The translations under genes and the position numbers were made by a program. A stretch of 64,000 bases of DNA, from assembly GCA_016712635.1 (NCBI GenBank), contig JADJQS010000006.1, positions 511,216 to 575,215 on the forward strand, in the 5' to 3' direction. Numbering within the stretch: the first letter of the stretch is position 1; every line of letters starts with the position of its first letter. Shown one piece after another: positions 1 to 64,000 of this stretch. Source of the stretch: Gammaproteobacteria bacterium. GTDB lineage: Bacteria > Pseudomonadota > Gammaproteobacteria > SZUA-140. The notes under the pieces were generated by a model. The model saw only the letters and a program-made list of their open reading frames with translations, was not told the origin of the DNA and did not search any database.

Positions 1-2
1 AG

Positions 3-1046
3 ATGCACGGCATGGCGATCCCGCCCACGCTGAAGGCGGTCGGCCGCGCCGGCGCCGGGGTGAACAATATCCCGGTGGCCGACATGAGCAAGCTCGGCAT
101 CCCGGTGTTCAACGCCCCGGGTGCGAACGCCAACGCCGTGAAAGAGCTGGTGGTCGCGGGCATGCTGCTCGCCTGCCGCAACATCTGCCAGGCGTGGGAT
201 TTCGCGCGCAACCTTGAGGGCGACGACGAATCCATCGGAAAACAGGCCGAGGCGGGCAAAAAGGATTTCGTCGGCTTCGAACTGCCGGGCCGTACCCTGG
301 GCGTGATCGGGCTGGGGGCGATCGGCATCAAGGTTGCCAACGTCGCCATCGACCTCGGCATGCGCGTGATCGGCTACGACCCCAAGATTACCGTACAGAG
401 CGCCTGGCGCCTGTCGTCCGAGGTGCAGCAGGCCGTGAGCCTGGACGACATGCTGTCCAAGGTGGATTTCGTCACCTTCCATGTGCCGCTCACCGACGAG
501 ACCCGCAACATGATCAATGCGGACCGCCTCAAGCGCATGAAGAACGGCGCGGTAATCCTGAATTTCGCGCGCGAAGGCATTGTCGACACCGCCGCGGTGA
601 GTGCTGCGATCGACGCCGGCAGGATCTACGCCTATGTGTGCGACTTTCCGGGTAAACAGCTCAAGAATCACAAGCGCGTGATCGCCCTGCCACATCTCGG
701 CGCCTCCACCGACGAGGCGGAGGAGAACTGTGCCGTCATGGTGGCGGACCAGGTGCGTGACTATCTCGAGAACGGCAATATCTTCAACGCGGTCAACTTC
801 CCCGAGGTGCACATGCCGCGCACCGAGGGCTTCCGCATCGCCATCGCCAACGCCAACGTGCCCAACATGGTCGGCCAGATCTCGACCGCAATGGCGAAGG
901 CGGGGCTGAACATCATCGACCTGCTCAACAAGTCGCGCGGCGAGATCGCCTATACCCTGGCCGATGTGGACCGCAAGATCCCGGCCGAGGTTGTGGAAGG
1001 CATACGCAAGATCGACGGCGTGCTGAATGTGCGGGTGATTGATTAG
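3..1046 (+). CDS. serA: D-3-phosphoglycerate dehydrogenase, 5'-truncated by the window edge. Has a 2-hydroxyacid dehydrogenase NAD-binding GxGxxG region and a C-terminal ACT domain.
   Basis: ORF track translation: GVIGLGAIGIKVA NAD motif, catalytic region, C-terminal ACT-like tail. The stop TAG is immediately followed by a repeat. Confidence 0.75.
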   Translation: MHGMAIPPTLKAVGRAGAGVNNIPVADMSKLGIPVFNAPGANANAVKELVVAGMLLACRNICQAWDFARNLEGDDESIGKQAEAGKKDFVGFELPGRTLGVIGLGAIGIKVANVAIDLGMRVIGYDPKITVQSAWRLSSEVQQAVSLDDMLSKVDFVTFHVPLTDETRNMINADRLKRMKNGAVILNFAREGIVDTAAVSAAIDAGRIYAYVCDFPGKQLKNHKRVIALPHLGASTDEAEENCAVMVADQVRDYLENGNIFNAVNFPEVHMPRTEGFRIAIANANVPNMVGQISTAMAKAGLNIIDLLNKSRGEIAYTLADVDRKIPAEVVEGIRKIDGVLNVRVID

Positions 1047-1165
1047 TGAGGAGAGAGGCGTGAGGAGTGAGGCGTAAGAGAATAAGATGTAATCATCCTG
1101 GCGAGGGGAGCTTCCCTGATTCCAGGTTTTTCGCGCCTAGCACCTCACCCCTCACGCCTCACGTT
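1047..1165. repeat. Heptamer-arm palindromic element copy A. Left arm GTGAGG(A/C) repeats, loop of about 60 nt, right arm CCTCAC repeats.
   Basis: gtgaggagagaggcgtgaggagtgaggcg ... cacctcacccctcacgcctcacg read directly. Starts 1 nt after the serA stop. Confidence 0.8.
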
Positions 1166-1178
1166 TACTGGATCTGAA

Positions 1179-2288
1179 ATGTCCGAAGACGCGAAACTGA
1201 AGTCCATCCGCGCGCGCATCGATCAGATCGACGGGAAGCTGCAGGATCTGATCAGCGAGCGGGCCCGCTGCGCGCTCGAGGTGGCGCGGCTGAAGCAGAC
1301 ATCCGGCGACCTCGACTACTATCGGCCGGAGCGCGAGGCACAGGTCCTGCAGACCGTGATCGGTCGCAATCAGGGTCCGCTCGACGACGAGGTCGTGGCG
1401 CGCCTGTTCCGGGAGATCATGTCGGCCTGCCTGGCGCTGCAGCGTCCGATCGCCGTCGCCTACCTTGGGCCGGAAGGAACGTACACCGAGGCTTCGGTCT
1501 TCAAGCATTTCGGCCAGGAGGTGACGGCACGGCCTCTCGCCGCCATCGACGAGGTTTTCCGCGATGTCGAGGCGGGCGCCGTCGACTACGGCGTGGTCCC
1601 GATCGAGAATTCCTCTGAAGGGGCGGTCGACCACACGCTCGACATGTTCATGAGCTCGCCGCTCAAGATCTGCAGCGAGATCGAGCTGCGCATCCACCAC
1701 AACCTGCTGGGCAAGGCCGCGGACCTGGGTACCGTGAACCGGGTCTACGCGCATCAGATGGCGCTGGCGCAATGCCGCGAGTGGCTCAATGCGCACCTCT
1801 CCGGCGTCGAATGCGAGGCGGTCAGCAGCAATGCCGGGGCCGCGCGGCGCGCGCAGGACGAACCGGGCGCCGCGGCCATCGCCGGCGTCAATGCGGCCGC
1901 CATCTACGGACTGGATATCCTGGCGGCGAATATCGAGGACAAACCGGACAACACCACCCGCTTCCTGGTGATCGGGCGCAAGATCCCCGCGCCGAGCGGA
2001 CGGGACAAGACGTCACTGCTCGTCTCGACCACCAACCGGCCCGGCGCGCTCTTCCGGCTTTTGAAACCACTGGCCGAGCATGGTATTTCGATGACGCGCA
2101 TCGAATCACGGCCGTCGCGGCGGGAAATGTGGGAATATGTGTTCTTCATCGACATCGAGGGGCACGCGCAGGAAGAGAAGGTGGCCTCGGTGATCGGGAT
2201 CCTGGAAAATGAGGCCGCCATGCTCAAGGTGCTCGGTTCGTATCCGTGTGCGGTAGGGGACGGATTTCAAATCCGTCCCCATAAATGA
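1179..2288 (+). CDS. pheA: Bifunctional chorismate mutase / prephenate dehydratase with C-terminal ACT domain.
   Basis: N-terminal chorismate-mutase coiled-coil region, PDT domain (ESRPSRRE...), ACT domain. The last ~11 aa (GDGFQIRPHK) are encoded by a hairpin repeat. Confidence 0.9.
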   Translation: MSEDAKLKSIRARIDQIDGKLQDLISERARCALEVARLKQTSGDLDYYRPEREAQVLQTVIGRNQGPLDDEVVARLFREIMSACLALQRPIAVAYLGPEGTYTEASVFKHFGQEVTARPLAAIDEVFRDVEAGAVDYGVVPIENSSEGAVDHTLDMFMSSPLKICSEIELRIHHNLLGKAADLGTVNRVYAHQMALAQCREWLNAHLSGVECEAVSSNAGAARRAQDEPGAAAIAGVNAAAIYGLDILAANIEDKPDNTTRFLVIGRKIPAPSGRDKTSLLVSTTNRPGALFRLLKPLAEHGISMTRIESRPSRREMWEYVFFIDIEGHAQEEKVASVIGILENEAAMLKVLGSYPCAVGDGFQIRPHK

Positions 2289-2320
2289 GTCTGGGACAGA
2301 TTTTAATCTGTCCCAGACAC
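2256..2320. repeat. Two tandem GGGAC(A/G)GAT-family hairpins (ggggacggatttcaaatccgtcccc and ctgggacagattttaatctgtcccag). The first overlaps the pheA 3' end.
   Basis: Perfect 10-bp stems with TTCAAA / TTTTAA loops read directly. Likely terminator / REP-like. Confidence 0.7.
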
Positions 2321-2333
2321 CTTAATTAATCGG

Positions 2334-3362
2334 GTGCAACAAATGATCGTCATCATGAAGGCCAATTCGACCGACGCGCAGATCGAAGCCGTAGAGGGCC
2401 ATCTGCGCTCGCTCGGACTGCAGCCCCACACCTCGCGCGGCATGCAGCGCACCGTCGTCGGAGCGATCGGCGACGAACGCGAGATCGACCTTGACCGTGT
2501 CGGGGTGCTGGACGGCGTCGAGCGCGTCGTGCGCGTGATGAAGCCCTACAAGTTCGTCTCGCGCGAGTCGCACGAGCGCGATTCGGTCATCGACGTGAAG
2601 GGCATCCCGATCGGCGGCAGGACGATCCAGATCATCGGCGGACCCTGCTCGGTGGAGACGCCGGAACAGATGGAGGCCGCCGCCGCCGGCGTTGCCGCGG
2701 CCGGCTGCCGCCTGATGCGCGGCGGTGCCTTCAAGCCGCGCACCAGCCCGTATGCCTTCCAGGGCAAGGGCGTCGAAGGGTTGAGCATGTTCAAGGAGGC
2801 CGCGGGGCGCCACGGGCTGCCCATCGTCACCGAACTGATGGACGTGCGCATGCTGGATGTATTCCTGGAGCACAAGGTCGACGTGATCCAGATCGGCACG
2901 CGCAACATGCAGAACTTCGACCTGCTGAAGGAGGTCGGACGCAGCACCCACACCCCGGTGATCCTCAAGCGCGGCCTGTCGGCGACGATTTCCGAATGGC
3001 TGATGGCGGCCGAGTACATCGCCGCCGGCGGCAACCACAACATCATCTTCTGCGAACGCGGCGTGCGCACCTTCGAGGACGCCTATCGCAACATGCTCGA
3101 CGTCACCGCCGTGCCGATGCTGAAGCGCGAGACCCACCTGCCGGTGCTGATCGATCCCAGCCACGCCGGCGGCAAGGCCTGGATGGTGCCGGCGCTGTCG
3201 CGCGCGGCGATCGCCGCCGGCGCGGACGGCCTGCTGGTGGAGATGCATCCCAATCCGCCCGCGGCGTGGTCGGACGCCGACCAGGCGCTCAATCCCCAGG
3301 AACTCGCCGCCCTGATGGGTGAGCTGCGCGGCATCGCAAGTGTGCTCGGACGCGAGCTCTGA
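2334..3362 (+). CDS. 3-deoxy-7-phosphoheptulonate (DAHP) synthase, class I-beta (KDO8P/DAHP family) with an N-terminal ferredoxin-like regulatory domain.
   Basis: Translation shows the N-terminal regulatory domain followed by a TIM-barrel with the GPCSVE and KPRTSPY motifs typical of Thermotoga/Aquifex-type DAHPS. Confidence 0.8.
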   Translation: MQQMIVIMKANSTDAQIEAVEGHLRSLGLQPHTSRGMQRTVVGAIGDEREIDLDRVGVLDGVERVVRVMKPYKFVSRESHERDSVIDVKGIPIGGRTIQIIGGPCSVETPEQMEAAAAGVAAAGCRLMRGGAFKPRTSPYAFQGKGVEGLSMFKEAAGRHGLPIVTELMDVRMLDVFLEHKVDVIQIGTRNMQNFDLLKEVGRSTHTPVILKRGLSATISEWLMAAEYIAAGGNHNIIFCERGVRTFEDAYRNMLDVTAVPMLKRETHLPVLIDPSHAGGKAWMVPALSRAAIAAGADGLLVEMHPNPPAAWSDADQALNPQELAALMGELRGIASVLGREL

Positions 3363-3400
3363 CGCGCCTTGCCAGGCCGACCGACCATTGCGCCCCGAAC

Positions 3401-4297
3401 ATGTCCCCTGACGCGCCAACCAGACGGCTGACCATCATCGGCGTCGGCCTGATCGGCGGATCGCTGGCGCGGGCGCTCAGGCGCGCATTCCCCGGCACCG
3501 AGATCATCGGCTCCGGGCGCCAGTTGCCCAACCTGCGGCGTGCGCTGGAGCTCGGCGTCATCGACCGCCACGAGACCGATCCGGCGCGCGCGGTAGAAGG
3601 AGCGGATCTGGTCGTGATTGCCGTACCGGTCGGGGCGATCGAATCCGTATTCGCCGCGATCGACGGGCATCTCGCGGCGGACGCGGTCATCACCGATGTC
3701 GGCAGTACGAAAGGCAATGTGGTCAGCTCTGCGCGGCGACGGCTCGGCGATCACCTGGCCGACTTCGTTCCCGGGCACCCGATCGCGGGCACGGAGCGCA
3801 GCGGCGTCGAGGCCTCGTTCGCCGAGCTGTTTCACGGCTGCCGGGTGATCCTGACGCCGCTCTCCGAGACGCGCCGCGCGGCGGTCGAACGCGTGCGCGC
3901 CGTATGGGAATGCGCCGGTGCGCGCGTGACCGAGATGGACGTGCGGCATCACGACGAGGTCCTGGCCGCCACCAGCCATCTGCCGCACCTGCTGGCCTAT
4001 ACGCTGGTCGACACCCTGGCGCGCATGGACGACAGCGAGGAGATCTTCGATTATGCCGCCGGCGGCTTCCGCGACTTCACGCGGATCGCCTCGTCGGACC
4101 CGGTGCTGTGGCGCGACATCTGCCTGGCCAATCGTGAGGCGATGCTCGGCATACTCCAGCGCTTCAGCGCAGACCTTGCCGGCATAGCCGAGGCCGTGCG
4201 CCGCGCCGACGGCGATCAACTGATGAAGGTGTTCGCGCACGCGAAGGAAGTGCGGGACCGGTTTTCCAAGAAAGGAACAGTGAGGAGTGAGGAGTGA
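3401..4297 (+). CDS. tyrA: Prephenate / cyclohexadienyl dehydrogenase.
   Basis: IIGVGLIGGSLARAL Rossmann motif and PDH domain. The stop lies within the repeat (..VRSEE*). Confidence 0.85.
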   Translation: MSPDAPTRRLTIIGVGLIGGSLARALRRAFPGTEIIGSGRQLPNLRRALELGVIDRHETDPARAVEGADLVVIAVPVGAIESVFAAIDGHLAADAVITDVGSTKGNVVSSARRRLGDHLADFVPGHPIAGTERSGVEASFAELFHGCRVILTPLSETRRAAVERVRAVWECAGARVTEMDVRHHDEVLAATSHLPHLLAYTLVDTLARMDDSEEIFDYAAGGFRDFTRIASSDPVLWRDICLANREAMLGILQRFSADLAGIAEAVRRADGDQLMKVFAHAKEVRDRFSKKGTVRSEE

Positions 4298-4378
4298 AGT
4301 GTGAGGCGCATAATATGGTGAGTGATATTGAGCATATTTCCTGTGTCGCCTCACTCCTCACGCCTAACGCCTCACCAA
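4280..4378. repeat. Heptamer-arm element copy B between tyrA and aroA.
   Basis: agtgaggagtgaggagtgaagtgtgaggcg ... gcctcactcctcacgcctaacgcctcacc. Supplies the tyrA stop codon. Confidence 0.8.
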
Positions 4379-4385
4379 TGCTGCG

Positions 4386-5762
4386 ATGACCACGAAAGAA
4401 CACATCTTCGATATCAGCCCCGGCGGCCGTCTAACCGGCGACATCCGCGTCCCCGGCGACAAATCCATCTCGCACCGCTCCATCATGTTCGGTTCGCTGG
4501 CGGAGGGCGTGACCGAAGTGGAAGGATTCCTCGAGGGCGAGGACAGCCTGGCGACCCTGGCGGCGTTTCGCCGCATGGGGGTCGTCATCGACGGGCCCGA
4601 ACGGGGCAGGGTCACCATTCACGGCGTCGGCCTGCGCGGCCTGCGGGCGCCCGATGGCCCGCTCGATCTAGGCAACTCCGGCACATCGATGCGTCTCATG
4701 TCTGGCCTGCTCATCGCGCAAGCTTTCGACACGGAACTGACCGGCGACGCCTCGCTGTCACGCCGGCCGATGCGCCGTGTGACGCAGCCGCTGGCATCGA
4801 TGGGGGCGCGCATCGAGACCGGGGATTCGGGTACGCCACCGCTGCGGATCCGTGGCGGATCCAGGCTGCACGGAGTGCGTTATGACATGCCGGTGGCGAG
4901 CGCCCAGGTCAAGTCAGCGCTGCTGCTTGCCGGACTCTATGCCGAAGGGGAGACCTGCGTGACCGAGCCCGCGCCGACGCGCGACCATACCGAACGCATG
5001 CTCACCGCCTTCGGCTATCTGGTCACGCGCCACCACAACACGGTCTGTGTGAAAGGGGGAGGTAGACTCAATCCGACCCGCATCGAGATCCCGGCGGACA
5101 TATCCTCGGCGGCATTCTTTATGGTCGGCGCCGCGATCGCGCCGGATTCTGACGTGACGCTGACAGGCGTCGGCATCAACCCGACACGCATCGGGGTCAT
5201 CAATATCCTGCAGCAGATGGGCGCGCGGATCGAGTTGATCGACAAACGCATGTACGGCGGCGAACCGGTGGCCGACCTGCGCGTGCGCACGAGCGCCCTC
5301 AAGGGGATCGAGATCCCGCTTGAACAGGTCCCGCTGGCGATCGACGAATTTCCCGCCCTCTTCATCGCCGCGGCCTGCGCCGAAGGGCGGACGGTCCTGG
5401 CCGGCGCGGAGGAACTGCGCGTCAAGGAGAGCGACCGCATCCAGGTCATGGCTGACGGGCTGCAGCTGCTGGGCATTGATGCGGAACCGACACCGGACGG
5501 GATCATTATTCACGGAAAGGGCGGAGCCGATGCCAGGGGGACGGATGTAAAATCTGTCCCCGAGGATGAAGCGGTGTTTTCCGGCGGCGAGATCCAGAGC
5601 CACGGCGACCACCGCATCGCCATGGCCTTCGCCATAGCCGCACTGCGCGCCTCGAGTCCGATCCGCGTCCGTGACTGCAAGAATGTCGATACCTCGTTCC
5701 CGGAGGTTGTGGAGTTGGCAAGGGGGGCAGAGCTGGGGGTACGTATGAGGGGTGAGGCGTGA
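4386..5762 (+). CDS. aroA: 3-phosphoshikimate 1-carboxyvinyltransferase (EPSP synthase). At 458 aa it is longer than typical; it contains a hairpin-derived internal insertion and a repeat-derived C-terminal tail.
   Basis: Conserved LGNSGTSMRL, RPMRR and HGDHRIAMAFA motifs. An internal GGGGACGGAT..ATCTGTCCCC hairpin sits at about 5535-5561 in frame. The tail ..VRMRGEA* is encoded by the repeat. Confidence 0.9.
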   Translation: MTTKEHIFDISPGGRLTGDIRVPGDKSISHRSIMFGSLAEGVTEVEGFLEGEDSLATLAAFRRMGVVIDGPERGRVTIHGVGLRGLRAPDGPLDLGNSGTSMRLMSGLLIAQAFDTELTGDASLSRRPMRRVTQPLASMGARIETGDSGTPPLRIRGGSRLHGVRYDMPVASAQVKSALLLAGLYAEGETCVTEPAPTRDHTERMLTAFGYLVTRHHNTVCVKGGGRLNPTRIEIPADISSAAFFMVGAAIAPDSDVTLTGVGINPTRIGVINILQQMGARIELIDKRMYGGEPVADLRVRTSALKGIEIPLEQVPLAIDEFPALFIAAACAEGRTVLAGAEELRVKESDRIQVMADGLQLLGIDAEPTPDGIIIHGKGGADARGTDVKSVPEDEAVFSGGEIQSHGDHRIAMAFAIAALRASSPIRVRDCKNVDTSFPEVVELARGAELGVRMRGEA

Positions 5763-5855
5763 GGAGTGAGGAGAAAGAGTACGTCGAGTGGATTCAGCCT
5801 TCTGCCAATCAGATTCCGGTTTTTCGCCTCACGCCTACCCCTCACGCTTCACCTG
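5745..5855. repeat. Heptamer-arm element copy C between aroA and cmk.
   Basis: atgaggggtgaggcgtgaggagtgagg ... cgcctcacgcctacccctcacgcttcacc. Confidence 0.8.
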
Positions 5856-5898
5856 TAGTTTCGATATATAATGCAGTAAGTTACACTGAATTCTTGAT

Positions 5899-6585
5899 AT
5901 GGATACTCAAGACAAGGCGCCAGTCATCACGGTCGACGGTCCCGGCGGAGTCGGGAAGGGGACGGTCAGCCGGATCCTGGCCGGCAGGCTGGGCTGGCAC
6001 TTGCTCGACAGCGGCGCCCTCTATCGCCTGGTCGGCCTGAGCGCGCTGAGACGGGGTGTTGCACTCGCGAACGAGGCGGCGGTGGCCGCGCTCGCCATGA
6101 ATCTGGATGTGAATTTCACCGGTAACAGCGATGAGAACGCGGTTATCACTCTTGGTAACGCCGACGTGAGCGATGCAATCCGCGCTGAAAATGTCGGATC
6201 GGCCGCTTCCCGGGTCGCCGCCTTGCCCGCCGTTCGCCAGGCCTTGCTGGAGCGGCAGCGCCGGTTTCGCCAGCCCCCGGGGCTCGTGGCCGATGGCCGC
6301 GATATGGGGACAGTGGTCTTTCCGGATGCCCAGCTCAAGGTGTTTCTCCAGGCCAGCCCGGATGAGCGCGCATCAAGGCGCTATAAACAGTTGAAGGACA
6401 AGGGAATCAGTGTTAGTCTAAGTGCCCTTCTGAAGGAAATTGAAGAACGTGACATGCGGGACAGCGGTCGTCGGATAGCACCGATGAAGCCGGCAGAGGG
6501 CGCCGTCATGATCGATACCACCCATATGGGTATCGAAGAAGTGGTGGACAGTATCCTGCAGGCGTGGGAAATCCGCACGTCATGA
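5899..6585 (+). CDS. cmk: Cytidylate kinase.
   Basis: P-loop [11 protein letters not shown]. Conserved position upstream of rpsA. Confidence 0.9.
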
Positions 6586-6752
6586 AAAACCGGGAAACCG
6601 TATTCTTCAAGCCGTTTCTGAAGCTTAGATAAAGGTGCCCACCGCCGGGACATGCATCCCGCGGCGAGGCGTATGTTAAATCGTCTGCATTCGCAGATAT
6701 AACCAAGGGAATTGCCCGTCGCCAGCCGCCGCGGCAAGGAAACGTAAACCCA

Positions 6753-8429
6753 ATGAGTGAAAGCTTCGCACAACTTTTTGAACAGACCCAGGTAGAAAAG
6801 CAGATGCGTCCCGGTTCCATCGTGATCGGGATCGTCGTCAGCGTCGGCCCTGATGTCGTCGTGGTCAATGCCGGCCTTAAATCCGAGGGCGTCATCCCGA
6901 TCGAGCAGTTCTTCAATGACAGCGGCGTCGCCGATGTGCGCGTCGGCGACTCGATCGAAGTCGCGCTCGACGCCGTCGAGGACGGCACCGGAGAAACCCG
7001 CCTCTCCCGCGAGAAGGCCCGCCGCATCAAGCAGTGGGACATTCTCGACCAGGTCATGGCCAACGGCGACAAGGTCGTCGGCCGCATCAGCGGCAAGGTC
7101 AAGGGCGGCTTCACAGTCGACATCGGCGATATCCGCGCGTTCCTGCCCGGCTCGCTGGTCGACATCCGCCCGGTGCGCGACCTGTCCCACCTGGAAGGCA
7201 AGGATCTCGAATTCAAGATCGTCAAGACCGACCGCAAGCGCAATAACGTCGTCGTGTCGCGCCGCGCCGTGGTCGAGAGCGAAGGCAGCGCCGAGCGTGA
7301 TGCCCTGCTGTCCAACCTGGAGGAAGGCCAGGTGGTCAAGGGCGTGGTGAAGAACCTGACCGATTACGGCGCGTTCATCGACCTCGGCGGCATCGACGGC
7401 CTGCTGCACATCACCGACATGGCGTGGAAGCGCATCAAACAGCCGGCGGACATCGTCAATATCGGCGACGAGATCAACGTCAAGATCCTCAAGTTCGACC
7501 GCGAACGCAATCGCGTGTCGCTGGGACTCAAGCAACTGGGCGAGGATCCGTGGGAGAACCTCACGCGGCGCTACCCGGTCGGCTCCAAGGTGTTCGGCAA
7601 GGTCACCAATATCGCCGACTACGGCTGCTTCGTCGAGATCGAGGAGGGCGTGGAAGGCCTGGTGCACGTGTCGGAGATGGACTGGACCAACAAGAACATG
7701 CATCCCTCGAAGGTGGTGCATCTGGGCGACGAGATCGAGGTCATGGTGCTCGACATCGACGCCGACCGCCGCCGCATCTCGCTCGGCATCAAGCAGTGCC
7801 AGTCGAATCCGTGGGAGGATTTCGCGGGCCGCCACAACAAGGGCGACAAGATTGCGGGCGTGATCAAGTCAATCACCGACTTCGGCATCTTCGTCGGACT
7901 GGAAGGCGGCATCGACGGCCTGCTGCATCTGTCGGACCTGTCCTGGAACGCCGTAGGGGAAGAGTCGGCTCACAACTTCAAGAAGGGCGACGAGATCGAG
8001 ACCGTTATCCTGGCGATCGATCCGGAGCGCGAGCGCATCTCGCTCGGCATCAAGCAGCTCGAGCGTGATCCGTTCGAACTGTACGTGGCGGAGCATCCCA
8101 AGGGCAGCATTGTCACCGGCAAGGTCACCGCGATCGACGCCAAGGGCGTGACAGTGACGCTGGCGGACAGCGTGGAAGGTTATATCCGCTCGGCAGACCT
8201 GTCGCGCGAACGGGTGGAGGACGCCCATTCCGTGGTCACCGTCGGACAGGACGTGGAGGCGAAGTTCACCGGCGTGAACCGCAAGAACCACACCATCATG
8301 CTTTCGATCAAGGCGAAAGACGAGCATGAGGAGGCCGAAGCGGTCAGGGAATACAGCCGTTCCTCTTCCGAATCCGGTGGGGCAACGACGCTGGGGGATC
8401 TGATCAAGGAGCAGCTCGACAACAAATAA
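6753..8429 (+). CDS. rpsA: 30S ribosomal protein S1 (six S1 domains).
   Basis: 558 aa with repeated S1 motifs. Starts [10 protein letters not shown]. Confidence 0.95.
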
Positions 8430-8533
8430 GCGATGCGATGAACCCACAGGGACGTGGGTATCCGCGCGGGTGGTGCAGGGTTTCGTTGGATAACGGGTTG
8501 TTAGGGATAATTCCGGTATTGGGGGCCACTGTA

Positions 8534-8872
8534 ATGACGAAATCAGAACTAATAGAAATAATCGCGCAACGACAGAAACACCTTTCCTACAAGGACATCG
8601 AGTTCGCTGTAAAGACGATGATCGAACAGATGGCGCAGTCGCTTGCGAGCGGCGAGCGCATCGAAATACGCGGCTTCGGCAGTTTTTCCCTGCATTTCCG
8701 CCCCCCCAGAATGGGGCGTAATCCCAAGACCGGCGAGGCCGTGCCTCTGGCCGGCAAGCACGTGCCGCATTTCAAGCCGGGAAAGGAACTGCGCGAACGC
8801 GTCAACCGCGGTGCGGCGCAGGAAAAGACCAAGACTGCCGGCCAGCAGGCGATGACAAGGGAAATGCAGTAG
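8534..8872 (+). CDS. ihfB: Integration host factor beta subunit (HU/IHF family) with a C-terminal extension.
   Basis: [11 protein letters not shown]...[15 protein letters not shown] motif. The internal ATG at about 8534 is preferred over the ORF-track start 8438. Confidence 0.8.
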
Positions 8873-8928
8873 GGCATTGTCACTGCCCGGCCGCCGCGCC
8901 GGTCGCAAACCCGTGTCGATGAGGGCGG

Positions 8929-9222
8929 ATGAAGCGCATAATCAGTCTGGTATTCTTCCTGATCGTGCTGATCTGCGGCCTTTTCTTCGGATTGCTGAAC
9001 GCGGATTCCGTCAGGATCGACTATTACATCGGTGCGCGTGAACTCCCCCTCTCGCTGGTCCTCGTCCTCGCGCTCCTTGCGGGCGCCGTGTGCGGAGTGC
9101 TGGCCGCGCTGGGGATGATCTTCAGGAAGAACCGCGAGATCGCGCGGTTGCGCAAGGAGATCAAGATCACCGGCAAGGAACTCAGCAACCTTCGCGCGCT
9201 CCCCTACCAAGACGAACGCTGA
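8929..9222 (+). CDS. lapA: LPS assembly protein LapA (DUF1049 inner-membrane protein).
   Basis: Two TM helices plus a basic C-terminus. Immediately upstream of lapB, overlapping it as TGATG. Confidence 0.7.
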   Translation: MKRIISLVFFLIVLICGLFFGLLNADSVRIDYYIGARELPLSLVLVLALLAGAVCGVLAALGMIFRKNREIARLRKEIKITGKELSNLRALPYQDER

Positions 9223-10364
9223 TGCCGCTTGAACTGTTGTGGCTGCTGCTGCCGTTGGCCGCCGCCTCAGGCTGGTATACGGCCAGCCGCGTCAAGAGCC
9301 GCGCGCCGGACATCCGTGTCGAGCCTGAATATTTCAAGGGCATCAACTACCTCCTCAACGAACAGCCGGACAAGGCGATTGAGGTGCTGCTGCAGATCGT
9401 GCAGATCGACAGCGAGACGGTGGAGCCGCATTTCGCCCTGGGCAACCTGTTCCGACGCCAGGGTGAGGTGGATCGCGCCATCCGTATCCACCAGAATCTC
9501 ATCGCCCGTCCGCAGCTGACGCGTGCGCAGCGCAACCGTGCCCTGTTCGAGCTCGGACGCGACTATCACCAGGCCGGCCTGCTGGACCGCGCAGAGAACC
9601 TGTTCCGGGAGCTCGTCGAGCGCGATCCGAAGCATGTCGATGCCTTGCGCCTGCTGGGCGGCATTTACGAGCAGGAAAACGAATGGGAGAAGGCGATCGC
9701 CGTCACGGTCGCGCTTGACGGAAACCGGCCGGTGCTCGCCAACTACTATTGCGAACTGGCGGCACAGGCGATGGCGGCGGGCGATCACGATCGCGCTAAG
9801 AAGATGCTGCGGCGCGCCTACTTCAAGGATCGCAGGTGCGTGCGCGCGAGCCTGCTGGCGGCCACCGTCGCATGCACGGAAGGCAAGTACAAGGCGGCCA
9901 TCAAGTCGCTGCAGAGGGTGAGCCGGCAGGACCCGCTGTACCTGTCGGAGGCGGTCGTTCCGCTGCTGGATTGCCACGACAAGATCGGCCGCCCCGACCA
10001 GGCGATCGAATTCCTTGCCGCGGCACTGCGCCGGCAGGGTTCCTTTCAGCCGGTCATGCTGTTCGTGCAATACCTGGCGCGACAGCGCGGCGAAGCGGAG
10101 GCACGGCTTTACCTGGAGAGCTATCTGCAATCGCATCCCTCGCTGCCGGGCCTGGCGTATCTGCTAGAATCGCTCGGGCAGGGCGAAGGCGCCGGCGGCA
10201 GGGAATCGGTCGAGGTCGGGCTTCGCATAATTAATAAATTACTTGAGAATATCCCAATGTATCATTGTTCAAATTGCGGATTTCGAGGGAAAAGCCTGCG
10301 CTGGCAGTGTCCGGGATGCCGGCAGTGGAATACCGTCAGGCCCTATCAGGGACAGCCGGCATGA
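9222..10364 (+). CDS. lapB: LPS assembly protein LapB (TPR repeats plus a C-terminal rubredoxin-like zinc ribbon).
   Basis: N-terminal TM, TPR repeats, C-terminal CSNCGF...CPGC. The start is reassigned to the ATG overlapping the lapA stop. Confidence 0.85.
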
Positions 10365-11095
10365 ATCAAGGCGGGGCGGGGGCCCGGCCGGCGGATGCAA
10401 AACGCATCATCGTGGCATTGGATTATCCGGATGCGGGAAGGGCGCTGGCGGCGGCGGATCGGCTGGACAAGGAGCTGTGCCGGGTCAAGGTCGGCAAGGA
10501 ACTGTTCACCCGCGCCGGTCCGGCACTGGTCGAGCGCCTTGTCGGGCGCGGTTTCGACGTCTTTCTGGACCTGAAATTTCACGACATCCCCAATACGGTC
10601 GCCGCCGCCTGCACCGCCGCGGCCGAACTCGGCGTATGGATGGTGAACGTCCACGCCCAGGGCGGGCGACGCATGCTGGGTGCCGCCCGGGAAAGCGTGG
10701 AACGCTTTACGCCGCGACCGCGGCTGATCGCGGTGACGGTGCTGACCAGCCTGGACGACGGCGACCTCCGCGAAATCGGGTTTCAGGACGGCACGGAGCA
10801 ACTGGTGGAACGGCTGGCGGCATTGACCGCGGATGCGGGCCTGGATGGCGTCGTCTGTTCACCGCGCGAGGCCGCGTCAATGCGCCGCAGGCACGGGGCC
10901 GGATTCCTGCTGGTCACGCCGGGGATCCGCCCGGGGGGGAGTGCGCAGGACGACCAGCAGCGGGTGATGACCCCGTCCGAGGCCGTGCGCAACGGCTCTG
11001 ATTATCTCGTCATCGGCCGCCCGATTACCGGCGCCGCCGACCCTGTGGCCGCCTTGCGGGCCATCCAGGAGGAGATCGCCGGATCCTGTAATTGA
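10361..11095 (+). CDS. pyrF: Orotidine-5'-phosphate decarboxylase.
   Basis: [20 protein letters not shown] and LVIGRPI motifs. Probable start MNQGG overlapping the lapB stop (ATGA). Confidence 0.85.
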
Positions 11096-11190
11096 CCCCG
11101 CAATATTTTGTGCTAGGCTGGATCGCGCTTTACTACTGCGTGGCGGCAGGATGCCGCTTATCCATTCACCAGGTTAAAAGGAGTTAACCT

Positions 11191-11487
11191 ATGAAAACCC
11201 TGCACAGCATTATCCTTGGTCTTGTCCTCACGGCCGTCAGCCTCGGGGCGTGGGCGGGCAAAGTCAACATCAACGAAGCCGATGCCGCCGCCCTGGGCAG
11301 CCTCAACGGGATCGGCAAGGCCCGCGCGGAGGCCATCATCGCCTACCGGGAGGCGCACGGCCCCTTCAGGAGCGTCGAAGATCTCGTCAAGGTGAAGGGC
11401 ATCGGGCCCGCCTTCCTCGACAAGAACCGGGACCAGTTGTCCGTGGGTGATACCGGGAAATCGGCGCAGAAAGCCTCCGCGGACTGA
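11191..11487 (+). CDS. ComEA-like periplasmic helix-hairpin-helix DNA-binding protein.
   Basis: Signal peptide followed by VNINEADAAAL..GIGKARAEAII..HGPF HhH motifs. Confidence 0.7.
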   Translation: MKTLHSIILGLVLTAVSLGAWAGKVNINEADAAALGSLNGIGKARAEAIIAYREAHGPFRSVEDLVKVKGIGPAFLDKNRDQLSVGDTGKSAQKASAD

Positions 11488-11507
11488 TTCGGGCGCAGAT
11501 AACACAT

Positions 11508-11546
11508 GGCATGACGGCCCCGCCAAGGCGGGGCCGTTTTTTTATC
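11508..11546 (+). terminator. Rho-independent terminator after the comEA-like gene.
   Basis: cggccccgccaaggcggggccg followed by a T7 run. Confidence 0.65.
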
Positions 11547-11641
11547 CAGGGGTGGCATTTGCTCCACCGGTCCAATACAATACCTCGCCATATTGGATTA
11601 ACTGATTGATTCTGAATTATTCTTCCCTGGATCTGGCAGGA

Positions 11642-12706
11642 ATGAACAAGGACCATAATTTACCCATCGAAAGTTCCGCACCGGGCGCCTACCCGCATTA
11701 TCCCGCCGTGCCGCCGGATGACGAGATCAGTCTGGTGGATCTCTGGCTCGTGCTGGCGCGGCACAGGCGCCTGATCGCAGCCATCGTGGCACTGACTGTT
11801 GTGCTGGGCATCGCCATCGCCGCATTGAAAACCGATAGCTATTCCTATACCACGACGATCCAGATCGCCCGCGTCGGTGATGGATTGCTGGAGGAACCGG
11901 TAACACTGCTCGCCAAACTGAATGAAAGCTACATACCGTTTATTTCACAGCAGCGCCTGCAGGCCGAACCGGATACCAGGCGTATCAAAGTCAGTGCCGA
12001 GATCCCCAAGGACAGTACTCTCATCCTGATGCGCAGTGAAGGTGACCTGGCCGATCAGGAGATCCACTTCAATGTGCATAAGCAGATCCTCGACAGATTG
12101 GCCCAGGACCATAATCCGGAGGTCGATGTCATCAAGCTCAGCATGGAGAACGACCTGAACCGCATCCGCAACCAGCTCGACAAGCTCAAGGACGAGGCCT
12201 TGTCGCTGCAGGCGCAGGGAAAGCGTCTGGACGAGCAGGAGATCCTGCTGAGGGAACAGCTCAAGGGTATGCAGAAGCTGATCGATATTTCCGAATCCAA
12301 TCGCAGCAAGGCGCTGACCGAGGTGGAGGGCGAGGCCAAGGCCATGACCCTGATGCTGATCGACACCGAGACCAGGAAGTATATGGATCGCGAGGGCGAG
12401 ATCAAGGAACGCCTGCTGGTCGGAATGTCTGCCGACCGGGACAGACTGAAGAACGATGTAGCCGACAACCTGCGCAGGCAGACGGAACTGCAGGAGAAGC
12501 TGCGGGAGGCTCAGGCGAAGATCGTGAATATACGATATACGCGTCCCATCGTGCCCACTCTGCGTTCACTTGAACCACACGAGGTTGGGAGACTGTTTGT
12601 TGTCCTTATCGCCGGCATCCTTGGACTGTTGCTGGGCATATTAACCGCCTTGCTGGCCGAGTTCCGGCTCAAAATCAAAGAGAGGATGCATGAGCAGGTT
12701 CGCTAG
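11642..12706 (+). CDS. wzz: Polysaccharide co-polymerase (Wzz-type O-antigen chain-length determinant).
   Basis: N- and C-terminal TM helices flanking a long coiled-coil periplasmic domain. Start taken at MNKDHNL; the ORF track begins at 11606. Confidence 0.65.
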   Translation: MNKDHNLPIESSAPGAYPHYPAVPPDDEISLVDLWLVLARHRRLIAAIVALTVVLGIAIAALKTDSYSYTTTIQIARVGDGLLEEPVTLLAKLNESYIPFISQQRLQAEPDTRRIKVSAEIPKDSTLILMRSEGDLADQEIHFNVHKQILDRLAQDHNPEVDVIKLSMENDLNRIRNQLDKLKDEALSLQAQGKRLDEQEILLREQLKGMQKLIDISESNRSKALTEVEGEAKAMTLMLIDTETRKYMDREGEIKERLLVGMSADRDRLKNDVADNLRRQTELQEKLREAQAKIVNIRYTRPIVPTLRSLEPHEVGRLFVVLIAGILGLLLGILTALLAEFRLKIKERMHEQVR

Positions 12707-12858
12707 GCGCGTGATATGGCGGAGGAACAACGTGGGGGGGCACTTGATACCCTGGAAAAGCCTAATTAGAGCCTGCCCTCGCCTTGCCAATGATTGCGTC
12801 ACATACAGTTCACACAGCCACGAACGCCGATAATAGCTTCCTCTGGTAAGATAAGCTC

Positions 12859-14388
12859 ATGATCATCCAACCGGTCATCCTGTCAGGCGGCTCGGGTACC
12901 CGTCTGTGGCCGCTGTCGCGGGAACATTATCCCAAGCAGTTACTGGCCCCTGTCAGCGACCTGACCCTGCTGCAGTCCACTGTCAACCGCCTGGATCACC
13001 TTGAGGCGATGCAGGATGTCCGGATCGCCGCCCCGCTGGTCATCTGCAACGAGGAACACCGTTTTCTGGTGGCCGAGCAATTACGCCAACTGGGTAAGCC
13101 GCCTGGCCAGATCCTGCTCGAGCCGGTCGGACGGAATACCGCGCCGGCGGCCACCCTGGCGGCCCTGCATGCCGGGGACAGGGGCGCCGTGCTGTTGATC
13201 ATGCCGGCCGACCACCTGATACGCGACGAGGCGGCCTTTAGCCGGGCTGTAATCATTGGTGCGCGGCTGGCTTCGGCTGGCCAGGTCGTCACCTTCGGTA
13301 TCCTGCCGACACGCGCCGAGACCGGTTATGGCTACATCCACAAGGGCGCTGCCCTTGCGGGTGAGGCGTCAGGCGCGAGGCGTGAAGCGGTAGGGAAGGG
13401 AGCACTTTCACCTGACACCTCTCGCCTGACGCCTCACCTCATAGAACAGTTCGTTGAAAAGCCGGATGCCGCCACGGCGCAATCCTATCTCGACTCCGGA
13501 GAATATCTCTGGAACAGCGGCATCTTCATGGTGCGCGCCGCGGTGTGGCTGGAAGCGATCATGCGCCACCGCCCGGACATTTATTCCGCTGCGGAGCAGG
13601 CGTACACGAGCGGCAAGCAGGACGGAGACTTCTACCGCGTGGACAAGAAACTGTTCGCCACGTGCCCCAGCGACTCCATCGACTACGCCGTCATGGAAAA
13701 GCTCACCGCCTCCATCTCCTCACCCCTCACGCCTGACGCCTCACCGATAACCGCGGCGGTGATCCCGCTGGATGCCGGCTGGTCGGACGTCGGCGCCTGG
13801 TCCAGCCTGTGGGAGGTCTCGCCGCAGGACGCCGACGGCAATATCCTGCGTGGCGACGTCATCGCTGAAGACACTCGCAATTCCCTCCTGTACGCCGAGC
13901 ACCGCCTGCTCGCCGGCGTAGGCCTTGATAACATTATTGCGATCGAGACCGCCGACGCCATCCTGGTCGTGCACAAGGACAAGGCGCAGAACGTGAAGGA
14001 TATCGTCGCCCACCTGAAGAAGCAGGGGCGCAGCGAGCACCAGATCCACCGCCGCGTACATCGTCCATGGGGCAGCTACGAAGGCATTGACAAGGGGGAA
14101 CGTTTCCAGGTCAAGCGTATCACGGTCAAGCCGGGTGCTTCGCTCTCCCTGCAGATGCACCACCATCGCGCCGAGCACTGGATTGTCGTGAAGGGGACCG
14201 CCCGCGTCGTGCGCGGGGACGATGAATTCCTGCTCAGTGAAAACGAGTCCACCTATATCCCGATCGGGGTCACCCACCGCCTGGAGAATCCGGGAACGCT
14301 CCCGCTCGAACTGATCGAGGTTCAGTCGGGATCATATCTTGGGGAAGACGATATCGTCAGGTTCGAGGATCACTACGGAAGGAAGTGA
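12859..14388 (+). CDS. manC: Bifunctional mannose-1-phosphate guanylyltransferase / mannose-6-phosphate isomerase (ManC/CpsB type). Carries two in-frame repeat-derived insertions.
   Basis: N-terminal nucleotidyltransferase (ILSGGSGTRLWPLS) and C-terminal cupin (QMHHHRAEHWIVV). 509 aa versus about 480 typical. Confidence 0.9.
   Translation: MIIQPVILSGGSGTRLWPLSREHYPKQLLAPVSDLTLLQSTVNRLDHLEAMQDVRIAAPLVICNEEHRFLVAEQLRQLGKPPGQILLEPVGRNTAPAATLAALHAGDRGAVLLIMPADHLIRDEAAFSRAVIIGARLASAGQVVTFGILPTRAETGYGYIHKGAALAGEASGARREAVGKGALSPDTSRLTPHLIEQFVEKPDAATAQSYLDSGEYLWNSGIFMVRAAVWLEAIMRHRPDIYSAAEQAYTSGKQDGDFYRVDKKLFATCPSDSIDYAVMEKLTASISSPLTPDASPITAAVIPLDAGWSDVGAWSSLWEVSPQDADGNILRGDVIAEDTRNSLLYAEHRLLAGVGLDNIIAIETADAILVVHKDKAQNVKDIVAHLKKQGRSEHQIHRRVHRPWGSYEGIDKGERFQVKRITVKPGASLSLQMHHHRAEHWIVVKGTARVVRGDDEFLLSENESTYIPIGVTHRLENPGTLPLELIEVQSGSYLGEDDIVRFEDHYGRK
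13360..13440 (+). repeat. Complete heptamer-arm element inserted in frame inside manC (about 81 nt, encodes GEASGARREAVGKGALSPDTSRLTPHL).
   Basis: ggtgaggcgtcaggcgcgaggcgtgaagcg..cctgacacctctcgcctgacgcctcacctc. TGA triplets of the left arm are mutated or out of frame. Confidence 0.75.
13727..13746 (+). repeat. Right-arm (CCTCAC) fragment in frame inside manC (encodes SSPLTPDASP).
   Basis: tcctcacccctcacgcctgacgcctcacc. The corresponding segment is absent from typical ManC between the MEK and VIPLDAGWSD blocks. Confidence 0.65.
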
Positions 14389-14566
14389 GGCGTGAGGGGG
14401 CAGGTGTGAGGCGAAAATACTAACTATGGGAGGTCTGATTAATTCGTCATGCCCGCGCAGGCGGGCATCCAGGTCCTTGAATTACTGGTTTCCCGCTTTC
14501 GCGGGAATGACAACCAGGTAATTATTCAGGTTTCCCTAACGCCTAACACCTAACGCCTCACCAACA
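14385..14566. repeat. Composite element between manC and gmd. Heptamer-arm element (arms at 14385-14418 and 14535-14566) with a CCCGC double-hairpin element nested in its loop (14446-14511).
   Basis: agtgaggcgtgagggggcaggtgtgaggcg ... gtcatgcccgcgcaggcgggcat..ttcccgctttcgcgggaatgac ... cctaacgcctaacacctaacgcctcacc. Confidence 0.8.
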
Positions 14567-14578
14567 AAGAGGTTAGCC

Positions 14579-15664
14579 ATGTCAAAAACAGCCTTAATCA
14601 CCGGCATCACCGGCCAGGACGGGGCCTATCTGGCGGAATTTCTGCTGAAGAAGGGCTATGTCGTGCACGGGATCAAGCGGCGCACTTCGCTGTTCAACAC
14701 CGACCGCATCGACCATCTGTATCAGGATCCGCACGTCGACAACCGCCGGTTCATCCTGCACTACGGCGACATGACGGATTCGAGCAGCCTGATCCGGATC
14801 GTGCAGGAGGTGCAACCGGACGAGATCTACAACCTGGCTGCGCAAAGCCACGTCGCGGTGTCATTCGAGGAGCCGGAGTACACGGCGGATTCCGACGCCC
14901 TGGGGGCTCTGCGTCTGCTCGAGGCGATCCGGATCCTCGGCCTGGAGAAGAAGACCCGCTTCTACCAGGCCTCGACCTCCGAATTGTACGGACTGGTGCA
15001 GGAAGTGCCCCAGAGGGAGACGACGCCATTTTATCCGCGCTCGCCCTATGCCGTGGCAAAGCTCTACGCCTACTGGATCACGGTCAATTACCGCGAGGCC
15101 TATGGCATCTATGCCTGCAACGGAATCCTGTTCAATCATGAAAGCCCGATCCGGGGCGAGACCTTCGTCACGCGCAAGATCACGCGCGCGCTGGCGCGCA
15201 TCAAGCTTGGCCTGCTCGACTGCCTGTATCTCGGCAACCTGGACGCGCGCCGCGACTGGGGGCACGCACGCGATTACGTCGAGGCGCAGTGGCTGATGTT
15301 GCAACAGAAATCAGCGGAAGATTTCGTCATCGCAAGCGGAATTCAGTACAGTGTGCGCGATTTCGTCGACGCCGCCGCGAGTGAACTCGGGATGCGCATC
15401 TCATGGAAGGGACAGGGTGCCGAGGAGAAGGGCTATGATGCAGCCGGCCGCTGCATCGTGGCAGTCGATCCGCGCTATTTCCGTCCGACCGAAGTGGAAA
15501 CCCTGCTCGGTGATCCGAGCAAGGCCAGGGATAAGCTGGGCTGGACGCCGCGCACCAGCTTCAAGGAACTCGTCGCTGAAATGGTGCGCGAAGACCTCAA
15601 GGTAGCCGAACGGGATGAACTGTGCAGGAGAGAAGGGTTCAGGACGTTTGATTACCATGAATAA
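14579..15664 (+). CDS. gmd: GDP-mannose 4,6-dehydratase.
   Basis: [29 protein letters not shown]. 361 aa. Confidence 0.95.
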
Positions 15665-15667
15665 AAT

Positions 15668-15703
15668 ATGTGAAGTGTGAGGAGTGAGGTGTTAGGCGTA
15701 TGA
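15668..15703. repeat. Left arm of the heptamer element that carries the four-helix-bundle gene.
   Basis: tgtgaagtgtgaggagtgaggtgttaggcg immediately after the gmd stop. Confidence 0.7.
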
Positions 15704-15733
15704 GCTTACAGAATTTCCACGGAGGGAAATCCA

Positions 15734-16096
15734 ATGAGCAGAATACATCACGGACTCTTGGCGTGGCAGCACGCTATGAAGTTTGTAAAGGATATTTATG
15801 AGGTCACATCGGCATTCCCAAAATGTGAAATGTACGGGCTGACAAGTCAAATGAGGCGTGCCGCGGTTAGCGTGCCATCCAACATCGCGGAAGGTGCCGG
15901 AAGGGCCAGTTTCAGGGAGTTTGGGCAATTTCTCACGATAGCTCGTGGCTCTCTGTGCGAGCTCGAGACCCAGGTTGTCCTGGCTAAAGAGTTAGGCTAT
16001 ATCGCAGAGAACGATGATTTACTATCCAAAATGGAAAAACTGTTCGCTTTACTGGGTGGACTGATCAATTCTATCGGGAAACGATATCAGCAATGA
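15734..16096 (+). CDS. Four-helix-bundle protein (23S rRNA intervening-sequence protein / Avd-like family). Low-GC cargo inside the repeat element.
   Basis: 120 aa. [46 protein letters not shown] are hallmark motifs. Local GC is visibly lower (about 47%) than the neighbours. Confidence 0.8.
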
Positions 16097-17088
16097 CGCT
16101 TCACGCCTCACACCTAACACCTGACCTCTCTATCTACGTTGCCGGCCATCGCGGCCTGGTCGGTTCCGCCCTGATGCGTCGATTTCAAGCAGCAGGATAC
16201 AGCAATCTGGTTACACGGACGCATCGTGAGCTGGATCTCACCGACCAGGCGGCGGTGCGCGAATTTTTCCGGACGGAGAAACCGCGGCGGGTGCTCCTGG
16301 CCGCGGCGAAGGTCGGCGGGATACTGGCCAACGACACCTATCCGGCGGAATTCATCCGCGAGAACCTTGCCATCCAGACCAACGTAATTCACGAGGCCTG
16401 GCGCTCCGGCGTCGAGCGGCTCCTGTTTCTGGGATCTTCCTGCATCTATCCGCGCGAGTGCCCGCAGCCGATGAAGGAAGAGTATCTGCTTACCGGCCCG
16501 CTGGAGAAGACCAACCGCGCCTACGCGGTGGCGAAGATCGCCGGCATCGAGATGTGCCGCTCCTACAATCAGCAGTACGGAACCCGTTACCTTGCCGTGA
16601 TGCCGACCAACCTGTACGGTCCGGGTGACAACTTCGACCTGCAGAACTCCCATGTGCTGCCCGCACTGATACGCAAGATGCACGAGGCAAAGCTCGCCGG
16701 ATCACCCGCGGTCACGGTATGGGGAACAGGGACGCCGCGCCGGGAATTTCTGCACAGCGACGACCTCGCCGACGCCTGCCTGTTCCTGCTGAGCCTGCCG
16801 GAAGAGCAATACGCCTCACTCCTTACGCCTCACGCCTCACCGCCGTTGATCAACGTCGGATGCGGTCAGGACGTCACCATCCGCGAGCTGGCCGAGACCG
16901 CGCAGCGTGTCGTCGGATACCCGGGCCGCCTGGAGTTCGACACCAGCAAGCCTGACGGGACGCCGAGAAAGCTGCTGGACGTATCGCGCCTGAGCGCGCT
17001 TGGCTGGACGCCGCGCATCGGCCTGGCCGACGGAATCGCGCAGGTATATCGCTGGTACCTGGATCAACCCGCCTCGCAGGCGCATTGA
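16093..17088 (+). CDS. fcl: GDP-L-fucose synthase (GDP-4-keto-6-deoxymannose 3,5-epimerase/4-reductase). The true start is probably near 16129. Contains one in-frame right-arm insertion at 16813-16841.
   Basis: [14 protein letters not shown], the YPAEFI motif and the C-terminal domain. The first ~12 codons of the ORF-track model ([12 protein letters not shown]) are repeat-encoded. The internal [10 protein letters not shown] insert is absent from E. coli Fcl. Confidence 0.85.
16098..16128. repeat. Right arm (CCTCAC repeats) closing the element around the four-helix-bundle gene. Overlaps the annotated 5' end of fcl.
   Basis: cgcttcacgcctcacacctaacacctgacctc. Confidence 0.7.
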
Positions 17089-17139
17089 TCCGGAGGCTGG
17101 AATCTGTTTCAAAATTGATGATAGGCGGAAACAGCAGGC

Positions 17140-17222
17140 GTCGTCCCCGCGAAAGCGGGGATCCAGTGGCTTTAAGCCGATGAAAAGCAGAAACACTGGA
17201 TTCCCGCTTTCGCGGGAATGAC
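17140..17222. repeat. CCCGC double-hairpin inverted element, copy 2, between fcl and gmhB.
   Basis: gtcgtccccgcgaaagcggggatccag ... tggattcccgctttcgcgggaatgac. The same termini and architecture as 14446-14511. Confidence 0.75.
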
Positions 17223-17276
17223 GCATTTATCTTTCATTGCAAACATGCATTTCCAATTTTGAGATAGGTTCCAGTT

Positions 17277-17822
17277 ATGGCAGGCAGGGCGCTGATACTC
17301 GATCGGGACGGCGTGGTCAATATCGACAGGGACTATGTCCACAAGATCGAAGATTTCGAGTTCGTCGACGGCCTGTTCGAGCTGTGCCGCATGGCGGCCG
17401 GTCAGGGCTACCGCATCATCATCATCACCAACCAGTCCGGAATTGGACGCGGCTATTACACCGAGGATGATTTTCACCTCCTCACCGGCTGGATGAAGGC
17501 CAGATTCGAGGAGGAGGGTATTACGGTGGCGCAGGTCTATTACTGCCCGTATCATCCCGTGCACGGCATCGGGAAGTACAAGCAGGACTCCTACGACCGC
17601 AAACCCAACCCCGGCATGATCATCAAGGCGGCGCAGGACTTCGATTTGGACCTTTCAAACTGTATACTCGTCGGAGACCGCGAATCCGATATGAAGGCCG
17701 CACAGACCGCGGGTGTCGGCCATAAGGTCCTGTACCGTCCGGAAGGCGGCATTGATGCCCCGACGCGGGCGGACTACGTCGTCAACGAGCTGAACACCGT
17801 GCTCGAATTGGTCACGGATTGA
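17277..17822 (+). CDS. gmhB: D-glycero-beta-D-manno-heptose-1,7-bisphosphate 7-phosphatase (HAD family).
   Basis: [13 protein letters not shown] motif [23 protein letters not shown]. Confidence 0.85.
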
Positions 17823-17945
17823 GCATGCGAGGGTGCATGTTGTGCCGGGCAGACCAGGCACAACGGGCGTCATGATCCCGGGTGAGCGTTACGGCGTTCA
17901 CCACAGGCTACGGCATATTGTAGAAAGGCGTTGATTCACTGAACC

Positions 17946-18518
17946 ATGAGTGACCGTATCGTAAAAGCGCTGGAAGACCACGAGAACGTCCTTGCGGCCG
18001 TGCGGGATAACCTCGTCGCCGATATCGAGCAGGTGGCGCAATGCCTGATCGACTGCCTCGGCCGGGGCCACACCATCTTCTGGTGCGGTAACGGCGGAAG
18101 CGCGGCGGACGCACAACACATCGCCGCGGAACTTGTCGGCCGCTTCGAGCGCGAACGGAAAGCGCTCGCCTCCATCGCGCTGTCCACTGATACCTCAATC
18201 CTGACCAGCGTGGGAAACGACTATGGCTTCGACAGCATCTTCAAGCGCCAGGTCGAAGCACTGGTTCGTCGGGGTGATGTGCTCGTGGGCCTGTCCACCT
18301 CGGGCAACAGCCCGAACGTGGTGCGCGCCATCGAACAGGCGAACGGCCAGGGCGCCACCACGATCGGCGTGCTGGGCAGAGACGGCGGCCGGATAATAAA
18401 ACTTTGCCGCCTGTCGATAGTTGTGCCGGCGGAAAACACCGCGCGCATCCAGGAGATGCACGGGCTAATCGGGCACATACTGTGCGATCTGATTGAAAAG
18501 AGCAGGACTGAGGACTGA
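17946..18518 (+). CDS. gmhA: Phosphoheptose isomerase (SIS domain).
   Basis: IFWCGNGGSAADAQHIAAE, LSTSGNSPNV. The stop lies in the repeat (..RTED*). Confidence 0.85.
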   Translation: MSDRIVKALEDHENVLAAVRDNLVADIEQVAQCLIDCLGRGHTIFWCGNGGSAADAQHIAAELVGRFERERKALASIALSTDTSILTSVGNDYGFDSIFKRQVEALVRRGDVLVGLSTSGNSPNVVRAIEQANGQGATTIGVLGRDGGRIIKLCRLSIVVPAENTARIQEMHGLIGHILCDLIEKSRTED

Positions 18519-18630
18519 GTGCTCAGGACTGAGTAAAAGACAAAATCTACCCGAGCCAGATAAGCTAAGTTTAAATAGAAATAATGTTTATGGGTTTTCA
18601 CTCAGTCCTAAGACCTCAGTCCTCAATCCT
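18506..18630. repeat. Variant heptamer-arm element with ACTGAGG / CCTCAGT arms between gmhA and cysC.
   Basis: ggactgaggactgagtgctcaggactgag ... cactcagtcctaagacctcagtcctcaatcc. Confidence 0.75.
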
Positions 18631-18648
18631 ATTATTTAGGAGTTCATC

Positions 18649-19260
18649 ATGAGCGGTAATAAGAGTACCAACGTCGTCTGGCACCAGGCCACCATCGACC
18701 GTCAGAAGCGCGAAGCCATGAACGGGCACAAGAGCGCGATCCTGTGGTTCACAGGGTTGTCCGGTTCGGGAAAATCCACGCTGGCGCATGCGGTGGAAGA
18801 AAAGCTCCACGGACTGAAGTGCCGCACCTTCGTGCTCGACGGCGACAACATCCGCCACGGACTGTGCGGTGACCTTGGTTTCTCCGATGAGGACCGCGTG
18901 GAGAACATCCGCCGCATCGGCGAAGTCTCCAAGCTGTTCATAGAGGCCGGCGTGATCGCCATGACCGCGTTCATCTCGCCGTTCCGTGCCGACCGCGAGC
19001 GCGTGCGCAGCCTGGTCATGCATGGCGACTTCATCGAGATCTACTGCAAGGCCTCGCTCGAAGTGTGCGAGCAGCGTGACGTGAAGGGTCTGTACAAGAA
19101 GGCGAGGGCAGGGGAGATCAAGGCCTTTACCGGAATCTCCTCGCCGTATGAGGCGCCCGACAAGCCCGAGATCATCGTCGAGACCGGGGCCGATTCGCTG
19201 GACAAGTGCGCCGACCAGGTGCTCGCCTTCCTGCGCGAGCGCGGCATTCTGAAGGGCTGA
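18649..19260 (+). CDS. cysC: Adenylyl-sulfate (APS) kinase.
   Basis: [14 protein letters not shown]-loop, [10 protein letters not shown], 203 aa. Stand-alone; no cysN/cysD in the window. Confidence 0.9.
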
Positions 19261-19269
19261 CACAGGATT

Positions 19270-19348
19270 GGGGACAGATTTTTATCTGTCCCCCGATATC
19301 GCAATGATGCCAGTACGCCTCACACCTAACGCCTCACACCTCACGCTC
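19270..19348. repeat. GGGGACAGAT hairpin (19270-19294) followed by a right-arm-only CCTCAC repeat block (19315-19348).
   Basis: ggggacagatttttatctgtcccc ... gcctcacacctaacgcctcacacctcacgctcg. Confidence 0.75.
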
Positions 19349-19353
19349 GAGCC

Positions 19354-21120
19354 ATGAGCCTTGAAGCCTGGTTTACCGTTGCCGTCATCGGCCTCTGCCT
19401 CGGGCTGCTGATACACGGGCGCACGGCGCCGGACATCGTCATGATGGCCGGCCTGACCCTTCTGCTGGTGTCCGGCATACTGACGCCAACGGAAGCTCTT
19501 TCCGGTTTGTCGAATGAGGGCATGGTCACGGTGGGCATCATGTTCGTCATCGTGACCGGCCTGCGCGATACCGGCGCCATCGCCTGGATCGTGCAGCACC
19601 TGCTCGGTGTGCCGCGCTCGACCGCCCACGCCCAGATGCGCCTGATGACCCCGGTCGCCGCCATGAGCGCCTTCCTCAACAACACTCCGGTGGTCGCGAT
19701 GATGATCCCGGCGGTGCAGGACTGGGCGCGCCGCCACCGGATCTCCGTCTCCAAGCTGATGATCCCGCTGAGCTATGCCACCATCGCCGGCGGCACCTGT
19801 ACCCTGATCGGCACCAGCACGAATCTCGTTGTGAACGGCATGCTGATCAAGGAGACCGGCCACGGACTCAAGATGTTCGAGCTCGCCTGGGTGGGTATCC
19901 CGCTGGTGGTGGTGGTCTTCCTCGGCATCGTCCTGCTTAGCCGCTGGCTGCTGCCAGAGCGCAAGCCGGCCATCAGCCAGTTCGAGGAATCGCGCGGCTA
20001 TACCGTGGAGATGATGGTGGACTCCAGCGGGCCGCTGGTCGGCAAGACAGTGGAGCAGGCCGGCCTGCGCCACCTGCCGGGTCTGTATCTGATCGAGATC
20101 GACCGCGGCGAGCAGGTGCTGCCGGCCGTTTCGCCGCTCGAGCGGCTGCAGGCGAACGACCGGCTGATCTTCGCCGGGGCGGTGGAATCGGTCATCGACC
20201 TGCAGAAGATCCACGGCCTCTCCCCGGCCACCGACCAGATCTTCAAGCTGGGCATGCCACGGCCGGAACGCTGCCTGATCGAGGCGGTGATCTCCAACAG
20301 CGCCCCGCTGGTGGGCAAGAGCATCCGCGAGGGGCGCTTCCGCACCCTCTACAACGCGGCGGTCATCGCCGTCTCGCGCAGCGGCGAGCAGATCAAGGGC
20401 AAGATCGGCGACATCGTGCTGCGTCCGGGCGACACCCTGCTGCTGGAAGGGCACCCGTCCTTTGTTGAGCAGCAGCGCAATTCGCGTGACTTCTATCTGG
20501 TGAGCCGTCTGGCGGGCTCGACCCCGCTCAATCATGACAAGGCGCCGATCGCACTCGCGATCATGACCGCCATGGTGGCCGCCGCCGCCTTCGGCTGGCT
20601 CAGCATGCTGCAGGCGGCGCTGCTGGCCGCCGGCGCGATGTTGATTACCCGCTGTACGCGCGGCAGCAATGCGCGCGCAGCGGTGGACTGGCAGATCCTG
20701 ATCGTGATCGCCGCCTCGCTCGGCATCGGCAAGGCGCTGGAGACCACGGGTGCGGCGCAGGCAATGGCTGACGGTTTCCTGTCCTTCACCGGGGCAGGCC
20801 CGCTGATGGCGCTCTTCGTGGTCTACGTCATGACTGTGCTGTTCACCGAGATCGTGACCAACAATACCGCTGCTGCACTGATGTTTCCCATCGCGCTTGC
20901 GCTCAGCAAATCACTCGATGTGAGCTACATGCCCTTCATCATCACCATCACGGTGGCGGCTTCGATGAGCTTCGCCACTCCGATCGGGTACCAGACCAAC
21001 CTGATGGTGCTGGGTCCGGGCGGTTATCGCTTCACCGACTACATGAAACTTGGTATCCCGCTGACCGTCATGGTCGGGATACTGATTATGCTGATTGTCC
21101 CGCGGGTGTGGGCGTTCTGA
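19354..21120 (+). CDS. SLC13/DASS-family anion permease with two central TrkA-C (RCK_C) domains. Candidate sulfate or dicarboxylate transporter.
   Basis: 588 aa. N- and C-terminal multi-TM halves around two repeated roughly 70-aa TrkA-C-like segments (GKTVEQAGLRHLPGLYLIEIDRGEQ.. and GKSIREGRFRTLYNAAVIAVSRSGEQ..). Confidence 0.7.
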   Translation: MSLEAWFTVAVIGLCLGLLIHGRTAPDIVMMAGLTLLLVSGILTPTEALSGLSNEGMVTVGIMFVIVTGLRDTGAIAWIVQHLLGVPRSTAHAQMRLMTPVAAMSAFLNNTPVVAMMIPAVQDWARRHRISVSKLMIPLSYATIAGGTCTLIGTSTNLVVNGMLIKETGHGLKMFELAWVGIPLVVVVFLGIVLLSRWLLPERKPAISQFEESRGYTVEMMVDSSGPLVGKTVEQAGLRHLPGLYLIEIDRGEQVLPAVSPLERLQANDRLIFAGAVESVIDLQKIHGLSPATDQIFKLGMPRPERCLIEAVISNSAPLVGKSIREGRFRTLYNAAVIAVSRSGEQIKGKIGDIVLRPGDTLLLEGHPSFVEQQRNSRDFYLVSRLAGSTPLNHDKAPIALAIMTAMVAAAAFGWLSMLQAALLAAGAMLITRCTRGSNARAAVDWQILIVIAASLGIGKALETTGAAQAMADGFLSFTGAGPLMALFVVYVMTVLFTEIVTNNTAAALMFPIALALSKSLDVSYMPFIITITVAASMSFATPIGYQTNLMVLGPGGYRFTDYMKLGIPLTVMVGILIMLIVPRVWAF

Positions 21121-21149
21121 GCGCTGGGTAGTAAGTATTGAGGCAGTGT

Positions 21150-21967
21150 ATGAAACTGAGCGCCATATTATTCAGGCGACAGAAAACAGATCTTTATGAG
21201 TGGCGGCGCATAAAAGCAGGTAGCCGAAATTTTATATAGCGTTTCTGCTATGGCTGATATCGTTGAGAAAATGCTCACACAAGTGCTGCATGGACTATCT
21301 GGTCTTCTGGAGAGTCAATTAATAAAGGTATTCACATGTTGATAGGTGGCCGTTCTGAGACCTTATTTCTGGTCTGCCTGAAGAAACTGCTCTGTGACTC
21401 AAAGAATATACTGGATATTGGAACGCCAGAAAGATTTGCCAAGGAATTACGGCGTTACGAGAGCTTGTTTCTGGAAAGAACTATCTCGCAGCAGGATTTA
21501 ATCCAGAAATGAACAAGGGTCAGTACAATTGCGACTTACATCAAGATATAGAAATGATGACATTTGATGATTCATCATTTGATGCGGTCATTTGCCTAGA
21601 GGTACTCGAGCATGTCGCAAATCCATTCCAAGCCGTCCATGAAATAAAGCGCGTGTTGATAAACGGCGGAAAACTTCTGCTAACGGTTCCATTTCTCAGC
21701 CAGTATCATGGAAAAAGCGCTTTATCGCATGATCATTTAAATTATCCCGATTATTGGCGTTTTACGCATGAGGGTTTACATAAGCTGTTTCATGATTTCA
21801 CGAATCTTGAAGTGTTACCCCTGGATGGACCGATCGAATTCAGACTAAAGCAATTTTATCTCACTCGCTGGATAAATTACCCTGCTATTCGGAGAATCAT
21901 AGATCTAATAGACAAACCGGAGCGCGGCAAGGCCACAACGAGACATCTTGTTTACGGCATCAAATAA
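21150..21967 (+). pseudogene. Class I SAM-dependent methyltransferase broken into several short frames. Only the C-terminal 152-aa ORF (21509-21967) is intact.
   Basis: The C-terminal ORF has the post-motif-I region (FDAVICLEVLEHVANP..GGKLLLTVP). The N-terminal ILDIGT-containing piece is in another frame and ends in a stop at about 21507. Confidence 0.45.
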
Positions 21968-21972
21968 ACAAG

Positions 21973-23098
21973 ATGAAGATTCTAGTAGTGACGGGAATAT
22001 TCCCTCCGGATCATGGTGGTCCGGCGAGCTATGTGCCGGAGATTGCACAGGCGTTGTCTGTGAAACATACAATAGTGTCAGTAATAACCTTGAGTGACTT
22101 GTTGAACCACAGCGATGAAAACTATACGTTTCCGATCTTGAGAATTTTACGGAAAGCTAACAAGATTTCTCACATTTAGAATAGTTAATACCATAAGAAA
22201 ATATTCCAAAGAGGCAGATGTCATATTCGTCAATGGACTGATCTTCGAAAGCATCGTTGCATGCAAATTATTCTCAAGGAAACCGTTAGCCATAAAAATC
22301 GTTGGTGACCTGATTTGGGAAAAGGCGAAACTATCATCACCTGACACGGTATCCATCGATGAATTCCAGAGAAATGTGGCGGGTATAAAGTGGAAAATTT
22401 TGAAATGGATCTACAATAAGCTGATCAATCAGTGCGATGCCATTATCGTACCAAGCCTATATCTATGCAGGATTGTTAAAGGTTGGGGAATCGATACTGC
22501 AAAAATTAACGTCGTATACAACTCCGTGAAACCACAGTCTCTTCCATATGCTAATTATGGAGAAGGCGGCAATGTCGATTGCGTTACAGTGGCGAGATTG
22601 GTGCCTTGGAAGGGAATTAGTGAGCTTATAGATGTCGTTTGTGAAAACAAGTGGACTTTAAATGTTATCGGTGACGGCCCCCTAAAGGAGGATCTTGTAT
22701 GCAGAGCGCTCAAGCACAGTAATAATTCTGTACAATTTCTTGGTTATGTACCTCGTGATCAGGTGCATTCTGAAATTTCCAAAGCCAAGATATTCATCCT
22801 TAACTCGACATATGAGGGATTGCCACACATTGTTCTCGAGGCGAAACAAGCCGGAGTAGCCGTTATTGCAACCGCTGTTGGTGGAACACCTGAGACAATA
22901 ACAGATGGCGTAGATGGATATCTTATTCCCCCGGGGGACAATGCCATGCTAAGAGAGAAAATCGGATATTTGCTATCCAACAATGATAAGCGCACTCAGG
23001 TAGCATCGAAAGGTAGAGAACAGGTTTTGCATAACTTTTCATTTGAAACCATGGCTACCAAAACTGAGAAAATCCTTGAAAATACCCTGAATAGGTAA
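21973..23098 (+). pseudogene. GT4-family glycosyltransferase interrupted by a single frameshift near 22140-22180 (ORFs 21973-22179 and 22376-23098 plus an unlisted bridging segment).
   Basis: The N-terminal piece is KILVVTGIFPPDHGGPASYV. The C-terminal piece has EGLPHIVLEAKQAGVAVIATAVGGTPE. The bridging segment IVNTIRKYSKEADVIFVNG.. reads in the frame of the second ORF. Confidence 0.55.
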
Positions 23099-23106
23099 AC
23101 CGGCTG

Positions 23107-24306
23107 GTGCATATCATGGGTCATCCGATAAATATCCTCCTTCTCAGCAAAGATCCCACCTTATTCGAGCAAAATGATGCTGTCATCGGTGACACAAGAA
23201 AGCGACACATCGCCTACTCGAATATACTGCAATCAAGGTACCCCGGAAGCCAAATAAAAGTCATAACCTACACAAAGAGAACTTCGCTACTTCAGCATGA
23301 GAAAATCAATCAATCTCTCTCGATTTTCGGGACCGCCTCTGCTCACCGCATCACCTATTTGGCCGGTGTGATAAGAATGCTGCCTAAAACGCTGGAGGAT
23401 GGATGGCGGCCAGATATCGTCACTGCTCAGACCCCATGGGAAGAAGGCATCGTCGGATACGTGATATCAAGAATATTCAATGCTAAGTTCATACTGCAAA
23501 TCCATTTCGATTTGTTTTCTGAGCACTGGCGAAAAGAAAACAGATTTAACCTGTGGCGTAACTTGATTGCGCGCGCATTGATCAAACGATCTGATGCTGT
23601 TCGAGTAGTTTCAGAATTCCAAAAACACCAACTGGTGGATTGCCTCGGAAAACCATCCGGCACGATCCGGGTTATACCTGTAGGGGTGAATTTTCAGCCA
23701 TTAGATGGTGAAAAGTCTGCATTCAAACGAAAGATAGCTATTTCATTGGAGGCTAAAAAAGTTGTCTTGTTTGTTGGTAAATTTTATGCACCAAAAAATC
23801 TCCAACTATGGATTGATGTTGCGCAGCTTATTAGCCGTGATAACCCAGACGTAATGTTTGTCATGGCAGGCAACGGGCCCATGTTTGGTGAGATAAGGGA
23901 GGCGGTCATCAACCGTGGACTATCAGATAGATTTATTTTCTTGGGTTATGTCAAGCATGAGGAATTGCCCGGAATATATGCGGCCGCCGATGTCTTTCTA
24001 CTTACCTCATATTATGAGGGATTTGGCAGAGTCGTCCTTGAGGCCTATCTAGCCAAAATCCCTGTTGTGAGTACCAAATGCGCCGGAACACTCGACCTCA
24101 TCGAATCAGGTGTCACTGGAATATTAGCTCCTGTTGGTGATGCACAAACGTTAGCAGATGGTGTGATAAACCTGCTCTCCGCTGATGAACTGAGGATGTC
24201 TTATGGGACTAAGGGACATGCGAGAGTGAATGTGAAATATGGTTTTGCTAACTTATCAAATAAGTTAGTCGACTTCTGGGGAAGTGTTTGCGATGAGTCA
24301 ACCTGA
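23107..24306 (+). CDS. GT4-family glycosyltransferase.
   Basis: 399 aa. EGFGRVVLEAYLAKIPVVSTKCAGTLDLIESGVTG motif. Confidence 0.8.
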   Translation: MHIMGHPINILLLSKDPTLFEQNDAVIGDTRKRHIAYSNILQSRYPGSQIKVITYTKRTSLLQHEKINQSLSIFGTASAHRITYLAGVIRMLPKTLEDGWRPDIVTAQTPWEEGIVGYVISRIFNAKFILQIHFDLFSEHWRKENRFNLWRNLIARALIKRSDAVRVVSEFQKHQLVDCLGKPSGTIRVIPVGVNFQPLDGEKSAFKRKIAISLEAKKVVLFVGKFYAPKNLQLWIDVAQLISRDNPDVMFVMAGNGPMFGEIREAVINRGLSDRFIFLGYVKHEELPGIYAAADVFLLTSYYEGFGRVVLEAYLAKIPVVSTKCAGTLDLIESGVTGILAPVGDAQTLADGVINLLSADELRMSYGTKGHARVNVKYGFANLSNKLVDFWGSVCDEST

Positions 24307-25150
24307 TTTTATCGGTATAGGAGCGCAAAAATCAGGTACTTCATGGATTTATGCGTGCCTACATGTACATCCTCAGGTTTGTATACCGCGTAAGGAAATA
24401 CATTTTTTCAGCAGAGAGCGAAACTGGTCTAAAGGATATGATTGGTATGCAGGAAACTTTGACGGCTGTCATGCGGGGCAGGTAATCGGTGAATTCTCAA
24501 CTTCATACTTGGCGGATGAGTACACGCCTGCGAGGATCCATAATAAATTTCCTGATGTGAAACTGGTCGTGTCTCTACGCAATCCAATTGACAGAGCCTA
24601 TTCCAATTATATTAACGATATCAAAACAGGTATTGTGTCCAGTTCTACGGACTTTCTGGATGCGTTGGATAGCCATCCTGAATACATGAACCAAGGTCAG
24701 TACGCGCGCCAAGTAAATCGTTACCTAGATTATTTTAAGCCAGCTCAATTGCTGATATTAATCTACGAGGATAGTTTGATCGATCCCGGGGACTATATAA
24801 AAAAAATATACAGATTTCTCAATATTGACCATGAATTTATACCTGAATTTATTCGTACAAAGATAAATCCTGCCAGGATTCCACGTCATGTCTGGATTGA
24901 TTCCGGGATAAGGGCTGTCTCCAGTTACCTGAGATCAAACGGGTTTCGTACTCTATTCTGGCAAATAAAAAAATCAGGCCTCGCGGAAAGAATTCGGACA
25001 CTGAATACAAGAATGGATATCAGACGCGCTGATGTGATAGACACTCAAACTAGACATTATTTGTATGAGAAATATGATATCCAGTCAGAAATTTCTGCTA
25101 TTTCAAAAATAATTGGAAGAGATCTTATCGAGTGGCGCATTCAAACATAA
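24293..25150 (+). CDS. Carbohydrate sulfotransferase (PAPS-dependent sulfotransferase domain).
   Basis: 5'-PSB motif IGIGAQKSGTSW and 3'-PB motif VVSLRNPIDRAYSNY. The start is probably the second ATG (MSQPDF) overlapping the upstream GT stop. Confidence 0.8.
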   Translation: MSQPDFIGIGAQKSGTSWIYACLHVHPQVCIPRKEIHFFSRERNWSKGYDWYAGNFDGCHAGQVIGEFSTSYLADEYTPARIHNKFPDVKLVVSLRNPIDRAYSNYINDIKTGIVSSSTDFLDALDSHPEYMNQGQYARQVNRYLDYFKPAQLLILIYEDSLIDPGDYIKKIYRFLNIDHEFIPEFIRTKINPARIPRHVWIDSGIRAVSSYLRSNGFRTLFWQIKKSGLAERIRTLNTRMDIRRADVIDTQTRHYLYEKYDIQSEISAISKIIGRDLIEWRIQT

Positions 25151-26204
25151 CAGTGATTTGCCAGGTTGTTGACGAGCATGATCCTATTAATGCAACAGCT
25201 GTCAGATGGATTCGTGTTCTGTCACAAAAGAATCAGGTAGGGAAAGTAACTGTCCTGGCATTAAAAGTCGGTGAATATAACTTGCCTGATAATACGAGAG
25301 TGTTCTCGTTTAGAGGAAGAAATCGCATTTCTACTTTGATTAAGTTCTATTCCCTGATAATAAAAGGAGTGATGGTAAATAAAACGGATTATTATTTTAT
25401 CTATCAGGGTGGCCCATATCCGTTGCTACTTTTACCATTTAAGCTTTTGGTGGTAAAAACGTATACCATTGGAAAGCACATCCACATATTACCTTTATGA
25501 TGAAATTATACGCGCGTTACTGCGACACCGTTGTATTTACTTCAACAACCAATGCATTTCCCATGCAATTACCCAATCTCAGAGTTATTGGGCAGGGCGT
25601 TGATACAGAAAAATTTCGGGTGTTGGGAAAGGAAAGAAATAAAGATCTTGTCATTGTTGGCAGGATTGCCCCGGTCAAGCGCTTGGAAAGCATAATTTTC
25701 ATATTGACGCATTTGAATCTCAAGTACGGAATAGCTCCGAAAGTAGATTTATATGGTCCGATATCAGGACAGGATAAGAAATATAAGGAGCACATAGACC
25801 ATCTAATCTGTGAGCAGAAATTGAATGATCAGATTATTTTTCATGGGCCAGTTAGGCAGGATGCCCTCCCGGAGATATTTAATACCCACAAGCTCCTTGT
25901 CAACTTTTCTGATACTGCATTGGATAGAGTTGTCGTCGAAGCTATGGCCTGTGGATTGCCAGTGTTCTCGACGAATAACTGCGTTAGAGAGATCATCCCC
26001 GACGCTTATCATGATATTCTGACTTGTGTTGACCAACACGAAAACCATGCGCTGCTTGCTGAATTGATCTACTCACTGCTTTTGCTGCCTGATGCCATCA
26101 GAACCCATATCGGCAGGGACCTAAGAGAAATTATATTACATCATCATAGTGATATAACCCTGTTCGACAGAATGTTAGCCGAAATCGGAAACTATGAAAA
26201 ATAA
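25132..26204 (+). pseudogene. GT4-family glycosyltransferase split over two frames (25132-25500 and 25497-26204).
   Basis: The N-domain piece ends ..GKHIHILPL*. The C-domain piece (VVEAMACGLPVFSTNN) starts in a different frame. Together about 357 aa, the size of a whole GT4. Confidence 0.5.
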
Positions 26205-26994
26205 ATTCTCGATAAAAATTGGCGTCAGAAACTCATTCATCATTGCCAATGGAATGTATAAAAACATCAGAAACTCACTGCCTGATAAGCGGATTGTCGC
26301 AATTCACGATATCAATGACTCGATCAGATTCCGAGATAAAATGCATTGGCTGCGCGAAACATATGACATTCTTAGTTTGGGCGATTTGCTCGAAACTAGC
26401 ATAGGCAACAAAACACAGATCGCCATAACATTTGATGACGGCTATCTGTCATGGCGTGATAATGTTATTCCGGTGCTGGTGGATCTCAATATTCCTGCCA
26501 CTTTTTTTATTTGCTCTGGTTTTGTTGGTCTTGATGAAATTGATGCAAGAAAGTTTGCTGTTAATTGCTTCAGGAGAAAACAGAAGCTGCTTCCACTTCA
26601 AGCAGAGCACATCAGATCGATATCTGATCATAAATTGTTCGAGATAGGTGGACACACGGCGCATCACCTGGATCTCGGAAAAGAGTATCCCACAGAAATT
26701 CTGATAGATGAAATTATAAGAGACCGTGAACTATTAGAGGATTGGACAGGCGATGATGTACGATGGTTCGCATATCCATTTGGAGGAAGAATTAATGTCT
26801 GTAATCAGACAAAAGAATTTGTCAGAAATACTGGTTATAGCGCTGCGTTTACTATCATTCCTAGATCAGCGAACGAGATCGAGGATTTCTATGAAATAGG
26901 GAGGGATAGCCTGGACATCTATGCATCAGATCTTTTATGGAGAAACTGGCTTAACGGCGGTTACGACATGATTAAGAAAACAAGGATTTCGTAA
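26194..26994 (+). CDS. Polysaccharide deacetylase (NodB homology, CE4 family).
   Basis: ITFDDGY, FFICSGFVG, GGHTAHH motifs. Confidence 0.8.
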   Translation: MKNKFSIKIGVRNSFIIANGMYKNIRNSLPDKRIVAIHDINDSIRFRDKMHWLRETYDILSLGDLLETSIGNKTQIAITFDDGYLSWRDNVIPVLVDLNIPATFFICSGFVGLDEIDARKFAVNCFRRKQKLLPLQAEHIRSISDHKLFEIGGHTAHHLDLGKEYPTEILIDEIIRDRELLEDWTGDDVRWFAYPFGGRINVCNQTKEFVRNTGYSAAFTIIPRSANEIEDFYEIGRDSLDIYASDLLWRNWLNGGYDMIKKTRIS

Positions 26995-27602
26995 TGAACA
27001 AGTTTGAATATGTGAGGAATATTATCCTTTCTGAACCAGTGAATAACAAAAGTCTGCTCGATGTCGGATGCAGAGGATGTGAATTAAAGTCTTATGTCGG
27101 AGATGTGGTTGCATACAAAGGTGTGGACCTATTCCAAAATCCATCGAATAGCGTTGACTACGTGTTGGATGTAGAAAATGGACTTCCCATGGAAAATAGT
27201 TCAAGTGACTATGTCGTAGCCTTGGATTTGGTTGAACATCTTAATGATTTTCAAGGCGGCTTAGAAGAATTACTGAGGGTGGCGCGAGAGAAACTCATCG
27301 TAATGCTTCCAAATATGGCTCACTGGGTTTTCAGGAAGGAATTCCTTTTTCATGGAAGGATCGGTGCAAAATATGATCTTTCATATGGAATGGGAAAAGA
27401 CCGACATCGCTGGTTCACTGTGTTGCCACAGACGGATGAATATATAAAAAGGTTTTGTGACGAAAATAATCTCGAGTTACAGGTCATCTGGTTTAATGGA
27501 GGAAGAAAGAAAGAACTATTCTATCGAGTAACGAAATTCCTGGGTTTTCCGCCATCAATAGGCGTGTGGGCATCACTTTATATAATGAAAAAAATGTCAT
27601 AA
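26994..27602 (+). CDS. Class I SAM-dependent methyltransferase.
   Basis: LLDVGCRGCE motif I, VVALDLVEHL. 202 aa. Confidence 0.7.
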   Translation: MNKFEYVRNIILSEPVNNKSLLDVGCRGCELKSYVGDVVAYKGVDLFQNPSNSVDYVLDVENGLPMENSSSDYVVALDLVEHLNDFQGGLEELLRVAREKLIVMLPNMAHWVFRKEFLFHGRIGAKYDLSYGMGKDRHRWFTVLPQTDEYIKRFCDENNLELQVIWFNGGRKKELFYRVTKFLGFPPSIGVWASLYIMKKMS

Positions 27603-27796
27603 ATATATCGTGCGTACACCATCATGCATGATGGAAACGAGAGCAGAGTTTCGTCGTAGAATTGAGTCGTTATCTGCGTCTAAGCACACCTTTACTATTC
27701 ATGGATTGTCTGTGTCGCATTAATCGATGCATTTACCCATCGCATATGGTCACTGGTCTCTCTCTTTTGATTCTTACTGGAAAATAAGAGAATCAA

Positions 27797-29059
27797 ATGC
27801 GTAAGATAGTATCAGATGTTGGGTACATGGGGTTCTCACAACTCCTTGTCGCACTGTCGCAGATAGCGCTCCAAGTCTATGTGGTCAGGACCACGACAGT
27901 TTATGAATATGGTGAGTACATAGGCAGTCTAGTCATAGTGACGTTAGTTGAAGCAATTTTTGTCGCAAGAGGCGGTGAACTGGCTTTGCGATATGTCGGC
28001 ACGCACTGGAATAAGAGTGATTTCATCACTGCTCGGCAATACGCAACAGCGATAATACGCATCGATAAATATGTAAACTGGTTACTTTATATCTTGCTCG
28101 TTACTTTGGCATTTGCGACCTATGAGGTGCTGAATTTAAATCTATATTACGTGATATTTCTTTCGCTTGTTATTCCAGCTCAGGTAGGTTACGGAGTGTA
28201 TAAAAGTCTATTCATAATTTCATCTAGACTCAGGGGGCAATCTGTATTTGAAATAATCTTCGCCGTCGTGCAGATATCTACAGGAGCCATTGGCGTTTAT
28301 TTATTCAGCATCCCTGGTTTGATTGCATCAGTTATTGGAACAGCTATGGTGAAGACTGTTTTAGCTAGGGTTATGACGGAAAGTTGGTGGCCTGATAACG
28401 TCAAAGGTCTGGATTCCCTTTCCACAAATAATAATATCAATATAACAACCTGGTGGAGCGACAGTATACATTCTATTATGCGAAATTCATTTTTCTCTGG
28501 GTCTAATCAAATAGACATAATCTTGCTCAATATATTCAGAGGTGCAGAAACAGTAGCTTTGTATAAAGTCGCAAAATCGTTATCTGCAATTCCTATAAAA
28601 ATTGCCGCCCCTGTCTGGGCGGCCTTACGTCCTCGAATCATGAAATCATGGAACAACGGCGACAGGGCGAGATTAGTCAAGATAATATTGACACCTTCAT
28701 TATCCATGCTGGCAGTTCTTCCCGTTATGCTGCTGCCTGCTTCGCTGTATGGTGATAAGTTTATTGCCATTATATACGGGCCTGACTATGCGTCCGCGAT
28801 AGACTCTATTCTTGTATTGCTCGTCGGTGTATGGATCTTTAATGTGACTACAGGTTGGTTCAGGTTCTGGATATTAATAATTAAGGATAGATTAGCAAGT
28901 ACAAATATATCGGCAATCCAGTTTTTTATGCTGCTAGTTCTAGGTCTGCTGTACGGAAAGGAAACAATTGTTTCAATGTCCGAGGTTGTGAGCGTAACCA
29001 TGATTGTCGTCAGCGTGATGTGCTGGTTTGAATTATTCAGAAAACTAAAAACGCTGTGA
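27797..29059 (+). CDS. wzx: Wzx-type O-unit flippase (MOP / polysaccharide biosynthesis protein family).
   Basis: 420 aa, about 12 predicted TM segments, hydrophobic throughout. Position within a GT cluster. Confidence 0.65.
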   Translation: MRKIVSDVGYMGFSQLLVALSQIALQVYVVRTTTVYEYGEYIGSLVIVTLVEAIFVARGGELALRYVGTHWNKSDFITARQYATAIIRIDKYVNWLLYILLVTLAFATYEVLNLNLYYVIFLSLVIPAQVGYGVYKSLFIISSRLRGQSVFEIIFAVVQISTGAIGVYLFSIPGLIASVIGTAMVKTVLARVMTESWWPDNVKGLDSLSTNNNINITTWWSDSIHSIMRNSFFSGSNQIDIILLNIFRGAETVALYKVAKSLSAIPIKIAAPVWAALRPRIMKSWNNGDRARLVKIILTPSLSMLAVLPVMLLPASLYGDKFIAIIYGPDYASAIDSILVLLVGVWIFNVTTGWFRFWILIIKDRLASTNISAIQFFMLLVLGLLYGKETIVSMSEVVSVTMIVVSVMCWFELFRKLKTL

Positions 29060-29184
29060 ACTCTCGTATTCAATGGCGAGAGAAGCTGCTATCGGCCATT
29101 GTTGGGTATCTAGAGGTCAATCAATCATGAGAAATCTGGCCATTAGTAACCCATTGTTTGTCTCATTAGTTCTCCCTCGTAGTA

Positions 29185-30315
29185 TTGATTGGTAATGTCC
29201 TTCTCAGCATTTCGAATACTGTATCCATGTTAAATATTATGTTCATTGTGCTAGCACATCTACTTGTCATTTACTCATTATTTAATAACGGTGTGCAACA
29301 GCGTGACTGGCTGAATCCAATAAACATAATTCTTCTGATTGGAATGGTGCGATTCAGTCTGCCTCTGCTTCTACTTCAATTTGGATCTCCAAGTATCGAG
29401 ATGTTCCAAAAGATGAATATCGGGCAAGGTGAGAACTGGCGTCATGCAAATATTCTTGCACTAGTCGGGTTGCTGGGCGTCGCTGCCGGTTGGAACATAA
29501 CGATTAGACCTTGGAGAAAAGCATGTCCCCATAGGCGGGAACTACCAAAGAGCGTTGCTTATTTGGCTGTGACAGGGATGCTAGCAGGCGCAATATTTTT
29601 GTCAGTTTTTATAGAAAGTAATTCTACACTCGAGGAAGCCATATTGACAGGCAGCTTCAGAGGTACTGATATACAGGCAGGCACCGGCAAGTATTTCCAT
29701 CTAGGCTTAATGTTAATTTCATGTAGCGTAATCCTCTCTTCGTATCTCATTAAACGAGGAAATGTATCCTATATGGTCGCACTCCTACCCGTGCTCATCG
29801 CCACGATTTTTTATTTCATTCTCGGTGGCAGGACCAGAGCGATTACACCGTTAATAGCTGGACTACTTGTAATTTGGTATGAAAGAGAAAATTCAACATT
29901 TACAGCAAAGAATACGTTTGTTTTGTTTATTCTTTTTCTTGGTTTGCTCATGTTTTATAGCGGGTCAGTGCTTTATCGTGCACGACTCGGATTGGAAGGG
30001 TTTGCTCATGGCCTGTCTTTTATAGGTCTTGTGCAATATCTGTCTACAGCGATATGGATGGAAATAGGTCAGTTGCATGCATTGGCCGGGTCTCTTCTAG
30101 TTGGGCCTGGCGTACTGGGAGGGTTGACATTTACCAAATTGCTTTGGCCTATCAGTGAGTTTCTCAATATACCCGGTAATAGTACAGGCATATATCTTGC
30201 GGAGACGCTTGTTTATCACAGCATACGCAGTCGGTGTATTTTTCCTGTCGAAGCTGCTAGGGTCACTGATAAAAAAATCATAATGATGAAGCAGAATATG
30301 ATTGTCAGAAAATAA
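29185..30315 (+). CDS. Wzy-like O-antigen polymerase (multi-TM membrane protein).
   Basis: 376 aa, highly hydrophobic with a larger loop region. Adjacent to wzx. No firm motif, so the assignment is by context. Confidence 0.5.
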   Translation: MIGNVLLSISNTVSMLNIMFIVLAHLLVIYSLFNNGVQQRDWLNPINIILLIGMVRFSLPLLLLQFGSPSIEMFQKMNIGQGENWRHANILALVGLLGVAAGWNITIRPWRKACPHRRELPKSVAYLAVTGMLAGAIFLSVFIESNSTLEEAILTGSFRGTDIQAGTGKYFHLGLMLISCSVILSSYLIKRGNVSYMVALLPVLIATIFYFILGGRTRAITPLIAGLLVIWYERENSTFTAKNTFVLFILFLGLLMFYSGSVLYRARLGLEGFAHGLSFIGLVQYLSTAIWMEIGQLHALAGSLLVGPGVLGGLTFTKLLWPISEFLNIPGNSTGIYLAETLVYHSIRSRCIFPVEAARVTDKKIIMMKQNMIVRK

Positions 30316-30349
30316 AATGGCTTCCAAATGACCAGTAAGGTTCGCCACG

Positions 30350-31303
30350 TTATGTGAGAATATCGTCATCGCTATTCTTCAAATATTCGAATGATTTCCT
30401 AATGCCATCCTCTAACTTGATAAGTTCTCTTTTTAACATCGATCTCATTATCGAGTTATCAGGCTTTCTTCGCGACATATCGCCTTCCTTCAATGGAGGG
30501 TAGTGTACAATCCTTGATCTTGAGTTTGTGATTTTCAAAACGAGCTTGGCCAGTTCTAAAATGGTGATTTCATTATCACTGCCGACATTCACCACGTCGT
30601 TTATACACAAATCGTTGGTGATAACGGTTTCGGTAAAATCAAGATTATCGTCAATGTAGCAGAATGTTCGTGTTTGTGAGCCATCACCATAAATGATCAA
30701 ATCCTCATTTCTTGACGCCCAATAGATAAATCTTGAAACGACAAAATCCTTGCTTTGAAGAGGCCCATATGTGTTGAAGAATCTGAAGATTGTGTACTTC
30801 AATCCATATTCTTTCTCATAAGTGCGGCAAAACGCCTCGCCGATATTCTTAACGATCGCATAAGGGAGCCTGGAATTCAGCGGTGTGGTTGCTTCTCTTT
30901 GTGGAATCTCAACCGGCTCACCATAGACTTCAGAGGAAGATGAGTATATGACACGTTCTACTCCCGTATTTTTTGCCAAGTCCAGTATATTTTTAATTCC
31001 TTCTATATCGTTTAAGACTAGTTTGGGGTTGGTCAATGTGCGCTGGACACCCACTACTGCGGCATAATGAAAAATTAAATCGAAATTGCCAGAAATAACC
31101 ACTGGAGCGATGTCGTTAAAATCATTGACATTGGCCTTGATAAATTTCCAATTATTATATGTACGGTCTGGCAATTTACCGGCCATGCCCGTAGAGAGAT
31201 CGTCGACGATAACGACCTTGTATTCTTGGTTTTGTACAAGGCGTCTGGCCAAGCTTCCGCCAATGTTACCCGCGCCACCGGTTATTAGAATGTTTTTTCT
31301 CAT
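30350..31303 (-). CDS. NAD-dependent epimerase/dehydratase (extended SDR; UDP-sugar 4-epimerase / UDP-glucuronate decarboxylase-like).
   Basis: ILITGGAGNIGGSLARRL Rossmann motif and a YxxxK-type catalytic region (YAIVKNIGE). 317 aa. Confidence 0.75.
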   Translation of the reverse strand: MRKNILITGGAGNIGGSLARRLVQNQEYKVVIVDDLSTGMAGKLPDRTYNNWKFIKANVNDFNDIAPVVISGNFDLIFHYAAVVGVQRTLTNPKLVLNDIEGIKNILDLAKNTGVERVIYSSSSEVYGEPVEIPQREATTPLNSRLPYAIVKNIGEAFCRTYEKEYGLKYTIFRFFNTYGPLQSKDFVVSRFIYWASRNEDLIIYGDGSQTRTFCYIDDNLDFTETVITNDLCINDVVNVGSDNEITILELAKLVLKITNSRSRIVHYPPLKEGDMSRRKPDNSIMRSMLKRELIKLEDGIRKSFEYLKNSDDDILT

Positions 31304-31467
31304 AATGTTTCCTGTTAATAGTTTATGGTTTTTCTCTTAACTCCAGTATGTACTTGTAGACTTTCATTGTCTCGGTGTACATCTTTTCGCGCTGAATTTT
31401 CCCGTCACAAGCTCTTTTCCCTTGCTACCGTATCCGAAGCGGATCGCCTGGCTTCCCGCCAGAATAC

Positions 31468-32457
31468 TCAGCTTCCTGCGAACGATTCAGGATCGTTGGG
31501 TGGTATCAACATCCCGCTCTCGTTATCAGCGACAATTTCAGGTATTGCGCTCACATTGGTTGCGATAACTGGCTTTCCTGAGGACATAGCTTCAAGTAGT
31601 ACTAGACCAAATCCCTCGGTAACTGAGGTTAGGGCAAATATATCGAATGCATTAATAACCAGAGGAATGTCTTGACGAAAGCCAGCCCAGATCACATGAT
31701 CCTTGAGTCCAAGCTTCTCAGAGTGACTTCTTAGCTTTTCGTGAAGCGGACCTGATCCCACGATTACTAGTTTTGTCTTGGGGGTAGTCACCTGATTTAT
31801 GAATTTGGCATAACCGGTTAGCATGACGTCGATTGCTTTGGCTGGCACCAAGCGTGCTACGCTTCCAATTAATAATGTCGGGCCGTTGCCCCCCCACTCA
31901 GCGCGGAGATTTTCTACTTTTTCTCGATCAACATTCTGGAAGCAGTGAGGATTAAGACCATAATGTACTACAGTGATTCGCCGGTTGGTTGAGGCTGGCC
32001 AGCGCTTTGAGTAGTATCGTTTGACTGAATCCGAGATCGCGATGATCCCGTCTGCACGACTGACCACCCACCTTTCAAGCATGTTTGCTCCCGGACCACC
32101 ATAAAAACGAGATTCGTTATGCCTCGAGATCAGGAATGGCAACTGCGGGGATTTCAATAATGCAATGCGAGCGTATAATTCGGCGGGCGCCAAATGAGCA
32201 TGAACGATATGAGGAGCGAAACTTGCAATCGCATTTTTGAGTCTCCAAAGAGGCCCGAGTTCCCCGTACTGCGATAATCCCAGAGGAAAGACGTGCACCC
32301 CAAGACTCTCTAGTTCTGCTTTCCAATAGCCATCACCCTTTAGATATGCGCAAGCGACTTCGCAGCCAAAATTCCTGATTTGTCCTTCGATCAAATCTCG
32401 TAGATGATTCTCTGCGCCGCCGCGGTTTATCGTTGTAATAATATGCAATATTCTCAT
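31468..32457 (-). CDS. GT4-family glycosyltransferase.
   Basis: MRILHIITTINRGGAENHL N-terminus and EGFGLVLLEAMSSGKPVIATNVSAIPEIV C-terminal motif. Confidence 0.8.
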   Translation of the reverse strand: MRILHIITTINRGGAENHLRDLIEGQIRNFGCEVACAYLKGDGYWKAELESLGVHVFPLGLSQYGELGPLWRLKNAIASFAPHIVHAHLAPAELYARIALLKSPQLPFLISRHNESRFYGGPGANMLERWVVSRADGIIAISDSVKRYYSKRWPASTNRRITVVHYGLNPHCFQNVDREKVENLRAEWGGNGPTLLIGSVARLVPAKAIDVMLTGYAKFINQVTTPKTKLVIVGSGPLHEKLRSHSEKLGLKDHVIWAGFRQDIPLVINAFDIFALTSVTEGFGLVLLEAMSSGKPVIATNVSAIPEIVADNESGMLIPPNDPESFAGS

Positions 32458-32551
32458 GATAAATAGCCTTATCTCCTGTTTCTATATTAGTATAAATCAT
32501 AAGACGATGTCATTGTGCTGATCAAGATTTGCACGGCAACGAGATAAGAAC

Positions 32552-33397
32552 ATGCAGATTCCTTGGTGGGCGAAACTCTGTGCAAAAATGGCTCTATCTA
32601 GATTGCCATTTGGGTATTCCGTCTGGCAGAAACTTGGTCTGTTCCGGCATGGCAATATGGATGCTGGTGAGTATGCAATCCGGATTTTTCAAAGCCATAT
32701 GGAGAAATCGTGTTTTCAACAACGGCTTGCTGGAAAGACAATTCTAGAACTAGGTCCGGGTGACAGTCTCGCGACCGCAATAATTGCCGCAGGATATGGC
32801 GCGCGGTCTATACTCATTGATAGTGGTCGGTTTATACGTAAGGATATCAACTCCTATGTTGAATTAGTGGGCGCGCTTGCCAAGAGAAACTTGCCTCACA
32901 TAGACATCTCATGCTGTCGTGATGTAGATGAAATTCTTGAACTGTGCAATTCCAGGTATATGACAGAGGGGTTGGACAGCCTCAGAATGATCGAAAAGGA
33001 ATCAGTAGACCTAATTTTCTCCCAAGCCGTGCTTGAACATATAAGAAGATACGATTTTCTGGAGACAATGAGAGAATGCCGTAGAATCCTCCGGGAAGGC
33101 GGGGTCTGTTCGCACCAAGTTGATCTTCGCGATCATCTGGGTGGATCCCTGAATAATCTGCGCTTCAGTGAACGGGTCTGGGAGTCTGCTTTTTTTTCAA
33201 AGTCAGGATTCTATACCAACCGGATCCAATACAGCGAAATGATTGGGCTATTTGCGCAGGCTGGTTTTAAAGTTGAAGTAACCGATATCTGTCGTTGGGA
33301 CACACCGCCAACTCGGAGAAGCCGGCTTTCTACGGAGTTCATCAGAATACCGGATGAAGAACTGTGTATATCTATGTTCGACGTATTGCTACGCTAA
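32552..33397 (+). CDS. Class I SAM-dependent methyltransferase.
   Basis: ILELGPGDS motif I, DLIFSQAVLEHI. Confidence 0.7.
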   Translation: MQIPWWAKLCAKMALSRLPFGYSVWQKLGLFRHGNMDAGEYAIRIFQSHMEKSCFQQRLAGKTILELGPGDSLATAIIAAGYGARSILIDSGRFIRKDINSYVELVGALAKRNLPHIDISCCRDVDEILELCNSRYMTEGLDSLRMIEKESVDLIFSQAVLEHIRRYDFLETMRECRRILREGGVCSHQVDLRDHLGGSLNNLRFSERVWESAFFSKSGFYTNRIQYSEMIGLFAQAGFKVEVTDICRWDTPPTRRSRLSTEFIRIPDEELCISMFDVLLR

Positions 33398-34543
33398 CTA
33401 TGATTCTCCGTATATGAAAGCAAACAGAGAAAAAAAACTTCTGTACTATATAACAGAAGACTGGTATTTCGTTTCTCATCGACTTCCATTGGCGATTTCT
33501 GCAAAGAATGCTGGATACGATGTTTGCATCGTGACGCGTGTGAGAAACTACGGAAATATTATACGTTCCTCTGGATTAAAACTCATTCCTTTTGAAAATT
33601 CACGAAGCAGTATAAATCCTCTGAGAGAACTTCTGACCCTGTTCAGGTTGATTGCATTGTTTATGCGCGAAAAGCCGGATATCGTTCACAACGTTGCCAT
33701 AAAACCCGTTCTGTACGGTGGAATAGCCGCACGCTTGGTTAAGACACCACAAGTAGTCAATGCGCTCGCGGGCATGGGTTGATATTCGCATCTAGCACCG
33801 GCTTGGCCCGCTGGATTAAGCCTGCAGCTCGCCAAATGCTCAGGTTCGTGCTTACCTCTGGAACCGTACTAGTACAGAATCAAGATGACGCAGCATTTCT
33901 AACCCAGATAGGTGTGCCTCGGGCGAATATACGACGTATCGCTGGTGCCGGGGTTGATCTGACACTGTTCCACGCAAGCCCCGAGAAGACTGGATTGATT
34001 ACGGTTGTTCTACCAGCACGATTGCTCTGGGATAAAGGCGTGGGGGAGTTTGTCGAGGCTGCGCGCATCATCAGAAAGCAGGGAATAAACGCGCATTTTG
34101 CGCTTGCAGGAGAATCCGACCATGCCAATCCCGCATCGGTCTCACCGAAGACTATTGCTGAGTGGGTTTTGGAAGGAGTTGTTGACCATCTCGGGTGGGT
34201 TGAAAACATGCCGTCTCTATTTGCTCAGAGCCATATAGTATGCTTGCCTTCGTATTATGGTGAAGGAATCCCGAAATCGCTGATTGAGGCTGCAGCGTCT
34301 GGACGGCCTATCGTCACGACCGATATGCCAGGATGTCGTGAGATCGTCCGGCATAATGAAAATGGATTTCTGGTCCCCCCCCGCAATGCTAAAGCACTCG
34401 CGAAAGCGCTGGTGCGCCTAATAGAAGACCCCGTGCTTCGACAACAGATGGGGGCGCAGAGTCGCATTCGCGCCGAGAAAGAGTACGGAGTGGAAACAGT
34501 CAATCGGCAGACGCTAGCACTCTATGAGGAGGCTCTGAGTTGA
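33354..34543 (+). pseudogene. WbuB-like GT4 glycosyltransferase interrupted by one frameshift at about 33775-33782 (ORFs 33354-33782 and 33779-34543).
   Basis: ..NALAGMG* in one frame continues as IFASSTGLARW.. in the next, matching the conserved GLGY(I)F block of this GT subfamily. The C-terminus has EGIPKSLIEAAASGRPIVTTDMPGCREIV. Confidence 0.55.
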
Positions 34544-35505
34544 GGGTGTTAGTTACCGGTGCTACTGGGTTTGTCGGTTCTTCATTGGTAGACCAGCTGG
34601 TTCGTGATGGGATTCACGATGTCAGGGTTGCATTGAGGAGAGACAGGCCTAGTTTGAGCGATCAAGTTGAGCATGTCATCGTCGGTGAAGTCGCCGGGGA
34701 AACAGTTTGGCGACAGGCGCTGCGCGGTATCGATACAGTGATTCATCTCGCCGCCCGGGTACACGTCATGACAGACAGCGTAGCGAATTCTTCCGCAGAA
34801 TATCACCGCGTAAATGTTGATGGCACCCTTAACCTCGTTCGCCAGGCAGTAGATGCTGACGTCAAGCGTATTATTTATCTGAGCTCAATCAAGGTGAACG
34901 GGGAAGAGACATTGGCAGGCCAGCCGTACTATGCAGATGATCAACCTTCGCCAGCAGGATCATATGCTGTATCCAAATATCGAGCAGAGGAAGGGATCCG
35001 TCGATTAATTTCGGGGGCTGATATGAGTGCTGTAATAATTCGCCCTACTTTGGTATACGGAGCTGGAGTGAAGGGAAATTTTCTCAACATGATGCACTGG
35101 CTATCCCGCGGTATACCTATGCCTTTAGGATCGATTCACAATAGCCGCAGCCTTGTAGCGCTCGATAATTTGGTAGATCTAATTATCAAATGTATTGAGC
35201 ATCCTGCAGCTGCAGATCAAGTATTCCTCGCTGGAGATGGCGAGGACTTATCCACTACAGAACTTCTTCGACGGCTTGGGGGTTTTCTTGGCAAACCCGC
35301 CCGTCTCGTGCCGTTTCCACATGCGGTCTTGAACATGATTGCTCGCGTATCCGGAAGACGTGATGTTGCACAACGATTGCTGACCTCGCTACAGATCGAT
35401 ATCAGGAAAAACTGGGAAATCCTCGGCTGGAAACCGCCGGTCACTCTGAATCAGGGTTTGGAAACTGTCACACGCTGGTACTTAAATGAATCACGAAGTT
35501 ACTGA
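34540..35505 (+). CDS. NAD-dependent epimerase/dehydratase (WbpV/WbpK-like UDP-sugar epimerase or reductase).
   Basis: VLVTGATGFVGSSLVDQL Rossmann, YAVSKYRAE catalytic YxxxK. Position before wbpL-wbpM as in Pseudomonas O-antigen loci. Confidence 0.75.
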   Translation: MRVLVTGATGFVGSSLVDQLVRDGIHDVRVALRRDRPSLSDQVEHVIVGEVAGETVWRQALRGIDTVIHLAARVHVMTDSVANSSAEYHRVNVDGTLNLVRQAVDADVKRIIYLSSIKVNGEETLAGQPYYADDQPSPAGSYAVSKYRAEEGIRRLISGADMSAVIIRPTLVYGAGVKGNFLNMMHWLSRGIPMPLGSIHNSRSLVALDNLVDLIIKCIEHPAAADQVFLAGDGEDLSTTELLRRLGGFLGKPARLVPFPHAVLNMIARVSGRRDVAQRLLTSLQIDIRKNWEILGWKPPVTLNQGLETVTRWYLNESRSY

Positions 35506-35559
35506 GATAATGGCGAAAATAATCTTCAGTTGCATGCCCACTATTCAAGAGACATGTGA

Positions 35560-36744
35560 ATGATCATAGGCGTAATTCTCATCACGTTTTGTACGGCAGG
35601 ACTTGTAACTTATCTTCTGACACATGCTAGCGGTCGATTTCAGATAATAGATTACCCTAATAACCGCTCTCTTCATAGCACACCTATCCTACGTACTGGC
35701 GGACTGGCGATCTGGGCTGGGATGATCACTGGAACCGCAACTGTAGTCCTGATGCTTGAATGGAAGTACGAAATCGCATGGATTGCATGTGCGGCGACTG
35801 TCGTCGGACTTGTCTCGTTCTTCGATGACCGCGCACACGTCCCGGCATATATCAGATTAGCTATCCATCTCATCGCCGCTGCATTGTTATTGAGCGGACA
35901 GTTGGATCTGACATCGATTGAAATTCCTGGTATCAGCACCGAATTGGCCCTCGGAACAGGAATGTTGATTATTGCGCTGTTCATCACCTGGAATATCAAT
36001 CTGTACAACTTTATGGATGGAATGGACGGCATTGCAGGCGGCATGACGATAGCCGGTTTTGTAACTCTGGGGCTGCTCGGTCATCTCGCGGGCGATGACT
36101 ATTACGCGGTGATCTGCTGGGTAATCGCCGCCGCTTCTGCAGGTTTCCTGGTATGGAACTTCCCGCCTGCGCGGATATTCATGGGCGATGTCGGATCATC
36201 CACCTTGGGTCTGCTGGTTGCCGCGATGTCTCTATGGGCGGATCGGGCCGATCTTTTCCCGCTTTGGCTGTCCGTCCTCATCTTTTCTCCTTTTGTGGTT
36301 GACGCCACCCTGACGCTCGCGCGCCGGACCCTGAAAGGCGAACGCATCTGGGAGGCGCATCGCGATCATTACTACCAGCGCCTGGTCCGGGCGGGATGGA
36401 GCCATCGCCGTACTGTCTTGTGGGAATATGGCCTGATGGTGATATGCAGTGCCTGCGCACTGCTGGCCTTTCACGCGCCCGTGGTGATGCAATGGTCGAT
36501 CCTGGGGGCGATGGCGTGCGTTTATATTGCAGCGATAGTTGCGGTGCGCCGTATCGAGGTGCGTAGAGCGATCGGGCAGGGTTCAGAAGTTCCTCGTAGC
36601 TCATACGTGGAGGATTTTTGGATGGAAACCCTACTGGGCAATCTATCGTGTTCTACTGAAGTATTAGTCCGAATATCCAATATCCCTTCGTTTCAGATTC
36701 AAATTAACATCCGGGTTGTATTGCAGTACAATACGCGCCACTGA
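35560..36744 (+). CDS. wbpL: Undecaprenyl-phosphate HexNAc-1-phosphate transferase (WbpL/WecA, MraY-like GT family). The C-terminal end of the model is uncertain.
   Basis: Multi-TM. NLYNFMDGMDGIAGG and FMGDVGSSTLG motifs. Confidence 0.8.
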   Translation: MIIGVILITFCTAGLVTYLLTHASGRFQIIDYPNNRSLHSTPILRTGGLAIWAGMITGTATVVLMLEWKYEIAWIACAATVVGLVSFFDDRAHVPAYIRLAIHLIAAALLLSGQLDLTSIEIPGISTELALGTGMLIIALFITWNINLYNFMDGMDGIAGGMTIAGFVTLGLLGHLAGDDYYAVICWVIAAASAGFLVWNFPPARIFMGDVGSSTLGLLVAAMSLWADRADLFPLWLSVLIFSPFVVDATLTLARRTLKGERIWEAHRDHYYQRLVRAGWSHRRTVLWEYGLMVICSACALLAFHAPVVMQWSILGAMACVYIAAIVAVRRIEVRRAIGQGSEVPRSSYVEDFWMETLLGNLSCSTEVLVRISNIPSFQIQINIRVVLQYNTRH

Positions 36745-36797
36745 AGCTTCAATAATAAAAAAACCCAAACCAAATCAGTCAGTACGGTTGGGATTAT

Positions 36798-38681
36798 ATG
36801 GTCCAAGAGGAAAAGGCTTTGGCAGCAAGACGCCGTGTGGCAATTGTTGTACATGATATAAGCATGGTCGCGGCTGCCTGGTTTCTGGCATACCTGACCC
36901 GCTATAACTTCAATATTCCAGCAGTAGTCTGGCCCATCCTGGGGCAAACCCTGCCCTTGGTATTGGCGATACAGGGTCTGATCCTGTGGCGTTTCGGCCT
37001 CTACCGCGGGGTGTGGCGTTTCGCCAGCATACCCGACCTGTGGAACATCATCCGGGCCGTGGCGATCGGTGTATTCATCGTCGCTCTGGTGGAATTCCTG
37101 GTCAACCGGCTGGAAGGCATACCCCGCACGATACTCCTGCTCTACCCGGTATACCTCGTGCTTTTCCTGGGTGCGCCGCGCCTGACTTATCGCATCTGGA
37201 AAGATTACCGCCTCGGCTTACTGAACGGTGCCGACCGCAAGCGGGTGCTGATCCTGGGCGCCGGCCGGGCAGGGGAGATGCTGGCCCGCGACATGCGGCG
37301 CGACGGGAGCTACCAGCCGATCGGCTTCCTTGACGATCAACCCTCCCTCAGAGGATCCAAGGTGCACGACCTGCCGGTGCTGGGCGTAATCGAACGCCTG
37401 CCCGAAGTCGTCCATAGTCATGCCCTGGATCTGGTCATCATCGCGCTGCCATCGGCGACCAATAACCAGATGCGGCGGGTGGTGGAGATCTGCGAGCGGG
37501 CGGAGGTTGAATTCCGCACACTGCCGCGCCTGCAGGACCTGGTCTCGGGGCAGCCCACCGTCTCCGAGCTGCGCGAGGTCAAGATCGAAGACCTGCTCGG
37601 ACGCACGCCTATCACCCTGGACTGGAACCGCATCAGCAAGGGCCTGGCCGGACAGACGGTGCTGGTGAGCGGCGGCGGCGGGTCGATCGGCTCCGAGCTG
37701 TGCCGCCAGATCGCGCGCCTGCGGCCCGCCGCCCTGGTCCTGTTCGAGAACAACGAGTACAACCTGTTCGAGATCGAGCGCGAGCTGCGCGGCAAGCATC
37801 CCAACCTGGTGCTGCACGCCTATCTCGGCGACGTGCGCGACCGTGCCTCGGTGGTGCGCGCCTTTGAACGCTTCCAGCCCCAGGTCGTTTTCCATGCCGC
37901 CGCCTACAAGCATGTCCCCATGCTGGAATCCCAGGCCCGGGAGGCGGTGCGCAACAACGTGCTCGGCACCCGCCTGATGGCGCAGACCGCCGACCGTTTC
38001 GGCTGTAACGCCTTTGTCATGATCTCCACCGACAAGGCCGTGAACCCGGCCAACGTCATGGGCGCAACCAAGCGGGTGGCGGAGATCTACTGCCAGGCCT
38101 TCGCCCAGCGTTCGCGCACCCGCTTCATCACGGTGCGCTTCGGCAACGTCCTCGGCTCCGCCGGGAGTGTGATCCCGATCTTCCAGCAGCAGATCAAGGC
38201 CGGCGGGCCGGTGACCGTGACCCACCCGGACATCACGCGCTACTTCATGACCATTCCGGAGGCGGCGCAGCTCATCATGCAGGCGGCGGTAATGGGCGAG
38301 GGCGGGGAGATCTTCGTGCTCGACATGGGCGAGCCGGTCCGGATCGGATACCTGGCCGAGCAGATGGTCCGCCTGTCCGGCAAGACCCCCGGCGAGGACA
38401 TAGAAATCGTCTATACCGGGCTCCGGCCCGGCGAAAAATTCTACGAGGAATTGTTTTACGCGCAGGAGCAATATAAATCCACCGGGCATGATAAAATCCT
38501 GCTCGCGCATTCCGTCGTGGTGGACTGGCCCCTCCTGACGGCCGACGTGCGCGCAATCGAGGAAGCGGTGGAGCAGTATGATGAGGGGGAGGTTCACCGC
38601 CTGCTCGAACGGATTGTACCTGAGCTCGCCGCTCAACAATCGGTTTCCAATGTCATCCCCTTCGAACGTGCGAGCGTATGA
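36798..38681 (+). CDS. wbpM: Membrane-anchored UDP-GlcNAc 4,6-dehydratase (WbpM/CapD/PglF family).
   Basis: N-terminal 4-5 TM, then VLVSGGGGSIGSELCRQ Rossmann and MISTDKAVNPANVMGATKR. 627 aa. Confidence 0.85.
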   Translation: MVQEEKALAARRRVAIVVHDISMVAAAWFLAYLTRYNFNIPAVVWPILGQTLPLVLAIQGLILWRFGLYRGVWRFASIPDLWNIIRAVAIGVFIVALVEFLVNRLEGIPRTILLLYPVYLVLFLGAPRLTYRIWKDYRLGLLNGADRKRVLILGAGRAGEMLARDMRRDGSYQPIGFLDDQPSLRGSKVHDLPVLGVIERLPEVVHSHALDLVIIALPSATNNQMRRVVEICERAEVEFRTLPRLQDLVSGQPTVSELREVKIEDLLGRTPITLDWNRISKGLAGQTVLVSGGGGSIGSELCRQIARLRPAALVLFENNEYNLFEIERELRGKHPNLVLHAYLGDVRDRASVVRAFERFQPQVVFHAAAYKHVPMLESQAREAVRNNVLGTRLMAQTADRFGCNAFVMISTDKAVNPANVMGATKRVAEIYCQAFAQRSRTRFITVRFGNVLGSAGSVIPIFQQQIKAGGPVTVTHPDITRYFMTIPEAAQLIMQAAVMGEGGEIFVLDMGEPVRIGYLAEQMVRLSGKTPGEDIEIVYTGLRPGEKFYEELFYAQEQYKSTGHDKILLAHSVVVDWPLLTADVRAIEEAVEQYDEGEVHRLLERIVPELAAQQSVSNVIPFERASV

Positions 38682-39559
38682 CTTACAAGGTTACCAAGGC
38701 CGTATTCCCCGTGGCGGGAATGGGCACCCGCTTCCTTCCGGCCACCAAGGCCAATCCGAAGGAGATGCTCCCGATCGTCGACAAGCCGCTGATCCAGTAC
38801 GCCGCGGAAGAGGCGATCGCGGCCGGGATCAAGCAGCTGATCTTCGTCACCAGCAGCGCCAAGCGCTCCATTGAAGACCATTTCGACAAGAACTACGAAC
38901 TCGAATCCGAACTGATCGCGCGCAACAAGCGCAACCTGTTGCGCATGGTGCAGGACATCCTGCCCAATGGCGTTTCCTGCGCCTACATCCGCCAGCCCGA
39001 GGCGCTGGGACTCGGACACGCGGTGCTGTGCGCCCGCCCTGTGGTCGGCAACGAGCCTTTCGCGGTGATCCTCGCCGACGACCTGATCGACAACGGGAAC
39101 CACAGCTGCCTGTCGCAGATGGTGGACCTGTTTTCGGAGCGCGGCTGCAGCCTGCTGGGCGTGGAACAGATCGATCCGGCCGAGACGGACAAGTACGGCA
39201 TCATCACACCCAGGCCCTTGTCAGAGCGTATTTACCAGGCGGAGGCCATCGTGGAAAAGCCGCGTCCGGACGAGGCGCCGTCGGCGCTGGCGGTGGTCGG
39301 CCGCTACATCCTGACTCCCGGGATCTTCGATTACCTTGAGAACCTCGGCAAGGGGACCGGCGGCGAGATACAGCTCACTGACGCCATCGCACAGCTGATG
39401 GGCAGCGAAACGGTGCTGGCTTACGAATTCGACGGCATACGCTACGACTGCGGCAGCAAGCTCGGCTACCTCCAGGCGACGGTCGAATATGCCCTCAAGC
39501 ATCCCGACCTGCAGCAGCCGTTCCGCGAATACCTGCAGAAATTCAGCCTGATGGAATGA
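38678..39559 (+). CDS. galU: UTP-glucose-1-phosphate uridylyltransferase.
   Basis: KAVFPVAGMGTRFLPATKANPKEMLPIVDKPLIQY. Confidence 0.9.
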   Translation: MTYKVTKAVFPVAGMGTRFLPATKANPKEMLPIVDKPLIQYAAEEAIAAGIKQLIFVTSSAKRSIEDHFDKNYELESELIARNKRNLLRMVQDILPNGVSCAYIRQPEALGLGHAVLCARPVVGNEPFAVILADDLIDNGNHSCLSQMVDLFSERGCSLLGVEQIDPAETDKYGIITPRPLSERIYQAEAIVEKPRPDEAPSALAVVGRYILTPGIFDYLENLGKGTGGEIQLTDAIAQLMGSETVLAYEFDGIRYDCGSKLGYLQATVEYALKHPDLQQPFREYLQKFSLME

Positions 39560-39566
39560 AGAAGCG

Positions 39567-39597
39567 CGATGGGGACGGATCCAAATCCGCCCCCCAT
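39567..39597 (+). terminator. GGGGACGGAT-family hairpin after galU (imperfect palindrome gatggggacggatccaaatccgccccccatc).
   Basis: Read directly. No T-run, so it may be a REP-like or convergent terminator for galU/rne. Confidence 0.45.
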
Positions 39598-39610
39598 CGC
39601 GCCTGATACC

Positions 39611-42169
39611 CTAGTCCGACTCGCGGTCCTGTCGCGGACTTTCCGCCGGTGAGCGGGATTCAGCGGAGGGGGATGCCTGCGCCGGGGCAGCCGCCGCGGG
39701 TCGCTCTTGTTCCCGCTGTGAGGTGACCGCGGAGTGGAGCGAGTTGGGCCTGAAGTCCGGCTTGACCGGCTCCACCATGGAACCCGTCGGCGCCGCGAAG
39801 GTGATGGACGGGGCTGTATGCGGGGATGGTGCAGGTGCCTGAACCGCCGCCATCGGGGCCGTACTGATCACCGGCATGGATGCGGGTACCGCCGGGAGGT
39901 CGTTCCGTTCCGTCCGCACGCTTGCAGCAGACTCGACACCCTCAGCAGCGGCGCGCGCCGGTTCGGGCCGCGATTGCCCCGACGATTGGGGACGCGGACC
40001 GCCGCCGCCTTCCCCGGATCTGCCGGCAGCGTCACCGGAACCCTCGCGGCTCTGGGATCGGCGGCGTCCCCCGCGGCGTGAGCGCTGCCGGCCGGTACGC
40101 CCGCCGGAACCCTGCGCTCCATCGGCCGGGCGTTCACCCTGGCCCGGGCGTGTCTGGTCTGTCTGCACTTGCAACTGCTGCTGCACGGGCTCGGGCGAAG
40201 CCTCCTCTGCCGCAGCCTCATGCCGCGGCTCCGCCGGCGCTTTCTGGCGCGACGGATGTTCCCCGCTGTGCCGCCCGCCCGAGGCCGCTTGTCCGCCGCC
40301 GCGCCGCTGCTGCTGCGTACGTCCTCCGCGTCCCCCGCGCGTGCCCTGCCGGTCAGCGGAGCCTTCGCCGTTGCGCCGTTCTTTGCGCTCAGGGGAGGCG
40401 GTGGGCTGAACCACGGGTACCTCCGGCTTCGGGCTGCCGAACAGGGAAGTCCACATCTGTTTGATGAAACCGCCGCGCACCTCCACCTTGGGCGCGGTCT
40501 CCCGGGGCTGCTCACGGTATTCCATCGAATCTTCCGGGCGGCTGGCCGGGGCCGGCGTACGCGGCATGATGCCCCTCACGAGGGGGGCTTCCGCCACCGG
40601 CTTGGGCTGGGCCAGAGGAATGACGTCGGCCTTGACCTCGATCTCGCTGGCGAGCTCGTAGCTGGCCTTTTCCTCGGTTTCTGCCGGCAAATCCTCCTTG
40701 CGGAGGCGCTTGACCTCGAATTTGGGCGTCTCAAGGGCGGAGTTGGCGATGAGCAGGATCTTGATGCCCTGCCGCTTCTCGACCCGGCCGATCGCCTCGC
40801 GCTTCTCGTTGAGGAGGAAGGTCGCGACGTTGACCGGGACCTGGATGATCAGGCGGGCGGTGTTCTCCTTCATGGCCTCTTCCTCGATCACGCGCAGGAT
40901 CGACAGTGCGAGGGATTCGACGTTACGGATCGTGCCGAGCCCGTTGCAGCGCGGACAGATGCTGTAGGCGGACTCGCCCAGCGAAGGCCGCAGGCGCTGG
41001 CGCGACATCTCGAGCAGGCCGAAGCGGGAGATTCGCCCCATCTGGACGCGGGCACGGTCTTTCTTCAGCGCCTCCTTGAGGCGGTTCTCGACCTCGCGCT
41101 GGTTGCGCGCGGGGGTCATGTCGATGAAATCGATGACGATCAGGCCGCCGAGGTCGCGCAGCCGGAGCTGGCGGGCGATCTCGTCCGCTGCTTCCAGATT
41201 GGTGTTGAGGGCGGTTTCCTCGATGTCGCCGCCCTTGGTGGCGCGGGCGGAGTTGATGTCGATGGCGACCAGCGCCTCGGCGTGGTCGATGACCACGGCG
41301 CCGCCCGACGGAAGGCGGATCTCGTGGTGAAACGCCGCCTCGATCTGGCTTTCGATCTGAAAGCGGGTGAAGAGGGGGATCTCTTCCTGGTACAGCTTGA
41401 GCTTGGACAGGTTCTGCGGCATGACCTGCTGCATAAAATCGCGTGCGCGCTGGTACACCGCCGGGTCGTCGATGAGGATCTCGCCGATGTTCGGCCGCAG
41501 ATAGTCGCGGATAGCCCGGATGATGATGTCGCTTTCCTGGTAGATCAGGTAGGGGGCGCGGGTCTCATCGGAGCTGGAGGCGGCCTCGATGGCCTCCCAC
41601 ACGCGCACCAGATAGTCGAGGTCCCACTGGATCTCCTCGGCGCTCTTGCCGATGCCGGCGGTGCGCACGATGATCCCCATGCCGTCGGGGATCTCCAGGG
41701 CGTTGATGGCCTCGCGCATCTCGTTGCGGTCGTCACCCTCGATGCGGCGGGAGATGCCGCCGGCGCGCGGGTTGTTCGGCATCAGGACCAGGTAGCGACC
41801 GGCCAGGCTGATGAAGGTGGTGAGGGCGGCGCCCTTGTTGCCGCGCTCTTCCTTGACCACCTGGACAACGACTTCCTGTCCTTCTTTCAGGGCTTCGCGG
41901 ATTTCCACCCGGCGGTTGTCGTCCGGGCCGGCGTCGAAGACTGTGGGGGAGACTTCCTTCAGGGGGAGAAAACCGTGGCGGTCCGCACCGTAATCGACGA
42001 AGGCCGCTTCCAGGCTGGGCTCGACACGGGTGATGCGGGCCTTGTAGATGTTTGACTTTTTCTGTTCCCGCGACGGGGTTTCTATATCGAGATCGTAAAG
42101 ATACTGTCCGTCAACCAGCGCGACCCGCAACTCTTCCGGTTGAGTCGCATTAATCAGCATTCTTCTCAT
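39611..42169 (-). CDS. rne: Ribonuclease E (conserved N-terminal catalytic half; Arg/Pro/Gly-rich scaffold C-terminal half).
   Basis: 852 aa. N-terminus MRRMLINATQPEELRVALVDGQYLYDLDIE, S1 domain, DNase-I-like region. The C-terminal region is low-complexity RGG-rich. Confidence 0.9.
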   Translation of the reverse strand: MRRMLINATQPEELRVALVDGQYLYDLDIETPSREQKKSNIYKARITRVEPSLEAAFVDYGADRHGFLPLKEVSPTVFDAGPDDNRRVEIREALKEGQEVVVQVVKEERGNKGAALTTFISLAGRYLVLMPNNPRAGGISRRIEGDDRNEMREAINALEIPDGMGIIVRTAGIGKSAEEIQWDLDYLVRVWEAIEAASSSDETRAPYLIYQESDIIIRAIRDYLRPNIGEILIDDPAVYQRARDFMQQVMPQNLSKLKLYQEEIPLFTRFQIESQIEAAFHHEIRLPSGGAVVIDHAEALVAIDINSARATKGGDIEETALNTNLEAADEIARQLRLRDLGGLIVIDFIDMTPARNQREVENRLKEALKKDRARVQMGRISRFGLLEMSRQRLRPSLGESAYSICPRCNGLGTIRNVESLALSILRVIEEEAMKENTARLIIQVPVNVATFLLNEKREAIGRVEKRQGIKILLIANSALETPKFEVKRLRKEDLPAETEEKASYELASEIEVKADVIPLAQPKPVAEAPLVRGIMPRTPAPASRPEDSMEYREQPRETAPKVEVRGGFIKQMWTSLFGSPKPEVPVVQPTASPERKERRNGEGSADRQGTRGGRGGRTQQQRRGGGQAASGGRHSGEHPSRQKAPAEPRHEAAAEEASPEPVQQQLQVQTDQTRPGQGERPADGAQGSGGRTGRQRSRRGGRRRSQSREGSGDAAGRSGEGGGGPRPQSSGQSRPEPARAAAEGVESAASVRTERNDLPAVPASMPVISTAPMAAVQAPAPSPHTAPSITFAAPTGSMVEPVKPDFRPNSLHSAVTSQREQERPAAAAPAQASPSAESRSPAESPRQDRESD

Positions 42170-42780
42170 GTTTCAGCAATCCTTAAGTGGAACCATTCAC
42201 GCTGTTCAGCGCGGAATTGCTGAATCGTAACTGTATGCGGTGATCTTATGACATTACGTTTGCGCCAGCCTGTGTGCGAACATCATGATCGTGCACCGTA
42301 TCGTCTCAAATCGGTCAACAGTTCGTATTCAGCCTCACCCGCGCACGATGACGTGGATGGTTGTGTTAACTTTCCCGTTCGAAACACTGGGCTTCGAACA
42401 TCTTGTGCATTCATGTACCACATCGGACTCCCGGCACCATCCATCGTGAGGATGTGCCGCTGAATCCCTCTATAATCATTACATTGATTAGGAATGTTGA
42501 AGTTGTATTCAACCTTCCCGGTGACTGTTCCGCGTTTCCTCCCCAGCTCTGCGAAGGCGGCCGCGGACAGACGGGTCTCGGCCTCAGGACACTCGACCAC
42601 GCCTGTCACAAAGTCTTTCCAATGCACGTGTACCATGGCTGGCGAGGTGTCGGGCCGGCGTCCAAGGGACGGCCGGGCGGACAAATTTTATCCCACCCGC
42701 GATAAACGCCCTGCTAATATAGCAATGTTTTAAAGCAGCTTCAAACAGTTATCGTATACGGGCGGAGATACCCAAGGGAG
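42170..42780 (-). promoter_or_regulatory. Long rne 5' leader / divergent rne-rluC promoter region (about 610 nt).
   Basis: Non-coding gap between divergent rne (-) and rluC (+). By analogy with the E. coli 361-nt autoregulatory rne 5' UTR. Confidence 0.5.
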
Positions 42781-43734
42781 ATGAAAGAATCGAAGGCGGC
42801 GGCCCCCGCCGTGCGGGTGGTGGAAATCGAGCGCAGTCGCGGCGGGCAGCGCATCGACAATTTTCTGTTGACGCTGTTCAAGGGCGTACCGCGCAGCCAT
42901 GTCTACCGCCTGCTGCGCACCGGACAGGTGCGCGTCAACAAGGGGCGCATCAAACCCACCTACCGGCTCAACGTCGGGGACCAGGTGCGGATCCCTCCCG
43001 TGAGCTACTCCGAGTCCATGCCGGTGCGGGTCGATGATGACCGCAGGGCGGCCATCGAGGCGGTAGTGATCCACGAGGACGAAGACATCATGGTCCTCGA
43101 CAAGCCGGCCGGGATGGCGGTACACGGGGGCAGCGGCCTGCGCTTCGGGCTGATCGAGGCGTTGAAGTTGATGCGGCCCGACAGCCCTGACATCTCCCTG
43201 GTACACCGGCTGGACCGCTTCACCTCCGGCTGCCTGCTGGTGGCGAAGAACCGTGCCATGCTGCCCGCGCTGCAGGAACAATTCCGCACTGAACGCGTGG
43301 AAAAACAATATCTGACCCTGGTGAAGGGTCGCTGGCAGGGCGGAGCCCGTACGGTGACTCTGTCCCTGCACAAGGGCCGCCTGCAATCCGGAGAACGCAT
43401 GGTCCTGGTCGATGACGAGGAGGGGAATGATGCAGAAAGCCGTTTCATCCCCGTCGAGACCTTTGCCGTCGCCAGTCTGATGCAGGTGATGCTGAAGACC
43501 GGGCGCATGCACCAGATCCGCGTACACGCGGCCGGCGTGGGGCATCCGGTCGCCGGCGACGAGAAATACGGCGACCCTGACTTCAATCGCAGCATGCGCG
43601 ACTTCGGCCTGAAGCGGATCTTCCTCCACGCCCAGGCGCTCAGTTTTTACCATCCGCGCACCGGGCGCCTGATGAGCCTGTCCACCCCGCTGCCGGACAC
43701 CCTGCGCCAGGTGCTGGAGCGACTCCAGCAATAA
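42781..43734 (+). CDS. rluC: 23S rRNA pseudouridine synthase RluC (S4 domain plus RluA-family catalytic domain).
   Basis: RIDNFL S4 region, HRLDRFTSGCLLVAK catalytic Asp motif. Divergent from rne as in other gammaproteobacteria. Confidence 0.85.
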   Translation: MKESKAAAPAVRVVEIERSRGGQRIDNFLLTLFKGVPRSHVYRLLRTGQVRVNKGRIKPTYRLNVGDQVRIPPVSYSESMPVRVDDDRRAAIEAVVIHEDEDIMVLDKPAGMAVHGGSGLRFGLIEALKLMRPDSPDISLVHRLDRFTSGCLLVAKNRAMLPALQEQFRTERVEKQYLTLVKGRWQGGARTVTLSLHKGRLQSGERMVLVDDEEGNDAESRFIPVETFAVASLMQVMLKTGRMHQIRVHAAGVGHPVAGDEKYGDPDFNRSMRDFGLKRIFLHAQALSFYHPRTGRLMSLSTPLPDTLRQVLERLQQ

Positions 43735-43735
43735 A

Positions 43736-43848
43736 ATGGGGACAGATTTATTTATTGCGTGAAAAGGGGCGGATCCTGATCCGCCCCCTAATGTAATGTC
43801 GGTCAGTGTGCAAATTCATATTCAATAAATAAATCTGTCCCCATTTAA
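43736..43848. repeat. Nested inverted-repeat structure. A 24-nt perfect inverted repeat (aaatggggacagatttatttattg / caataaataaatctgtccccattt) encloses a GC hairpin (ggggcggatcctgatccgcccc).
   Basis: Read directly. Shares the GGGGACAGAT core with the hairpin family. Likely terminator / REP-like. Confidence 0.7.
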
Positions 43849-43867
43849 GACTTTAGGGTTATTGTGA

Positions 43868-44536
43868 ATGGTGCTTCCGTATAAGCTTCTCGTGTTCGAC
43901 TGGGATGGGACCTTGATGGATTCGGAGGCGCGCATCGTCAGTTGCCTGTCGATGACCTTATCCGATCTCGCCTTGCCCGCGCTCGGGCGCGATGAACTGC
44001 TCAACGTGATCGGGCTCGGACTGCCGGAGGCGGTTGCCACGCTGCTGCCGGAGGCCGATGCGGGACTGATCCGCCGCTTCATCGATCGTTACCGTTACCA
44101 TTTCCTGTCCGACCATCACGCCGCCGCGGTTTTGTTCCCGGGTGCGAAGGAGACCCTCACCGCGCTCGATCGCCGCGGCTACCTGCTGGCGGTTGCAACC
44201 GGCAAGGGCAGACGGGGGCTGGACCAGTCCCTGGAGGACACCGGCTGCGGCGGCCTGTTCTCGCTCTCGCGTTGCGCGGATGAAACCGCTTCCAAGCCGA
44301 ATCCGCGTATGCTGATCGAGATCATGGATGTGCTCGGCATCGCCCCGGACGAGACCCTGATGATCGGCGATACCGAATATGACATGCAGATGGCGCACAA
44401 TGCGGGCGCGCGCGCGCTGGCGGTGAGCTACGGCGTCCATGCGCGTGAACGCCTGCTCGCCTGCGAACCGCTCGGGTGCCTGGACGTGATCACCGATATA
44501 CTTCCCTGGCTCGAAGGCGTGAGGCGTGAGGCGTGA
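43868..44536 (+). CDS. HAD-superfamily hydrolase (phosphoglycolate-phosphatase-like).
   Basis: LLVFDWDGTLMDS motif I, VATGKGRRG, MIGDTEYDM. The C-terminus (..VRREA*) and stop are contributed by the heptamer array. Confidence 0.7.
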   Translation: MVLPYKLLVFDWDGTLMDSEARIVSCLSMTLSDLALPALGRDELLNVIGLGLPEAVATLLPEADAGLIRRFIDRYRYHFLSDHHAAAVLFPGAKETLTALDRRGYLLAVATGKGRRGLDQSLEDTGCGGLFSLSRCADETASKPNPRMLIEIMDVLGIAPDETLMIGDTEYDMQMAHNAGARALAVSYGVHARERLLACEPLGCLDVITDILPWLEGVRREA

Positions 44537-44722
44537 GGCGTGAGGCGTGAGGCGTGAGGCGTGAGGCGTGAGGCGTGAGGCGTGAGGCGTGAGGCGTGAG
44601 GCGTGAGGCGTGAGGCGACAAGAGTTTGCTCGCCGCATTTTCCTTGTCCAGCACTTTTTTAAATTAGTATTTTTCTTCTTTTACCCCTAACTCCTCATCC
44701 CTCACGCCTAACCGAATACCCT
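44515..44722. repeat. Heptamer element copy K. A pure (GTGAGGC) array of about 14-15 units, a roughly 70-nt AT-rich loop and a CCTCAC right arm, upstream of sppA.
   Basis: gaggcgtgaggcgtgagg... x14 then gacaagagtttgctcgccgcattttccttgtccagcacttttt..ttttacccctaactcctcatccctcacgcctaacc. Confidence 0.85.
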
Positions 44723-44776
44723 TTCAGTGTCTCCATCCATTACAATCATGCATCGGGTAACAACAAGGACCGGGTA

Positions 44777-45784
44777 ATGTCTGACGAGAACAAACAGCAG
44801 GATCCATGGCTGGGTGAGGCGCAGGCGCCGCGCGCAGGTAACGGCAAGCAGGGCGCCGTGGAAGAGACGTGGGCACGCAGCGTGCTGGAAACGCTGGTAC
44901 AGGCTACCCTCAAGGAGCAGCGCAGCGCCCGCCGCTGGGGTGTCTTTTTCAAGCTGATGTTCCTCGGATATCTGTTTCTGATCCTGTACACCTACTGGCC
45001 GGGGAAGCTGGTCGACGAGAGCCTGTCGGGCCGGCATACCGCCCTGATCGACATCAACGGCGTAATCGCCGAGGACCGCGACGCCAGTGCGGACTACATC
45101 GTCGACAGCCTGCGTGAAGCCTTCGACAACAAGCACGCCGCCGCCATCCTGCTGCGTATCAACAGCCCCGGCGGCAGCCCGGTGCAGTCGGGCTATGTCA
45201 ACGACGAGATCGCGCGCCTGCGCGCGCAGCATCCCGACAAGAAGGTGTACGCCGTGATCACCGACATCTGCGCCTCCGGCGGCTATTACATCGCGGCGGG
45301 CGCTGACGAGATCTACGCGGACAAGGCAAGCATCGTGGGCTCCATCGGCGTGCTGATGGACGGCTTCGGTTTCGTGCAGACGCTCGACAAGCTCGGCATC
45401 GAGCGCCGCCTGATCACGGCGGGCGAGAGCAAGGGCTTCCTCGATCCGTTCTCGCCGATGAAACCCGATGACGAACACCATATCCGCACGATGCTGGCGA
45501 ACATACACCAGCAGTTCATCGATACCGTGAAGAAGGGGCGCGGGGACCGCCTCAAGGACGATCCCAGCCTGTTCACCGGGCTGGTGTGGACCGGCGAGGA
45601 AAGCCTCAAGCTCGGCCTGGTCGACGGCCTGGGGAGCCCCAGCTACGTCGCGCGCGAAATCATCGGCGCGGAAGACATCATCGACTACACCTATCAGCCG
45701 CCGTACTTCCAGCGCTTCGCCGAACGCATCGGCGCAGCGGCGGCACAGGGAGTGGCGGGGATGCTGAAGGTGGAACTGAGGTGA
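44777..45784 (+). CDS. sppA: Signal peptide peptidase SppA (36K type, ClpP/crotonase fold).
   Basis: ICASGGYYIAAGADEIYADKASIVGSIGV catalytic Ser region. TM near the N-terminus. The stop TGA lies in the first repeat unit. Confidence 0.85.
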   Translation: MSDENKQQDPWLGEAQAPRAGNGKQGAVEETWARSVLETLVQATLKEQRSARRWGVFFKLMFLGYLFLILYTYWPGKLVDESLSGRHTALIDINGVIAEDRDASADYIVDSLREAFDNKHAAAILLRINSPGGSPVQSGYVNDEIARLRAQHPDKKVYAVITDICASGGYYIAAGADEIYADKASIVGSIGVLMDGFGFVQTLDKLGIERRLITAGESKGFLDPFSPMKPDDEHHIRTMLANIHQQFIDTVKKGRGDRLKDDPSLFTGLVWTGEESLKLGLVDGLGSPSYVAREIIGAEDIIDYTYQPPYFQRFAERIGAAAAQGVAGMLKVELR

Positions 45785-45968
45785 GGCGTGAGGCGTGAGG
45801 CGTGAGGCGTGAGGCGTGAGGCGTGAGGCGTGAGGCGTGAGGCGTGAGGCGTGAGGCGTGAGGCGACAAGAGTTTGCTCGCCGCATTTTCCTTGTCCAGC
45901 ACTTTTTGAATTAGTATTTTTGTTCTTTTACCCCTGACACCTCACCCCTCACGCCTCACGACTCACTC
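45781..45968. repeat. Heptamer element copy L. A (GTGAGGC) array of about 12 units plus the same loop and right arm as copy K, between the convergent 3' ends of sppA and maf.
   Basis: Near-identical loop to copy K (a few substitutions). The array is 2-3 units shorter. The right arm runs into the maf stop. Confidence 0.85.
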
Positions 45969-46602
45969 AAAGTACCTTGACACCCTCCGCCTCGAGCATC
46001 CGCGCCAGCCGCATCAGCGGCAGGCCGATGAGCGCCGTCGGGTCGGGGCCTTCGATCCGTTCCAGCAGGGCGATGCCGAGCGATTCGGATTTGAAGGCTC
46101 CGGCGCAGTCATAGGGTTGCTCGCGCCGCAGATAGGACTCGATCGCCTCCGGGTCCAGCCTGCTGAACGTCACGCTGCAGGTCACGGCATCGACCTGGAG
46201 CCGGTTCTTAGCCGCATTCAACAGGCACAGCGCGGTATAAAACTGCATTGTCCGCCCCGAGGCGGCCGTCAATTGCGCGACAGCGGCGGAATGGCTGCCC
46301 GGTTTGCCAACCCGATGGCCGTCGAGCACCGCCACCTGGTCGGACCCGATGATGAGAGCCGCGGGATGGTCCGGGGCGATGCGCCGCGCCTTGGACTCCG
46401 CGAGCCGGCGCGCCTGGGCCTCCGGCGTTTCGCCGTCCAGCGCACGCTCGTCCACGTCGGGCGAGAGCGCGGTGAATTCCAGCCCCAGGCGCCGCAAGAG
46501 CGCCTGCCTGAAGCGCGAGCTGGAGGCGAGCACCAGGGGGGGTGGCGGGGCGGCGGGTGCCTGGGTCATGGCCTGATTCCGAATTCCTTGATCTGCCGTC
46601 AT
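45967..46602 (-). CDS. maf: Maf-like nucleoside triphosphate pyrophosphatase.
   Basis: LVLASSSRFR..LL.RLGL N-terminus. 211 aa. Conserved neighbour of yceD/rpmF. Confidence 0.8.
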   Translation of the reverse strand: MTADQGIRNQAMTQAPAAPPPPLVLASSSRFRQALLRRLGLEFTALSPDVDERALDGETPEAQARRLAESKARRIAPDHPAALIIGSDQVAVLDGHRVGKPGSHSAAVAQLTAASGRTMQFYTALCLLNAAKNRLQVDAVTCSVTFSRLDPEAIESYLRREQPYDCAGAFKSESLGIALLERIEGPDPTALIGLPLMRLARMLEAEGVKVL

Positions 46603-46692
46603 TTTAACCGGGTATCCTTGCGACGCCCGGCACAGCCCAATTTTGTTAATGGATTTTGACAGTTACGGCATCTGAGCCTATCATGTGCCGCT

Positions 46693-47223
46693 ATGTCTGG
46701 TCGACTTCCTGAGACTGTTCAGTGGGACCGTCTGACCGAGGGTGGTGAAACCCTGCGCGGCACCATTGCACTGCAGGGGATGACGCGCCTGGCAGGCTGC
46801 CTGCTGGATGATGAAGGCGAAGTGGACGTCGAGCTGGAGTCCGGCATAGACGCGCAGAAGGTCAGATACCTGCGCGGACACCTGCGTACGACCCTGAACC
46901 TGGTTTGTCAGCGCTGCCTGCAGCCGCTGTCGTACCCGCTCGACATCGACATCAGTCTGGGCCTTGTACTGACGGATGACGAGGCGGAAAGACTGCCGGA
47001 GGTCTATGACCCCTATGTCTTCGATCAGCGCACGGCGGAGCTGATGACGATTCTGGAAGACGAGCTGATGCTGGCGTTGCCGCTCGTCCCGATGCATGAT
47101 ACCGCGCGCTGTCGCATCGACCCGGCCTATGCCGTTGTCGAAGAGCCGGTGCAGCCGGTCGATACGGGGACGCGGCGGCCATTCGCCAGGCTGGATGCGC
47201 TGATGAAGGGAAAAGCGGGCTGA
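46693..47223 (+). CDS. yceD: YceD/DUF177 family protein (23S rRNA accumulation protein) upstream of rpmF.
   Basis: CQRCLQPL motif. Conserved yceD-rpmF-plsX arrangement. Confidence 0.8.
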   Translation: MSGRLPETVQWDRLTEGGETLRGTIALQGMTRLAGCLLDDEGEVDVELESGIDAQKVRYLRGHLRTTLNLVCQRCLQPLSYPLDIDISLGLVLTDDEAERLPEVYDPYVFDQRTAELMTILEDELMLALPLVPMHDTARCRIDPAYAVVEEPVQPVDTGTRRPFARLDALMKGKAG

Positions 47224-47288
47224 CCGGGACGCGTTCCCCTGCGGTCGGCGCCGCGATTGAATGGTAGTAACTATCAGGAGCTAGGAAA

Positions 47289-47474
47289 ATGGCGGTACAG
47301 AAATCCAAGAAATCCACTTCGCGGCGCGGCATGCGTCGCGCCCACGACAGCCTCACGGCGCCGACCTTGTCGATCGACCCCACTTCGGGTGAAACCCACC
47401 GCCGTCACCACGTGACGCCGGACGGCTATTACCGCGGCCGCAAGGTCATCGAGTCCAAGGAAGGGGAAGTCTAA
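47289..47474 (+). CDS. rpmF: 50S ribosomal protein L32.
   Basis: [20 protein letters not shown]. Confidence 0.9.
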
Positions 47475-47477
47475 GGC

Positions 47478-48503
47478 TTGAGTTTAACCATAGCCCTGGA
47501 CGCGATGGGCGGTGACCGCGGTCCTGCGGTAACCGTCCCGGCGTCGCTTTACGCCCTCAAGGACAATCCCGATCTGCACCTGATCCTGGTCGGCGACCAG
47601 CAGACGCTGCTGCACGAACTGCAGCAGCACAGCGCTTCGGTCGGCGATCGGCTCACGGTTCGGCATGCCTCGCAGCAGGTGAGCATGCAGGAGCTGCCGT
47701 CGCAGGCCCTGCGCACCAAGAAGGATTCCTCCATGCGGGTGGCGATCAACCTCGTCAAGGAGGGCGCGGCCGCCGCCTGCGTCAGCGCGGGCAATACGGG
47801 CGCGCTGATGGCCACCGCGCGCTATGTGCTGAAGACCCTGCCCGGGGTGGAGCGGCCGGCCATCATCTGCGCCCTGCCCACCATGCGCGGCCATACCCAT
47901 ATGCTCGATCTCGGGGCGAATGTCGACTCCAGTCCCGACCACCTGTTCCAGTTTGCCGTGATGGGCTCCGTGCTGACCAGCGCCGTCGACAGCATCGAGC
48001 GCCCCACCGTGGGACTGCTCAACATCGGGGAAGAGGAGATCAAGGGCAACGACCGGGTCAAGGAGGCCGCGCGCATGATAGCCGAAAGCGGTATCATCAA
48101 TTACGCCGGTTTCGTCGAAGGCGACGATATCTACAAGGGCACCGTGGACGTCGTCGTGTGCGACGGATACGTCGGCAACGTGGCCTTGAAGACCAGCGAG
48201 GGCGTCGCCCGCATGATCACGCATTTCCTGCGCGAGGAATTCACCCGCTCGCCGCTGACGAAACTGATCGCACTGGCGGCGAAACCGGTGCTGCGCGGCT
48301 TCCGGCGCAAGATCGATCCGCGCCGTTACAACGGCGCCAGCCTGATCGGCCTGCAGGGCATCGTCGTGAAAAGCCACGGCAGCGCGGACGAGGTTTCGTT
48401 CGCGAACGCGATCAAGGAAGCCGTGCTGGAAGTCAGGAAAAACATACCGCAACGCATCGGCAGCCAGCTCGAGGCGTTGCTGCTGGCCAGGAAGGCGGGC
48501 TGA
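47478..48503 (+). CDS. plsX: Phosphate acyltransferase PlsX (TTG start).
   Basis: [10 protein letters not shown]-terminus. 341 aa. Confidence 0.9.
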
Positions 48504-49468
48504 TGTACGCGCGCATCACGGGCACGGGCGGCTATCTGCCCGCCAGGGTGCTGTCCAACGCCGAACTCGAGCGTATGGTCGACACCACCGACCAGTGGAT
48601 CGTCGAGCGCACCGGCATCCGCACGCGTCATATCGCCGCCCATGGCGAGACCACCTGCGACTTGGCCGAGGCCGCGGCGCGCCGTGCGATCGAGGCAGCA
48701 GGCCTCGTGCCCGCCGACATCGACCTCATCATCGTCGCGACCACCACGCCGGACAAGGTGTTTCCCAGCACGGCCTGCCTGCTCCAGCAGCGGCTCGGCA
48801 TCCACGGTCCCGCCGCCTTCGACATCCAGGCCGTGTGCACCGGTTTCGTCTACGCACTCAGCGTGGCCGACAAGTTCATCCGCACCGGCAGCGCGCGCTG
48901 CGCACTGGTCGTCGGCGCTGACACCCTTTCGCGCATCATCGACTGGCAGGACCGGTCCACCTGCGTCCTGTTCGGCGACGGTGCCGGCGCGGTGGTCCTG
49001 GAGGCGGCCGCGGAGCCCGGCATCCTGTCGACGCACCTGCACGCCGATGGCCAGTACCAGGAGATGCTGATGGTTCCCGAAGGCGTCTCGCAGGGTTATG
49101 AAAGCGTGCAGGAAGGCAGCGCATTCATCAAGATGCAGGGCGGCGAGGTATTCAAATTCGCGGTGAACTCCCTGGAACAGCTCGTCGACGAGACGCTGGT
49201 GGCCAACGGAATGCAACGGGACGACATCGACTGGCTGGTCCCGCACCAGGCCAATATCCGCATCATCACCGCCACCGCGCGCAAGCTGAAGATGTCCATG
49301 GAGCGCGTCGTCGTGACCGTGGATACCCATGGCAACACCTCGGCGGCGTCGATACCCCTCGCGCTCGACGTCGCCGTTCGCGACGGCCGCATCAAGCGCG
49401 GCGAGACCCTGCTGTTCGAGGCTGTCGGCGGCGGCTTCACCTGGGGTTCTGCGCTGGTTAAATATTAG
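48503..49468 (+). CDS. fabH: 3-oxoacyl-ACP synthase III.
   Basis: The internal start [13 protein letters not shown] overlaps the plsX stop. The upstream 115 codons of the ORF-track model are spurious. Cys-His-Asn active-site context. Confidence 0.9.
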
Positions 49469-49540
49469 TGAGGCGTGAGGCGAGAGGCGTGAGGGGTAAA
49501 TTCTTTTTTCCGCCTCACACCTCACTCCTGACGCCTCACC
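49467..49540. repeat. Compact heptamer-arm element copy M between fabH and fabD.
   Basis: tagtgaggcgtgaggcgagaggcgtgagg ggtaaattcttttttcc gcctcacacctcactcctgacgcctcacc. Confidence 0.8.
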
Positions 49541-49568
49541 GGTGAATAAAGAACATAACGGCTGATCG

Positions 49569-50528
49569 ATGGACACAGACAACGAAACAACGGCACTAAA
49601 ACGACTGGCCTTCGTCTTCCCCGGCCAGGGTTCCCAGTCAGTCGGGATGCTTGCGGAACTGGCCCAGGCCTATCCGGGCGTGAAGGAAACCTTCAAGGAG
49701 GCCTCCGCGGCGCTCGGTTACGACCTGTGGGAGCTGGTCCAGCAGGGGCCGGAGGCGGATCTCAACCGTACCGACCGCACTCAGCCTGCGATGCTCGCCG
49801 CGGGTGTCGCGGTGTGGCGTGTCTGGAACAGCAACGGCGGTGCGACGCCCGAGATACTCGCCGGACACAGCCTGGGTGAATACACCGCGCTGGTGTGCGC
49901 GGAGGCGCTGGATTTCGCGGACGCGATACGGCTGGTGGCGGACCGCGGCCGTTTCATGCAGGAGGCCGTGCCGCAGGGGCAGGGCGCCATGGCGGCCATC
50001 CTCGGTCTTGAGGATGCGCAGGTCGCCGCCGTATGCAGGAAGGCCGAGCAGGGTGAGGTGGTCACGGCGGTGAATTTCAACGCACCGGGCCAGGTCGTGA
50101 TCGCCGGAACCGCCGCCGCGGTCGAGCGCGCGGTCGCGCTGGCGCGCGAGGCCGGCGCAAAGCGCGCGATCACCCTGCCGGTCAGCGTGCCCTCGCATTG
50201 CGCGCTGATAAAGCCCGCGGCGGAGCAGATGCGGCAGGCACTCGCCAGGGTGCCGCTGCGGAAGCCCGCACTGCCGGTGCTGCACAACGCGGACGTCGCG
50301 ACCCACACCGAGGCCGACCGGATACGCGATGCGCTGGTCAGACAGCTGTACAGCCCGGTGCGCTGGGTCGAAACGGTGCGCGAGATGGAGAGCCGCGGCG
50401 TGAACAGTGTCATCGAATGCGGCCCCGGCAAGGTGCTCGTCGGCCTCAACAAGCGCATCGGACGCGAACTCGTCACACTCTCGGTATACGATCCGGATTC
50501 GCTGGAAGAGGCCTTGTCGGTGGTATGA
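49569..50528 (+). CDS. fabD: Malonyl-CoA:ACP transacylase.
   Basis: FVFPGQGSQ, GHSLGEY motifs. The exact start is uncertain. Confidence 0.9.
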   Translation: MDTDNETTALKRLAFVFPGQGSQSVGMLAELAQAYPGVKETFKEASAALGYDLWELVQQGPEADLNRTDRTQPAMLAAGVAVWRVWNSNGGATPEILAGHSLGEYTALVCAEALDFADAIRLVADRGRFMQEAVPQGQGAMAAILGLEDAQVAAVCRKAEQGEVVTAVNFNAPGQVVIAGTAAAVERAVALAREAGAKRAITLPVSVPSHCALIKPAAEQMRQALARVPLRKPALPVLHNADVATHTEADRIRDALVRQLYSPVRWVETVREMESRGVNSVIECGPGKVLVGLNKRIGRELVTLSVYDPDSLEEALSVV

Positions 50529-50631
50529 CCGCGAGACACCGCGGCTTCATGGGGCCAGGCCGCGGAGAGTCGAATCCCGGCCTGGCTGCCGGGGCTTAGC
50601 CGGCCGCCGCTTTTCTCTGAGGAGACATGAC

Positions 50632-51378
50632 GTGCAAGCATTGGTAAACGATATTGCGCTGGTGACCGGCGCCACGCGCGGGATCGGACGCGCCATCGCC
50701 GATGAACTGGGGCGCATGGGCGCAACCGTGATCGGCACCGCCACCACGGCGGATGGCGCTGAGAAGATAGGCGCGCACCTGAAGGCGAATTCCATCAAGG
50801 GTTGCGGCCTGGTACTGGACGTCAGGGACGCGGCCTCGATCGAAACGACACTGAAGATCGCCGCCGAGCGTTACGGTGATCCCGGCATACTGGTCAACAA
50901 CGCCGGTATCACGCGCGACAATCTCCTCGTGCGCATGAAGGACGAGGAGTGGGCGGAAATCATCGAGACCAACCTGAGCTCGGTATTCCGGCTCTCGAAG
51001 GCATGCCTTCGCGCGATGATGAAGGCGCGCAAGGGCCGCATCATCAACATCGCCTCGGTGGTGGCGCTGACCGGCAATCCGGGGCAGAGCAACTACGCCG
51101 CTTCCAAATCCGGCATCATCGGTTTCAGCAAATCGCTCGCGCGGGAGGTCGCCTCGCGCGGCATCACCGTCAACGTCGTCGCGCCCGGCTTCATCGACAC
51201 CGACATGACGCAGGCGCTCCCTGAGGCACAGCATGAAACGCTGCTGGCGCAGATCCCGCTCGGACGCCTGGGAAGGCCGGAAGACATAGGCGCAGCTGTG
51301 GGCTTCCTCGCCTCGCCGGGCGCCGCCTACATCACCGGCGAAACGCTGCACGTCAATGGCGGTATGTATATGTCATGA
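50632..51378 (+). CDS. fabG: 3-oxoacyl-ACP reductase.
   Basis: ALVTGATRGIGRAIA, NAG, YAASKSG motifs. GTG start 8 nt after GAGGAG. The long upstream extension in the ORF track is rejected. Confidence 0.9.
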   Translation: MQALVNDIALVTGATRGIGRAIADELGRMGATVIGTATTADGAEKIGAHLKANSIKGCGLVLDVRDAASIETTLKIAAERYGDPGILVNNAGITRDNLLVRMKDEEWAEIIETNLSSVFRLSKACLRAMMKARKGRIINIASVVALTGNPGQSNYAASKSGIIGFSKSLAREVASRGITVNVVAPGFIDTDMTQALPEAQHETLLAQIPLGRLGRPEDIGAAVGFLASPGAAYITGETLHVNGGMYMS

Positions 51379-51519
51379 TGGGTTTTTTTAGCCATATCAG
51401 GAGATTATCGGGTGGCTCCGGGGGCGTGTTTTTTCACTGGCATATCTCGGATCTTTCCAATAAAATAGCCGCTCGCAGCTACGGGCTACCATATTTTGTG
51501 TAGGGAGGAAATCAACACC

Positions 51520-51759
51520 ATGAGTAATATCGAAGAACGCGTCAAAAAGATCGTCATAAAGCAATTGGGAGTCAAGGAAGAAGAGGTCACCCGGGAAGCA
51601 TCCTTCGTCGACGATCTGGGCGCGGATTCTCTGGATACCGTAGAGCTGGTGATGGCCCTCGAAGAGGAATTCGAGTGCGAAATCCCCGATGAGGAAGCGG
51701 AGAAGATCACCACGGTGCAGCAGGCCATCGACTACATCACTAACCATCAAAAAGGATGA
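51520..51759 (+). CDS. acpP: Acyl carrier protein.
   Basis: [12 protein letters not shown]...[18 protein letters not shown]. Confidence 0.95.
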
Positions 51760-52017
51760 TCATCCGCCGCAGGTCCGAAACCCGCGCGTACGCTGATGGA
51801 TGGCATCCTTGCAACCCCATCGAGGGTGCATCAGTAATCCTCACTTCGCATTGATGTTCAACTGGCTTGTCACCGGGCCTTTCACCACAGACATTCATAG
51901 CAAAATGGGCTGCGCCGGCACTGTCACCGCAGTTGTCCCGGTCGCGGCCCTGGTGGGCGTGATGTCCGCCGGGTACCCCTGGCGGACATTGCCTTCAATC
52001 GACAGGAAGCAGAACCC

Positions 52018-53262
52018 TTGAATACCAAACGTCGCGTCGTAATCACAGGGCTGGGCATGGTCGCGCCCGTCGGGCTCAGCGTGAACGAAAGCTGGGAGAA
52101 CATCCTGGCGGGCAGGAGCGGCATCGGACCGATCGATCGCTTCGACGTGTCCGCCTTTCCGACACGGATCGGCGGCGCGGTCAAGGGCTTCGAGCCTGCG
52201 GATTACATTCCGGCCAAGGACATCAAGAAGATGGACCCGTTCATCCATTACGGCGTCGCCGCAGGCGTGCAGGCGATCCGCGATGCGGGCCTGGAGGTGA
52301 CGGAACGGAACGCCCCCCGCATCGGCGTCGCGATCGGTTCCGGCATCGGCGGCCTGCCCGGCATCGAGAAGGGCTATGATGCCTATCAGAACGGCGGACC
52401 GCGCAAGATCTCCCCGTTCTTCGTGCCGAGCAACATCATCAACATGATCTCCGGCAACCTGTCCATCATGTATGGCATGAAAGGGCCGAATATCGCCATC
52501 GTCACCGCCTGCTCCACCGGCACGCACAGCATCGGCGAGGCCGGCCGCCTGATCGAGTACGGCGACGCCGACGTGATGGTGGCGGGCGGAGCGGAGATGG
52601 CCACATCACCGACCTGCCTGGGAGGATTCTGCGCCGCACGCGCATTGTCGAGCCGGAACGATGATCCCGTCGCGGCCAGCCGGCCGTGGGATCGCGACCG
52701 TGACGGTTTTGTGCTGAGCGACGGCGCCGGCGTCGTGGTGCTGGAGGAGTATGAACACGCCCGGGCGCGCGGCGCGCGCATCTACGCTGAACTGATCGGC
52801 TACGGCATGAGCGGCGATGCCTACCATATGACGTCGCCGCCGGAGAACGGCGAGGGCGCAATGCGCTGCATGCTGAACGCGCTGCGCAACGCCGGCCTCA
52901 ATCCTGACGCGGTGGATTACATCAACGCGCACGGCACCTCGACTCCGGCGGGCGACAAGGCGGAGACGCTGGCCGTCAAGACGGCCTTCGGCGCCCATGC
53001 CGCGCGCGTCGCCGTCAGCTCCACCAAGTCGATGACCGGCCATCTGCTCGGTGCTGCCGGTGGCATCGAGGCCATCTTTTCAGTACTCGCAATCCGCGAC
53101 CAGGTCGCACCGCCGACCATCAACCTCGACAATCCCGATCCCGACTGCGACCTGGACTACGTGCCGCACGTGGCGCGTCCGATGAAGATCGACGTCGCGA
53201 TCTCGAATTCCTTCGGCTTCGGCGGCACAAACGCGACCCTGGTGTTCAGGAAGCCGGGCTAG
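52018..53262 (+). CDS. fabF: 3-oxoacyl-ACP synthase II.
   Basis: [42 protein letters not shown]. Confidence 0.9.
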
Positions 53263-53298
53263 ACCGCCGGCGCAGTCCGCCTTTCGCCATCGGTCCGC

Positions 53299-54741
53299 GT
53301 GAACTCAATGGTGAGCAAGGCAAACCGGGACCTGCGCGATGGCACCGCGCATCCGCGCATCTCCGCCGATGGTGATGCGGTGGAGATATACCGCCTCGAG
53401 GATTTCCCCGATCTTCTGCCCTTGCACGAGGCGCATCCGGAGCGTTATCCCTGCCTGCTGGAGAGCGTCAGCCACGGCACGCCCTCGGCGCGCTTCGATA
53501 TCCTGTTCGCCGCGGTAGACGAACGCCTGACCCTGCATCGGGACGGCCTGACGGCGCATGGCGTCGCCGCCGAAGGCGGGGATTTCCTCGTCCGGCTCGA
53601 TCACTGGTGGCAGCAGCAGCGGAGGCCCCAGGACGTCCACGCGGAGCTCCCTTTCACCGGCGGCTGGTTCGTGTTCCTGGGCTACGAGCTGGCCACGCGG
53701 ATCGAACCCCGGCTGGCCGGTCTCCCTCCCCCGGACGGAGACCTTCCGCTCGCCGCGGCGATACGTTGTCCAGGCGCACTGATACGCGACCATGCGGCGG
53801 GCTGCACCTATCTCGTGGCGGAGGCTGGCCACGCCGGATTGTCCACGCGGATGCTGAACGATCTCGCGGCCGGCGCTGTGCCTGCCGGAGCACCGCCGGC
53901 CTGGAACGCCGACCTGCAGGAAGACGACCCCGGCTGCTTTCTGTCCGGCGTCGAACGCATCAAGCGCTATATCGTCGACGGCGACGTATTCCAGGTCAAT
54001 TTGTCACGCGCCTGGACAGGGGACATCGATCAGGCCGTCAGCGATGCGGCCATCTACCGCCGCCTGCGGTGGAGCAATCCGGCGCCGTTTTCGGCCATCG
54101 CTCGCGTCGACGCGACGACGATCATCTGCTCCTCGCCCGAGCGGCTGTTCAGCGTCCGGGGCGACTGCATCGAAACCCGGCCGATCGCCGGCACCCATCC
54201 GCGCGGCAAGGACCCGGACAGCGACGCCGCGCTCTCGCGCCGCCTGATGCAGCATCCGAAGGAGCGTGCCGAACACATCATGCTGATCGATCTCGAGCGT
54301 AACGACCTCGGCCGCGTGTGCCGACCGGGCAGCGTGCGGGTCAGCGAGCTGATGACGCTGGAGTCGTACGCCCATGTTCACCATATCGTCTCGAACGTCG
54401 TCGGCACGCTGGATGTTCGCGCGACGCCAGGCGACGTGATCCGCGCCGTCTTCCCCGGCGGCACCATCACCGGGTGCCCGAAAATACGCTGCATGGAGAT
54501 CATCGGCGAGATTGAACAATGCGCGCGCGGCGCGTATACCGGGTCGATCGGTTACCTGGACACCAACGGCAATATGGACTTCAATATCCTGATCCGCACG
54601 CTCATGCGCCGGAACGGCCGCATCACCCTGCGCGCCGGCGCCGGCATCGTCGCCGATTCCGACCCGGAGCGCGAGCTGGCCGAGACCCGCGCCAAGGCAC
54701 GCGGCCTGCTGCGCGCCCTCGCCGCGGAGGAGAGCAGATGA
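53299..54741 (+). CDS. pabB: Aminodeoxychorismate synthase component I (anthranilate-synthase-like chorismate-binding enzyme).
   Basis: C-terminal chorismate-binding domain motifs (PGGTITGCPKIRCMEII, GAYTGSIGY). Co-located with pabC. Confidence 0.75.
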   Translation: MNSMVSKANRDLRDGTAHPRISADGDAVEIYRLEDFPDLLPLHEAHPERYPCLLESVSHGTPSARFDILFAAVDERLTLHRDGLTAHGVAAEGGDFLVRLDHWWQQQRRPQDVHAELPFTGGWFVFLGYELATRIEPRLAGLPPPDGDLPLAAAIRCPGALIRDHAAGCTYLVAEAGHAGLSTRMLNDLAAGAVPAGAPPAWNADLQEDDPGCFLSGVERIKRYIVDGDVFQVNLSRAWTGDIDQAVSDAAIYRRLRWSNPAPFSAIARVDATTIICSSPERLFSVRGDCIETRPIAGTHPRGKDPDSDAALSRRLMQHPKERAEHIMLIDLERNDLGRVCRPGSVRVSELMTLESYAHVHHIVSNVVGTLDVRATPGDVIRAVFPGGTITGCPKIRCMEIIGEIEQCARGAYTGSIGYLDTNGNMDFNILIRTLMRRNGRITLRAGAGIVADSDPERELAETRAKARGLLRALAAEESR

Positions 54742-55609
54742 CTCCGTCGAGCCTGATCAACGGGCGGCCGGGAAACAGCGTCGACGTACGTGATCGGGGC
54801 CTGCTGTACGGCGACGGTCTGTTCGACACGCTGGCGGTGAGGGACGGCCGGCCGCAGCTCTGGGAGCGACACATGGGGCGCCTGCTGGAAGGCTGCCAAC
54901 GGCTGCGGCTCACGCCGGCGGAACCGTCCCTGCTGCGCGCAGAGGCCGACGCGCTCTGCGCGGACGCGGCGCGGGGAGTCCTGAAGATCGTGCTGACGCG
55001 CGGTCCCGGCGCGCGCGGTTACCGCTTCGATGCCGGCGCGCCCGGGACGCGGATCCTGACGCTGTCGGCGGCGGCAGATTATCCCGTCCGGCATTACCGC
55101 GACGGCATCGCCGTGCGCCTGTGCACGACCCGGCTCGGCTGCAACCCGGCGCTCGCCGGGATCAAGCATCTGAACCGCCTCGAGCAGGTGCTGGCCCGCG
55201 CCGAGTGGAACGACCCGGACATCGCCGAAGGCCTGATGCTCGATGCGGGCGGCCACATCATCGAGGGCACCATGAGCAACCTTTTTGCTGTGCTGGACGG
55301 AGTCCTCGTCACGCCTCGCCTCGACGAATGCGGCGTGGCCGGCGTCATGCGCGACATCATCATCGAGTGGGCTCATACCAGCGGACTGCCCGTGGCGGAA
55401 CGCCACCTGGTCGACGGCGATCTGCGGCGCACCAAGGAGGTATTCCTGTGCAACAGCCTGATCGGTGTGTGGCCGGTGCGGCTCATCGATGACATCGCAT
55501 TGCATCCCGGGCCGATCGCGGCGCGTGTCGCCGCCGCGGTCGGCGCCATAAGCCTGATGCCCGCGGCAGTGTTACAGGACGCGGATGCCGCCTGGCCCGC
55601 CGGAGAGGA

Positions 55610-55613
<4 letters not shown>
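54738..55613 (+). CDS. pabC: Aminodeoxychorismate lyase (fold-type IV PLP enzyme).
   Basis: LLYGDGLFDT. Start ATG overlaps the pabB stop (ATGA). The ORF-track upstream extension is rejected. Confidence 0.75.
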
Positions 55614-58274
<2,661 letters not shown>

Positions 58275-58324
58275 TTCACTGGATATTTATCCTATATCAT
58301 ATTGATTAATAAGTTATTTATAAT

Positions 58325-58705
58325 ATGAGCGACGCATCAGGAGCAAGTGAGCACCACGCCGCAGGCGCCCCGCGCCAGGGCATCCTCTCCCTGGCCATCA
58401 AGGACAAGGGCTCACTCTATTCCGCGTACATCCCCTTCTTCAAGGGTGGTGGCATCTTCATCCCGACGAACAAGAACTACGCCCTCGGCGACGAGGTGTT
58501 CATGCTGCTCACCCTGATGGAAGAGACTGAAAAGATGCCGGTGGTCGGCCGGGTGGCGTGGATCAACCCCAAGGGTGCGCAGGGTCACTTCGTACCCGGC
58601 ATCGGCGTGCAGTTCACCGACAAGGACGGCGAGGCGGTGCGGAACAAGATCGAGACCTACCTGGCGGGCGCGTTGAAATCCGACCGCATGACCCATACCA
58701 TGTAG
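58325..58705 (+). CDS. pilZ: Type IV pilus assembly PilZ protein (PilZ domain).
   Basis: 126 aa. Conserved holB-pilZ-tatD context as in Pseudomonas. Confidence 0.75.
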   Translation: MSDASGASEHHAAGAPRQGILSLAIKDKGSLYSAYIPFFKGGGIFIPTNKNYALGDEVFMLLTLMEETEKMPVVGRVAWINPKGAQGHFVPGIGVQFTDKDGEAVRNKIETYLAGALKSDRMTHTM

Positions 58706-58796
58706 CCTGATGAAGTGCAGGGCGGGTCATGACCGCCCCGGCCCTCAGGCTCATCCCTTCAAGACTGCGGAATATCCTCCAACCGGAACGAGGCCG

Positions 58797-59588
58797 ATGC
58801 TGCTCGTCGACTCCCATTGCCATCTGGACCTGCTCGACCTGCCCCAGCTCGGCGGAAGCCTTGACGCCGTCATCGACAACGCGCGCACGAACGCAGTGGG
58901 GCGGATGCTGTGCGTATCCATCACGCTGGAGGATTTTCCCCGCGTGCTGGCGCTCGCGAACGCGCGCGAGCATGTCTACGCATCGGTCGGGGTGCACCCC
59001 AACGAACGCGACGGCAAGGAACCCTCGGTAGAGGATCTGGTCGGCATCGCAAGCGCGGAACGCAAGGTGATCGCCATCGGCGAGACCGGGCTGGACTATT
59101 TTCGCGGCAGCGGCGACATGGGCTGGCAGCGCGAGCGCTTTCGCCGGCATATCGCTGCCGCGCGGCGGACCGGCCTGCCGCTCATCATCCACATGCGCGA
59201 CGCCACTGCTGATACCCTCGACATCCTGCGCGAGGAGGACAGTGCCGGCGTCAAAGGCGTCATGCACTGTTTCACCGGTGACCTCGCCACAGCGCTGGCG
59301 GCGATCGAGCTCGGTTTCTACATCTCGTTTTCCGGCATCGTCACCTTCAACAGCGCGGCGGACCTGCGCGCGGTCGCGGCGAGCATTCCCGAGGAATATC
59401 TGCTGGTCGAAACGGATTCGCCCTATCTGGCGCCGGTGCCGCACCGCGGCAAGCCCAATCAGCCGGGCTACGTGCGTTTCGTCGCGGAGTGCATCGCCGG
59501 TTTGCGCGGTGTTCCGGTGGAACGGATCGCGCAGGTCACCACGGAGAATTTCGCCCGTCTGTTCAATGTCAGGATTGTGGATGCCTGA
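58797..59588 (+). CDS. tatD: TatD-family metal-dependent DNase / hydrolase.
   Basis: MLLVDSHCHL start motif, GEIGLDY-like GETGLDYF. The ORF-track N-terminal extension is rejected. Confidence 0.85.
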   Translation: MLLVDSHCHLDLLDLPQLGGSLDAVIDNARTNAVGRMLCVSITLEDFPRVLALANAREHVYASVGVHPNERDGKEPSVEDLVGIASAERKVIAIGETGLDYFRGSGDMGWQRERFRRHIAAARRTGLPLIIHMRDATADTLDILREEDSAGVKGVMHCFTGDLATALAAIELGFYISFSGIVTFNSAADLRAVAASIPEEYLLVETDSPYLAPVPHRGKPNQPGYVRFVAECIAGLRGVPVERIAQVTTENFARLFNVRIVDA

Positions 59589-59601
59589 GTACCGCTCCCG
59601 T

Positions 59602-60744
59602 TCAGCCCGCCTCCAACGCCATCCGCATGGCATTTGCAAGGGCCTCCCGCCGCGTATAGAAATGCGGCGAGAAACGGATGCCGCCTCCGCGCATGGCGCA
59701 GACGACGCCCCGCTCGCGCAGCCCCCGGTAAAGCTGCGGCGTCGGAAGGGAGCGATGCAGGAAGGTGACGATACCCGAGCGGCGGGCCGGGTCCCGATCG
59801 GATATCAGCTCCAGAATTCCAGGATTGTCTTCAATGAAGTCGATCATGTAGGCACTATTATTCAACACCTTTCCTGATACCGTCTCCAGCCCGATCTCGA
59901 ACAGCAGAGAGAGGCTCGCCTGCAGTCCGTGGATGCCGAGGAGGTTCGGACTGCCGCATTCGAAACGCCGCGCGGAACGGGCAGGCACCCAGTCCTCCCG
60001 CTCGTAATCGCCCGCATCCTCGACCATACGCCAGCCGAACTGCCTCAGGGCAAGCCGCTCGCGCAGGGCGGGGCGTACGTATAGCAACGCAACGCCTTCG
60101 GGACCCAGCATCCATTTATGGCCGTCGGCCGCGACAAAGTCCGCACGCACGGTATCCAGGTCGAATTCCAGCGCACCGAGGCTCTGGATTGCATCAATGC
60201 AGAACAGGATGTCGTGTCGCCGACAGAACTCACCGATACGCACGAGATCCATGCGCAGGCCCGTCGAGTACTGGACCGAACTCACCGCGATCAGGCGCGT
60301 GCGGCTGTCCACGAGCTCGAACAAGGCATCCTCGGCGGATTTTTCCCGGGTTGGCGCGGCCCGGCGCAATTCCACACCTTGCGGCTCCAGGGATTGCCAG
60401 ACGATGCGGTTCGAGGGAAATTCCTGGTCTGTGGTAACAATGTTGTCGCCTCTGCGCCAGGTCAGTCCGTGAGCGACGACGGACAGCCCTTCCGAGGTAT
60501 TTTTCAGGAGCGCGATATCCTCGGGTGCTCCTGCGTTGATCAGCCGGCACATCTGCAGGCGCAGCTCCTGCTCCGTGCGCAACCATCGTTCGTAGGCGGG
60601 TGCGGATCCCGACAGGTTCTCGTCCGCGAAGCGGGTCACCGCGATGACGGCTCGCCTCGGCCAGGGTGACACACCGGCATGATTCAGATGAATGCTGGCA
60701 TCTTCAGCCGTGAATTCGCCTTCCAGGAGCGGATCGTTATCCAT
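59602..60744 (-). CDS. Class V aminotransferase-fold PLP enzyme (cysteine-desulfurase / isopenicillin-N-epimerase-like).
   Basis: 380 aa. HLNHAGVSPWP N-terminus and a PLP-Lys region (ADGHKWMLGPEG). Confidence 0.7.
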   Translation of the reverse strand: MDNDPLLEGEFTAEDASIHLNHAGVSPWPRRAVIAVTRFADENLSGSAPAYERWLRTEQELRLQMCRLINAGAPEDIALLKNTSEGLSVVAHGLTWRRGDNIVTTDQEFPSNRIVWQSLEPQGVELRRAAPTREKSAEDALFELVDSRTRLIAVSSVQYSTGLRMDLVRIGEFCRRHDILFCIDAIQSLGALEFDLDTVRADFVAADGHKWMLGPEGVALLYVRPALRERLALRQFGWRMVEDAGDYEREDWVPARSARRFECGSPNLLGIHGLQASLSLLFEIGLETVSGKVLNNSAYMIDFIEDNPGILELISDRDPARRSGIVTFLHRSLPTPQLYRGLRERGVVCAMRGGGIRFSPHFYTRREALANAMRMALEAG

Positions 60745-60776
60745 GGAATCATGTCATTGTCGTGCGTCGCACTCTG

Positions 60777-63700
60777 TTATTGCGATACATCGAATTCGCG
60801 CTCGCGGTTACCGTATGCGGCGGCAAAATCGCCGGCCTGTTTCATCAGCTTGCGCAGGCAGGTTGCCGCGCGCTCGTATTCCACACCGTCGGCGAGGAGT
60901 TTTTCCGCCTCGAGCACAGTGCGGGAAAGCTCAGATAATCCGAAGTAGCAGACCACACCCTTCATTTCATGAATGATTGAATGCAGTTCCTCGGATAATC
61001 CGTTGCGCAGCGCAAAATCCAGGCGTTCGCTCATCTCAACGAGCGAGGCGGCGAGCGCCGGCAGCATCTTGGTATTGTCCAGCACCTGCGGCCTGTAACG
61101 CACCACAGGTTGCGCCCCGTCACCCGATGTATCCGGAGGTACCGCCTGCGCAGTGCGCAATGAGCTGATCAATCTCCACAGCTTATCCTCGTTGAGCGGT
61201 TTCAGCAGACAGGCGTCAATGCCGCAACTCGCCAGGTTATCCGGCGTGTCGAAGAAGATATCCGCGGTCAGCGCGATTATCGGCATGGATCTATACTCGG
61301 GTTTCACGGCGCGGATGCGCCGCGCCGTTTCGCTGCCGTCCATGCCGGGCAGGTGTATATCCAGTATGGCGAGATCGTAGTATCCCTCCCGGGCCCGCTC
61401 GAGCGCCATCATGCCGTCGTCAACCTGGCTGACGACCAGCCCGCGGGTTTCCAGCACTGCAGTGATCAGCGCACTGTTGAACTCGTTATCCTCTGCGAGC
61501 AGGACACGGACGCCTTCGTAGCAACGGTTGTCATCAGGACCGCTCAGCGCCGGAGGAATCGGTCGCGCCACCTCCACGTCGAGCAGCCTGCATACATTGT
61601 AATAGAGTGCGTCGCGGCAGACGGGCTTCTCCATCACAGTCATTGCACTGCCATGGGGCGCATCCAGGTTCTTCATGTCCTGGCGATTCACCTGCAAGAG
61701 CAGCGGGATGTCATAGTTGTCCCGAATGATTCCCAGCAAAATATTTAATCCGATCGCACCAGGGGCACCCCCCAGGATACCCGCGCCGATGACTATCAGA
61801 TCATAGGGTTCGCCCGCAGCATTCGCCTCGTCGATCATCGTCTTCATCTGGCAGCGTGACCGGGCAAGGTAGATGTTCATCGACCACCCCAGCAGCAGGC
61901 CGCGGGTTGCTTTCAGGGCAGGCTGGTGGTCGTCATATACCAGCACCTTCCTGCCGCGGATCCTGTCATCGACGGGGAAGTCGTCCATCAGCTCCTGTTT
62001 GCGGCAATTGAGCGTGAAACAGAACCGTGACCCCTTGCCTGGCGCGCTCTCCACGGCAAGCTTACCTCCCCATAGTTCAACCACCCTGGATACTATGGAA
62101 AGACCGAGCCCGGTACCTCCGTAGCGGCGCGCAATGGATGCATCCCCCTGGTGGAATGCGTTGAATATATTTTTCACCGCATCCTGCGACATGCCGATTC
62201 CGGTGTCACTGACGCATAGCTCAATAACTGCGTAGTCACCTTGATCGTCTTTCGTTGAGACATGGACATCGACATATCCGGAATCGGTGAACTTGATCGC
62301 ATTGCTCAGGAGATTGAAAAGGACCTGGTTGATCCGGTTCGGGTCTCCGATGAGTTTCGTCGGAACGTCGGAATCGATCAGCAGTGAAAGCTCGATCCTC
62401 TTGTCGCCAGATTCCGAGCTCATCATTCTGATAACGTCCTCGAAATCGGCGCGCAGGTCGAACGGGACCTGTTCCAGCTGCACTGTGCCGGATTCCAGTT
62501 TTGAAAAACTCAGAATATCGTCAATGATGCGCTTCAGTTGTTCCGAGGCATGGCTGATAATTCGTGTGCACTCGCGGATCGCATCACCGTCCACTCCCGC
62601 ACCCAGTATCGATTCCATCTTCGAGGTATAACCGATGATCGAACTCAAGGGAGTCCTGATTTCGTGGCTCATGTTGGCGAGGAATACCGCCTTGTTACGC
62701 CCGGCATCGAGGGCCTCCTTGCGGGACTGATCGAGTTCGTGATTCTTTTCCCGCAGCGAGGTTATGGTATTCTTCAGCTGCTGTGACAACTTCTTGAACT
62801 CGGTGATGTCCTGTAACAGGCCGATCAGATGCGGTGAGGGCGCCTCGTTGGACCTGACATAACAGTAAAACCAGTGGTAACCCGCATCCTTCATCTCCCA
62901 GCGATATTCGAATTCATGCTGACCTGAGCTTTGAATTTCAGCCAGACCGGACAACACCTGATCCCTGTCGTCGGGGTGTATCCTGTCTATCCAGAGCGAG
63001 GCATCGTTTGTGAATTCCGGCGCATCGAAGCCCGTGATCTGCTTCACGCTCTGGGTCATGAAGAAGATCCTGTGGTGACCGGACAGCTCAGCGTGGAATA
63101 CGGCGACAGGCAATGATTCCAGCAGGAGCGACAGCTTGTTGGTGGCGTTCCTGATCTCTTCCTGAAGGTGTATTTGCGAGCGTTCCATGGCCGCGGCCAT
63201 GTCATTGAAGCCGTTCTCGAGCGCACCGATTTCACCTCCGGATGCGCATTTCACCCGGGTATCAAGCCCGCCTTTTCGGATACTGTCCACCGCACGGCTC
63301 AATTGCATGATCGGGAGCACGATGCCTTTCCCCATCCAGAAGGCCAGCAGTGCGCAGAGGAGGGAGGACCCGAGAGTCAGCAGGATGATGTTCTGTACAA
63401 TCTCCCGCTGGCGGGCGAGGGTCTCCGCGCGGGAGAGCCTCAGTTCGACCCAGCCGATGATCCGATCCCGCGCCAGCGCGGAATCGGTGTCCTCCCTGTA
63501 TTGTTCCGCATTGTCTGAGATCGCAACTCCCGAGCGGTAGACCGGGGCGACGAAGCGCAGAAGGAGATGATCCTTCTGCGACTCCTTGAGAAAGAACCTG
63601 TCCGGGTCAGCGGCACCCGCATAGGTGAGTATCTCCCTGTCGGCGTTCAGCACACTCACATCGTATACATCATCTTCCCGGGCGGCGATCCCTGTGAGTT

Positions 63701-63923
63701 CCTCTAATTGTTTTGTATCTTCTGAAAACAGGCCGAACTCGCTTTCCCGGGCAAGATGGCGCACGAGCACTTCGCCGCGCTCACGGAGCGTCGATTCACT
63801 GTCCTGGATGCGCGCCCTCGCCAGGTAGGAACCGAGGATGAGGCTGATGATCAGCAGCGGAACAAGGGTCAGCAGAAGCATCCGCGTTTTGATGCTTATG
63901 TTGCTCAATTCTGCGCCCTCCAT
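60777..63923 (-). CDS. Unorthodox hybrid sensor histidine kinase: TM sensor, HAMP, PAS, HisKA, HATPase_c, two receiver domains and a C-terminal Hpt.
   Basis: SHEIRTPLSSIIGY H-box, GTGLGLSIV G2 box, receiver LAILDIHLPGMDG with Asp, Hpt motif HEMKGVVCYFG. Confidence 0.8.
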   Translation of the reverse strand: MEGAELSNISIKTRMLLLTLVPLLIISLILGSYLARARIQDSESTLRERGEVLVRHLARESEFGLFSEDTKQLEELTGIAAREDDVYDVSVLNADREILTYAGAADPDRFFLKESQKDHLLLRFVAPVYRSGVAISDNAEQYREDTDSALARDRIIGWVELRLSRAETLARQREIVQNIILLTLGSSLLCALLAFWMGKGIVLPIMQLSRAVDSIRKGGLDTRVKCASGGEIGALENGFNDMAAAMERSQIHLQEEIRNATNKLSLLLESLPVAVFHAELSGHHRIFFMTQSVKQITGFDAPEFTNDASLWIDRIHPDDRDQVLSGLAEIQSSGQHEFEYRWEMKDAGYHWFYCYVRSNEAPSPHLIGLLQDITEFKKLSQQLKNTITSLREKNHELDQSRKEALDAGRNKAVFLANMSHEIRTPLSSIIGYTSKMESILGAGVDGDAIRECTRIISHASEQLKRIIDDILSFSKLESGTVQLEQVPFDLRADFEDVIRMMSSESGDKRIELSLLIDSDVPTKLIGDPNRINQVLFNLLSNAIKFTDSGYVDVHVSTKDDQGDYAVIELCVSDTGIGMSQDAVKNIFNAFHQGDASIARRYGGTGLGLSIVSRVVELWGGKLAVESAPGKGSRFCFTLNCRKQELMDDFPVDDRIRGRKVLVYDDHQPALKATRGLLLGWSMNIYLARSRCQMKTMIDEANAAGEPYDLIVIGAGILGGAPGAIGLNILLGIIRDNYDIPLLLQVNRQDMKNLDAPHGSAMTVMEKPVCRDALYYNVCRLLDVEVARPIPPALSGPDDNRCYEGVRVLLAEDNEFNSALITAVLETRGLVVSQVDDGMMALERAREGYYDLAILDIHLPGMDGSETARRIRAVKPEYRSMPIIALTADIFFDTPDNLASCGIDACLLKPLNEDKLWRLISSLRTAQAVPPDTSGDGAQPVVRYRPQVLDNTKMLPALAASLVEMSERLDFALRNGLSEELHSIIHEMKGVVCYFGLSELSRTVLEAEKLLADGVEYERAATCLRKLMKQAGDFAAAYGNREREFDVSQ

Positions 63924-64000
63924 GTTTCCGCCTGCTCCAGCTGAATGAGCGACTGGGCCAGATGCTGGCCGGGATGCAATGTCAGCTTGAGCGATCTCGC

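Follow-up and report, generated by a model that had tools for sequence, protein, structure and literature searches.

RESULTS

A four-helix-bundle gene between heptamer arms in the gmd-fcl operon

The window, by which we mean the whole 64,000-nt stretch of DNA analyzed here, carries a gene for a four-helix-bundle (4HB) protein between gmd and an fcl-type gene (Table 1). The 4HB gene, its leader, and two flanking arms of tandem heptamers make up a cassette whose left arm begins 5 nt past the gmd stop codon (15662 to 15664). The leader opens with a GTATGAG/GTAAAAG-like motif that is common to the counterparts of the cassette at the same operon position and to some gene-less loops (described below). 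The two arms, 28 nt each and 400 nt apart, are 79 to 81% complementary and pair in both the MFE and the centroid RNA folds. On the right, the sole canonical fcl start codon falls within the cassette, in an ATGA overlap with the 4HB stop codon, and the fcl reading frame runs through the right arm; fcl also holds, in frame, a solo 3' arm at 16813 to 16840. The initial annotation had placed a gene for a 120-aa protein of the 23S rRNA intervening-sequence/four-helix-bundle family between a GTGAGG and a CCTCAC arm, which the profile matches and the four units on each side bear out, and its coordinates (15668 to 16128) proved accurate to within 3 nt. It had also called the gene poorer in GC than its neighbors, as it is: 0.485, compared to 0.599 for gmd and 0.636 for fcl (window, 0.580).

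Table 1. Features of the cassette, of its host operon, and of the gene-less hairpins in the window
Feature	Position	Strand	Evidence or remark
Gene-less hairpin, 68-nt loop	1046..1162	.	Heptamer scan
Gene-less hairpin, 40-nt loop	4280..4375	.	Heptamer scan
Gene-less hairpin, 66-nt loop	5745..5852	.	Heptamer scan
Complete hairpin within the manC reading frame, in frame	13361..13437	.	Heptamer scan
Gene-less hairpin in the manC-gmd spacer	14385..14561	.	Heptamer scan
gmd, GDP-mannose 4,6-dehydratase, upstream host gene	14579..15664	+	PF16363, E = 2.6e-156
Left (5') arm, four tandem heptamers GTGAAGT GTGAGGA GTGAGGT GTTAGGC	15670..15697	+	Kept in positional counterparts L003, L006, and L096
Leader, 36 nt, Shine-Dalgarno-like GGAGGG (15721-15726) 7 nt 5' of the ATG	15698..15733	+	
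4HB gene, PF05635/TIGR02436, XCC0516 or "S23p" type, 120 aa	15734..16096	+	Profile matches, model
ATGA junction, fcl ATG (16093-16095) overlapping 4HB TGA (16094-16096)	16093..16096	+	Invariant in 4/4 aligned counterparts
fcl-type epimerase/reductase (GDP-fucose-synthase-type), downstream host gene	16093..17088	+	
Right (3') arm, four heptamers GCTTCAC GCCTCAC ACCTAAC ACCTGAC	16098..16125	+	In-frame translation is Fcl residues 2-11
Gene-less hairpin, 5' arm enlarged to 14 perfect GTGAGGC units	44519..44712	.	Heptamer scan
Gene-less hairpin, 12 perfect units	45781..45966	.	Heptamer scan
Gene-less hairpin, 16-nt loop	49468..49539	.	Heptamer scan

The cassette borders, AAATAT to the left and CTCTCT to the right, show no visible target-site duplication. 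A transposon of the MITE or insertion-sequence type was rejected on this ground and because the arms are tandem heptamer arrays and the sole ORF is the 4HB gene. Promoter and terminator signals of the cassette showed no excess over shuffled sequences. In an Rfam scan of positions 12000 to 20000 (E ≤ 1), only subthreshold miRNA-like hairpin matches were returned and neither rRNA nor any other family reached its gathering score, so a known RNA family was also set aside. An inverted-repeat search of positions 15500 to 16300 returned only short heptamer-related pairs, and a tandem-repeat scan of the whole window returned only short-period arrays.

In profile searches, the 4HB protein matched PF05635 (23S_rRNA_IVP; E = 7.7e-37; bit score 126.2, curated cut-off 33.8) and TIGR02436 ("four helix bundle protein"; E = 7.8e-37; bit score 125.8, curated cut-off 24); no family other than PF05635 was matched and no transposase domain was found. 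PF05635 also takes in Avd-like proteins. The HUH/Y1 transposase that is the criterion for REP/RAYT systems is absent from the protein, no known catalytic motif was seen in it, and among PADLOC models of anti-phage defense no family matched at E ≤ 0.01. The protein has a net charge of about +2 by our own count and carries an R...S...N..E motif, the key residues of which are invariant in alignment A3. Its AlphaFold monomer model (pLDDT 95.9) consists of four long helices, and the top structural match is XCC0516 (2GSC; TM 0.92; 50% identity), with 2RLD also matching (TM 0.79); a sequence search likewise reached the free-standing XCC0516 protein (8e-31). Structures of "S23p"/XCC0516 proteins have been available since 2006 without an assigned function. 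Both 2GSC and 2RLD are pentamers of five chains each, and by analogy with the 50%-identical XCC0516, the 4HB protein probably forms a pentameric ring.

The gmd-fcl junction is empty in 40 of 50 related operons, where the gmd stop is only 14 to 82 nt away from the Fcl core. The comparison of gmd-fcl spacing that the initial annotation had proposed thus points to an insertion, as it had held, but its description of the gene as splitting the operon is overstated in view of the ATGA overlap. Because the fcl start overlaps the 4HB stop, the operon has probably been kept functional despite the insertion, judging from sequence. A stop/start overlap with the downstream gene is also found in L011, L012, L013, L031, L049, L056, L108, L191, L194, and L196. 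Counterparts at the gmd-fcl junction have arms and 4HB genes with a GC content of 0.44 to 0.46, the opposite of the armless gene of host-like GC that had been named as the sign of a native gene. The window gmd protein is 93% identical to that of one of these counterparts (L003), and all neighbors of the 4HB gene in the window, as in every counterpart, are sugar-pathway genes. On a metagenome contig (L147), we noticed by sequence reading a RAYT-like gene between REP pairs at the gmd-fcl junction.

Gene-less copies of the heptamer in the window

When up to 2 mismatches are allowed, the window has 87 occurrences of GTGAGGNGTGAGG, compared to 5.7 ± 2.3 in shuffles. The heptamer of the cassette also forms eight complete gene-less hairpins there, with loops of 16 to ~135 nt, along with three solo 3' arms; the existence of such gene-less copies had been correctly noted in the initial annotation. 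In the hairpin between manC and gmd, the first heptamer contains the TGA stop codon of manC and an unrelated palindromic repeat is nested within the loop, while the two hairpins with 14 and 12 perfect units have nearly identical loops. A second heptamer type, GAGGACT, was observed at 18503 to 18630.

By analogy with REP sequences and RAYT genes, the gene-less hairpins look like companions or derivatives of the gene-bearing element. The 5' part of the 68-nt loop at 1046 to 1162 resembles the leader of the L003 4HB gene (P = 0.008, uncorrected). Loop-to-leader similarity is weak (P = 0.006 to 0.008 before correction for 27 tests), and such sequence homology is only suggestive of an origin of the hairpins as deletion derivatives.

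Heptamer arms across the protein family

We surveyed relatives of the 4HB protein at or above 35 to 47% identity, which make up a part of PF05635, in genomes, plasmids, and viral contigs. Of the 97 loci, 81 had a heptamer array on one side of the gene or on both, and 16 had none. The density of period-7 arrays was 3.18 per kb within 150 nt on either side of the gene, 25-fold that in the rest of these loci (0.128 per kb), and cyanobacterial plasmids and IMG/VR contigs served as independent replicates of the association. The region upstream of the ORF was the reverse complement of the downstream region (z ≥ 4) in ~42 of 77 loci, nearly always as tandem heptamers, and of the 56 loci in which both arms could be typed, 50 had arms complementary at 6/7 positions or better. 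Many phyla have an anatomy in common: arms mostly of 4 to 5 heptamers, a leader of ~30 nt with a ribosome-binding site (a median of 32 nt separates the left arm from the start codon), an ORF of ~120 aa, and a stop codon abutting the reverse-complement arm (which starts a median of 8 nt past the stop). In 76 of 77 loci the GC content of the 4HB gene was below that of its flanks, and both neighbors were co-directional with it in 41 of 73.

The heptamer itself is lineage specific, although an (A)GT core is common to 5' arms, and handedness is skewed (AGT-only versus ACT-only heptamers, 33 versus 5; P = 4e-6). Similarity between proteins correlated with similarity between heptamers (Spearman 0.24; permutation P ≤ 0.0005): protein pairs at least 70% identical agreed at 6.06 of 7 heptamer positions, compared to 3.7 for pairs at 40 to 50% identity. 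The association also held within Acidobacteriota (P = 0.0002), and host relatedness could account for part of the correlation. GTGAGG-type arms accompany the closest proteins in Gamma-, Beta-, and Deltaproteobacteria and in a Firmicute, and this subfamily sits in different operons (gmd-fcl, pfkB-thiI, and ahcY-metF). An ortholog of XCC0516 lies between accB and accC with GGGAATC-type units on its flanks.

Arms within one element were as complementary to each other (0.819) as to the arms of other elements (0.816), and a selected stem is therefore not demonstrated. Compensatory pairing between arms did not go beyond the common consensus, and by-eye comparison of orthologs gave no clean covariation. 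We also rejected as a general rule the idea of a "frame adaptor," in which the right arm would be selected to be stop free: 44 of 65 right arms were free of stops, against 52 expected. A stop-free right arm does hold for GTGAGG-type arms and a few others.

Age and movement of the cassette

The window cassette is old, with counterparts in diverged genomes. Between two counterparts (L008 and L006), the ORF is under purifying selection (dN/dS 0.125), and synonymous sites of the window copy are saturated. Simple vertical orthology of the ORF with the positional counterparts was rejected, since pS was 0.89 to 0.94 in the ORF compared to 0.42 to 0.51 in the flanks. The identity valley at the cassette has shoulders within gmd and fcl, and the window protein lies as far from syntenic relatives as from nonsyntenic ones. 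Ancestry of the cassette region is deeper than that of the rest of gmd and fcl, which fits allelic exchange via flanking homologous recombination rather than recent autonomous jumping.

Arrays are found at orthologous places in a diverged genome, and comparison of array positions with that genome gave no sign of recent movement; one orthologous array has 7 units against 4, a sign of slippage. Two further comparisons were set aside. The pair L003 and L004 was uninformative as a test of cassette-specific transfer, the sequences being identical from mid-gmd onward. Duplicates on two plasmids of Nostoc PCC 7120, homologous from the ATG to ~45 nt beyond the right arm, are ambiguous as proof of unit mobility, since an ISL3 element adjoins their left side.

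DISCUSSION

We consider it fairly likely that the insert, 456 bp long, represents a heptamer-armed 4HB cassette in complete form, an element type that is widespread, rather than a passenger in an unrelated repeat. Arms and gene are taken as one unit because arrays accompany most of the surveyed members of the family, the heptamer tracks protein similarity, and the layout is fixed. By analogy, the cassette may be akin in kind to the ORF-bearing 23S rRNA intervening sequence (IVS), here within an mRNA operon.

Among the alternatives, the 4HB gene may be a host gene whose role is linked to GDP-fucose or nucleotide-sugar operons, for instance in regulating the expression of gmd and fcl, with the arrays serving as operon punctuation rather than as components of a selfish element. 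Most of the closest relatives do lie between gmd and fcl (L003, L006, L096, L011, L012, L193, L194, and L196), yet four-fifths of the related gmd-fcl operons lack the gene, and the same subfamily with its arms occurs in pfkB-thiI and ahcY-metF. Similarly, although the order is reversed in L015 (fcl-4HB-gmd) and more distant 4HB genes lie 3' of gmd in L108 and L124, other relatives are found in accB-accC, in cmr2-cmr3, between ribonucleotide reductase genes, and, according to the literature, in rRNA genes (PMC4990558). With GC content foreign in all but one locus, we consider a host gene unlikely, despite the purifying selection on the ORF between counterparts.

Passenger capture, which the initial annotation had suggested in describing the gene as cargo, would make the heptamer hairpins an independent repeat family with a loop in which the 4HB gene landed or by which it was captured. 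The association of arrays with the gene spans many phyla with differing heptamers, the gene keeps a fixed distance from its arms, the right one adjoining the stop codon, and heptamer type follows protein clade across hosts and operons, all of which render capture quite unlikely even though the window has about 11 gene-less hairpins to the one gene-bearing copy, their loops are variable, and solo arms exist. Complete small hairpins are also located next to the gene in L108 and L124, so it can be separable from arms. Derivation of the elements from a gene-bearing progenitor, which the initial annotation had offered as its other option, is the better of the two.

The arms and the gene might have no functional link at all if slippage-prone simple heptamer repeats gather around any low-GC insertion, the inversion being a by-product. 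Unit number does slip (7 versus 4 at an orthologous site; 12 to 14 perfect units), the arms have no element-specific complementarity, and heptameric repeats are overrepresented in bacteria generally (PMC4692102). Left unexplained would be the 25-fold enrichment next to the 4HB family, the close complementarity and constant handedness of the arms, and the modal 4 to 5 units at fixed positions relative to start and stop codons, which leads us to regard this reading as very unlikely.

Hardly credible is a relic of a diversity-generating retroelement (DGR), an Avd gene remaining after loss of the reverse transcriptase and of the template and variable repeats, as the Avd link drawn in the initial annotation might imply. 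A weak match in PHROG to "Avd protein of DGR" (E = 3.3e-06) speaks for it, as does similarity in fold to the Avd of 4DWL and 8UBE (TM 0.70 to 0.76). Against it, no ORF with reverse transcriptase motifs was found in the 64 kb (the two YxDD matches are sugar epimerases), sugar genes adjoin the 4HB gene in every counterpart, and the sequence search reaches XCC0516 rather than bAvd, with only 9 to 14% identity to Avd.

In the reading that we favor, the cassette, in which neither a promoter nor a terminator signal is seen, would be transcribed along with the operon, and the 4HB ORF would be translated from its own ribosome-binding site. Ribosomes terminating at the 4HB stop may then re-initiate on fcl, making the insertion nearly cost-free; the stop/start overlap of the GTGAGG-type subfamily and of some others would give translational coupling. 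The 4HB protein is predicted to recognize heptamer arrays, both its own arms and the scattered gene-less copies, as a RAYT does REP sequences. While untranslated, the arms could pair as RNA and be cut like the stem of an intervening sequence. RNase III processing would not be the default fate here, because a cut in the right arm would part the fcl ATG from the body of the gene.

ORF-bearing rRNA intervening sequences have been known since ~1990 to 1993. Those of Leptospira, Coxiella burnetii, and Brucella resemble the cassette in protein family, in having the ORF within terminal inverted repeats, and in sitting in a transcribed unit without destroying its function. In Coxiella burnetii, 3 to 4 tandem heptamers (GACAGAT), varying in copy number between strains, precede the S23p ORF; they are reported on the 5' side, and RNase III cleaves a 28-bp stem (PMC4990558), the length of four heptamers. 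Ralph and McClelland, as cited there, conceived of the IVS as a mobile element with an ORF serving mobility (PMC4990558). The cassette differs in its host, a protein-coding operon (gmd-fcl) instead of a helix of 23S or 16S rRNA. Unlike the Coxiella ORF, which is decaying and apparently untranslated, that of the cassette is preceded by a good ribosome-binding site and shows purifying selection between counterparts, and the right arm is translated within the next gene, so that RNase III cutting would harm fcl.

As in REP/REPIN-RAYT systems, a single-copy gene lies between inverted short repeats that also occur many times without it, mostly between co-directional genes; the repeat type covaries with protein clade, and target-site duplications are absent. 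The cassette protein is, however, a 120-aa four-helix bundle without the HUH or tyrosine nuclease motif of a RAYT, and its repeats are tandem heptamer arrays where REP sequences are single imperfect palindromes. We therefore treat the likeness as a working analogy, not as membership. Avd shares the fold and superfamily of the 4HB protein and offers a precedent for a role with nucleic acid, as a pentameric four-helix-bundle barrel in the DGR reverse transcriptase ribonucleoprotein (8UBE and 8UB7), although low identity and the lack of a reverse transcriptase in the window separate the two. The small oligomeric protein Omega (ParB) of pSM19035 reportedly reads contiguous 7-bp parS heptads, direct or inverted; this is an analogy only, since its ribbon-helix-helix fold is unrelated and its function is partition and repression.

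The STRR sequences of heterocystous cyanobacteria, dated 1990, are heptamer repeats. Arrays published in 2015 include those of GGGAATC in Xanthomonas, with 4 units preferred and 70 to 75 convergent pairs between co-oriented ORFs (PMC4692102), GGGGA(C/T)T arrays in Nostoc (PMC4692102), and TAACTGA arrays in Beggiatoaceae, cyanobacteria, and Bacteroidetes (PMC4679880). They have been interpreted as G-quadruplexes or translational regulators, without mention of S23p or four-helix-bundle genes (PMC4692102, PMC4679880). The arms described here are similar in their tandem 7-nt units, the preference for about four of them, the intergenic position between co-oriented ORFs, and the frequent convergent pairs; 4HB genes on Nostocales plasmids and the XCC0516 ortholog, with its GGGAATC-type units, are themselves flanked by heptamer arrays. 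In contrast to the published arrays, those described here are tied to a specific gene family. A full-text literature search found no paper joining PF05635 to heptamer repeats in general, the exception being the single-locus description in Coxiella.

We tentatively propose, as a possibility somewhat short of an even chance, that PF05635 4HB proteins are the missing partners of bacterial heptamer arrays (STRR, GGGAATC, TAACTGA-type, and the stems of rRNA IVS), the two jointly forming a ubiquitous and hitherto unrecognized two-component element that resides in operons and rRNA genes while costing the host almost nothing. The ring would read a code of (A)GT plus four further positions, one unit per subunit, and would maintain, spread, or regulate the gene-less arrays. 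Three puzzles may then be one: the function of S23p/XCC0516, the nature of ORF-bearing rRNA IVS, and the enrichment of 7-nt tandem repeats in bacteria. For annotation, the start codons and N-terminal extensions of genes 3' of cassettes are element derived, and heptamer insertions are also found in frame inside genes. If protein and arrays are partners, the element inserts inside essential operons (accB-accC, gmd-fcl, ahcY-metF, and cmr2-cmr3) yet leaves them working, in the GTGAGG-type subfamily and at some other loci by means of a portable stop/start overlap.

A four-helix-bundle gene within heptamer arms separates gmd and fcl

In profile searches, the protein encoded between gmd and fcl matched PF05635 (23S_rRNA_IVP; E = 7.7e-37) and TIGR02436 (four helix bundle protein, here 4HB; E = 7.8e-37). 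Its AlphaFold model, built with 35 homologs as input (pLDDT 95.9), consists of four long helices and superposes on XCC0516 (PDB 2GSC; TM 0.92, 50% identity), with BT_0352 (2RLD) as the next structural match; 2GSC was the sole match in a PDB sequence search (8e-31). The nearest homologs in a collection of 5.8 billion proteins were only 64-69% identical. GC content was 0.485 for the 4HB gene, 0.599 for gmd, and 0.636 for fcl. The two arms are 79-81% complementary and pair when the element RNA is folded, in the MFE structure as well as in the centroid. The initial annotation was accurate in describing a low-GC gene of this family inside heptamer arms between gmd and fcl. Its suggested connection to Avd and diversity-generating retroelements (DGRs) is unsupported, the DGR Avd structures (4DWL, 8UBE) being distant matches of the model (TM about 0.7, 9-14% identity). 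We conclude that the locus is a real, well-defined element: a 4HB cassette of the type found as intervening sequences (IVSs) of rRNA genes, here within an mRNA operon.

Cassette, hairpins, and related repeats in the window
Feature	Position	Strand	Description
Left arm	15670-15697		Four GTGAGGN-type heptamers, 5' of 4HB gene
4HB ORF	15734..16096	+	120 aa; PF05635 and TIGR02436 profile matches
Stop/start overlap	16093-16096		ATGA, 4HB stop and fcl start
Right arm	16098-16125		Four NCCTCAC-type heptamers, 3' of 4HB gene
Hairpin H1	1046-1162		Gene-less
Hairpin H2	18503-18630		GAGGACT/AGTCCTC; between SIS-domain and APS kinase genes
Hairpin H3	44519-44712		5' arm of 14 perfect GTGAGGC units
Hairpin H4	45781-45966		5' arm of 12 perfect GTGAGGC units
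manC arrays	13361-13437, 13717-13744		Heptamers in frame within coding sequence
fcl array	16813-16840		Heptamers in frame within coding sequence
manC stop	14385-14388		TGA within first heptamer (GTGAGG) of next hairpin
Unrelated palindromes	14430-14520		Nested in loop of manC-gmd hairpin
Unrelated palindromes	17100-17240		After fcl

Inverted heptamer arms belong to the 4HB gene family

Heptamer arms are an attribute of the 4HB family. We fetched 80 genomic loci of 4HB relatives (47-68% identity, many phyla) and, for each, matched the 120 nt preceding the ORF to the reverse-complemented 120 nt following it, using same-spacing controls. The flanks matched at a z of at least 4 in about 42 of 77 loci, and the matching segments were tandem heptamers in almost all of these. 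The heptamers are lineage specific (AGTAGTC, AGTTCTC, AGTAGCG, AGTTTCG, GTGAAAC, GTGACGN, CAGTTGC, GGGAATN, and others). The density of period-7 arrays identified with Tandem Repeats Finder was 3.18 per kb within the 150-nt flanks and 0.128 per kb elsewhere in the same loci. Two independent replicates agreed: an array was scored in 5/6 4HB loci of cyanobacterial plasmids, with weaker heptamer runs discernible by eye at the sixth, and IMG/VR loci had arrays by eye in 15/15 cases (scored in 11/12 non-redundant loci). When consolidated, an array was present on one or both sides of the gene in 81/97 loci. Arms were complementary at 6/7 positions or better in 50 of the 56 loci typed on both sides, and heptamer agreement between the two arms was 6.14 of 7 within a locus versus 3.89 between loci.

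The anatomy of the unit is also general. Arms mostly comprise 4-5 units, the right arm beginning a median of 8 nt past the stop and the left arm ending a median of 32 nt ahead of the start, with (A)GT on the 5' arm and ACT on the 3' arm (AGT-only versus ACT-only heptamers, 33 versus 5; p = 4e-6). GC content of the 4HB gene was below that of its surroundings in 76/77 loci (mean difference, 7 points), and both neighbours were co-directional with short spacers in 41/73. On plasmids of Picosynechococcus (L171) and Nostoc edaphicum (L173), heptamer-armed 4HB genes occur between cas10/cmr2 and cmr3; a further one separates the two subunit genes of ribonucleotide reductase and is encoded on the opposite strand.

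Arm heptamers co-vary with the 4HB protein

Protein identity correlated with heptamer identity across loci (Spearman 0.24; permutation p <= 0.0005) and within Acidobacteriota alone (p = 0.0002): protein pairs of at least 70% identity had 6.06 of 7 heptamer positions in common, and pairs at 40-50% had 3.7. The closest relatives of the window protein have GTGAGG/GTAAGG-type arms in Gamma-, Beta-, and Deltaproteobacteria and a Syntrophomonadaceae MAG, within gmd-fcl, pfkB-thiI, and ahcY-metF operons. This constancy across hosts and operons speaks against a wandering gene captured by resident hairpins, leaving the cargo reading first offered for this locus unsupported, and argues that arms and gene have moved together, as a single unit, from one context to another. 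The alternative of a gene-bearing progenitor is favoured.

Heptamer matches in the window numbered 87 versus 5.7 expected, and eight complete gene-less hairpins (loops, 16 to about 135 nt) and three solo 3' arms carry the heptamer of the cassette. These hairpins have heptamer, handedness, and a modal four units in common with the cassette; each has its G-rich arm 5' and its C-rich arm 3'. The loop of H1 resembles the 4HB leader of comparison locus L003 (p = 0.008), as does the loop start of H2, which has a second heptamer type (p = 0.006; both uncorrected for 27 tests). These resemblances are suggestive, but not proof, of gene-less hairpins arising from 4HB cassettes through ORF loss. Arm complementarity was 0.819 within one element versus 0.816 to the arms of other elements; therefore, stems are not maintained in an element-specific manner. 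The arrays might equally be rows of binding sites.

Several further repeats were observed. The loops of H3 and H4 (67-68 nt) are nearly identical, and the pair has the appearance of a recent duplication combined with expansion by slippage. At the L008 junction equivalent to that of H2, CCATCAC is present four times. The in-frame arrays of manC and fcl encode peptides such as SPDTSRLTPH, SPLTPDASP, and LLTPHASP, and the hairpin following manC provides the stop of that gene. An unrelated palindromic family of the GTCATTCCCGC...GCGGGAATGAC type, whose translation gives VIPAKAGIQ-like peptides, had a weak, sub-threshold Rfam match (WsnRNA46; 36.7 bits versus a gathering score of 65.3).

The gmd-fcl junction is repeatedly occupied

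Scanning metagenomes with Gmd as query yielded 80 related loci, 50 of which had an fcl-type gene downstream. The gmd stop lay 14-82 nt from the conserved "IY(V/I)AGH" core of Fcl in 40/50, versus about 470 nt in the window. Sequence comparison thus indicates that the window cassette is an insertion into gmd-fcl, and an old one. Three of the 80 loci held 4HB genes, each directly after gmd. Several of the nearest 4HB homologs occupy this junction too: window-like arms, the stop/start overlap, and a gene of GC 0.44-0.46 were found there in L003/L008 (MAG SJ243), L006, L096, and L194; in L196 and L193, a GTG overlaps the 4HB stop and fcl additionally has its own ATG past the right arm. Overall, gmd/fcl junctions of several phyla repeatedly hold 4HB cassettes (L015, with reversed order fcl-4HB-gmd; L108 and L124, with more distant 4HBs and other heptamers; L011, L012, L193, L194, and L196). 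The L096 copy (L096:3597-4001) has no canonical start before helix 1 and its frame is closed by the TGA of the last heptamer, with 122 codons still open; it may be decaying. At the same junction of metagenome contig L147 (1136-2124), reading of the sequence identified a RAYT-like ORF between pairs of REP-type palindromes, a different selfish element from the 4HB cassette.

The internal arrays of manC and fcl occupy orthologous positions in the diverged locus L008, the manC array differing in unit count (7 versus 4; 21 nt, frame kept); therefore, repeats were present in the region before the lineages split. Synonymous sites of the window 4HB ORF are saturated (pS 0.89 and 0.94 versus L008 and L006), whereas gmd and fcl are at 0.42-0.51 against these two loci. 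Its protein is 64-66% identical to the positional counterparts, and the rest of the subfamily is just as close. Along the alignment with L008, nucleotide identity drops in a valley whose centre is the cassette and whose shoulders fall within the final ~300 nt of gmd and the initial ~200 nt of fcl. The simplest reading of these alignments is allelic replacement via homologous recombination from a divergent donor already carrying a cassette at this junction, rather than a fresh autonomous insertion. The assemblies L003 and L004 are identical from mid-gmd through fcl and only ~63% identical upstream, a break due either to recombination within gmd or to contig chimerism.

The reading frame of fcl runs through the right arm

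Besides the ATG of the overlap, the window sequence contains no second canonical start upstream of the Fcl core, and the right arm is translated in frame within Fcl. The AATGA junction is unchanged in 4/4 aligned counterparts, with right-arm read-through in each. Overlap and read-through recur in unrelated operons: metF after ahcY (Zoogloea and Pseudoxanthomonas), an rmlD-like gene (Halomonas), thiI after pfkB, and a Chloroflexota gene. The two ahcY-4HB-metF loci (L013 and L056) have different heptamers (GAGGAGT versus GTGAGCG), and in both metF takes its start from the ATGA overlap and continues through the right arm. The 4HB ORF is under purifying selection among positional counterparts (dN/dS 0.125, based on the L008-L006 pair). 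A GGAGGG lies 7 nt upstream of the 4HB ATG and is kept in counterparts, and no excess of promoter or terminator signals was seen around the window cassette. With moderate confidence, we propose that the cassette is co-transcribed with the operon and that 4HB translation is coupled to that of fcl, which would render the insertion nearly non-polar.

Proposed mechanism and relation to known systems

In the Coxiella 23S IVS, the S23p ORF follows 3-4 tandem heptamers (GACAGAT) of strain-variable number, and RNase III cleaves inside a 28-bp terminal stem (PMC4990558). GGGAATC arrays are numerous in Xanthomonas genomes, strongly favour four units, and include 70-75 convergent pairs, most of which lie between ORFs of the same orientation; these arrays have been read as G-quadruplexes (PMC4692102). 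We find that the X. arboricola ortholog of the crystallised XCC0516 (E = 8.6e-70 to 2GSC; L028:3960-4410) separates accB from accC and has GGGAATC-type units in its flanks. Its annotated N terminus, MENRESAK, is encoded by such heptamers, so translation may truly begin further downstream; the stop codon lies within ATGA. TAACTGA heptamers of Beggiatoaceae, cyanobacteria, and Bacteroidetes are proposed translational regulators (PMC4679880), and earlier work records 23S_rRNA_IVP genes within cas operons and, in rRNA genes of CPR bacteria, at several positions.

At a little short of even odds, we suggest that the 4HB protein, which probably forms a pentameric ring as XCC0516 does, would recognise the heptamer arrays, that its relation to the gene-less arrays would resemble that of RAYT to REP, and that the arms could act as an RNase III stem, as in the rRNA IVS. 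Cleavage of such a stem would separate the fcl ATG from the rest of fcl; if occurring here, it would be a switch acting only while the cassette is untranslated.

None of the papers cited above ties heptamer arrays to the 4HB family in general, nor did full-text searches of openly accessible literature find one that does; the family-wide link between 4HB genes and lineage-specific inverted arrays appears to be unreported. This association renders several old questions testable.

Follow-up and report, generated by a model that had tools for sequence, protein, structure and literature searches.

Tandem heptamer repeats occur twice in fcl, the gene for GDP-L-fucose synthase, in the 64,000-nt stretch of DNA analyzed here (the window): once in the middle of the gene and once at its very beginning. 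This raises the question of whether repeats have lengthened the enzyme, and whether fcl starts where it is annotated to start. According to the original prediction the internal repeat is an in-frame insertion without counterpart in E. coli Fcl, and the true start is probably located downstream of the 5’ repeat, near position 16129.

The heptamer array inside fcl

The open reading frame of fcl is located at 16093–17088 on the forward strand and encodes 331 amino acids; a database protein of the same 331 aa is 100% identical to it. The product matches the model NF047922 over residues 13–326 with 484.3 bits, slightly below the NCBI cutoff of 500, and the GDP-fucose synthetase of E. coli (PDB 1bsv) over residues 14–325 (E = 4e-115). 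These equivalog and structure matches are full-length and the regions of the catalytic core are intact. The AF2 model of the protein has a pLDDT of 89.2.

The 30-nt string cgcctcactccttacgcctcacgcctcacc is found inside the gene at 16812–16841 on the forward strand. It consists of the units CGCCTCA, CTCCTTA, CGCCTCA and CGCCTCA followed by CC, and codes for A241–P250. With LSLPEEQY on the N-terminal side, the fcl frame reads Y, the ten residues and P-L. A repeat-derived string between LSLPEEQY and the next conserved block is thus present as predicted, although its start had been placed one base too late. The four units (16812–16839) show 2 mismatches to (CGCCTCA)4 and include an exact 15-mer of the genomic heptamer consensus. 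When up to 3 mismatches were allowed, this consensus matched 81 times in the window versus 3.6 ± 1.9 times in shuffled sequences. We counted 18 arrays with a period of 7 in the window, compared to 0–4 for each of the periods 5, 6, 8, 9, 10 and 11. With at least 3 tandem 7-nt units as criterion, the array in fcl is a member of the dispersed tandem-heptamer family of this genome (consensus CNCCTNA). Both array pieces of fcl are in the sole orientation that is free of stop codons in every frame. The internal array is solo, because the LSLPEEQY codons upstream of it are native and conserved in array-free orthologs and do not represent the remnant of a left arm. In the AF2 model the array residues form the end of helix 237–242 and the loop 243–251 ahead of strand 252–255, with a mean pLDDT of 79 over residues 241–250.

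Next to this repeat signature stands the length of the loop. E. coli Fcl, said to have no such segment, aligns across it with a gap of 2 residues only. Measured from LFL to INVG, the loop comprises 20 aa in the Fcl of the window and 18 aa in E. coli. In a sample of 121 sequences (the 120 best homologs and E. coli) it comprises 19 aa in 49 cases and 20 aa in 44, so that 93 of the 121 have one of these two lengths. Orthologs are not correspondingly shorter: the net change is +1 residue in comparison to the 19-aa class and +2 in comparison to E. coli. Together with a comparison of the loop in 80 genome loci, the 1bsv alignment and the loop lengths rule out an insertion of ten residues. Since a loop without these 30 nt would fall 9 residues short of the mode, we conclude from these alignments that the loop is of ancestral length and that the array replaced native codons of a variable loop. 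The conserved Leu-Leu and Pro-Pro-Leu anchors are retained in the array-bearing loop. The second unit is the variant CTCCTTA, by which Leu-Leu is kept in place of Arg-Leu, and the native Pro-Pro-Leu comes next.

The element between gmd and fcl and the start of fcl

The 5’ repeat of fcl is part of a larger element. Its upstream neighbor gmd (14579–15664) ends with the stop codon TAA at 15662–15664, and 6 nt past this codon begins a left arm of four TGAGGNG-type units (15671–15698, forward strand). This unit type is the reverse-complemented counterpart of that in the right arm at 16097–16124 (units CGCTTCA, CGCCTCA, CACCTAA and CACCTGA on the forward strand). The arms enclose a Shine-Dalgarno-like GGAGGG (15721–15726, forward strand), located 7 nt 5’ of the ATG of an ORF of 120 aa (15734–16096, forward strand), which is the cargo of the element. 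A GGAGG is found at the equivalent place in two relatives (L001 and L002). The ORF belongs to the four-helix-bundle family of 23S rRNA intervening-sequence (IVS) proteins (S23p): it matches TIGR02436 with 125.8 bits (cutoff 24) and PDB 2gsc (XCC0516) with E = 8e-31, and PF05635 was detected on its same-position orthologs in relatives. In total the element measures 454 nt (15671–16124), with inverted arms of 28 nt. When the RNA of 15655–16140 was folded, the arms paired with each other in the MFE structure as well as in the centroid. Rfam returned nothing at gathering score for this region, only sub-threshold matches of hairpin type, and no promoter- or terminator-like site above shuffle expectation was found between gmd and fcl.

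The right arm is read as fcl codons 2–11, which confirms that the repeat overprints the 5’ end of the gene. The proposed start near 16129, in contrast, could not be maintained. ATG 16093 is the only in-frame ATG, GTG or TTG between the upstream stop (16015) and the NADP-binding GxxGxxG motif; the next in-frame start codon is ATG 16174 (Met28), which already lies beyond this motif, and no canonical start exists in frame between 16096 and Met28. ATG 16093 overlaps with the TGA of the four-helix-bundle ORF (16094–16096) to form an ATGA at 16093–16096. This junction is conserved in 5 genomes (the window, L082, L001, L081 and L163) and recurs elsewhere, as described below. Judged from the sequence, the annotated start at ATG 16093 is right. 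Residues 1–13 of Fcl have no secondary structure and low pLDDT in the AF2 model.

No recognizable Shine-Dalgarno motif is located 5–10 nt upstream of ATG 16093. The ATGA overlap, the lack of an own ribosome-binding site and the lack of a promoter or terminator after gmd together are the features of a translationally coupled pair. Two genomes, L163 and L164, have a frameshift in the four-helix-bundle ORF but an intact fcl, so coupling to this ORF is not obligatory. L163 has an additional ATG inside its array, and in L164 the ATG is located after the arm.

The architecture of the element resembles that of ORF-carrying IVSs in 23S rRNA, as known from Coxiella burnetii and Leptospira. The IVS of C. 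burnetii is 428–444 nt long and has a terminal stem of 28 bp with a loop that holds an S23p ORF; tandem heptamers are found in its 5’ part, and RNase III cuts the stem in its middle (PMC4990558). The element of the window likewise combines a length of 454 nt and stem arms of 28 nt with a Shine-Dalgarno site and a TIGR02436 (S23p/four-helix-bundle) ORF in the loop. It therefore has the terminal stem of about 28 bp and the S23p-family ORF of an IVS but not its location in rRNA. There was no rRNA match in 12500–19800, and unlike the known IVSs in helix 9, 25 or 45 of 23S rRNA the element is flanked by the protein-coding genes gmd and fcl within an operon. In addition, both of its arms are pure heptamer arrays and the 3’ arm provides the N-terminus of the next gene. 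By analogy to rRNA intervening sequences the arms may be a substrate of RNase III. Such a cut in the stem would part fcl codons 2–11 from their ATG, so that processing and the proposed start would be incompatible on one molecule. The locus thus presents a 23S-IVS-type element in an ordinary operon, where it would give one gene its stop and the next gene its start. For Fcl itself the annotated start stands and the protein is not lengthened, and nothing unusual is expected of its activity.

Arrays in manC and the origin of the fcl loop array

In-frame insertion of repeats does occur in the window. As predicted, manC carries such insertions: its product comprises 509 aa versus about 470–495 aa in orthologs, with one loop longer by about 17 aa and another by 4 to 10 aa. 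A complete small element is located in manC at 13362–13436 (forward strand). It consists of a left arm, a 19-nt spacer and a right arm and is read in frame as GEASGARREAVGKGALSPDTSRLTPH; here too, Rfam gave only sub-threshold hairpin-type matches. In its left arm (13362–13389) the unit with a potentially in-frame TGA reads TCA instead. A solo right-arm array (13716–13743, forward strand) encodes SSPLTPDASP in the second variable loop. The solo arrays of fcl and manC are both in the CNCCTNA orientation, and in-ORF arrays occur in stop-free form only, 13362–13389 being the one left arm within an ORF. The in-frame arrays are too few to establish a preference for GDP-fucose genes. Intercistronic elements flank other genes as well; in the window these include pheA, tyrA, aroA, cmk, fabH and fabD, among others.

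Heptamer arrays are also present in the same fcl loop of other genomes. Arrays of the same family (family 1) were found in L001, L008, L018, L021 and L164, and an array of a second family (CTTAGTC) in L081. The loop of L081 exceeds that of L002, which retains a single unit, by 7 aa or three units. The original prediction had regarded orthologs from unrelated lineages with an SLLTPH-like segment as the sign of an ancestral linker. SLLTPH-like orthologs from other lineages do exist, but several of them share the heptamer pattern in their DNA, which argues for a recurrent or refreshed array sequence in a loop of ancestral length rather than for a repeat-free ancestral linker. On a neighbor-joining tree of Fcl, which is crude and poorly resolved with long terminal branches, the array loops fall in at least 4 places. 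This scatter speaks against a single origin at a resolution too poor to settle the question, and one old event combined with lateral transfer of fcl alleles could also account for the array loops. The array of the window predates the split of orthologs at ≥82% identity and now evolves as an ordinary loop. As far as the alignments of these loci reveal, heptamer arrays of two or more repeat families have overwritten the same Fcl loop, and this in several lineages.

Taken as a whole, the best explanation for fcl, and one we consider probable, is that a piece of a loop was replaced by a solo array and that the start of the gene was supplied by an IVS-like element. The solo right arm would have overwritten the middle of a variable surface loop between the short helix 237–242 and the strand LINV. 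Most likely this happened by a short conversion templated by one of the genome's numerous arrays, for which the native S-L-L-T codons (TCN CTN CTN AC), already resembling 1.5 units, may have served as anchor. Selection would then have retained the native Leu-Leu and Pro-Pro-Leu anchors, and the array itself is probably without function in the enzyme. At the 5’ end the element would have taken over the initiation of fcl, with its right arm being translated as an unstructured N-terminal leader; fcl would most likely be translated through termination-reinitiation coupling to the four-helix-bundle ORF.

Among the alternatives, a two-step history fares best, though we regard it as rather unlikely: the array was truly inserted into the loop, and adjoining native codons were then deleted in compensation. 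The result would be identical to that of the templated conversion, reached by two events instead of one. Longer array-holding loops (23, 26 and 30 aa) exist in relatives, arrays shift in three-unit steps as between L081 and L002, and selection on length could trim a loop back. However, the two events would have to end within 1 residue of the ancestral length and in the same Leu-Leu/Pro-Pro-Leu register, and this coincidence would be needed in several lineages (the clade of the window, L008, L021 and L018).

The internal array could also act as an RNA partner that competes with the right arm at 16097–16124 for the left arm at 15671–15698, either as a long-range riboregulatory switch that frees or occludes the start region of fcl or as an RNase III site in fcl. 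When 15655–16870 was folded, the left arm indeed paired with 16812–16839 and not with 16097–16124, in the MFE structure as well as in the centroid. The prediction is thermodynamic alone, spans 1.1 kb of mRNA under translation and was made without a shuffle control at that length. Moreover, the upstream arms of L164 belong to family 2 and could not pair with its family-1 loop array, and synonymous changes are tolerated in L001. We therefore consider such a role improbable.

Less probable still is an ancestral linker that merely resembles the repeat, with the peptide under selection at the protein level and the periodicity of the DNA as a by-product. Orthologs without an array (e.g. L019, L025 and L072) commonly contain S-L-L-T and P-P-L, and the ancestral loop length would fit. 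Against this stand the exact 15-mer of the genomic consensus, with all four units inside the variant range of the family, and the near-identical array in the DNA of L008 at a protein identity of 69%. The lag-7 score amounts to 15–19 of 21 in array loops versus 4–12 in all other loops but one, and a different heptamer family occupies the same place in relatives. Least probable of all is the reading from which we started, an in-frame insertion of a right arm of 30 nt that adds about 10 residues beyond E. coli Fcl, with the real start near 16129: 30 nt is a multiple of three and matches the repeat, and genuine additions exist in the manC loops, in the fcl of L008 (+11 aa, TSRLTPHASRD) and in L081 (10 aa more than in the window), but the loop lengths and the ATGA junction described above contradict it on both points.

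Heptamer arrays beside four-helix-bundle genes

The junction at the start of fcl is not confined to this gene. In unrelated metagenome contigs the stop codon of a four-helix-bundle ORF again overlaps with an ATG, followed by an arm and an enzyme without any other start. This arrangement was found ahead of Gmd in L084, where position 1 of the Gmd profile aligns at residue 19, ahead of Fcl in L085, and ahead of RmlA in L118, there with another heptamer (CACCACT). We further determined the frequency of period-7 arrays adjoining 74 four-helix-bundle ORFs. It amounts to 1.86 per kb, in comparison to 0.20 per kb in the remainder of these loci and 0.018 per kb across unrelated loci (560 kb), an enrichment of roughly 100-fold beside four-helix-bundle genes. 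Periods of 5, 6, 8, 9 and 11 were found adjoining these ORFs at 0–0.08 per kb. Where arrays are present on both flanks of a four-helix-bundle ORF, 17 of 21 cases are inverted and none is direct. Beyond the heptamers of the Coxiella IVS, the literature searched contained nothing tying four-helix-bundle genes to inverted heptamer arrays.

Dispersed tandem arrays of heptanucleotides are known from cyanobacteria as STRR sequences. They have also been reported from a variable helix in the gene for RNase P RNA, a functional gene that tolerates the insertion, but they belong to another phylum and their units differ in sequence from those in the window. TAACTGA direct repeats have been described in marine Beggiatoaceae, cyanobacteria and Bacteroidetes (MacGregor 2015, PMC4679880). 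They form arrays of 2–6 heptamers located just 5’ of start codons or overlapping with the upstream gene's stop codon; in one direction they contain stops in all three frames, and the other orientation is tolerated in ORFs, mostly at protein ends (PMC4679880). The arrays of the window follow the same logic of orientation. However, their heptamer is a different one, and they come as inverted pairs on either side of an intercistronic spacer or of a four-helix-bundle ORF, whereas TAACTGA repeats are described as direct sets, one inverted case apart, and without a reported link to four-helix-bundle genes (PMC4679880). Multicopy elements of four tandem heptanucleotides are present in Geobacter metallireducens, as are paired five-unit heptamer sites on opposite strands (Aklujkar 2009, PMC2700814). 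These elements share the number of four units and the intragenic occurrence with the arrays of the window; they differ in their units (GGACCGG and MTYCTGA) and were read as regulator-binding or RNA elements, and neither an analysis of protein loops nor a cargo ORF was reported for them (PMC2700814).

A broader picture can be put forward tentatively. Four-helix-bundle (S23p/TIGR02436) genes with inverted heptamer arms might be widespread IVS-like cassettes, not confined to rRNA and placed precisely at cistron junctions, in which the upstream gene's stop is provided by the left arm or adjoins it and the next gene is translated only through the cassette, with a leader encoded by the arm. Arm-only derivatives might then have spread to other junctions and to protein loops by templated replacement and been domesticated there. 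If so, the loop array and the N-terminus of Fcl would be two products of one system. Capture of a start codon, if real, would offer a selfish cassette a simple way to become hard to delete. It would also imply that arm-encoded N-termini should be left untrimmed in annotation, and would provide a concrete genomic setting in which to examine the large, function-less four-helix-bundle/S23p family. In one of the relatives sharing the ATGA junction (L082) gmd is split; the break is a run of N, i.e. a scaffold gap, which rules out that an element has inserted into this gene.

The heptamer array inside fcl

The fcl ORF (16093–17088, 331 aa) scores 484.3 bits against NF047922, slightly below the curated 500, and its product matches E. 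coli GDP-fucose synthetase 1bsv with E = 4e-115; judged from these matches it is a bona fide GDP-L-fucose synthase. Within the ORF four tandem 7-nt units, CGCCTCA CTCCTTA CGCCTCA CGCCTCA, followed by CC, occupy 16812–16841 and encode in the fcl frame the ten residues A241–P250. This array includes an exact match to the 15-mer consensus CGCCTCACGCCTCAC. The original prediction had recognized the repeat string, placing its start one base late at 16813, and had taken the segment for an in-frame insertion that E. coli Fcl does not have. The latter reading did not hold. E. coli Fcl aligns with the window protein throughout the segment, the only gap being one of 2 residues on the E. coli side (ELAHEVWLENTQPMLS--HINVG). 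We measured the loop from LFL to INVG in E. coli Fcl and in the top 120 database homologues. It comprises 18 aa in 6 sequences (E. coli included), 19 aa in 49, 20 aa in 44 (window included) and at least 21 aa in 22, i.e. 19–20 aa in 93 of 121 sequences, and 80 loci of species-representative genomes agree on this ancestral length (e.g. FDEILAKYQPPL, FSSLITHHSSPPL). A deletion of the 30 nt would leave the loop 9 residues under the mode, therefore the array sits where native codons were. The loop retains its conserved Leu-Leu and Pro-Pro-Leu: unit 2, CTCCTTA, provides S-L-L-T where a consensus unit would encode S-R-L-T, and S-L-L-T is likewise kept in four of the comparison loci from other genomes and metagenome contigs (L001, L008, L018, L021). 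On the basis of these alignments the segment is real repeat-derived sequence that was mistaken for an insertion. In the AlphaFold2 model (mean pLDDT 89.2) residues 237–242 form a short helix, 243–251 a loop and 252–255 a strand, with pLDDT dropping to 79 across 241–250; the consequence for the enzyme is probably nil.

The array was found in every close orthologue checked as DNA (L082, L001, L163, L164; Fcl identity to the window 94% for L082 and 84% for L001). Compared with L001, the ten array codons of the window show differences at four synonymous sites and no others. Two close relatives show a different loop state: L081 has a 30-aa loop with four units of the CTTAGTC-type family 2 (CTTAGTC CTAAGTC CTTAGTC CTTAGTC), and L002 a 23-aa loop with a single unit of this family, being 7 aa, or three units, shorter. 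Six fcl genes at greater distance have arrays resembling the CGCCTCA-type family 1 in the same register: L008 from Acidiferrobacterales (69% identity; CGCCTCA CTCCTCA CGCCTCA CTCCTCA), L021, L018, L076, L046 and L032. In a neighbor-joining tree with the loop masked, the nearest neighbors of these distant array-bearing proteins are without arrays. A true in-frame array insertion of 11 aa (TSRLTPHASRD) does occur in another loop of L008 fcl (4597–4630), after the helix equivalent to residues 188–202. The fcl loop array probably arose by conversion of a short stretch from an array template, with the native S-L-L-T codons, similar to 1.5 heptamer units, as the anchor. The main alternative is an insertion that was trimmed afterwards, and a single old array event followed by lateral transfer of fcl may also fit the tree. 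The picture suggested by these comparisons is that heptamer arrays repeatedly colonise tolerant loops, with an outcome in the fcl loop that keeps the ancestral length.

Heptamer arrays across the window

Allowing up to 3 mismatches, the consensus CGCCTCACGCCTCAC has 81 matches in the window versus 3.6 ± 1.9 in shuffled sequences. Period-7 arrays number 18, those of periods 5, 6, 8, 9, 10 and 11 only 0–4 each. Most are inverted pairs in which roughly four TGAGGNG units as left arm and roughly four CNCCTNA units as right arm flank a spacer of 14–400 nt (1047/1134, 4281/4347, 5746/5825, 13362/13409, 14385/14540, 15671/16097, 44513/44684, 45782/45931, 49469/49511); solo right arms start at 13716, 16812 and 19316. 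In left-arm orientation TGA appears in all frames across three units, while the right-arm orientation is stop-free in all frames. Neighboring ORFs are ordinary housekeeping genes (2-hydroxyacid dehydrogenase, pheA, tyrA, aroA, cmk, HAD hydrolase, S49 peptidase, fabH, fabD). Left arms overlap with the upstream stop codon or are located within 6 nt of it (1044–1074, 4281–4308, 5746–5773, 14385–14413, 18503–18535, 44513–44617, 45782–45865, 49466–49496), the upstream genes here being those for 2-hydroxyacid dehydrogenase, tyrA, aroA, manC, gmhA, HAD hydrolase, S49 peptidase and fabH. As a result, several of these proteins have arm-encoded C-terminal residues. A second heptamer family, AGGACTG/CAGTCCT, lies at both ends of the gmhA–cysC spacer (18503–18631; arms 18503–18535 and 18601–18631), with the gmhA stop inside the left arm. 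A third, GTGATGG/CCATCAC, is present in the relatives L001, L002, L081 and L164.

The left arms at 44513–44617 and 45782–45865 are expanded, with 15 and 12 perfect GTGAGGC units respectively, and adjoin 65-nt spacers nearly identical to each other; one of them adjoins a divergent S49 peptidase/Maf gene pair. Their sequence suggests that both are recent copies of a single element, and the expanded arms are candidate slipped-strand hypervariable sites.

In manC, 13362–13436 contains a complete small element in frame (left arm, 19-nt spacer, right arm). One left-arm unit alone would place its TGA in frame, and exactly this unit has TCA instead. Arrays of several heptamer families likewise occupy two variable ManC loops in many lineages, and the in-frame repeat insertions predicted for manC proved to be real additions in the window, located in these two loops. 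At the manC–gmd junction the element belongs to family 1 in the window (14370–14585), to family 2 in L082 (1070–1265), L163 (805–980) and L001 (2270–2480), and to family 3 in L164 (810–925), with unrelated spacers among genomes whose Fcl proteins are 81–94% identical. Turnover of entire elements thus takes place at a single junction. The fcl–gmhB spacer (17121–17239) is taken up by a palindromic repeat of another kind (GTCGTCCCCGCGAAAGCGGGGATCCAG ... CTGGATTCCCGCTTTCGCGGGAATGACG), and a related copy (14440–14510) is nested in the manC–gmd heptamer element; against Rfam it gave only a sub-threshold match (WsnRNA46, 36.7 bits, gathering score 65.3).

The element at the 5’ end of fcl

Between gmd and fcl a 454-nt element (15671–16124) consists of 28-nt inverted arms around a Shine-Dalgarno site and a 120-aa ORF encoding a four-helix-bundle (4HB) protein (TIGR02436, 125.8 bits; 2gsc, E = 8e-31), orthologues of which carry PF05635. 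The predicted overprinting of the fcl 5’ end by the repeat was confirmed, since the right arm (16097–16124) forms fcl codons 2–11. The start proposed near 16129 was not: this position reads TCT, and the sole near-cognate codon nearby is ATC at 16132. From the upstream in-frame stop at 16015 to the NADP-binding GxxGxxG motif there is no ATG, GTG or TTG other than ATG 16093; the next start codon is Met28 (16174) past this motif. ATG 16093 overlaps with the TGA of the 4HB ORF as ATGA. GGAGGG precedes the 4HB ATG by 7 nt; reading the sequence ahead of the fcl ATG, we found no similar site. fcl is probably translated by reinitiation following the 4HB ORF, the arm then serving as an unstructured leader; AlphaFold2 assigns no structure to Fcl residues 1–13.

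The ATGA-arm architecture is conserved. The order manC-gmd-4HB-fcl-gmhB-gmhA-cysC-permease and the 4-nt overlap are kept in L082, L001, L081 and a second P0015 contig. The 4HB ORFs before fcl are frameshifted in L163 (2120–2480) and L164 (2090–2470). L163 keeps the ATGA start and has gained a second one in the right arm through an ACG-to-ATG change; the gene caller took this second ATG for the fcl start. In L002 and L164 a different 4HB gene is located between family 2 arms and the fcl ATG directly follows the arm.

The arms have pairing potential: in the fold of 15655–16140 they pair in both the MFE and the centroid structure (−156.4 kcal/mol, z = −2.2). In a fold of 15655–16870, carried out without shuffle control, the partner of the left arm is the internal fcl array (16812–16839) rather than the 5’ arm, a thermodynamic prediction that we regard as a curiosity only. 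ORF-carrying intervening sequences (IVS) have been described in Coxiella and Leptospira. The 23S rRNA IVS of Coxiella burnetii comprises 428–444 nt with a 28-bp terminal stem, an S23p ORF in the loop and three tandem heptamers ahead of the ORF, and is cut mid-stem by RNase III (PMC4990558). Size, arm stem and 4HB ORF in the loop are similar in the window element, which in contrast lies between two protein genes and has one arm translated. By analogy its arms could be RNase III substrates. Mid-stem cleavage would part ATG 16093 from the fcl body, so that processing and initiation would be alternatives.

Tandem heptamers beside 4HB genes

The element system around the fcl array is what merits further work. 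TAACTGA tandem heptamers in Beggiatoaceae are located at start codons, overlap stops and are tolerated in ORFs one way round (PMC4679880), and Geobacter metallireducens has four-unit heptanucleotide elements in intragenic and intergenic positions (PMC2700814). Our literature search found no paper tying 4HB genes to inverted heptamer arrays outside rRNA, and none on start-codon takeover. We analyzed 80 metagenome loci (L083–L162) with 4HB homologues at 46–62% identity. A period-7 array was located within 250 nt of the 4HB ORF in 55 of them, on both sides in 26. Their density was 1.86 per kb beside the ORF, 0.20 per kb elsewhere in the same loci and 0.018 per kb in 560 kb of unrelated Fcl loci; periods 5, 6, 8, 9 and 11 beside 4HB ORFs reached 0–0.08 per kb. 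By a stricter count both flanks were arrayed in 21 loci, the arrays being reverse complements in 17 and direct repeats in none. Arm-to-arm distance is usually 350–570 nt. 4HB genes are thus generally flanked by inverted tandem-heptamer arrays whose sequence varies between elements, a link that is statistical.

The ATGA-arm architecture is also recurrent. In three loci on unrelated contigs ATGA and a stop-free arm lead in frame into an enzyme without other start: Gmd in L084 (1153; profile position 1 at residue 19), Fcl in L085 (1863) and RmlA in L118 (1842; arm CACCACT). In L088 (1866) an ATGA-arm enters a MetF-like ORF cut by the contig end. Upstream of gmhB in L086 (1857–2160), an 87-nt unit of 4HB 3’ end, GTGA and right arm is repeated four times in tandem, resulting in an open frame with about 100 arm-derived codons.

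What the first reader, a model, noticed from the sequence alone, without database searches (positions are those of the whole stretch)
18649..25150. Prediction of a sulfated glycan: cysC plus an SLC13 anion permease directly upstream of an island encoding a PAPS-type carbohydrate sulfotransferase
- ORF 24293-25150 has both PAPS-binding signatures of sulfotransferases (GAQKSGTSW 5'-PSB and RNPIDRAYSNY 3'-PB).
- It lies among glycosyltransferases and a wzx/wzy pair.
- Immediately upstream of the island are a stand-alone APS kinase (cysC, which makes PAPS) and an SLC13/DASS permease with tandem TrkA-C domains. The SLC13 family includes Na+/sulfate symporters.
- Sulfated O-antigens or EPS are uncommon in bacteria (rhizobial Nod factors, LPS or K-antigen, some marine bacteria). 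Together with the methyltransferases and deacetylase, this predicts a heavily decorated, partly anionic polymer.
Basis: partly seen in the sequence, partly recalled or inferred. Interest (0 to 1): 0.7.

Follow-up and report, generated by a model that had tools for sequence, protein, structure and literature searches.

The report
Sulfotransferase cassette in O-antigen island
A foreign, low-GC O-antigen gene island in an uncultured gammaproteobacterium carries a heparan-sulfate-type sugar sulfotransferase locked in a widespread three-gene cassette, so a sulfated surface sugar polymer is a sound prediction, but the neighbouring PAPS-kinase/sulfate-permease pair is an ordinary conserved core module and not part of the island.

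Summary
18649-19260 is an APS kinase, 19354-21120 is an SLC13-type permease with two TrkA-C domains, and 24293-25150 is a PAPS-type sulfotransferase (ST). The ST has intact 5'-PSB and 3'-PB motifs and a catalytic Glu. Its predicted fold is closest to heparan-sulfate 3-O- and N-sulfotransferases. It sits in a 41% GC Wzx/Wzy O-antigen island at the ihfB...wbpM hot spot of a 63% GC genome.

The ST belongs to a very large uncharacterised family that almost always lies next to a GT4 glycosyltransferase and a CE4 deacetylase, and is sometimes fused to GT4s or a flippase. A glycan acceptor is therefore well supported.

The cysC-permease pair is conserved core DNA. It is present in every close relative examined. 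Homology between strains stops exactly at the permease stop codon, and four other island types follow it with no ST in their visible parts. ST-family loci elsewhere rarely carry cysC. One more distant relative does have cysC-permease followed by an unrelated ST in a glycan island.

Sulfated capsule clusters with PAPS genes are already published (Vibrio, Cobetia), so this is a new member of a known kind. The window copy also has frame-breaking indels in neighbouring genes.

The parts
11606..12706 (+). wzz-like chain-length determinant. Marks the start of the O-antigen region, downstream of rpsA-ihfB-lapB-pyrF.
   Evidence: Pfam Wzz 2.8e-9, 37.6 bits against a cutoff of 25.5. ihfB lies at about 8534-8872. 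rpsA, lapB and pyrF were identified.
12859..18518 (+). Conserved core sugar-nucleotide genes: manC, gmd, a four-helix-bundle (23S rRNA IVP-type) gene, fcl, gmhB and gmhA.
   Evidence: NCBIfam equivalogs. The same order is found in L003, L153 and L154.
18649..19260 (+). cysC, a stand-alone APS kinase that makes PAPS from APS. Core gene.
   Evidence: APS_kinase 2.1e-67. NF003013 scores 317 bits against a cutoff of 163. The protein is 100% identical in L001 despite 3 nucleotide substitutions.
19354..21120 (+). SLC13/IT-superfamily permease with two central TrkA-C domains, a probable sulfate importer. Core gene. Its stop codon is the left junction of the variable island.
   Evidence: Pfam hits. 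PS01271-like motif. There are 24 substitutions against L001 and the protein is 100% identical, so all are synonymous. Homologs lie next to cysC in 19 of 70 loci and next to cysD in 10 of 70 loci. Homology with L153, L154, L007 and L003 ends at 21120.
21336..21967 (+). SAM methyltransferase. In the window it is broken by a 1-nt deletion at 21472.
   Evidence: The intact 210-aa gene is on L001. The indel is listed.
21973..23098 (+). GT4 glycosyltransferase (GT_a). In the window it is broken by a 2-nt deletion at 22170.
23107..24306 (+). GT4 glycosyltransferase (GT_b). It overlaps the start of the ST gene by 14 nt.
   Evidence: Glycos_transf_1 3.4e-38. Overlap shown.
24293..25150 (+). PAPS-dependent carbohydrate sulfotransferase of the heparan-sulfate 3-OST/NST-like clade. 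Intact.
   Evidence: Pfam. PDB sequence hits: 3rnl 1e-24, the 3-OSTs 1e-17, NDST 4e-11. Invariant E35, R96, P98, R101 and S104. AF2 pLDDT 90.8 and Foldseek hits. The same protein is encoded on L001.
25132..26204 (+). GT4 glycosyltransferase (GT_c), the cassette partner of the ST. In the window it is split by a 1-nt deletion at 25444.
   Evidence: The intact 357-aa gene is on L001. Homologs lie within 3.5 kb of the ST in 20 of 21 well-flanked loci.
26194..26994 (+). CE4 polysaccharide deacetylase and cassette partner of the ST. It has no signal peptide and carries TFDDG and HTAHH motifs.
   Evidence: Polysacc_deac_1 3.9e-20. Its nearest characterised relatives are PgaB, IcaB and HfsH. Homologs lie within 3.5 kb of the ST in 18 of 21 loci.
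26994..27602 (+). SAM methyltransferase (MetW-like).
27797..29059 (+). Wzx-like flippase candidate.
   Evidence: No Pfam hit. About 10 hydrophobic segments. The assignment rests on position and topology and is an inference.
29073..30315 (+). wzy O-antigen polymerase. In the window it is disrupted by a 1-nt insertion at 29174 and the net loss of 233 nt at 30214.
   Evidence: The intact 480-aa copy on L001 hits O_anti_polymerase (Pfam O_anti_polymase) at 1.1e-6, 28.6 bits against a cutoff of 24.2.
30350..35505 (.). Rest of the island: an SDR epimerase/dehydratase (-), a GT4 (-, with indels at 31386 and 31472), a methyltransferase, a split GT4 (33354-33782 / 33779-34543) and an SDR epimerase.
35560..38681 (+). 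WbpL/WecA-family initiating transferase and a WbpM-type UDP-HexNAc 4,6-dehydratase. Together they form the right end of the O-antigen locus.
   Evidence: Glycos_transf_4 1e-36 and Polysacc_synt_2 2.8e-118. WecA-family model 6e-28.

Best explanation
The locus is the O-antigen (Wzx/Wzy-dependent) hot spot of an uncultured gammaproteobacterium related to Steroidobacteraceae. Its order is rpsA-ihfB-lapB-pyrF-wzz-manC-gmd-fcl-gmhB-gmhA-cysC-SLC13-[variable island]-wbpL-wbpM-galU.

The island in this strain was acquired horizontally. It contains a conserved cassette of GT4, sulfotransferase, GT4 and CE4 deacetylase, followed by a methyltransferase.

Inferred mechanism:
- The repeat unit is built on undecaprenyl-PP at the cytoplasmic face, starting with WbpL.
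- A cassette GT4 adds a HexNAc-type sugar.
- The cytoplasmic CE4 and the cytoplasmic PAPS-dependent sulfotransferase modify the sugar.
- Wzx then flips the sulfated, partly methylated unit and Wzy polymerises it.

PAPS must come from an APS kinase. The adjacent cysC is the candidate, fed by sulfate taken up through the SAC1/SLT-like SLC13 permease and by an ATP sulfurylase encoded elsewhere.

What is shown: gene identities, motif and fold conservation, cassette conservation, fusions, and the core versus island status of the genes.

What is inferred: the acceptor, the order of the steps, and the use of this cysC and permease by the island. The cysC-permease pair is a housekeeping or core module that the island exploits. 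It is not a dedicated part of the island.
For: Identity and integrity of the ST.

Glycan context:
- GTs, CE4, MTs, wzy, wzz, wbpL and wbpM are present.
- The genes GT_b/ST/GT_c/CE4/MT overlap one another.

Cassette conservation:
- 53 of 78 ST loci have a GT_c homolog and 38 of 78 have a CE4 homolog.
- Among the 21 loci with at least 2.5 kb on both sides, the figures are 20 and 18, all on the same strand.

Fusions:
- ST-GT4 (P0134).
- GT4-ST (P0136, P0150).
- DUF2334-MT-GT4-ST (P0137).
- Wzx-ST (P0266).

Family size: 7,718 representatives at E<=1e-30.

Island is foreign and recently shared:
- GC 41% against 63%.
- 0.15% divergence from L001 in the island against 1.2% in the adjacent core.

cysC and the permease are functional. 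Twenty-seven substitutions against L001 leave both proteins 100% identical.

The permease family is linked to sulfate activation across phyla. It has the SAC1/SLT architecture (PMC8780407).

Independent parallel: in L009, cysC-SLC13 is followed by a wzx, a different Sulfotransfer_1 (2e-42), MTs and a GT.

Published precedent: the sulfated CPS clusters of Vibrio KMM 8419 and Cobetia marina contain cysDNC (plus cysQ and a sulfate permease in Cobetia) together with STs (PMC11641403; PMC11766843).
Against: - No chemistry exists for this organism.
- The pair cysC-SLC13 is conserved whatever the island content. In L005, L004 and L006 it lies in a context that is not an O-antigen island.
- ST-family loci elsewhere almost never carry cysC (2 of 78).
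- No cysDN/sat, cysQ or cysH is in the window, so the PAPS route and the role of cysC in assimilation are unknown.
- In the window itself a methyltransferase, at least three GT4 genes and wzy carry frame-breaking indels, and wzy has a 233-nt net deletion, relative to L001. If these are real, this strain makes no polymer.
- The wzx assignment has no family support.
Confidence: 0.65

Rival explanations
1. The adjacency is coincidental. cysC and the SLC13 permease are an assimilatory sulfate-uptake and activation module of the core genome. They happen to form the fixed left border of the O-antigen recombination hot spot, and the ST simply draws on the general PAPS pool.
For: - The pair has core GC.
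- It is conserved in all close and mid-distance relatives.
- Homology ends exactly at the permease stop.
- The four other island types seen show no ST in their visible parts.
- In Planctomycetota, Saccharospirillaceae and Balneolales the permease homolog sits with cysD/cysN(C)/cysC.
- The pair occurs outside any glycan context in L006.
Against: - This reading does not conflict with PAPS supply to the ST. It only denies dedication.
- In this clade the pair is embedded among LPS sugar genes, not among cys genes.
- L009 repeats the arrangement cysC-SLC13-glycan island with an unrelated ST.
- Whether assimilation in this lineage needs PAPS at all is unknown.
Confidence: 0.55
2. The island is a decaying pseudogene cluster in this strain and no sulfated polymer is made.
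For: Relative to L001 (99.4% identical), the window has six small frame-breaking indel events in the island and a net 233-nt loss in wzy. A further GT4 is split at 33779. No indel falls in any coding sequence of the core flank.
Against: - Four of the six small indels are homopolymer-length changes.
- The indel-to-substitution ratio in the island (about 7 to 16) is far above what evolution normally gives.
- The source contig is 584 kb long, from a MAG. This suggests a long-read assembly in which a strain-variable, low-coverage island is polished poorly.
- The ST, CE4 and MT2 genes are intact.
Confidence: 0.3
3. The sulfotransferase acts on something other than the polymer's repeat unit, such as lipid A or core, a protein, or a small molecule.
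For: No acceptor has been tested. The ST has no NCBIfam assignment. Sulfotransferase folds are promiscuous across acceptor classes (one search lists TPSTs and cytosolic SULTs at 1e-5).
Against: - The cassette with a GT4 and a CE4 is conserved in 18-20 of 21 loci.
- Covalent fusions exist to complete GT4s and to a Wzx-type flippase.
- The closest solved relatives with known function are all glycan sulfotransferases.
Confidence: 0.1

Closest known systems
Sulfated capsular polysaccharide gene clusters of Vibrio sp. KMM 8419 and Cobetia marina KMM 1449 (PMC11641403, PMC11766843)
   Same: Sulfotransferase genes lie inside a gammaproteobacterial surface-polysaccharide locus, with PAPS-synthesis genes close by and, in Cobetia, a sulfate permease. 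Those authors call this combination a hallmark of sulfated polysaccharide synthesis.
   Different: - Those clusters are ABC-transporter (Kps) capsule loci with extra copies of cysD/cysN/cysC (plus cysQ), and the polymer structure is proven by NMR.
- Here the pathway is Wzx/Wzy.
- Only cysC is nearby. It is a single core gene outside the island.
- No chemistry exists.
Heparan sulfate 3-O-sulfotransferases and the NST domain of NDST1
   Same: They share the fold, the 5'-PSB and 3'-PB motifs, and the E-x-H-F-F catalytic-base motif. The role of Glu as base is taken from PMC11625862.
   Different: - Identity is only 20-30%.
- The Asp of the 3-OST E-x-H-x-x-D motif is Ser here. The residue numbering is from memory.
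- The PSB Lys is often Arg within the family.
- The C-terminal roughly 100 residues are family-specific.
- The protein is a soluble bacterial enzyme, not a Golgi type II membrane protein.
Chlamydomonas SAC1/SLT Na+/sulfate transporters (SLC13 with TrkA-C domains)
   Same: The architecture is the same: two transporter halves separated by TrkA-C domains, with the Na:sulfate symporter signature. Bacterial SAC1 homologs are known (PMC8780407).
   Different: No transport data exist for the bacterial proteins. The NCBIfam DASS model scores below its cutoff (103.7 against 198.6). The substrate is inferred from gene neighbourhood only.
Pseudomonas aeruginosa O-specific antigen locus (ihfB ... wzz ... 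wbpL, wbpM)
   Same: The chromosomal hot spot is the same, the locus ends with WbpL and WbpM homologs, and a low-GC variable block carries wzx, wzy and GTs. The P. aeruginosa layout is recalled from memory.
   Different: Extra core genes (manC-gmd-fcl-gmhB-gmhA-cysC-SLC13) lie between wzz and the variable block. To my knowledge no P. aeruginosa serotype locus carries a sulfotransferase.
Caulobacter HfsH and the PgaB/IcaB CE4 de-N-acetylases
   Same: The cassette's CE4 is most similar to these HexNAc de-N-acetylases. HfsH is likewise a cytoplasmic CE4 in a Wzx/Wzy pathway (from memory).
   Different: The matches are weak (E 1e-13 to 1e-6, far below the equivalog cutoffs). None of these enzymes is coupled to a sulfotransferase.

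Membership tests
PAPS-dependent sulfotransferase (Pfam Sulfotransfer_1, HS 3-OST/NST-like clade) | Profile match above the curated threshold | tested here: met
   PF00685 scores 75.5 bits against a cutoff of 22. PF13469 scores 62.8 bits.
PAPS-dependent sulfotransferase (Pfam Sulfotransfer_1, HS 3-OST/NST-like clade) | 5'-PSB loop (basic residue plus G-T/S-S/T) and 3'-PB (Arg ... Ser) | tested here: met
   GAQKSGTSW is present. R96, P98, R101 and S104 are invariant in 31 homologs. K13 alternates with R within the family.
PAPS-dependent sulfotransferase (Pfam Sulfotransfer_1, HS 3-OST/NST-like clade) | Catalytic base (Glu in 3-OST/NST) | tested here: met
   E35 in KEIHFF is invariant and aligns with the EIHFF motif of 3-OST-5. 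The role of Glu is from PMC11625862.
PAPS-dependent sulfotransferase (Pfam Sulfotransfer_1, HS 3-OST/NST-like clade) | Sulfotransferase fold | tested here: met
   AF2 pLDDT 90.8. Foldseek: 3rnl 6e-16 (TM 0.71-0.82), the 3-OSTs about 1e-11, NDST1 2e-10.
PAPS-dependent sulfotransferase (Pfam Sulfotransfer_1, HS 3-OST/NST-like clade) | Sulfuryl transfer from PAPS to a sugar acceptor | not testable with these tools
   An enzyme assay is needed.
APS kinase (CysC) | Family profile above cutoff and an intact P-loop | tested here: met
   NF003013 scores 317 bits against 163 and TIGR00455 scores 277 against 138.7. GLSGSGKST is present in the translation.
SLC13/DASS sulfate symporter (SAC1/SLT type) | DASS-family transporter profile | tested here: inconclusive
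   Pfam CitMHS 2.7e-78 and Na_sulph_symp 5e-10 are both above their cutoffs. NCBIfam TIGR00785 scores 103.7, below its cutoff of 198.6.
SLC13/DASS sulfate symporter (SAC1/SLT type) | Two central TrkA-C domains and the Na:sulfate symporter signature | tested here: met
   Two TrkA_C stretches. ASMSFATPIGYQTNLMV matches the PS01271 pattern as I recall it.
SLC13/DASS sulfate symporter (SAC1/SLT type) | Sulfate as the transported substrate | not testable with these tools
   The only evidence is indirect: cysC within the flank in 19 of 70 homolog loci and cysD in 10 of 70.
Wzx/Wzy-dependent O-antigen locus | Wzz, Wzy, an initiating PNPT (WecA/WbpL family) and GTs at the ihfB-wbpM hot spot | tested here: met
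   Wzz and Wzy (the latter on L001). WbpL and WbpM. ihfB. In the window copy wzy is disrupted.
Wzx/Wzy-dependent O-antigen locus | Wzx flippase | tested here: inconclusive
   27797-29059 has about 10 hydrophobic segments but no family hit even at E<=1.
Sulfated-polysaccharide gene cluster carrying its own PAPS genes (Vibrio/Cobetia type) | cysD/cysN (or sat) plus cysC inside the cluster as dedicated copies | tested here: not met
   Only cysC is present. There is no cysD hit in the window. cysC is core DNA and is conserved irrespective of the island.
NDST-like N-deacetylase/N-sulfotransferase | An NST-type sulfotransferase functionally coupled to a HexNAc de-N-acetylase | tested here: inconclusive
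   The ST is related to NST and is genetically coupled to a CE4 in 18 of 21 loci. The CE4 is not homologous to the NDST deacetylase domain, the two are separate proteins, and N-sulfation is untested.

The most novel reading that the evidence does not exclude
The conserved ST-GT4-CE4 cassette could be a bacterial, split functional analogue of animal NDST. The GT4 would add a HexNAc, the cytoplasmic CE4 would remove the N-acetyl group, and the NST/3-OST-like sulfotransferase would N-sulfate the free amine. The product would be an N-sulfo-hexosamine in a bacterial O-antigen or EPS. To my knowledge this modification has not been demonstrated for bacterial polysaccharides. The ST family is widespread in metagenomes, with thousands of members.
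Probability: 0.17. Interest if true: 0.75.

Novelty: new member of a known kind. Interest (0 to 1): 0.42.

Why it matters
Sulfated surface polysaccharides are still regarded as rare in bacteria outside cyanobacteria and a few marine genera.

This locus adds an uncultured Steroidobacteraceae-like lineage to that list. It also exposes a very large, uncharacterised family of heparan-sulfate-like sulfotransferases, with 7,718 representatives at E<=1e-30. Members of this family travel with a GT4 and a CE4 deacetylase. That suggests glycan sulfation in environmental bacteria is much commoner than the literature implies.

The cassette is a compact, soluble, bacterial source of carbohydrate sulfotransferases. 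These may have value for making sulfated or N-sulfated glycans.

For the specific claim, the lesson is methodological. Adjacency to an O-antigen hot spot is weak evidence of functional linkage.

Tried and rejected
- Promoter and terminator scan of 17800-22500. Counts were at or below the shuffle expectation and there was no terminator between the permease and the island. This is uninformative about co-transcription.
- Exact-sequence look-ups to recover the MAG's own contig returned only two Logan contigs, L001 and L002. The rest of the genome (cysDN/sat, cysH type, cysQ) could therefore not be inspected.
- tblastn with an E. coli CysD sequence written from memory found cysD in ten loci but none in the window.
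- The ST has no NCBIfam model. The wzx candidate has no Pfam hit even at E<=1.
- P0113 first looked like a GT-ST fusion. It holds only the C-terminal half of a GT on a 3-kb contig and may be a truncated gene call. It was replaced as evidence by the full-length fusions P0134, P0136, P0137 and P0266.
- Inverted-repeat search at the island's left junction and at the wzy deletion found no mobile-element ends. No direct repeats flank the 233-nt deletion.
- I considered and rejected the idea that cysC-SLC13 was co-transferred with the island. The GC content, the all-synonymous divergence and the conservation across strains all contradict it.

Full report
**1. What is in the window**

The window has about 62-65% GC, except for a block from about 21.1 to 36 kb that falls to 40-50%.

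Profile searches give the following gene order: serA-pheA-aroF-tyrA-aroA-cmk-rpsA-ihfB-lapB-pyrF, then wzz (11606-12706), manC, gmd, a small four-helix-bundle gene, fcl, gmhB, gmhA, cysC (18649-19260) and an SLC13-type permease (19354-21120). The low-GC block follows. After it come a WbpL/WecA-family initiating transferase (35560-36744), a WbpM-type dehydratase (36798-38681) and galU.

This is the classical gammaproteobacterial O-antigen hot spot between ihfB and wbpM. The comparison with Pseudomonas aeruginosa is from memory.

**2. Check of the observation**

- cysC scores APS_kinase 2.1e-67 and 317 bits on the NCBIfam adenylyl-sulfate kinase model, against a cutoff of 163.
- The permease has CitMHS and Na_sulph_symp transporter halves and two TrkA-C domains. 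It carries ASMSFATPIGYQTNLMV, which fits the PROSITE Na:sulfate symporter pattern as I recall it.
- ORF 24293-25150 scores Sulfotransfer_1 5.6e-21 and contains GAQKSGTSW and RNPIDRAYSNY.
- Around it lie several GT4 genes, a CE4 deacetylase, three methyltransferases, a wzx-like membrane protein and wzy. The wzx candidate has no family hit.

**3. The sulfotransferase**

Its best PDB sequence matches are an uncharacterised bacterial sulfotransferase (3rnl, 1e-24), heparan-sulfate 3-O-sulfotransferases 5, 3A and 1 (about 1e-17), and the N-sulfotransferase domain of NDST1 (4e-11).

In an alignment with 30 homologs, E35 of KEIHFF is invariant. This is the position of the catalytic Glu of 3-OST/NST (PMC11625862). 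R96, P98, R101 and S104 of the 3'-PB are also invariant. The PSB Lys is Lys or Arg.

An AlphaFold model has pLDDT 90.8. Foldseek returns 3rnl, the 3-OSTs and NDST1 ahead of tyrosylprotein and cytosolic sulfotransferases. The enzyme has no signal peptide or TM segment, as expected for a user of cytoplasmic PAPS.

The family is very large. A profile search finds 7,718 cluster representatives at E<=1e-30 and 35,224 at E<=1e-10. Almost all are unnamed, and there is no NCBIfam model.

**4. A conserved cassette**

I fetched 80 metagenomic loci with family members and compared them with the island's proteins. Of the 78 loci that contain an ST hit:
- 53 contain a homolog of the GT4 that follows the ST in the window (GT_c);
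- 38 contain a homolog of the CE4 deacetylase.

Many of these loci are short. Among the 21 loci with at least 2.5 kb on each side of the ST, 20 have the GT4 and 18 have the CE4 within 3.5 kb. All are on the same strand, in the order ST-GT-CE4 or GT-ST-CE4.

In the window the genes GT_b/ST/GT_c/CE4/MT overlap each other by 1-19 nt.

Full-length fusion proteins exist:
- ST-GT4 (P0134);
- GT4-ST (P0136, P0150);
- DUF2334-methyltransferase-GT4-ST (P0137);
- Wzx-type flippase-ST (P0266).

The CE4 has TFDDG and HTAHH motifs. Its nearest characterised relatives are the PNAG de-N-acetylases PgaB and IcaB and the holdfast deacetylase HfsH.

Together these results make a glycan repeat unit by far the likeliest acceptor. 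They also raise the possibility that de-N-acetylation and sulfation are coupled.

**5. The cysC-permease pair is core, not island**

A scan of species-representative genomes with the permease gave 70 loci. The nearest is 96% identical and comes from a Steroidobacteraceae MAG.

In all seven gammaproteobacterial relatives of this clade recovered by the scan (67-96% identical), cysC lies immediately upstream of the permease, usually preceded by manC-gmd-fcl. L008 (64%) showed no cysC, but its contig leaves only 287 nt upstream of the permease. Two further strains from the 90% cluster of the permease (L153 and L154) have the same core order from lapB to the permease.

Nucleotide homology of L153, L154, L007 and L003 with the window ends exactly at the permease stop codon. 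What follows differs each time:
- L007: wzx, an APH-like kinase, two MTs, DUF2334, a GT4 and Wzy_C.
- L153: a MarR-like gene, a Big_5 protein, an AsnB-like gene, an MT and a carbamoyltransferase.
- L154 and L003: a NusG-like and a MarR-like gene, unknown genes and a GT11.

None shows a sulfotransferase in the 2-10 kb that is visible. In L004 and L005 a TPR/SEC-C protein follows. In L006 the pair sits near glnD and map.

Conversely, only 2 of 78 ST-family loci have cysC within 10 kb, and none has cysD or the permease.

Between the window and L001, the 27 substitutions in cysC and the permease leave both proteins 100% identical, so both genes are under strong purifying selection. The island is eight times less diverged than this core (0.15% against 1.2%). 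That pattern indicates recent sharing of the island between strains.

**6. What still links the pair to sulfation**

APS kinase is the only route to PAPS, so an active ST needs it.

The permease family is associated with sulfate activation genes across phyla. cysC lies within the fetched flank in 19 of 70 loci and cysD in 10 of 70, for example in Planctomycetota, Saccharospirillaceae and Balneolales. Its architecture is that of the Chlamydomonas SAC1/SLT Na+/sulfate transporters (PMC8780407).

One more distant relative repeats the arrangement independently. L009, whose permease is 67% identical, has manC-gmd-fcl-cysC-SLC13 followed by AsnB, wzx, a non-homologous Sulfotransfer_1 (2e-42, with cytosolic-SULT-like motifs), two MTs and a GT.

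Whether cysC also serves assimilation cannot be decided.

**7. Integrity of the window copy**

L001 is a 14.7-kb contig from an independent run. It is 99.4% identical to the window and has intact genes throughout.

Relative to it the window has indels at 21472 (MT), 22170 (GT_a, 2 nt), 25444 (GT_c), 29174 (wzy), and 31386 and 31472 (a GT4 on the minus strand). At 30214 it has 1 nt in place of 234 nt of wzy. A further GT4 is split at 33779.

Four of the six small indels are homopolymer-length changes. None falls in a core coding sequence. The source contig is 584 kb long and comes from a MAG. I therefore favour consensus errors in a strain-variable region of a long-read assembly, but real pseudogenisation is not excluded. 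The ST, the CE4 and MT2 are intact in both copies.

**8. Comparison with the known and verdict**

Surface-polysaccharide clusters that combine sulfotransferases with PAPS-synthesis genes, and in Cobetia a sulfate permease, have been described with NMR-proven sulfated capsules. The examples are Vibrio sp. KMM 8419 and Cobetia marina KMM 1449 (PMC11641403, PMC11766843). An HS-type ST in a Wzx/Wzy EPS cluster has been noted in Actinoplanes (PMC13390465).

The prediction of a sulfated glycan here is therefore reasonable. It is a new member of a known kind.

They are a conserved core module bordering a recombination hot spot.

The more interesting and untested aspect is the widespread ST-GT4-CE4 cassette, which could be a split analogue of animal NDST that produces N-sulfated hexosamine.

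Noticed in passing
window 21472, 22170, 25444, 29174, 30214, 31386, 31472; split GT4 at 33779: The island genes carry frame-breaking indels and a net 233-nt loss in wzy relative to the 99.4% identical contig L001, where all genes are intact. The adjacent core coding sequences have none. The cause is probably long-read consensus errors in a strain-variable region, though real decay is possible.
   Followed up: partly
window 17144-21120 versus 21121-31635 (compared with L001): The core flank differs from L001 at 48 sites (1.2%). Of these, the 27 in cysC and the permease leave both proteins 100% identical. The low-GC island differs at only 16 sites (0.15%). The island seems to have been shared between strains much more recently than the flanks diverged.
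   Followed up: partly
L009:10659-11462 (Gammaproteobacteria MAG SZUA-140): An unrelated, cytosolic-SULT-like Sulfotransfer_1 (2e-42; motifs YPKSGNTW and RDPRDVAVS) sits in a different glycan island directly downstream of the same cysC-SLC13 pair.
   Followed up: partly
P0137 (1150 aa), P0134, P0136, P0266: Multi-domain proteins fuse this ST family to complete GT4s, to a methyltransferase plus a DUF2334 deacetylase-like domain, or to a Wzx-type flippase. P0137 combines four of the island's activities in one chain.
   Followed up: partly
window 18616-19263 (-): A 215-aa antisense ORF fully overlaps cysC. On L001 the public gene call chose this antisense ORF instead of cysC, which is a gene-calling artefact in GC-rich DNA.
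   Followed up: yes
window 17138-17224: A REP-like element lies between fcl and gmhB. It has two 31-nt arms, 90% complementary (…CCCCGCGAAAGCGGGGATCCAGTG / CACTGGATTCCCGCTTTCGCGGGAATGACGC). It gives rise to spurious ORFs with 'RESGNP…RFRGDD' and 'IPAKAGIQ' translations.
   Followed up: no
window 15734-16096: A four-helix-bundle gene (TIGR02436, 23S rRNA intervening-sequence protein family) is inserted between gmd and fcl. It is also present in L154 but absent from L153.
   Followed up: no
window 19332-19338: There is a 7-nt insertion (relative to L001 and L002) in the cysC-permease intergenic spacer.
   Followed up: no
L003:11858-12882; L154:5592-6555: In two related strains the variable island begins with a NusG-family paralog (RfaH/LoaP-like) and a MarR-like regulator. 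This suggests dedicated antitermination control of the O-antigen operon in those strains. The window has no counterpart.
   Followed up: no

Follow-up and report, generated by a model that had tools for sequence, protein, structure and literature searches.

The window, a 64-kb stretch of DNA from an uncultured wastewater-type gammaproteobacterium, carries a polysaccharide gene cluster that runs from wzz (11.6 kb) to wbpM and galU (39.5 kb) and lies within a housekeeping region, bordered at one end by pheA, aroA, cmk, rpsA, an HU/IHF-family gene, lapB and pyrF and at the other end by rne, plsX and fab genes (Table 1). The start of the cluster is marked by wzz, which encodes a protein without a kinase domain, has a GC3 of 0.73 and lies well upstream of the drop in GC content; an earlier note on this DNA had overlooked that the cluster begins there and not at the drop. 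Pfam matches bore out the flanking genes which that note had named, manC-gmd-fcl, gmhAB and cysC upstream and wbpL-wbpM-galU downstream. In the high-GC left flank, the block of manC, gmd, the PF05635 gene and fcl is syntenic in relatives L002, L003 and L008, gmhB and gmhA share 74-84% amino acid identity with L002 and L095, and cysC is kept beside the variable region in L002-L006, L008 and L095. The conserved high-GC right flank is wbpM-galU, with 87% nucleotide identity to L072 from 36805 on.

Table 1. Features of the polysaccharide cluster and their positions in the window.
Feature	Positions	Strand	Evidence or state
wzz, chain-length regulator, PCP-1 type, 366 aa	11606..12706	+	PF02706 37.6 bits, cutoff 25.5
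manC, gmd, PF05635 gene, fcl; GDP-L-fucose precursor module	12859..17088	+	full-length Pfam matches
small PF05635 '23S rRNA IVP' family gene	15734-16096	+	Pfam; between gmd and fcl
gmhB and gmhA, heptose-phosphate phosphatase and sedoheptulose-7-P isomerase	17277..18518	+	HAD, SIS_2 Pfam
cysC, APS kinase making PAPS	18649..19260	+	PF01583, 226 bits
SLC13/DASS anion symporter with TrkA_C domains, putative sulfate uptake	19354..21120	+	TIGR00785; Pfam CitMHS/Na_sulph_symp/TrkA_C
MT1, SAM methyltransferase, 210 aa when intact	21336..21967	+	frameshifted, 1-nt deletion at 21472
GT1, GT4-family glycosyltransferase, 375 aa when intact	21973..23098	+	split by 2-nt deletion at 22170
GT2, GT4-family glycosyltransferase, 396 aa, intact	23116..24306	+	Glycos_transf_1, Glyco_transf_4; same length in L001
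carbohydrate sulfotransferase, PAPS-dependent, 285 aa, intact	24293..25150	+	PF00685, 75.5 bits
GT3, GT4-family glycosyltransferase, 357 aa when intact	25132..26204	+	split by 1-nt deletion at 25444
CE4 polysaccharide deacetylase (266 aa) and MT2 methyltransferase (202 aa), intact	26194..27602	+	PF01522 72.5 bits; MetW, Methyltransf_11
Wzx flippase, 420 aa, intact	27797..29059	+	homologues with PF01943; MBK8163348.1, IPK65_09425
Wzy repeat-unit polymerase, 480 aa when intact	29073..30283	+	disrupted by two lesions; TIGR04370
epi1, SDR nucleotide-sugar epimerase/dehydratase, 317 aa, intact	30350..31303	-	PF01370, 169 bits
GT4, GT4-family glycosyltransferase, ~377 aa when intact	31323..32457	-	C-terminus lost in window
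MT3 methyltransferase, 281 aa, intact	32552..33397	+	~47% aa homologue in L006
GT5, GT4-family glycosyltransferase, 376 aa when intact	33414..34543	+	split by 1-nt deletion at 33780
epi2, SDR epimerase/reductase, 321 aa, intermediate GC	34540..35505	+	GC3 0.46
wbpL, initiating polyprenyl-phosphate HexNAc-1-P transferase, WecA/MraY family, 346 aa when intact	35560..36744	+	PF00953 127 bits; TIGR02380
wbpM (membrane-anchored UDP-GlcNAc 4,6-dehydratase family) and galU	36798..39559	+	PF02719 395 bits; NTP_transferase

The AT-rich block between these flanks holds 15 genes, with five GT4-type glycosyltransferases, three methyltransferases, a sulfotransferase, a CE4 deacetylase, Wzx, Wzy and two SDR epimerase/dehydratases. 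The earlier tally stood for the sulfotransferase, deacetylase, wzx, wzy and both epimerases; its six GT4 genes became five, three of which are split into two ORFs in the window, and family matches set its three to four methyltransferases at three. Wzx itself gave no direct match in Pfam or NCBIfam; PF01943 (Polysacc_synt) is present in its full-length homologues (33-62% identity), one of which is named an O-antigen export protein. The intact L001 copy of Wzy scored 43 bits against TIGR04370 (cutoff 40), and the window ORF of MT1 matches only the C-terminal half of Methyltransf_11, the L001 copy being intact.

GC content per 1 kb was 0.57-0.65 up to 21 kb, 0.39-0.46 across 21-34 kb, 0.47-0.54 at 34-37 kb and 0.62-0.69 beyond 37 kb, with a matching trough in GC3 (0.37-0.51 in island genes versus 0.73-0.87 in flank genes), which indicates that the fall in GC is not an effect of protein composition. 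The dinucleotide-signature distance between island and flank was ~87, compared with 6-27 among flank segments. Resolved at 200 nt, the left edge is sharp, with GC falling from 0.69 (20.6-20.8 kb) to 0.44 (21.2-21.4 kb); windowed GC and GC3 both confirmed the abrupt drop noted earlier after the SLC13 permease stop. This stop codon (TGA, 21120) is the left junction, and alignments with L006 and L002 end within a few bases of it. The right edge is a gradual rise over 33.8-37.2 kb; GC3 climbs from 0.36 to 0.72 along wbpL and reaches 0.81 in wbpM. The recovery that had been described within wbpL does pass through that gene, but the ramp already begins at 33.8 kb, and homology and divergence place the junction inside wbpL at ~36.15-36.2 kb rather than at 35.5 kb. 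Divergence from L089 likewise steps from 0% to 2% near 36150, inside wbpL. The AT-rich block extends from 21121 to ~36150.

Comparison among strains and species revealed a different cassette at the same site in L006 and further variants in L072 and L002. In L006, whose flank is 92.4% identical in nucleotide sequence and whose permease is 96% identical in amino acid sequence, homology stops exactly at 21120, beyond which lies an alternative low-GC cassette of the Wzx/Wzy type (wzx, a kinase-like gene, two methyltransferases, DUF2334, GT4, Wzy_C, GT4 and a methyltransferase), with MT3 the sole gene of our cassette to have a homologue there (~47% amino acid identity). In L072 (WbpM 90% identical in amino acid sequence), nucleotide homology resumes at 36805, with GT4 and GT2 glycosyltransferase genes upstream and just the C-terminal two-thirds of wbpL conserved, and in L002 the permease is followed by a NusG paralogue and then a MarR-type regulator. 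L095 carries a colinear cassette at 53-83% amino acid and ~65% nucleotide identity and has no SLC13 gene. The best-conserved cassette gene relative to L095 is epi1 (82.5% amino acid identity) and the last one in common is GT5; epi2 is missing from L095 and only 45% identical in L072. The CE4 deacetylase is an identical protein in L092 and L093.

The strain in SRR31776074 (99% identical) differs from the window at 27 of 15163 sites (0.18%) in the block 20701-36150 and at 58 of 4041 sites (1.44%) in the flanks (odds ratio 8.2, p = 9e-21), with all 24 differences in the permease gene synonymous. Low island divergence could in principle reflect instead recombination that imported diverged flanks; either direction of transfer puts the breakpoints at the island edges. 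Together with the alternative cassette of L006, this divergence pattern sustains the earlier proposal of a variable, horizontally exchanged serotype cassette between conserved high-GC flanks. The comparisons show that the cassette is swapped as one unit via homologous recombination, with crossovers in the conserved flanks, namely within wbpL and where the permease gene has its 3' end, and that no site-specific mobile element takes part. The idea of a self-mobile genomic island that entered by site-specific recombination has the sharp left-hand GC boundary as its sole supporting point and is effectively refuted: we found no tRNA in the 64 kb, no direct or inverted repeats at the island edges and no integrase, transposase or conjugation gene among the ORFs scanned by family search, and the right edge is a gradient within a conserved gene. 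The junction remnants that had been hoped for at 21.1 and 35.5 kb are absent in the window; the equivalent junction of L095 holds a truncated rmlC relic.

Atypical GC in polysaccharide clusters is commonly read as foreign DNA (PMC11641403), and a GC3 of ~0.40 against ~0.80 in the flanks, together with the atypical dinucleotide signature, would fit this usual reading, in which the cassette arrived recently from a distant, low-GC organism and has not yet ameliorated. We consider it unlikely, since the diverged L095 cassette, which occupies this locus in a related host of high GC, has a GC3 of 0.37-0.42, and two versions only ~65% identical in nucleotide sequence which share this composition argue that low GC is not a simple mark of recent foreign origin. 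In addition, the unrelated L006 cassette is just as AT-rich, exchange requires homologous flanks and so points to high-GC relatives as donors, and among 5.8 billion proteins searched Wzx has no close homologue outside this lineage (next best 62%, then 43% identity). AT-richness thus seems to be an enduring trait of the locus rather than a timestamp. The glycosyltransferase-epimerase pair (30350-32457) does lie on the minus strand, as reported, but the mosaic origin read from it was not supported: the same pair occupies the same place in L095 and its GC3 (0.45) is like that of neighbouring genes, so the inversion is an old, stable trait of this cassette type. The pair is therefore ancestral and does not point to recent mosaicism.

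Relative to the intact sister copy, six cassette genes (MT1, GT1, GT3, wzy, GT4 and GT5) are frameshifted or truncated in the window, a state overlooked in the earlier note. Counting two in the tail of wbpL, there are ten lesions, spanning 21.4-36.7 kb, one each in MT1, GT1, GT3 and GT5 and two each in wzy (a 1-nt insertion at 29174 and a 233-bp deletion at 30213), GT4 (1-nt deletions at 31386 and 31472) and wbpL (1-nt deletions at 36589 and 36615, which change and lengthen the extreme C-terminus only). Eight of the nine small indels are deletions, and they lie outside long homopolymers; the 2-nt deletion in GT1 removes CG. That gene also overlaps a patch of nine substitutions at 21972-22119, of which five synonymous and two non-synonymous fall within it. 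Across the island, 18 of 24 coding substitutions are synonymous, compared with 22.5% expected if random (p = 7e-8), so the cassette genes had been under purifying selection. The ~33 genes of the flanks, covering 48 kb, are all unbroken (p = 1e-4).

True decay, in which one inactivating lesion such as the 233-bp wzy deletion made the O-antigen genes dispensable and more frameshifts followed, is possible but doubtful; the strain would then be rough or semi-rough, for which Yersinia pestis compared with Y. pseudotuberculosis O:1b is a described precedent. The clustering of all lesions within 21.4-36.7 kb, the unbroken flanks and the 233-bp and CG deletions, which are unlike typical homopolymer errors, speak for decay and against consensus errors, and the deletion bias fits natural pseudogene decay too. 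However, neutral decay would give far fewer small indels than nine per 24 coding substitutions, and the 75% synonymous share gives no sign of relaxed selection. The genome, to which the Wzx record MBK8163348.1 (IPK65_09425) belongs, presumably comes from a Nanopore-based MAG set with a single Illumina polishing round, and polishing would fail in a strain-variable island of such an assembly. Most probably, then, the small-indel lesions are long-read consensus errors in a strain-variable region, and the cassette is probably functional in the living organism.

Family assignments account for every component of a Wzx/Wzy pathway in the cluster. WbpM and the SDR enzymes would make a modified HexNAc, and ManC, Gmd and Fcl GDP-fucose. 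WbpL would begin the repeat unit on undecaprenyl phosphate, the five GT4-type transferases would extend it, and the three methyltransferases, the CE4 deacetylase and the PAPS-dependent sulfotransferase would decorate it, after which Wzx would flip the unit, Wzy polymerise it and Wzz set the chain length. The nearest solved relatives of the sulfotransferase are 3rnl, heparan-sulfate 3-O-sulfotransferases and NDST, and its PAPS-binding motifs, GAQKSGTSW and LRNPIDRAYS, are conserved. This Sulfotransferase_1 gene adjoins the cysC region, and the co-occurrence of PAPS genes with a sulfotransferase has been described as the hallmark of clusters for sulfated polysaccharides (PMC11641403). CysC would supply PAPS for the sulfotransferase, perhaps with help from the SLC13 symporter; the link of the symporter to sulfation is weak because L095 has the sulfotransferase cassette without an SLC13 gene. 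Furthermore, L006 keeps cysC and SLC13 with no sulfotransferase seen in its 10 kb of available cassette, and no ATP sulfurylase (cysDN or sat) was found within the 64-kb window. From the dedicated cysC and the carbohydrate sulfotransferase next to it, a polysaccharide that is both sulfated and methylated is predicted.

Whether this product is an LPS O-antigen or another Wzy-dependent surface polysaccharide is judged from wzz type and locus context only, which make the former most likely. Many EPS systems, like group 1/4 capsules, also use Wzx/Wzy machinery, no WaaL ligase was found within the window, and the relatives of this organism come from metagenomes in which EPS production is common, all of which would suit a capsule or secreted exopolysaccharide. 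That reading is nonetheless improbable, given that Wzz is short (366 aa), matches PF02706 alone and lacks a Wzc kinase, that Wza and Wzb were not found in the 64 kb, and that the 3' end is formed by wbpL-wbpM in a chromosomal position that mirrors the P. aeruginosa O-specific antigen locus, with its same setting of rpsA, HU/IHF gene ... wbpM (PMC4600120). Taken together, these results make it very likely that the block is the variable, structure-determining core of a Wzx/Wzy heteropolysaccharide cluster, most likely for O-antigen, that is swapped by homologous recombination. The different cassettes of relatives at the same spot lend good support to reading this locus as a textbook case of exchange rather than a new type of system.

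Pfam and NCBIfam scans combined with a homologue search resolved a polysaccharide cluster that spans wzz to wbpM/galU and has the AT-rich island as its centre. Upstream of the island lie, in order, lapB, pyrF, wzz, manC, gmd, a PF05635-family gene, fcl, gmhB, gmhA, cysC (APS kinase) and an SLC13/DASS symporter (hereafter the permease). The island itself encodes MT1, GT1, GT2, a sulfotransferase, GT3, a CE4 deacetylase, MT2, Wzx, Wzy, epi1 and GT4 (both on the minus strand), MT3, GT5 and epi2 (MT, methyltransferase; GT, glycosyltransferase; epi1 and epi2, SDR enzymes), and is followed 3' by wbpL, wbpM and galU. The remainder of the window is core housekeeping, with a 2-hydroxyacid dehydrogenase, pheA, DAHP synthase, tyrA, aroA, cmk, rpsA and an HU/IHF-family gene (PF00216; IHF-beta or HU) upstream, the last separated from wzz by lapB and pyrF, and rne, rluC, a HAD hydrolase, sppA, maf, yceD, plsX, fabH, fabD, fabG, fabF and pabB downstream. 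The GT4-type transferases number five, not the six of the earlier note, the sixth probably reflecting split ORFs that were counted separately.

Wzx (420 aa) gave no direct Pfam or NCBIfam match; its full-length homologues (33-62% identity) bear PF01943, and one is named as an O-antigen export protein. The intact 480-aa copy of Wzy, taken from metagenome locus L001, scored 43 bits against TIGR04370 (cutoff 40), with a weak precomputed PF01901 match also on record. WbpL scored 127 bits against PF00953 and also matched TIGR02380 (WecA-like), though short of the equivalog cutoff, WbpM matched PF02719 at 395 bits and has an N-terminal membrane/CoA_binding_3 part, and Wzz (366 aa, kinase domain absent) matched PF02706 at 37.6 bits (cutoff 25.5). 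No WaaL was identified in the scanned window ORFs, and the Wzy_C family had no match in the window. Additionally, the gene caller gave a spurious minus-strand ORF in place of cysC on the Logan contig.

Coordinates of features discussed in the text (window positions unless a comparison locus is named); lesions are called relative to the intact sister copy
Feature	Position	Strand	Change
HU/IHF-family gene	8438-8872		
wzz	11606		
PF05635-family gene	15734-16096	+	
Spurious ORF in place of cysC	18616-19263	-	
cysC-permease intergenic region	19264-19353		1-nt and 7-nt indel
Permease (end)	21120		
Lesion in MT1	21472		-1
Substitution cluster at 5' end of GT1	21972-22119		
Lesion in GT1	22170		-2
Sulfotransferase	24293-25150		
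Lesion in GT3	25444		-1
CE4 N-deacetylase	26194-26994		
Lesion in wzy	29174		+1
Lesion in wzy	30213		-233 (bp)
Lesion in GT4	31386		-1
Lesion in GT4	31472		-1
Lesion in GT5	33780		-1
Lesion in wbpL, last codons	36589		-1
Lesion in wbpL, last codons	36615		-1
wbpL-wbpM intergenic notch	36600-36800		
Promoter-like match	36704-36732		
NusG-family paralogue and MarR-type regulator, L002	11858-12882		
Truncated rmlC, L095	1757-2090		

That an AT-rich island lies between high-GC genes, as the earlier note had proposed, was borne out by GC windows, GC3 and dinucleotide signature alike. GC per 1-kb window was 0.57-0.70 from 1 to 21 kb, 0.39-0.46 from 21 to 34 kb, 0.47-0.54 from 34 to 37 kb and 0.53-0.69 beyond. 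Resolved at 200 nt, GC drops abruptly at the left edge, from 0.69 (20.6-20.8 kb) through 0.515 (21.0-21.2 kb) to 0.39 (21.4-21.6 kb), whereas at the right edge it ramps up between about 33.8 and 37.2 kb. The drop is not an effect of protein composition, because GC3 shows the same contrast (0.73-0.87 in flank genes, 0.37-0.51 in island genes), rising from 0.36 to 0.72 between the start and end of wbpL and standing at 0.81 in wbpM. The dinucleotide-signature distance between island and flanks was about 87, compared with 6-27 between flank segments.

Two smaller compositional features lie outside this block. The PF05635 gene ('23S rRNA intervening sequence protein', a four-helix bundle) sits between gmd and fcl with a GC3 of 0.53 vs. 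0.77 in its neighbours, and its position is also filled in comparison loci L002 and L003, at 49-50% amino acid identity vs. 78-92% for gmd and fcl there; it is a second, tiny, low-GC and fast-evolving insert within the conserved flank. The wbpL-wbpM intergenic region forms a sharp AT-rich notch (GC 0.395) amid GC-rich coding sequence and holds the best promoter-like match (10/12) of a scan that was at chance level overall, possibly an independent wbpM promoter; neither promoter nor terminator scans of the window yielded more than shuffle expectation.

Searching species-representative genomes with the permease protein gave 70 loci, the nearest of which were uncultured Gammaproteobacteria and Steroidobacteraceae MAGs. 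In locus L006 (permease 96% identical in amino acids), cysC and the permease align with the window at 92.4% nucleotide identity, and the alignment ends at window position 21120, vanishing within a few bases of the TGA. The 10 kb beyond have GC of 0.39-0.48 and no nucleotide similarity to the window; a different Wzx/Wzy set is encoded there (Polysacc_synt flippase, APH-like kinase, two methyltransferases, DUF2334, GT4, Wzy_C, GT4 and methyltransferase). Of its members only the final methyltransferase is similar to one in the window, MT3 (about 47% amino acid identity). L002 (permease 90%) is syntenic with the window from lapB through the permease, and the more distant L003, L004, L005 and L008 keep cysC and the permease with no recognisable cassette homology beyond. 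The right-hand side is set by metagenome contig L072, whose WbpM is 90% identical in amino acids: homology resumes at the wbpM start, with 87% nucleotide identity from 36805 on, just the C-terminal two-thirds of wbpL are kept (about 69% amino acid identity), and an epi2 homologue at 45% is preceded by GT2-family and GT4-family transferases. At least three to four distinct variable cores thus occupy one interval among related genomes, and the exchangeable cassette between conserved genes that had been proposed from the window alone finds support in the comparison with L006, L072 and L002. Beyond the L002 permease lie a NusG-family paralogue, a candidate RfaH/UpxY-like antiterminator, and a MarR-type regulator; the window has neither regulator, nor an ops element.

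The cassette itself is rare. Runs SRR31776073 and SRR31776074 alone carry an identical copy; among non-identical Wzx proteins the closest (62%) is encoded on locus L095, from SRR1027651. Since the cluster around P0003, a 43% Wzx homologue, is organised differently, the cassette family currently comprises the window/SRR3177607x version and L095 only. The L095 flank is high-GC, with amino acid identities (gmhB 84%, gmhA 74%, cysC 92%) showing a host about as distant as that of L002. Its cassette is colinear with that of the window for all 13 genes from MT1 to GT5, at 53-83% protein and about 64-72% nucleotide identity and with GC3 of 0.37-0.42; L095 has neither the SLC13 gene nor epi2. The colinearity includes the minus-strand epimerase and GT pair, which the earlier note had taken as a sign of mosaic origin; because the L095 cassette shares it, the inverted pair is an ancestral trait of this cassette type, and a mosaic origin is not supported. 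The nearer relative L006 thus carries an unrelated cassette whereas the more distant L095 carries a homologous one, an incongruence as would be expected of exchangeable cassettes or of long-lived polymorphism. Between cysC and the L095 cassette, in high-GC DNA, lies a truncated rmlC (dTDP-4-dehydrorhamnose 3,5-epimerase; PF00908 profile positions 6-78 of 168), which looks like a relic of older junction content, the footprint of a past cassette replacement.

Contigs of a sister strain (SRR31776074; L001/L091/L092 and L089) span window positions 17144-31635 and 31922-36642 at >99% identity. Exact look-ups of the WbpM, Gmd, GalU and epi2 proteins gave no record, so flank divergence rests on only about 4 kb (17144-20700 and 36151-36642); it was 1.44% (58 of 4041 sites), whereas the block from 20701 to 36150 differed at 27 of 15163 sites (0.18%; odds ratio 8.2, p = 9e-21). 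Within the permease gene each of the 24 differences is synonymous, and the flank divergence therefore represents real evolutionary distance. The low-divergence block and the low-GC block coincide, and the simplest reading is that both lineages share the cassette via recombination later than their split, with crossovers that would fall within the final 400 nt of the permease gene and within wbpL. There is no tRNA in the window, only short, chance-level repeats flank the island edges, and no integrase or transposase domain was found among the scanned ORFs, which argues for homologous replacement and not site-specific insertion; on the same grounds an integrative or mobile genomic island was ruled out. 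A 150-bp stretch at the start of GT1, shortly before its 2-nt deletion, holds nine of the 27 island substitutions (the GT1 part comprising 5 synonymous and 2 non-synonymous changes) and may be a small segment recombined in from a third allele. Outside the island, indels are confined to the region between cysC and the permease.

Relative to the sister copy, 6 of 15 cassette genes are disrupted in the window and the wbpL tail is altered, whereas none of the approximately 33 flank genes is broken, all spanning their family profiles end to end (Fisher p = 1e-4). Genuine decay of the cassette in this genome would have a parallel in the cryptic O-antigen cluster of Yersinia pestis, with its multiple frameshifts relative to Y. 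pseudotuberculosis O:1b; in both cases an O-antigen cluster that is otherwise near-identical to its counterpart has several genes disrupted by small indels together with one larger deletion. We nevertheless consider decay somewhat unlikely. Substitutions in the cassette genes are mostly synonymous (18 vs. 6 non-synonymous; random expectation 22.5% synonymous, p = 7e-8), and these genes have therefore evolved under purifying selection; furthermore, 9 small indels per 24 substitutions is far above what neutral decay would give. The assembly is also of probable long-read origin: the window Wzx is MBK8163348.1 (IPK65_09425), on a 584-kb MAG contig, and its accession series is presumably that of the Danish activated-sludge MAG set. 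For that set, CANU assemblies of Nanopore R9.4.1 reads were polished with Racon, twice with Medaka and once with Racon using Illumina reads, and the authors caution about errors of the platform, poorly covered regions and chimeric population bins (PMC8012365). Short-read polishing would fail at a strain-variable island, and the indel density (about one per 1.7 kb, biased toward deletions) is in keeping with an unpolished Nanopore consensus. Unlike in Y. pestis, the indel-to-substitution ratio and the probable long-read assembly make a technical cause likelier than decay, and we regard the small indels as probably technical; the 233-bp wzy deletion may be real. For long-read MAGs in general this carries a caution, that clusters of frameshifts in strain-variable islands can imitate pseudogenisation.

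From family membership, modified HexNAc-type precursors would come from WbpM, epi1 and epi2, and GDP-fucose from ManC, Gmd and Fcl; WbpL would prime undecaprenyl phosphate, and the five GT4-type enzymes would assemble a repeat unit with at most about six sugars. The three SAM methyltransferases, the CE4 deacetylase and the sulfotransferase would decorate this unit, and Wzx, Wzy and Wzz would export, polymerise and size the product. The sulfotransferase matched PF00685 at 75.5 bits, its closest solved relatives are the bacterial sulfotransferase 3rnl, heparan-sulfate 3-O-sulfotransferases (HS 3-OSTs) and NDST, and the PAPS-binding motifs GAQKSGTSW and LRNPIDRAYS are conserved when it is aligned with 3rnl and the HS 3-OSTs. 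CysC scored 226 bits and is also present beside the differing L006 cassette; the window holds no ATP sulfurylase gene. PAPS-synthesis genes and a sulfotransferase in one cluster have been called a hallmark of sulfated-polysaccharide clusters (PMC11641403), which the cysC adjoining the sulfotransferase would match. The clusters of marine Vibrio sp. KMM 8419 and Cobetia marina likewise combine a sulfotransferase with PAPS-synthesis gene(s), atypical GC and strain-variable content (PMC11641403, PMC11766843). In contrast, the Vibrio capsule uses an ABC-transporter/Kps route with cysNDC, whereas the window has Wzx/Wzy and locally just cysC and the SLC13 symporter. L095 has a sulfotransferase cassette without SLC13 and L006 has SLC13 with no sulfotransferase in its available 10 kb, so the symporter's tie to sulfation is uncertain, whereas cysC is always adjacent. 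The predicted product is a polysaccharide that is sulfated, O-methylated and in part de-N-acetylated, with its own PAPS supply; as such it bears on the little-studied bacterial polysaccharide sulfotransferases. The deacetylase gene lies two genes from the sulfotransferase gene; that the two enzymes act in NDST-like order, de-N-acetylation then sulfation, is pure speculation. An O-antigen is favoured over a capsule or EPS, because Wzz is short and kinase-less, Wza, Wzb and Wzc are absent from the window, and the locus architecture points the same way.

As here, the P. aeruginosa O-specific antigen (OSA) locus has GC below that of its genome. Both loci are Wzx/Wzy-dependent, lie downstream of cmk, rpsA and an HU/IHF-family gene, begin with wzz and end with wbpL and a conserved wbpM (PMC4600120). 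OSA clusters are divergent at a fixed site between ihfB/himD and wbpM, with serotype switching by recombination, and in both loci highly divergent cassettes at a fixed site appear to be replaced by homologous recombination (PMC4600120). The architecture and behaviour of the cluster match those of the OSA locus and, more broadly, of low-GC O-antigen clusters. Unlike the latter, the window has lapB and pyrF separating the HU/IHF-family gene from wzz, a conserved block of precursor genes (manC, gmd, fcl, gmhBA, cysC, SLC13) ahead of the variable part, a much greater GC contrast (GC3 0.40 vs. 0.80), a cassette (5 GT4, 3 MT, sulfotransferase, CE4) with no counterpart above 62% identity in public data, and an uncultured Steroidobacteraceae-like host. 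Enterobacterial rfb/O-antigen clusters (galF...gnd) are low-GC and JUMPstart/ops-flanked, and, like the window, hold AT-rich central wzx, wzy and GT genes that are exchanged by recombination amid conserved flanks. The window differs from them in its flanking genes and in that the ops/JUMPstart motif GGCGGTAG is not in the cluster, its three matches elsewhere being at chance level. That the window is a further instance of the known hypervariable, recombination-swapped surface-polysaccharide cassette is well supported, and the phenomenon is documented here wholly from metagenomes, for an uncultured Steroidobacteraceae-like gammaproteobacterium.

The composition of the island bears on why such cassettes are AT-rich. 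Colinear cassettes that are about 65% identical in nucleotides both have GC3 of about 0.40, whereas other host genes have about 0.80; an unrelated cassette at the same site (L006) is equally AT-rich, and the GC3 climb across wbpL sits exactly where alleles align again. Inside the cassette there is no evident relation between gene conservation and GC3 (e.g., epi1 is 82.5% identical to L095 and has GC3 of 0.45). Since the AT-richness has outlasted near-saturation of silent sites in hosts with GC3 of about 0.8, it is not simply due to recent foreign import, and a contrast so large and evidently long-lived, at a locus exchanging among high-GC relatives, argues against a 'recent foreign DNA' reading. 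Cassette interiors, having no homologous partner in most other strains, might escape GC-biased gene conversion or selection and then drift toward an AT-biased mutational equilibrium. That AT-richness is maintained locally at this site over long periods, and is not a mark of foreign origin, is a conjecture that we rate as unlikely; if true, loci of this kind would offer a natural measure of whatever force keeps bacterial genomes high-GC.
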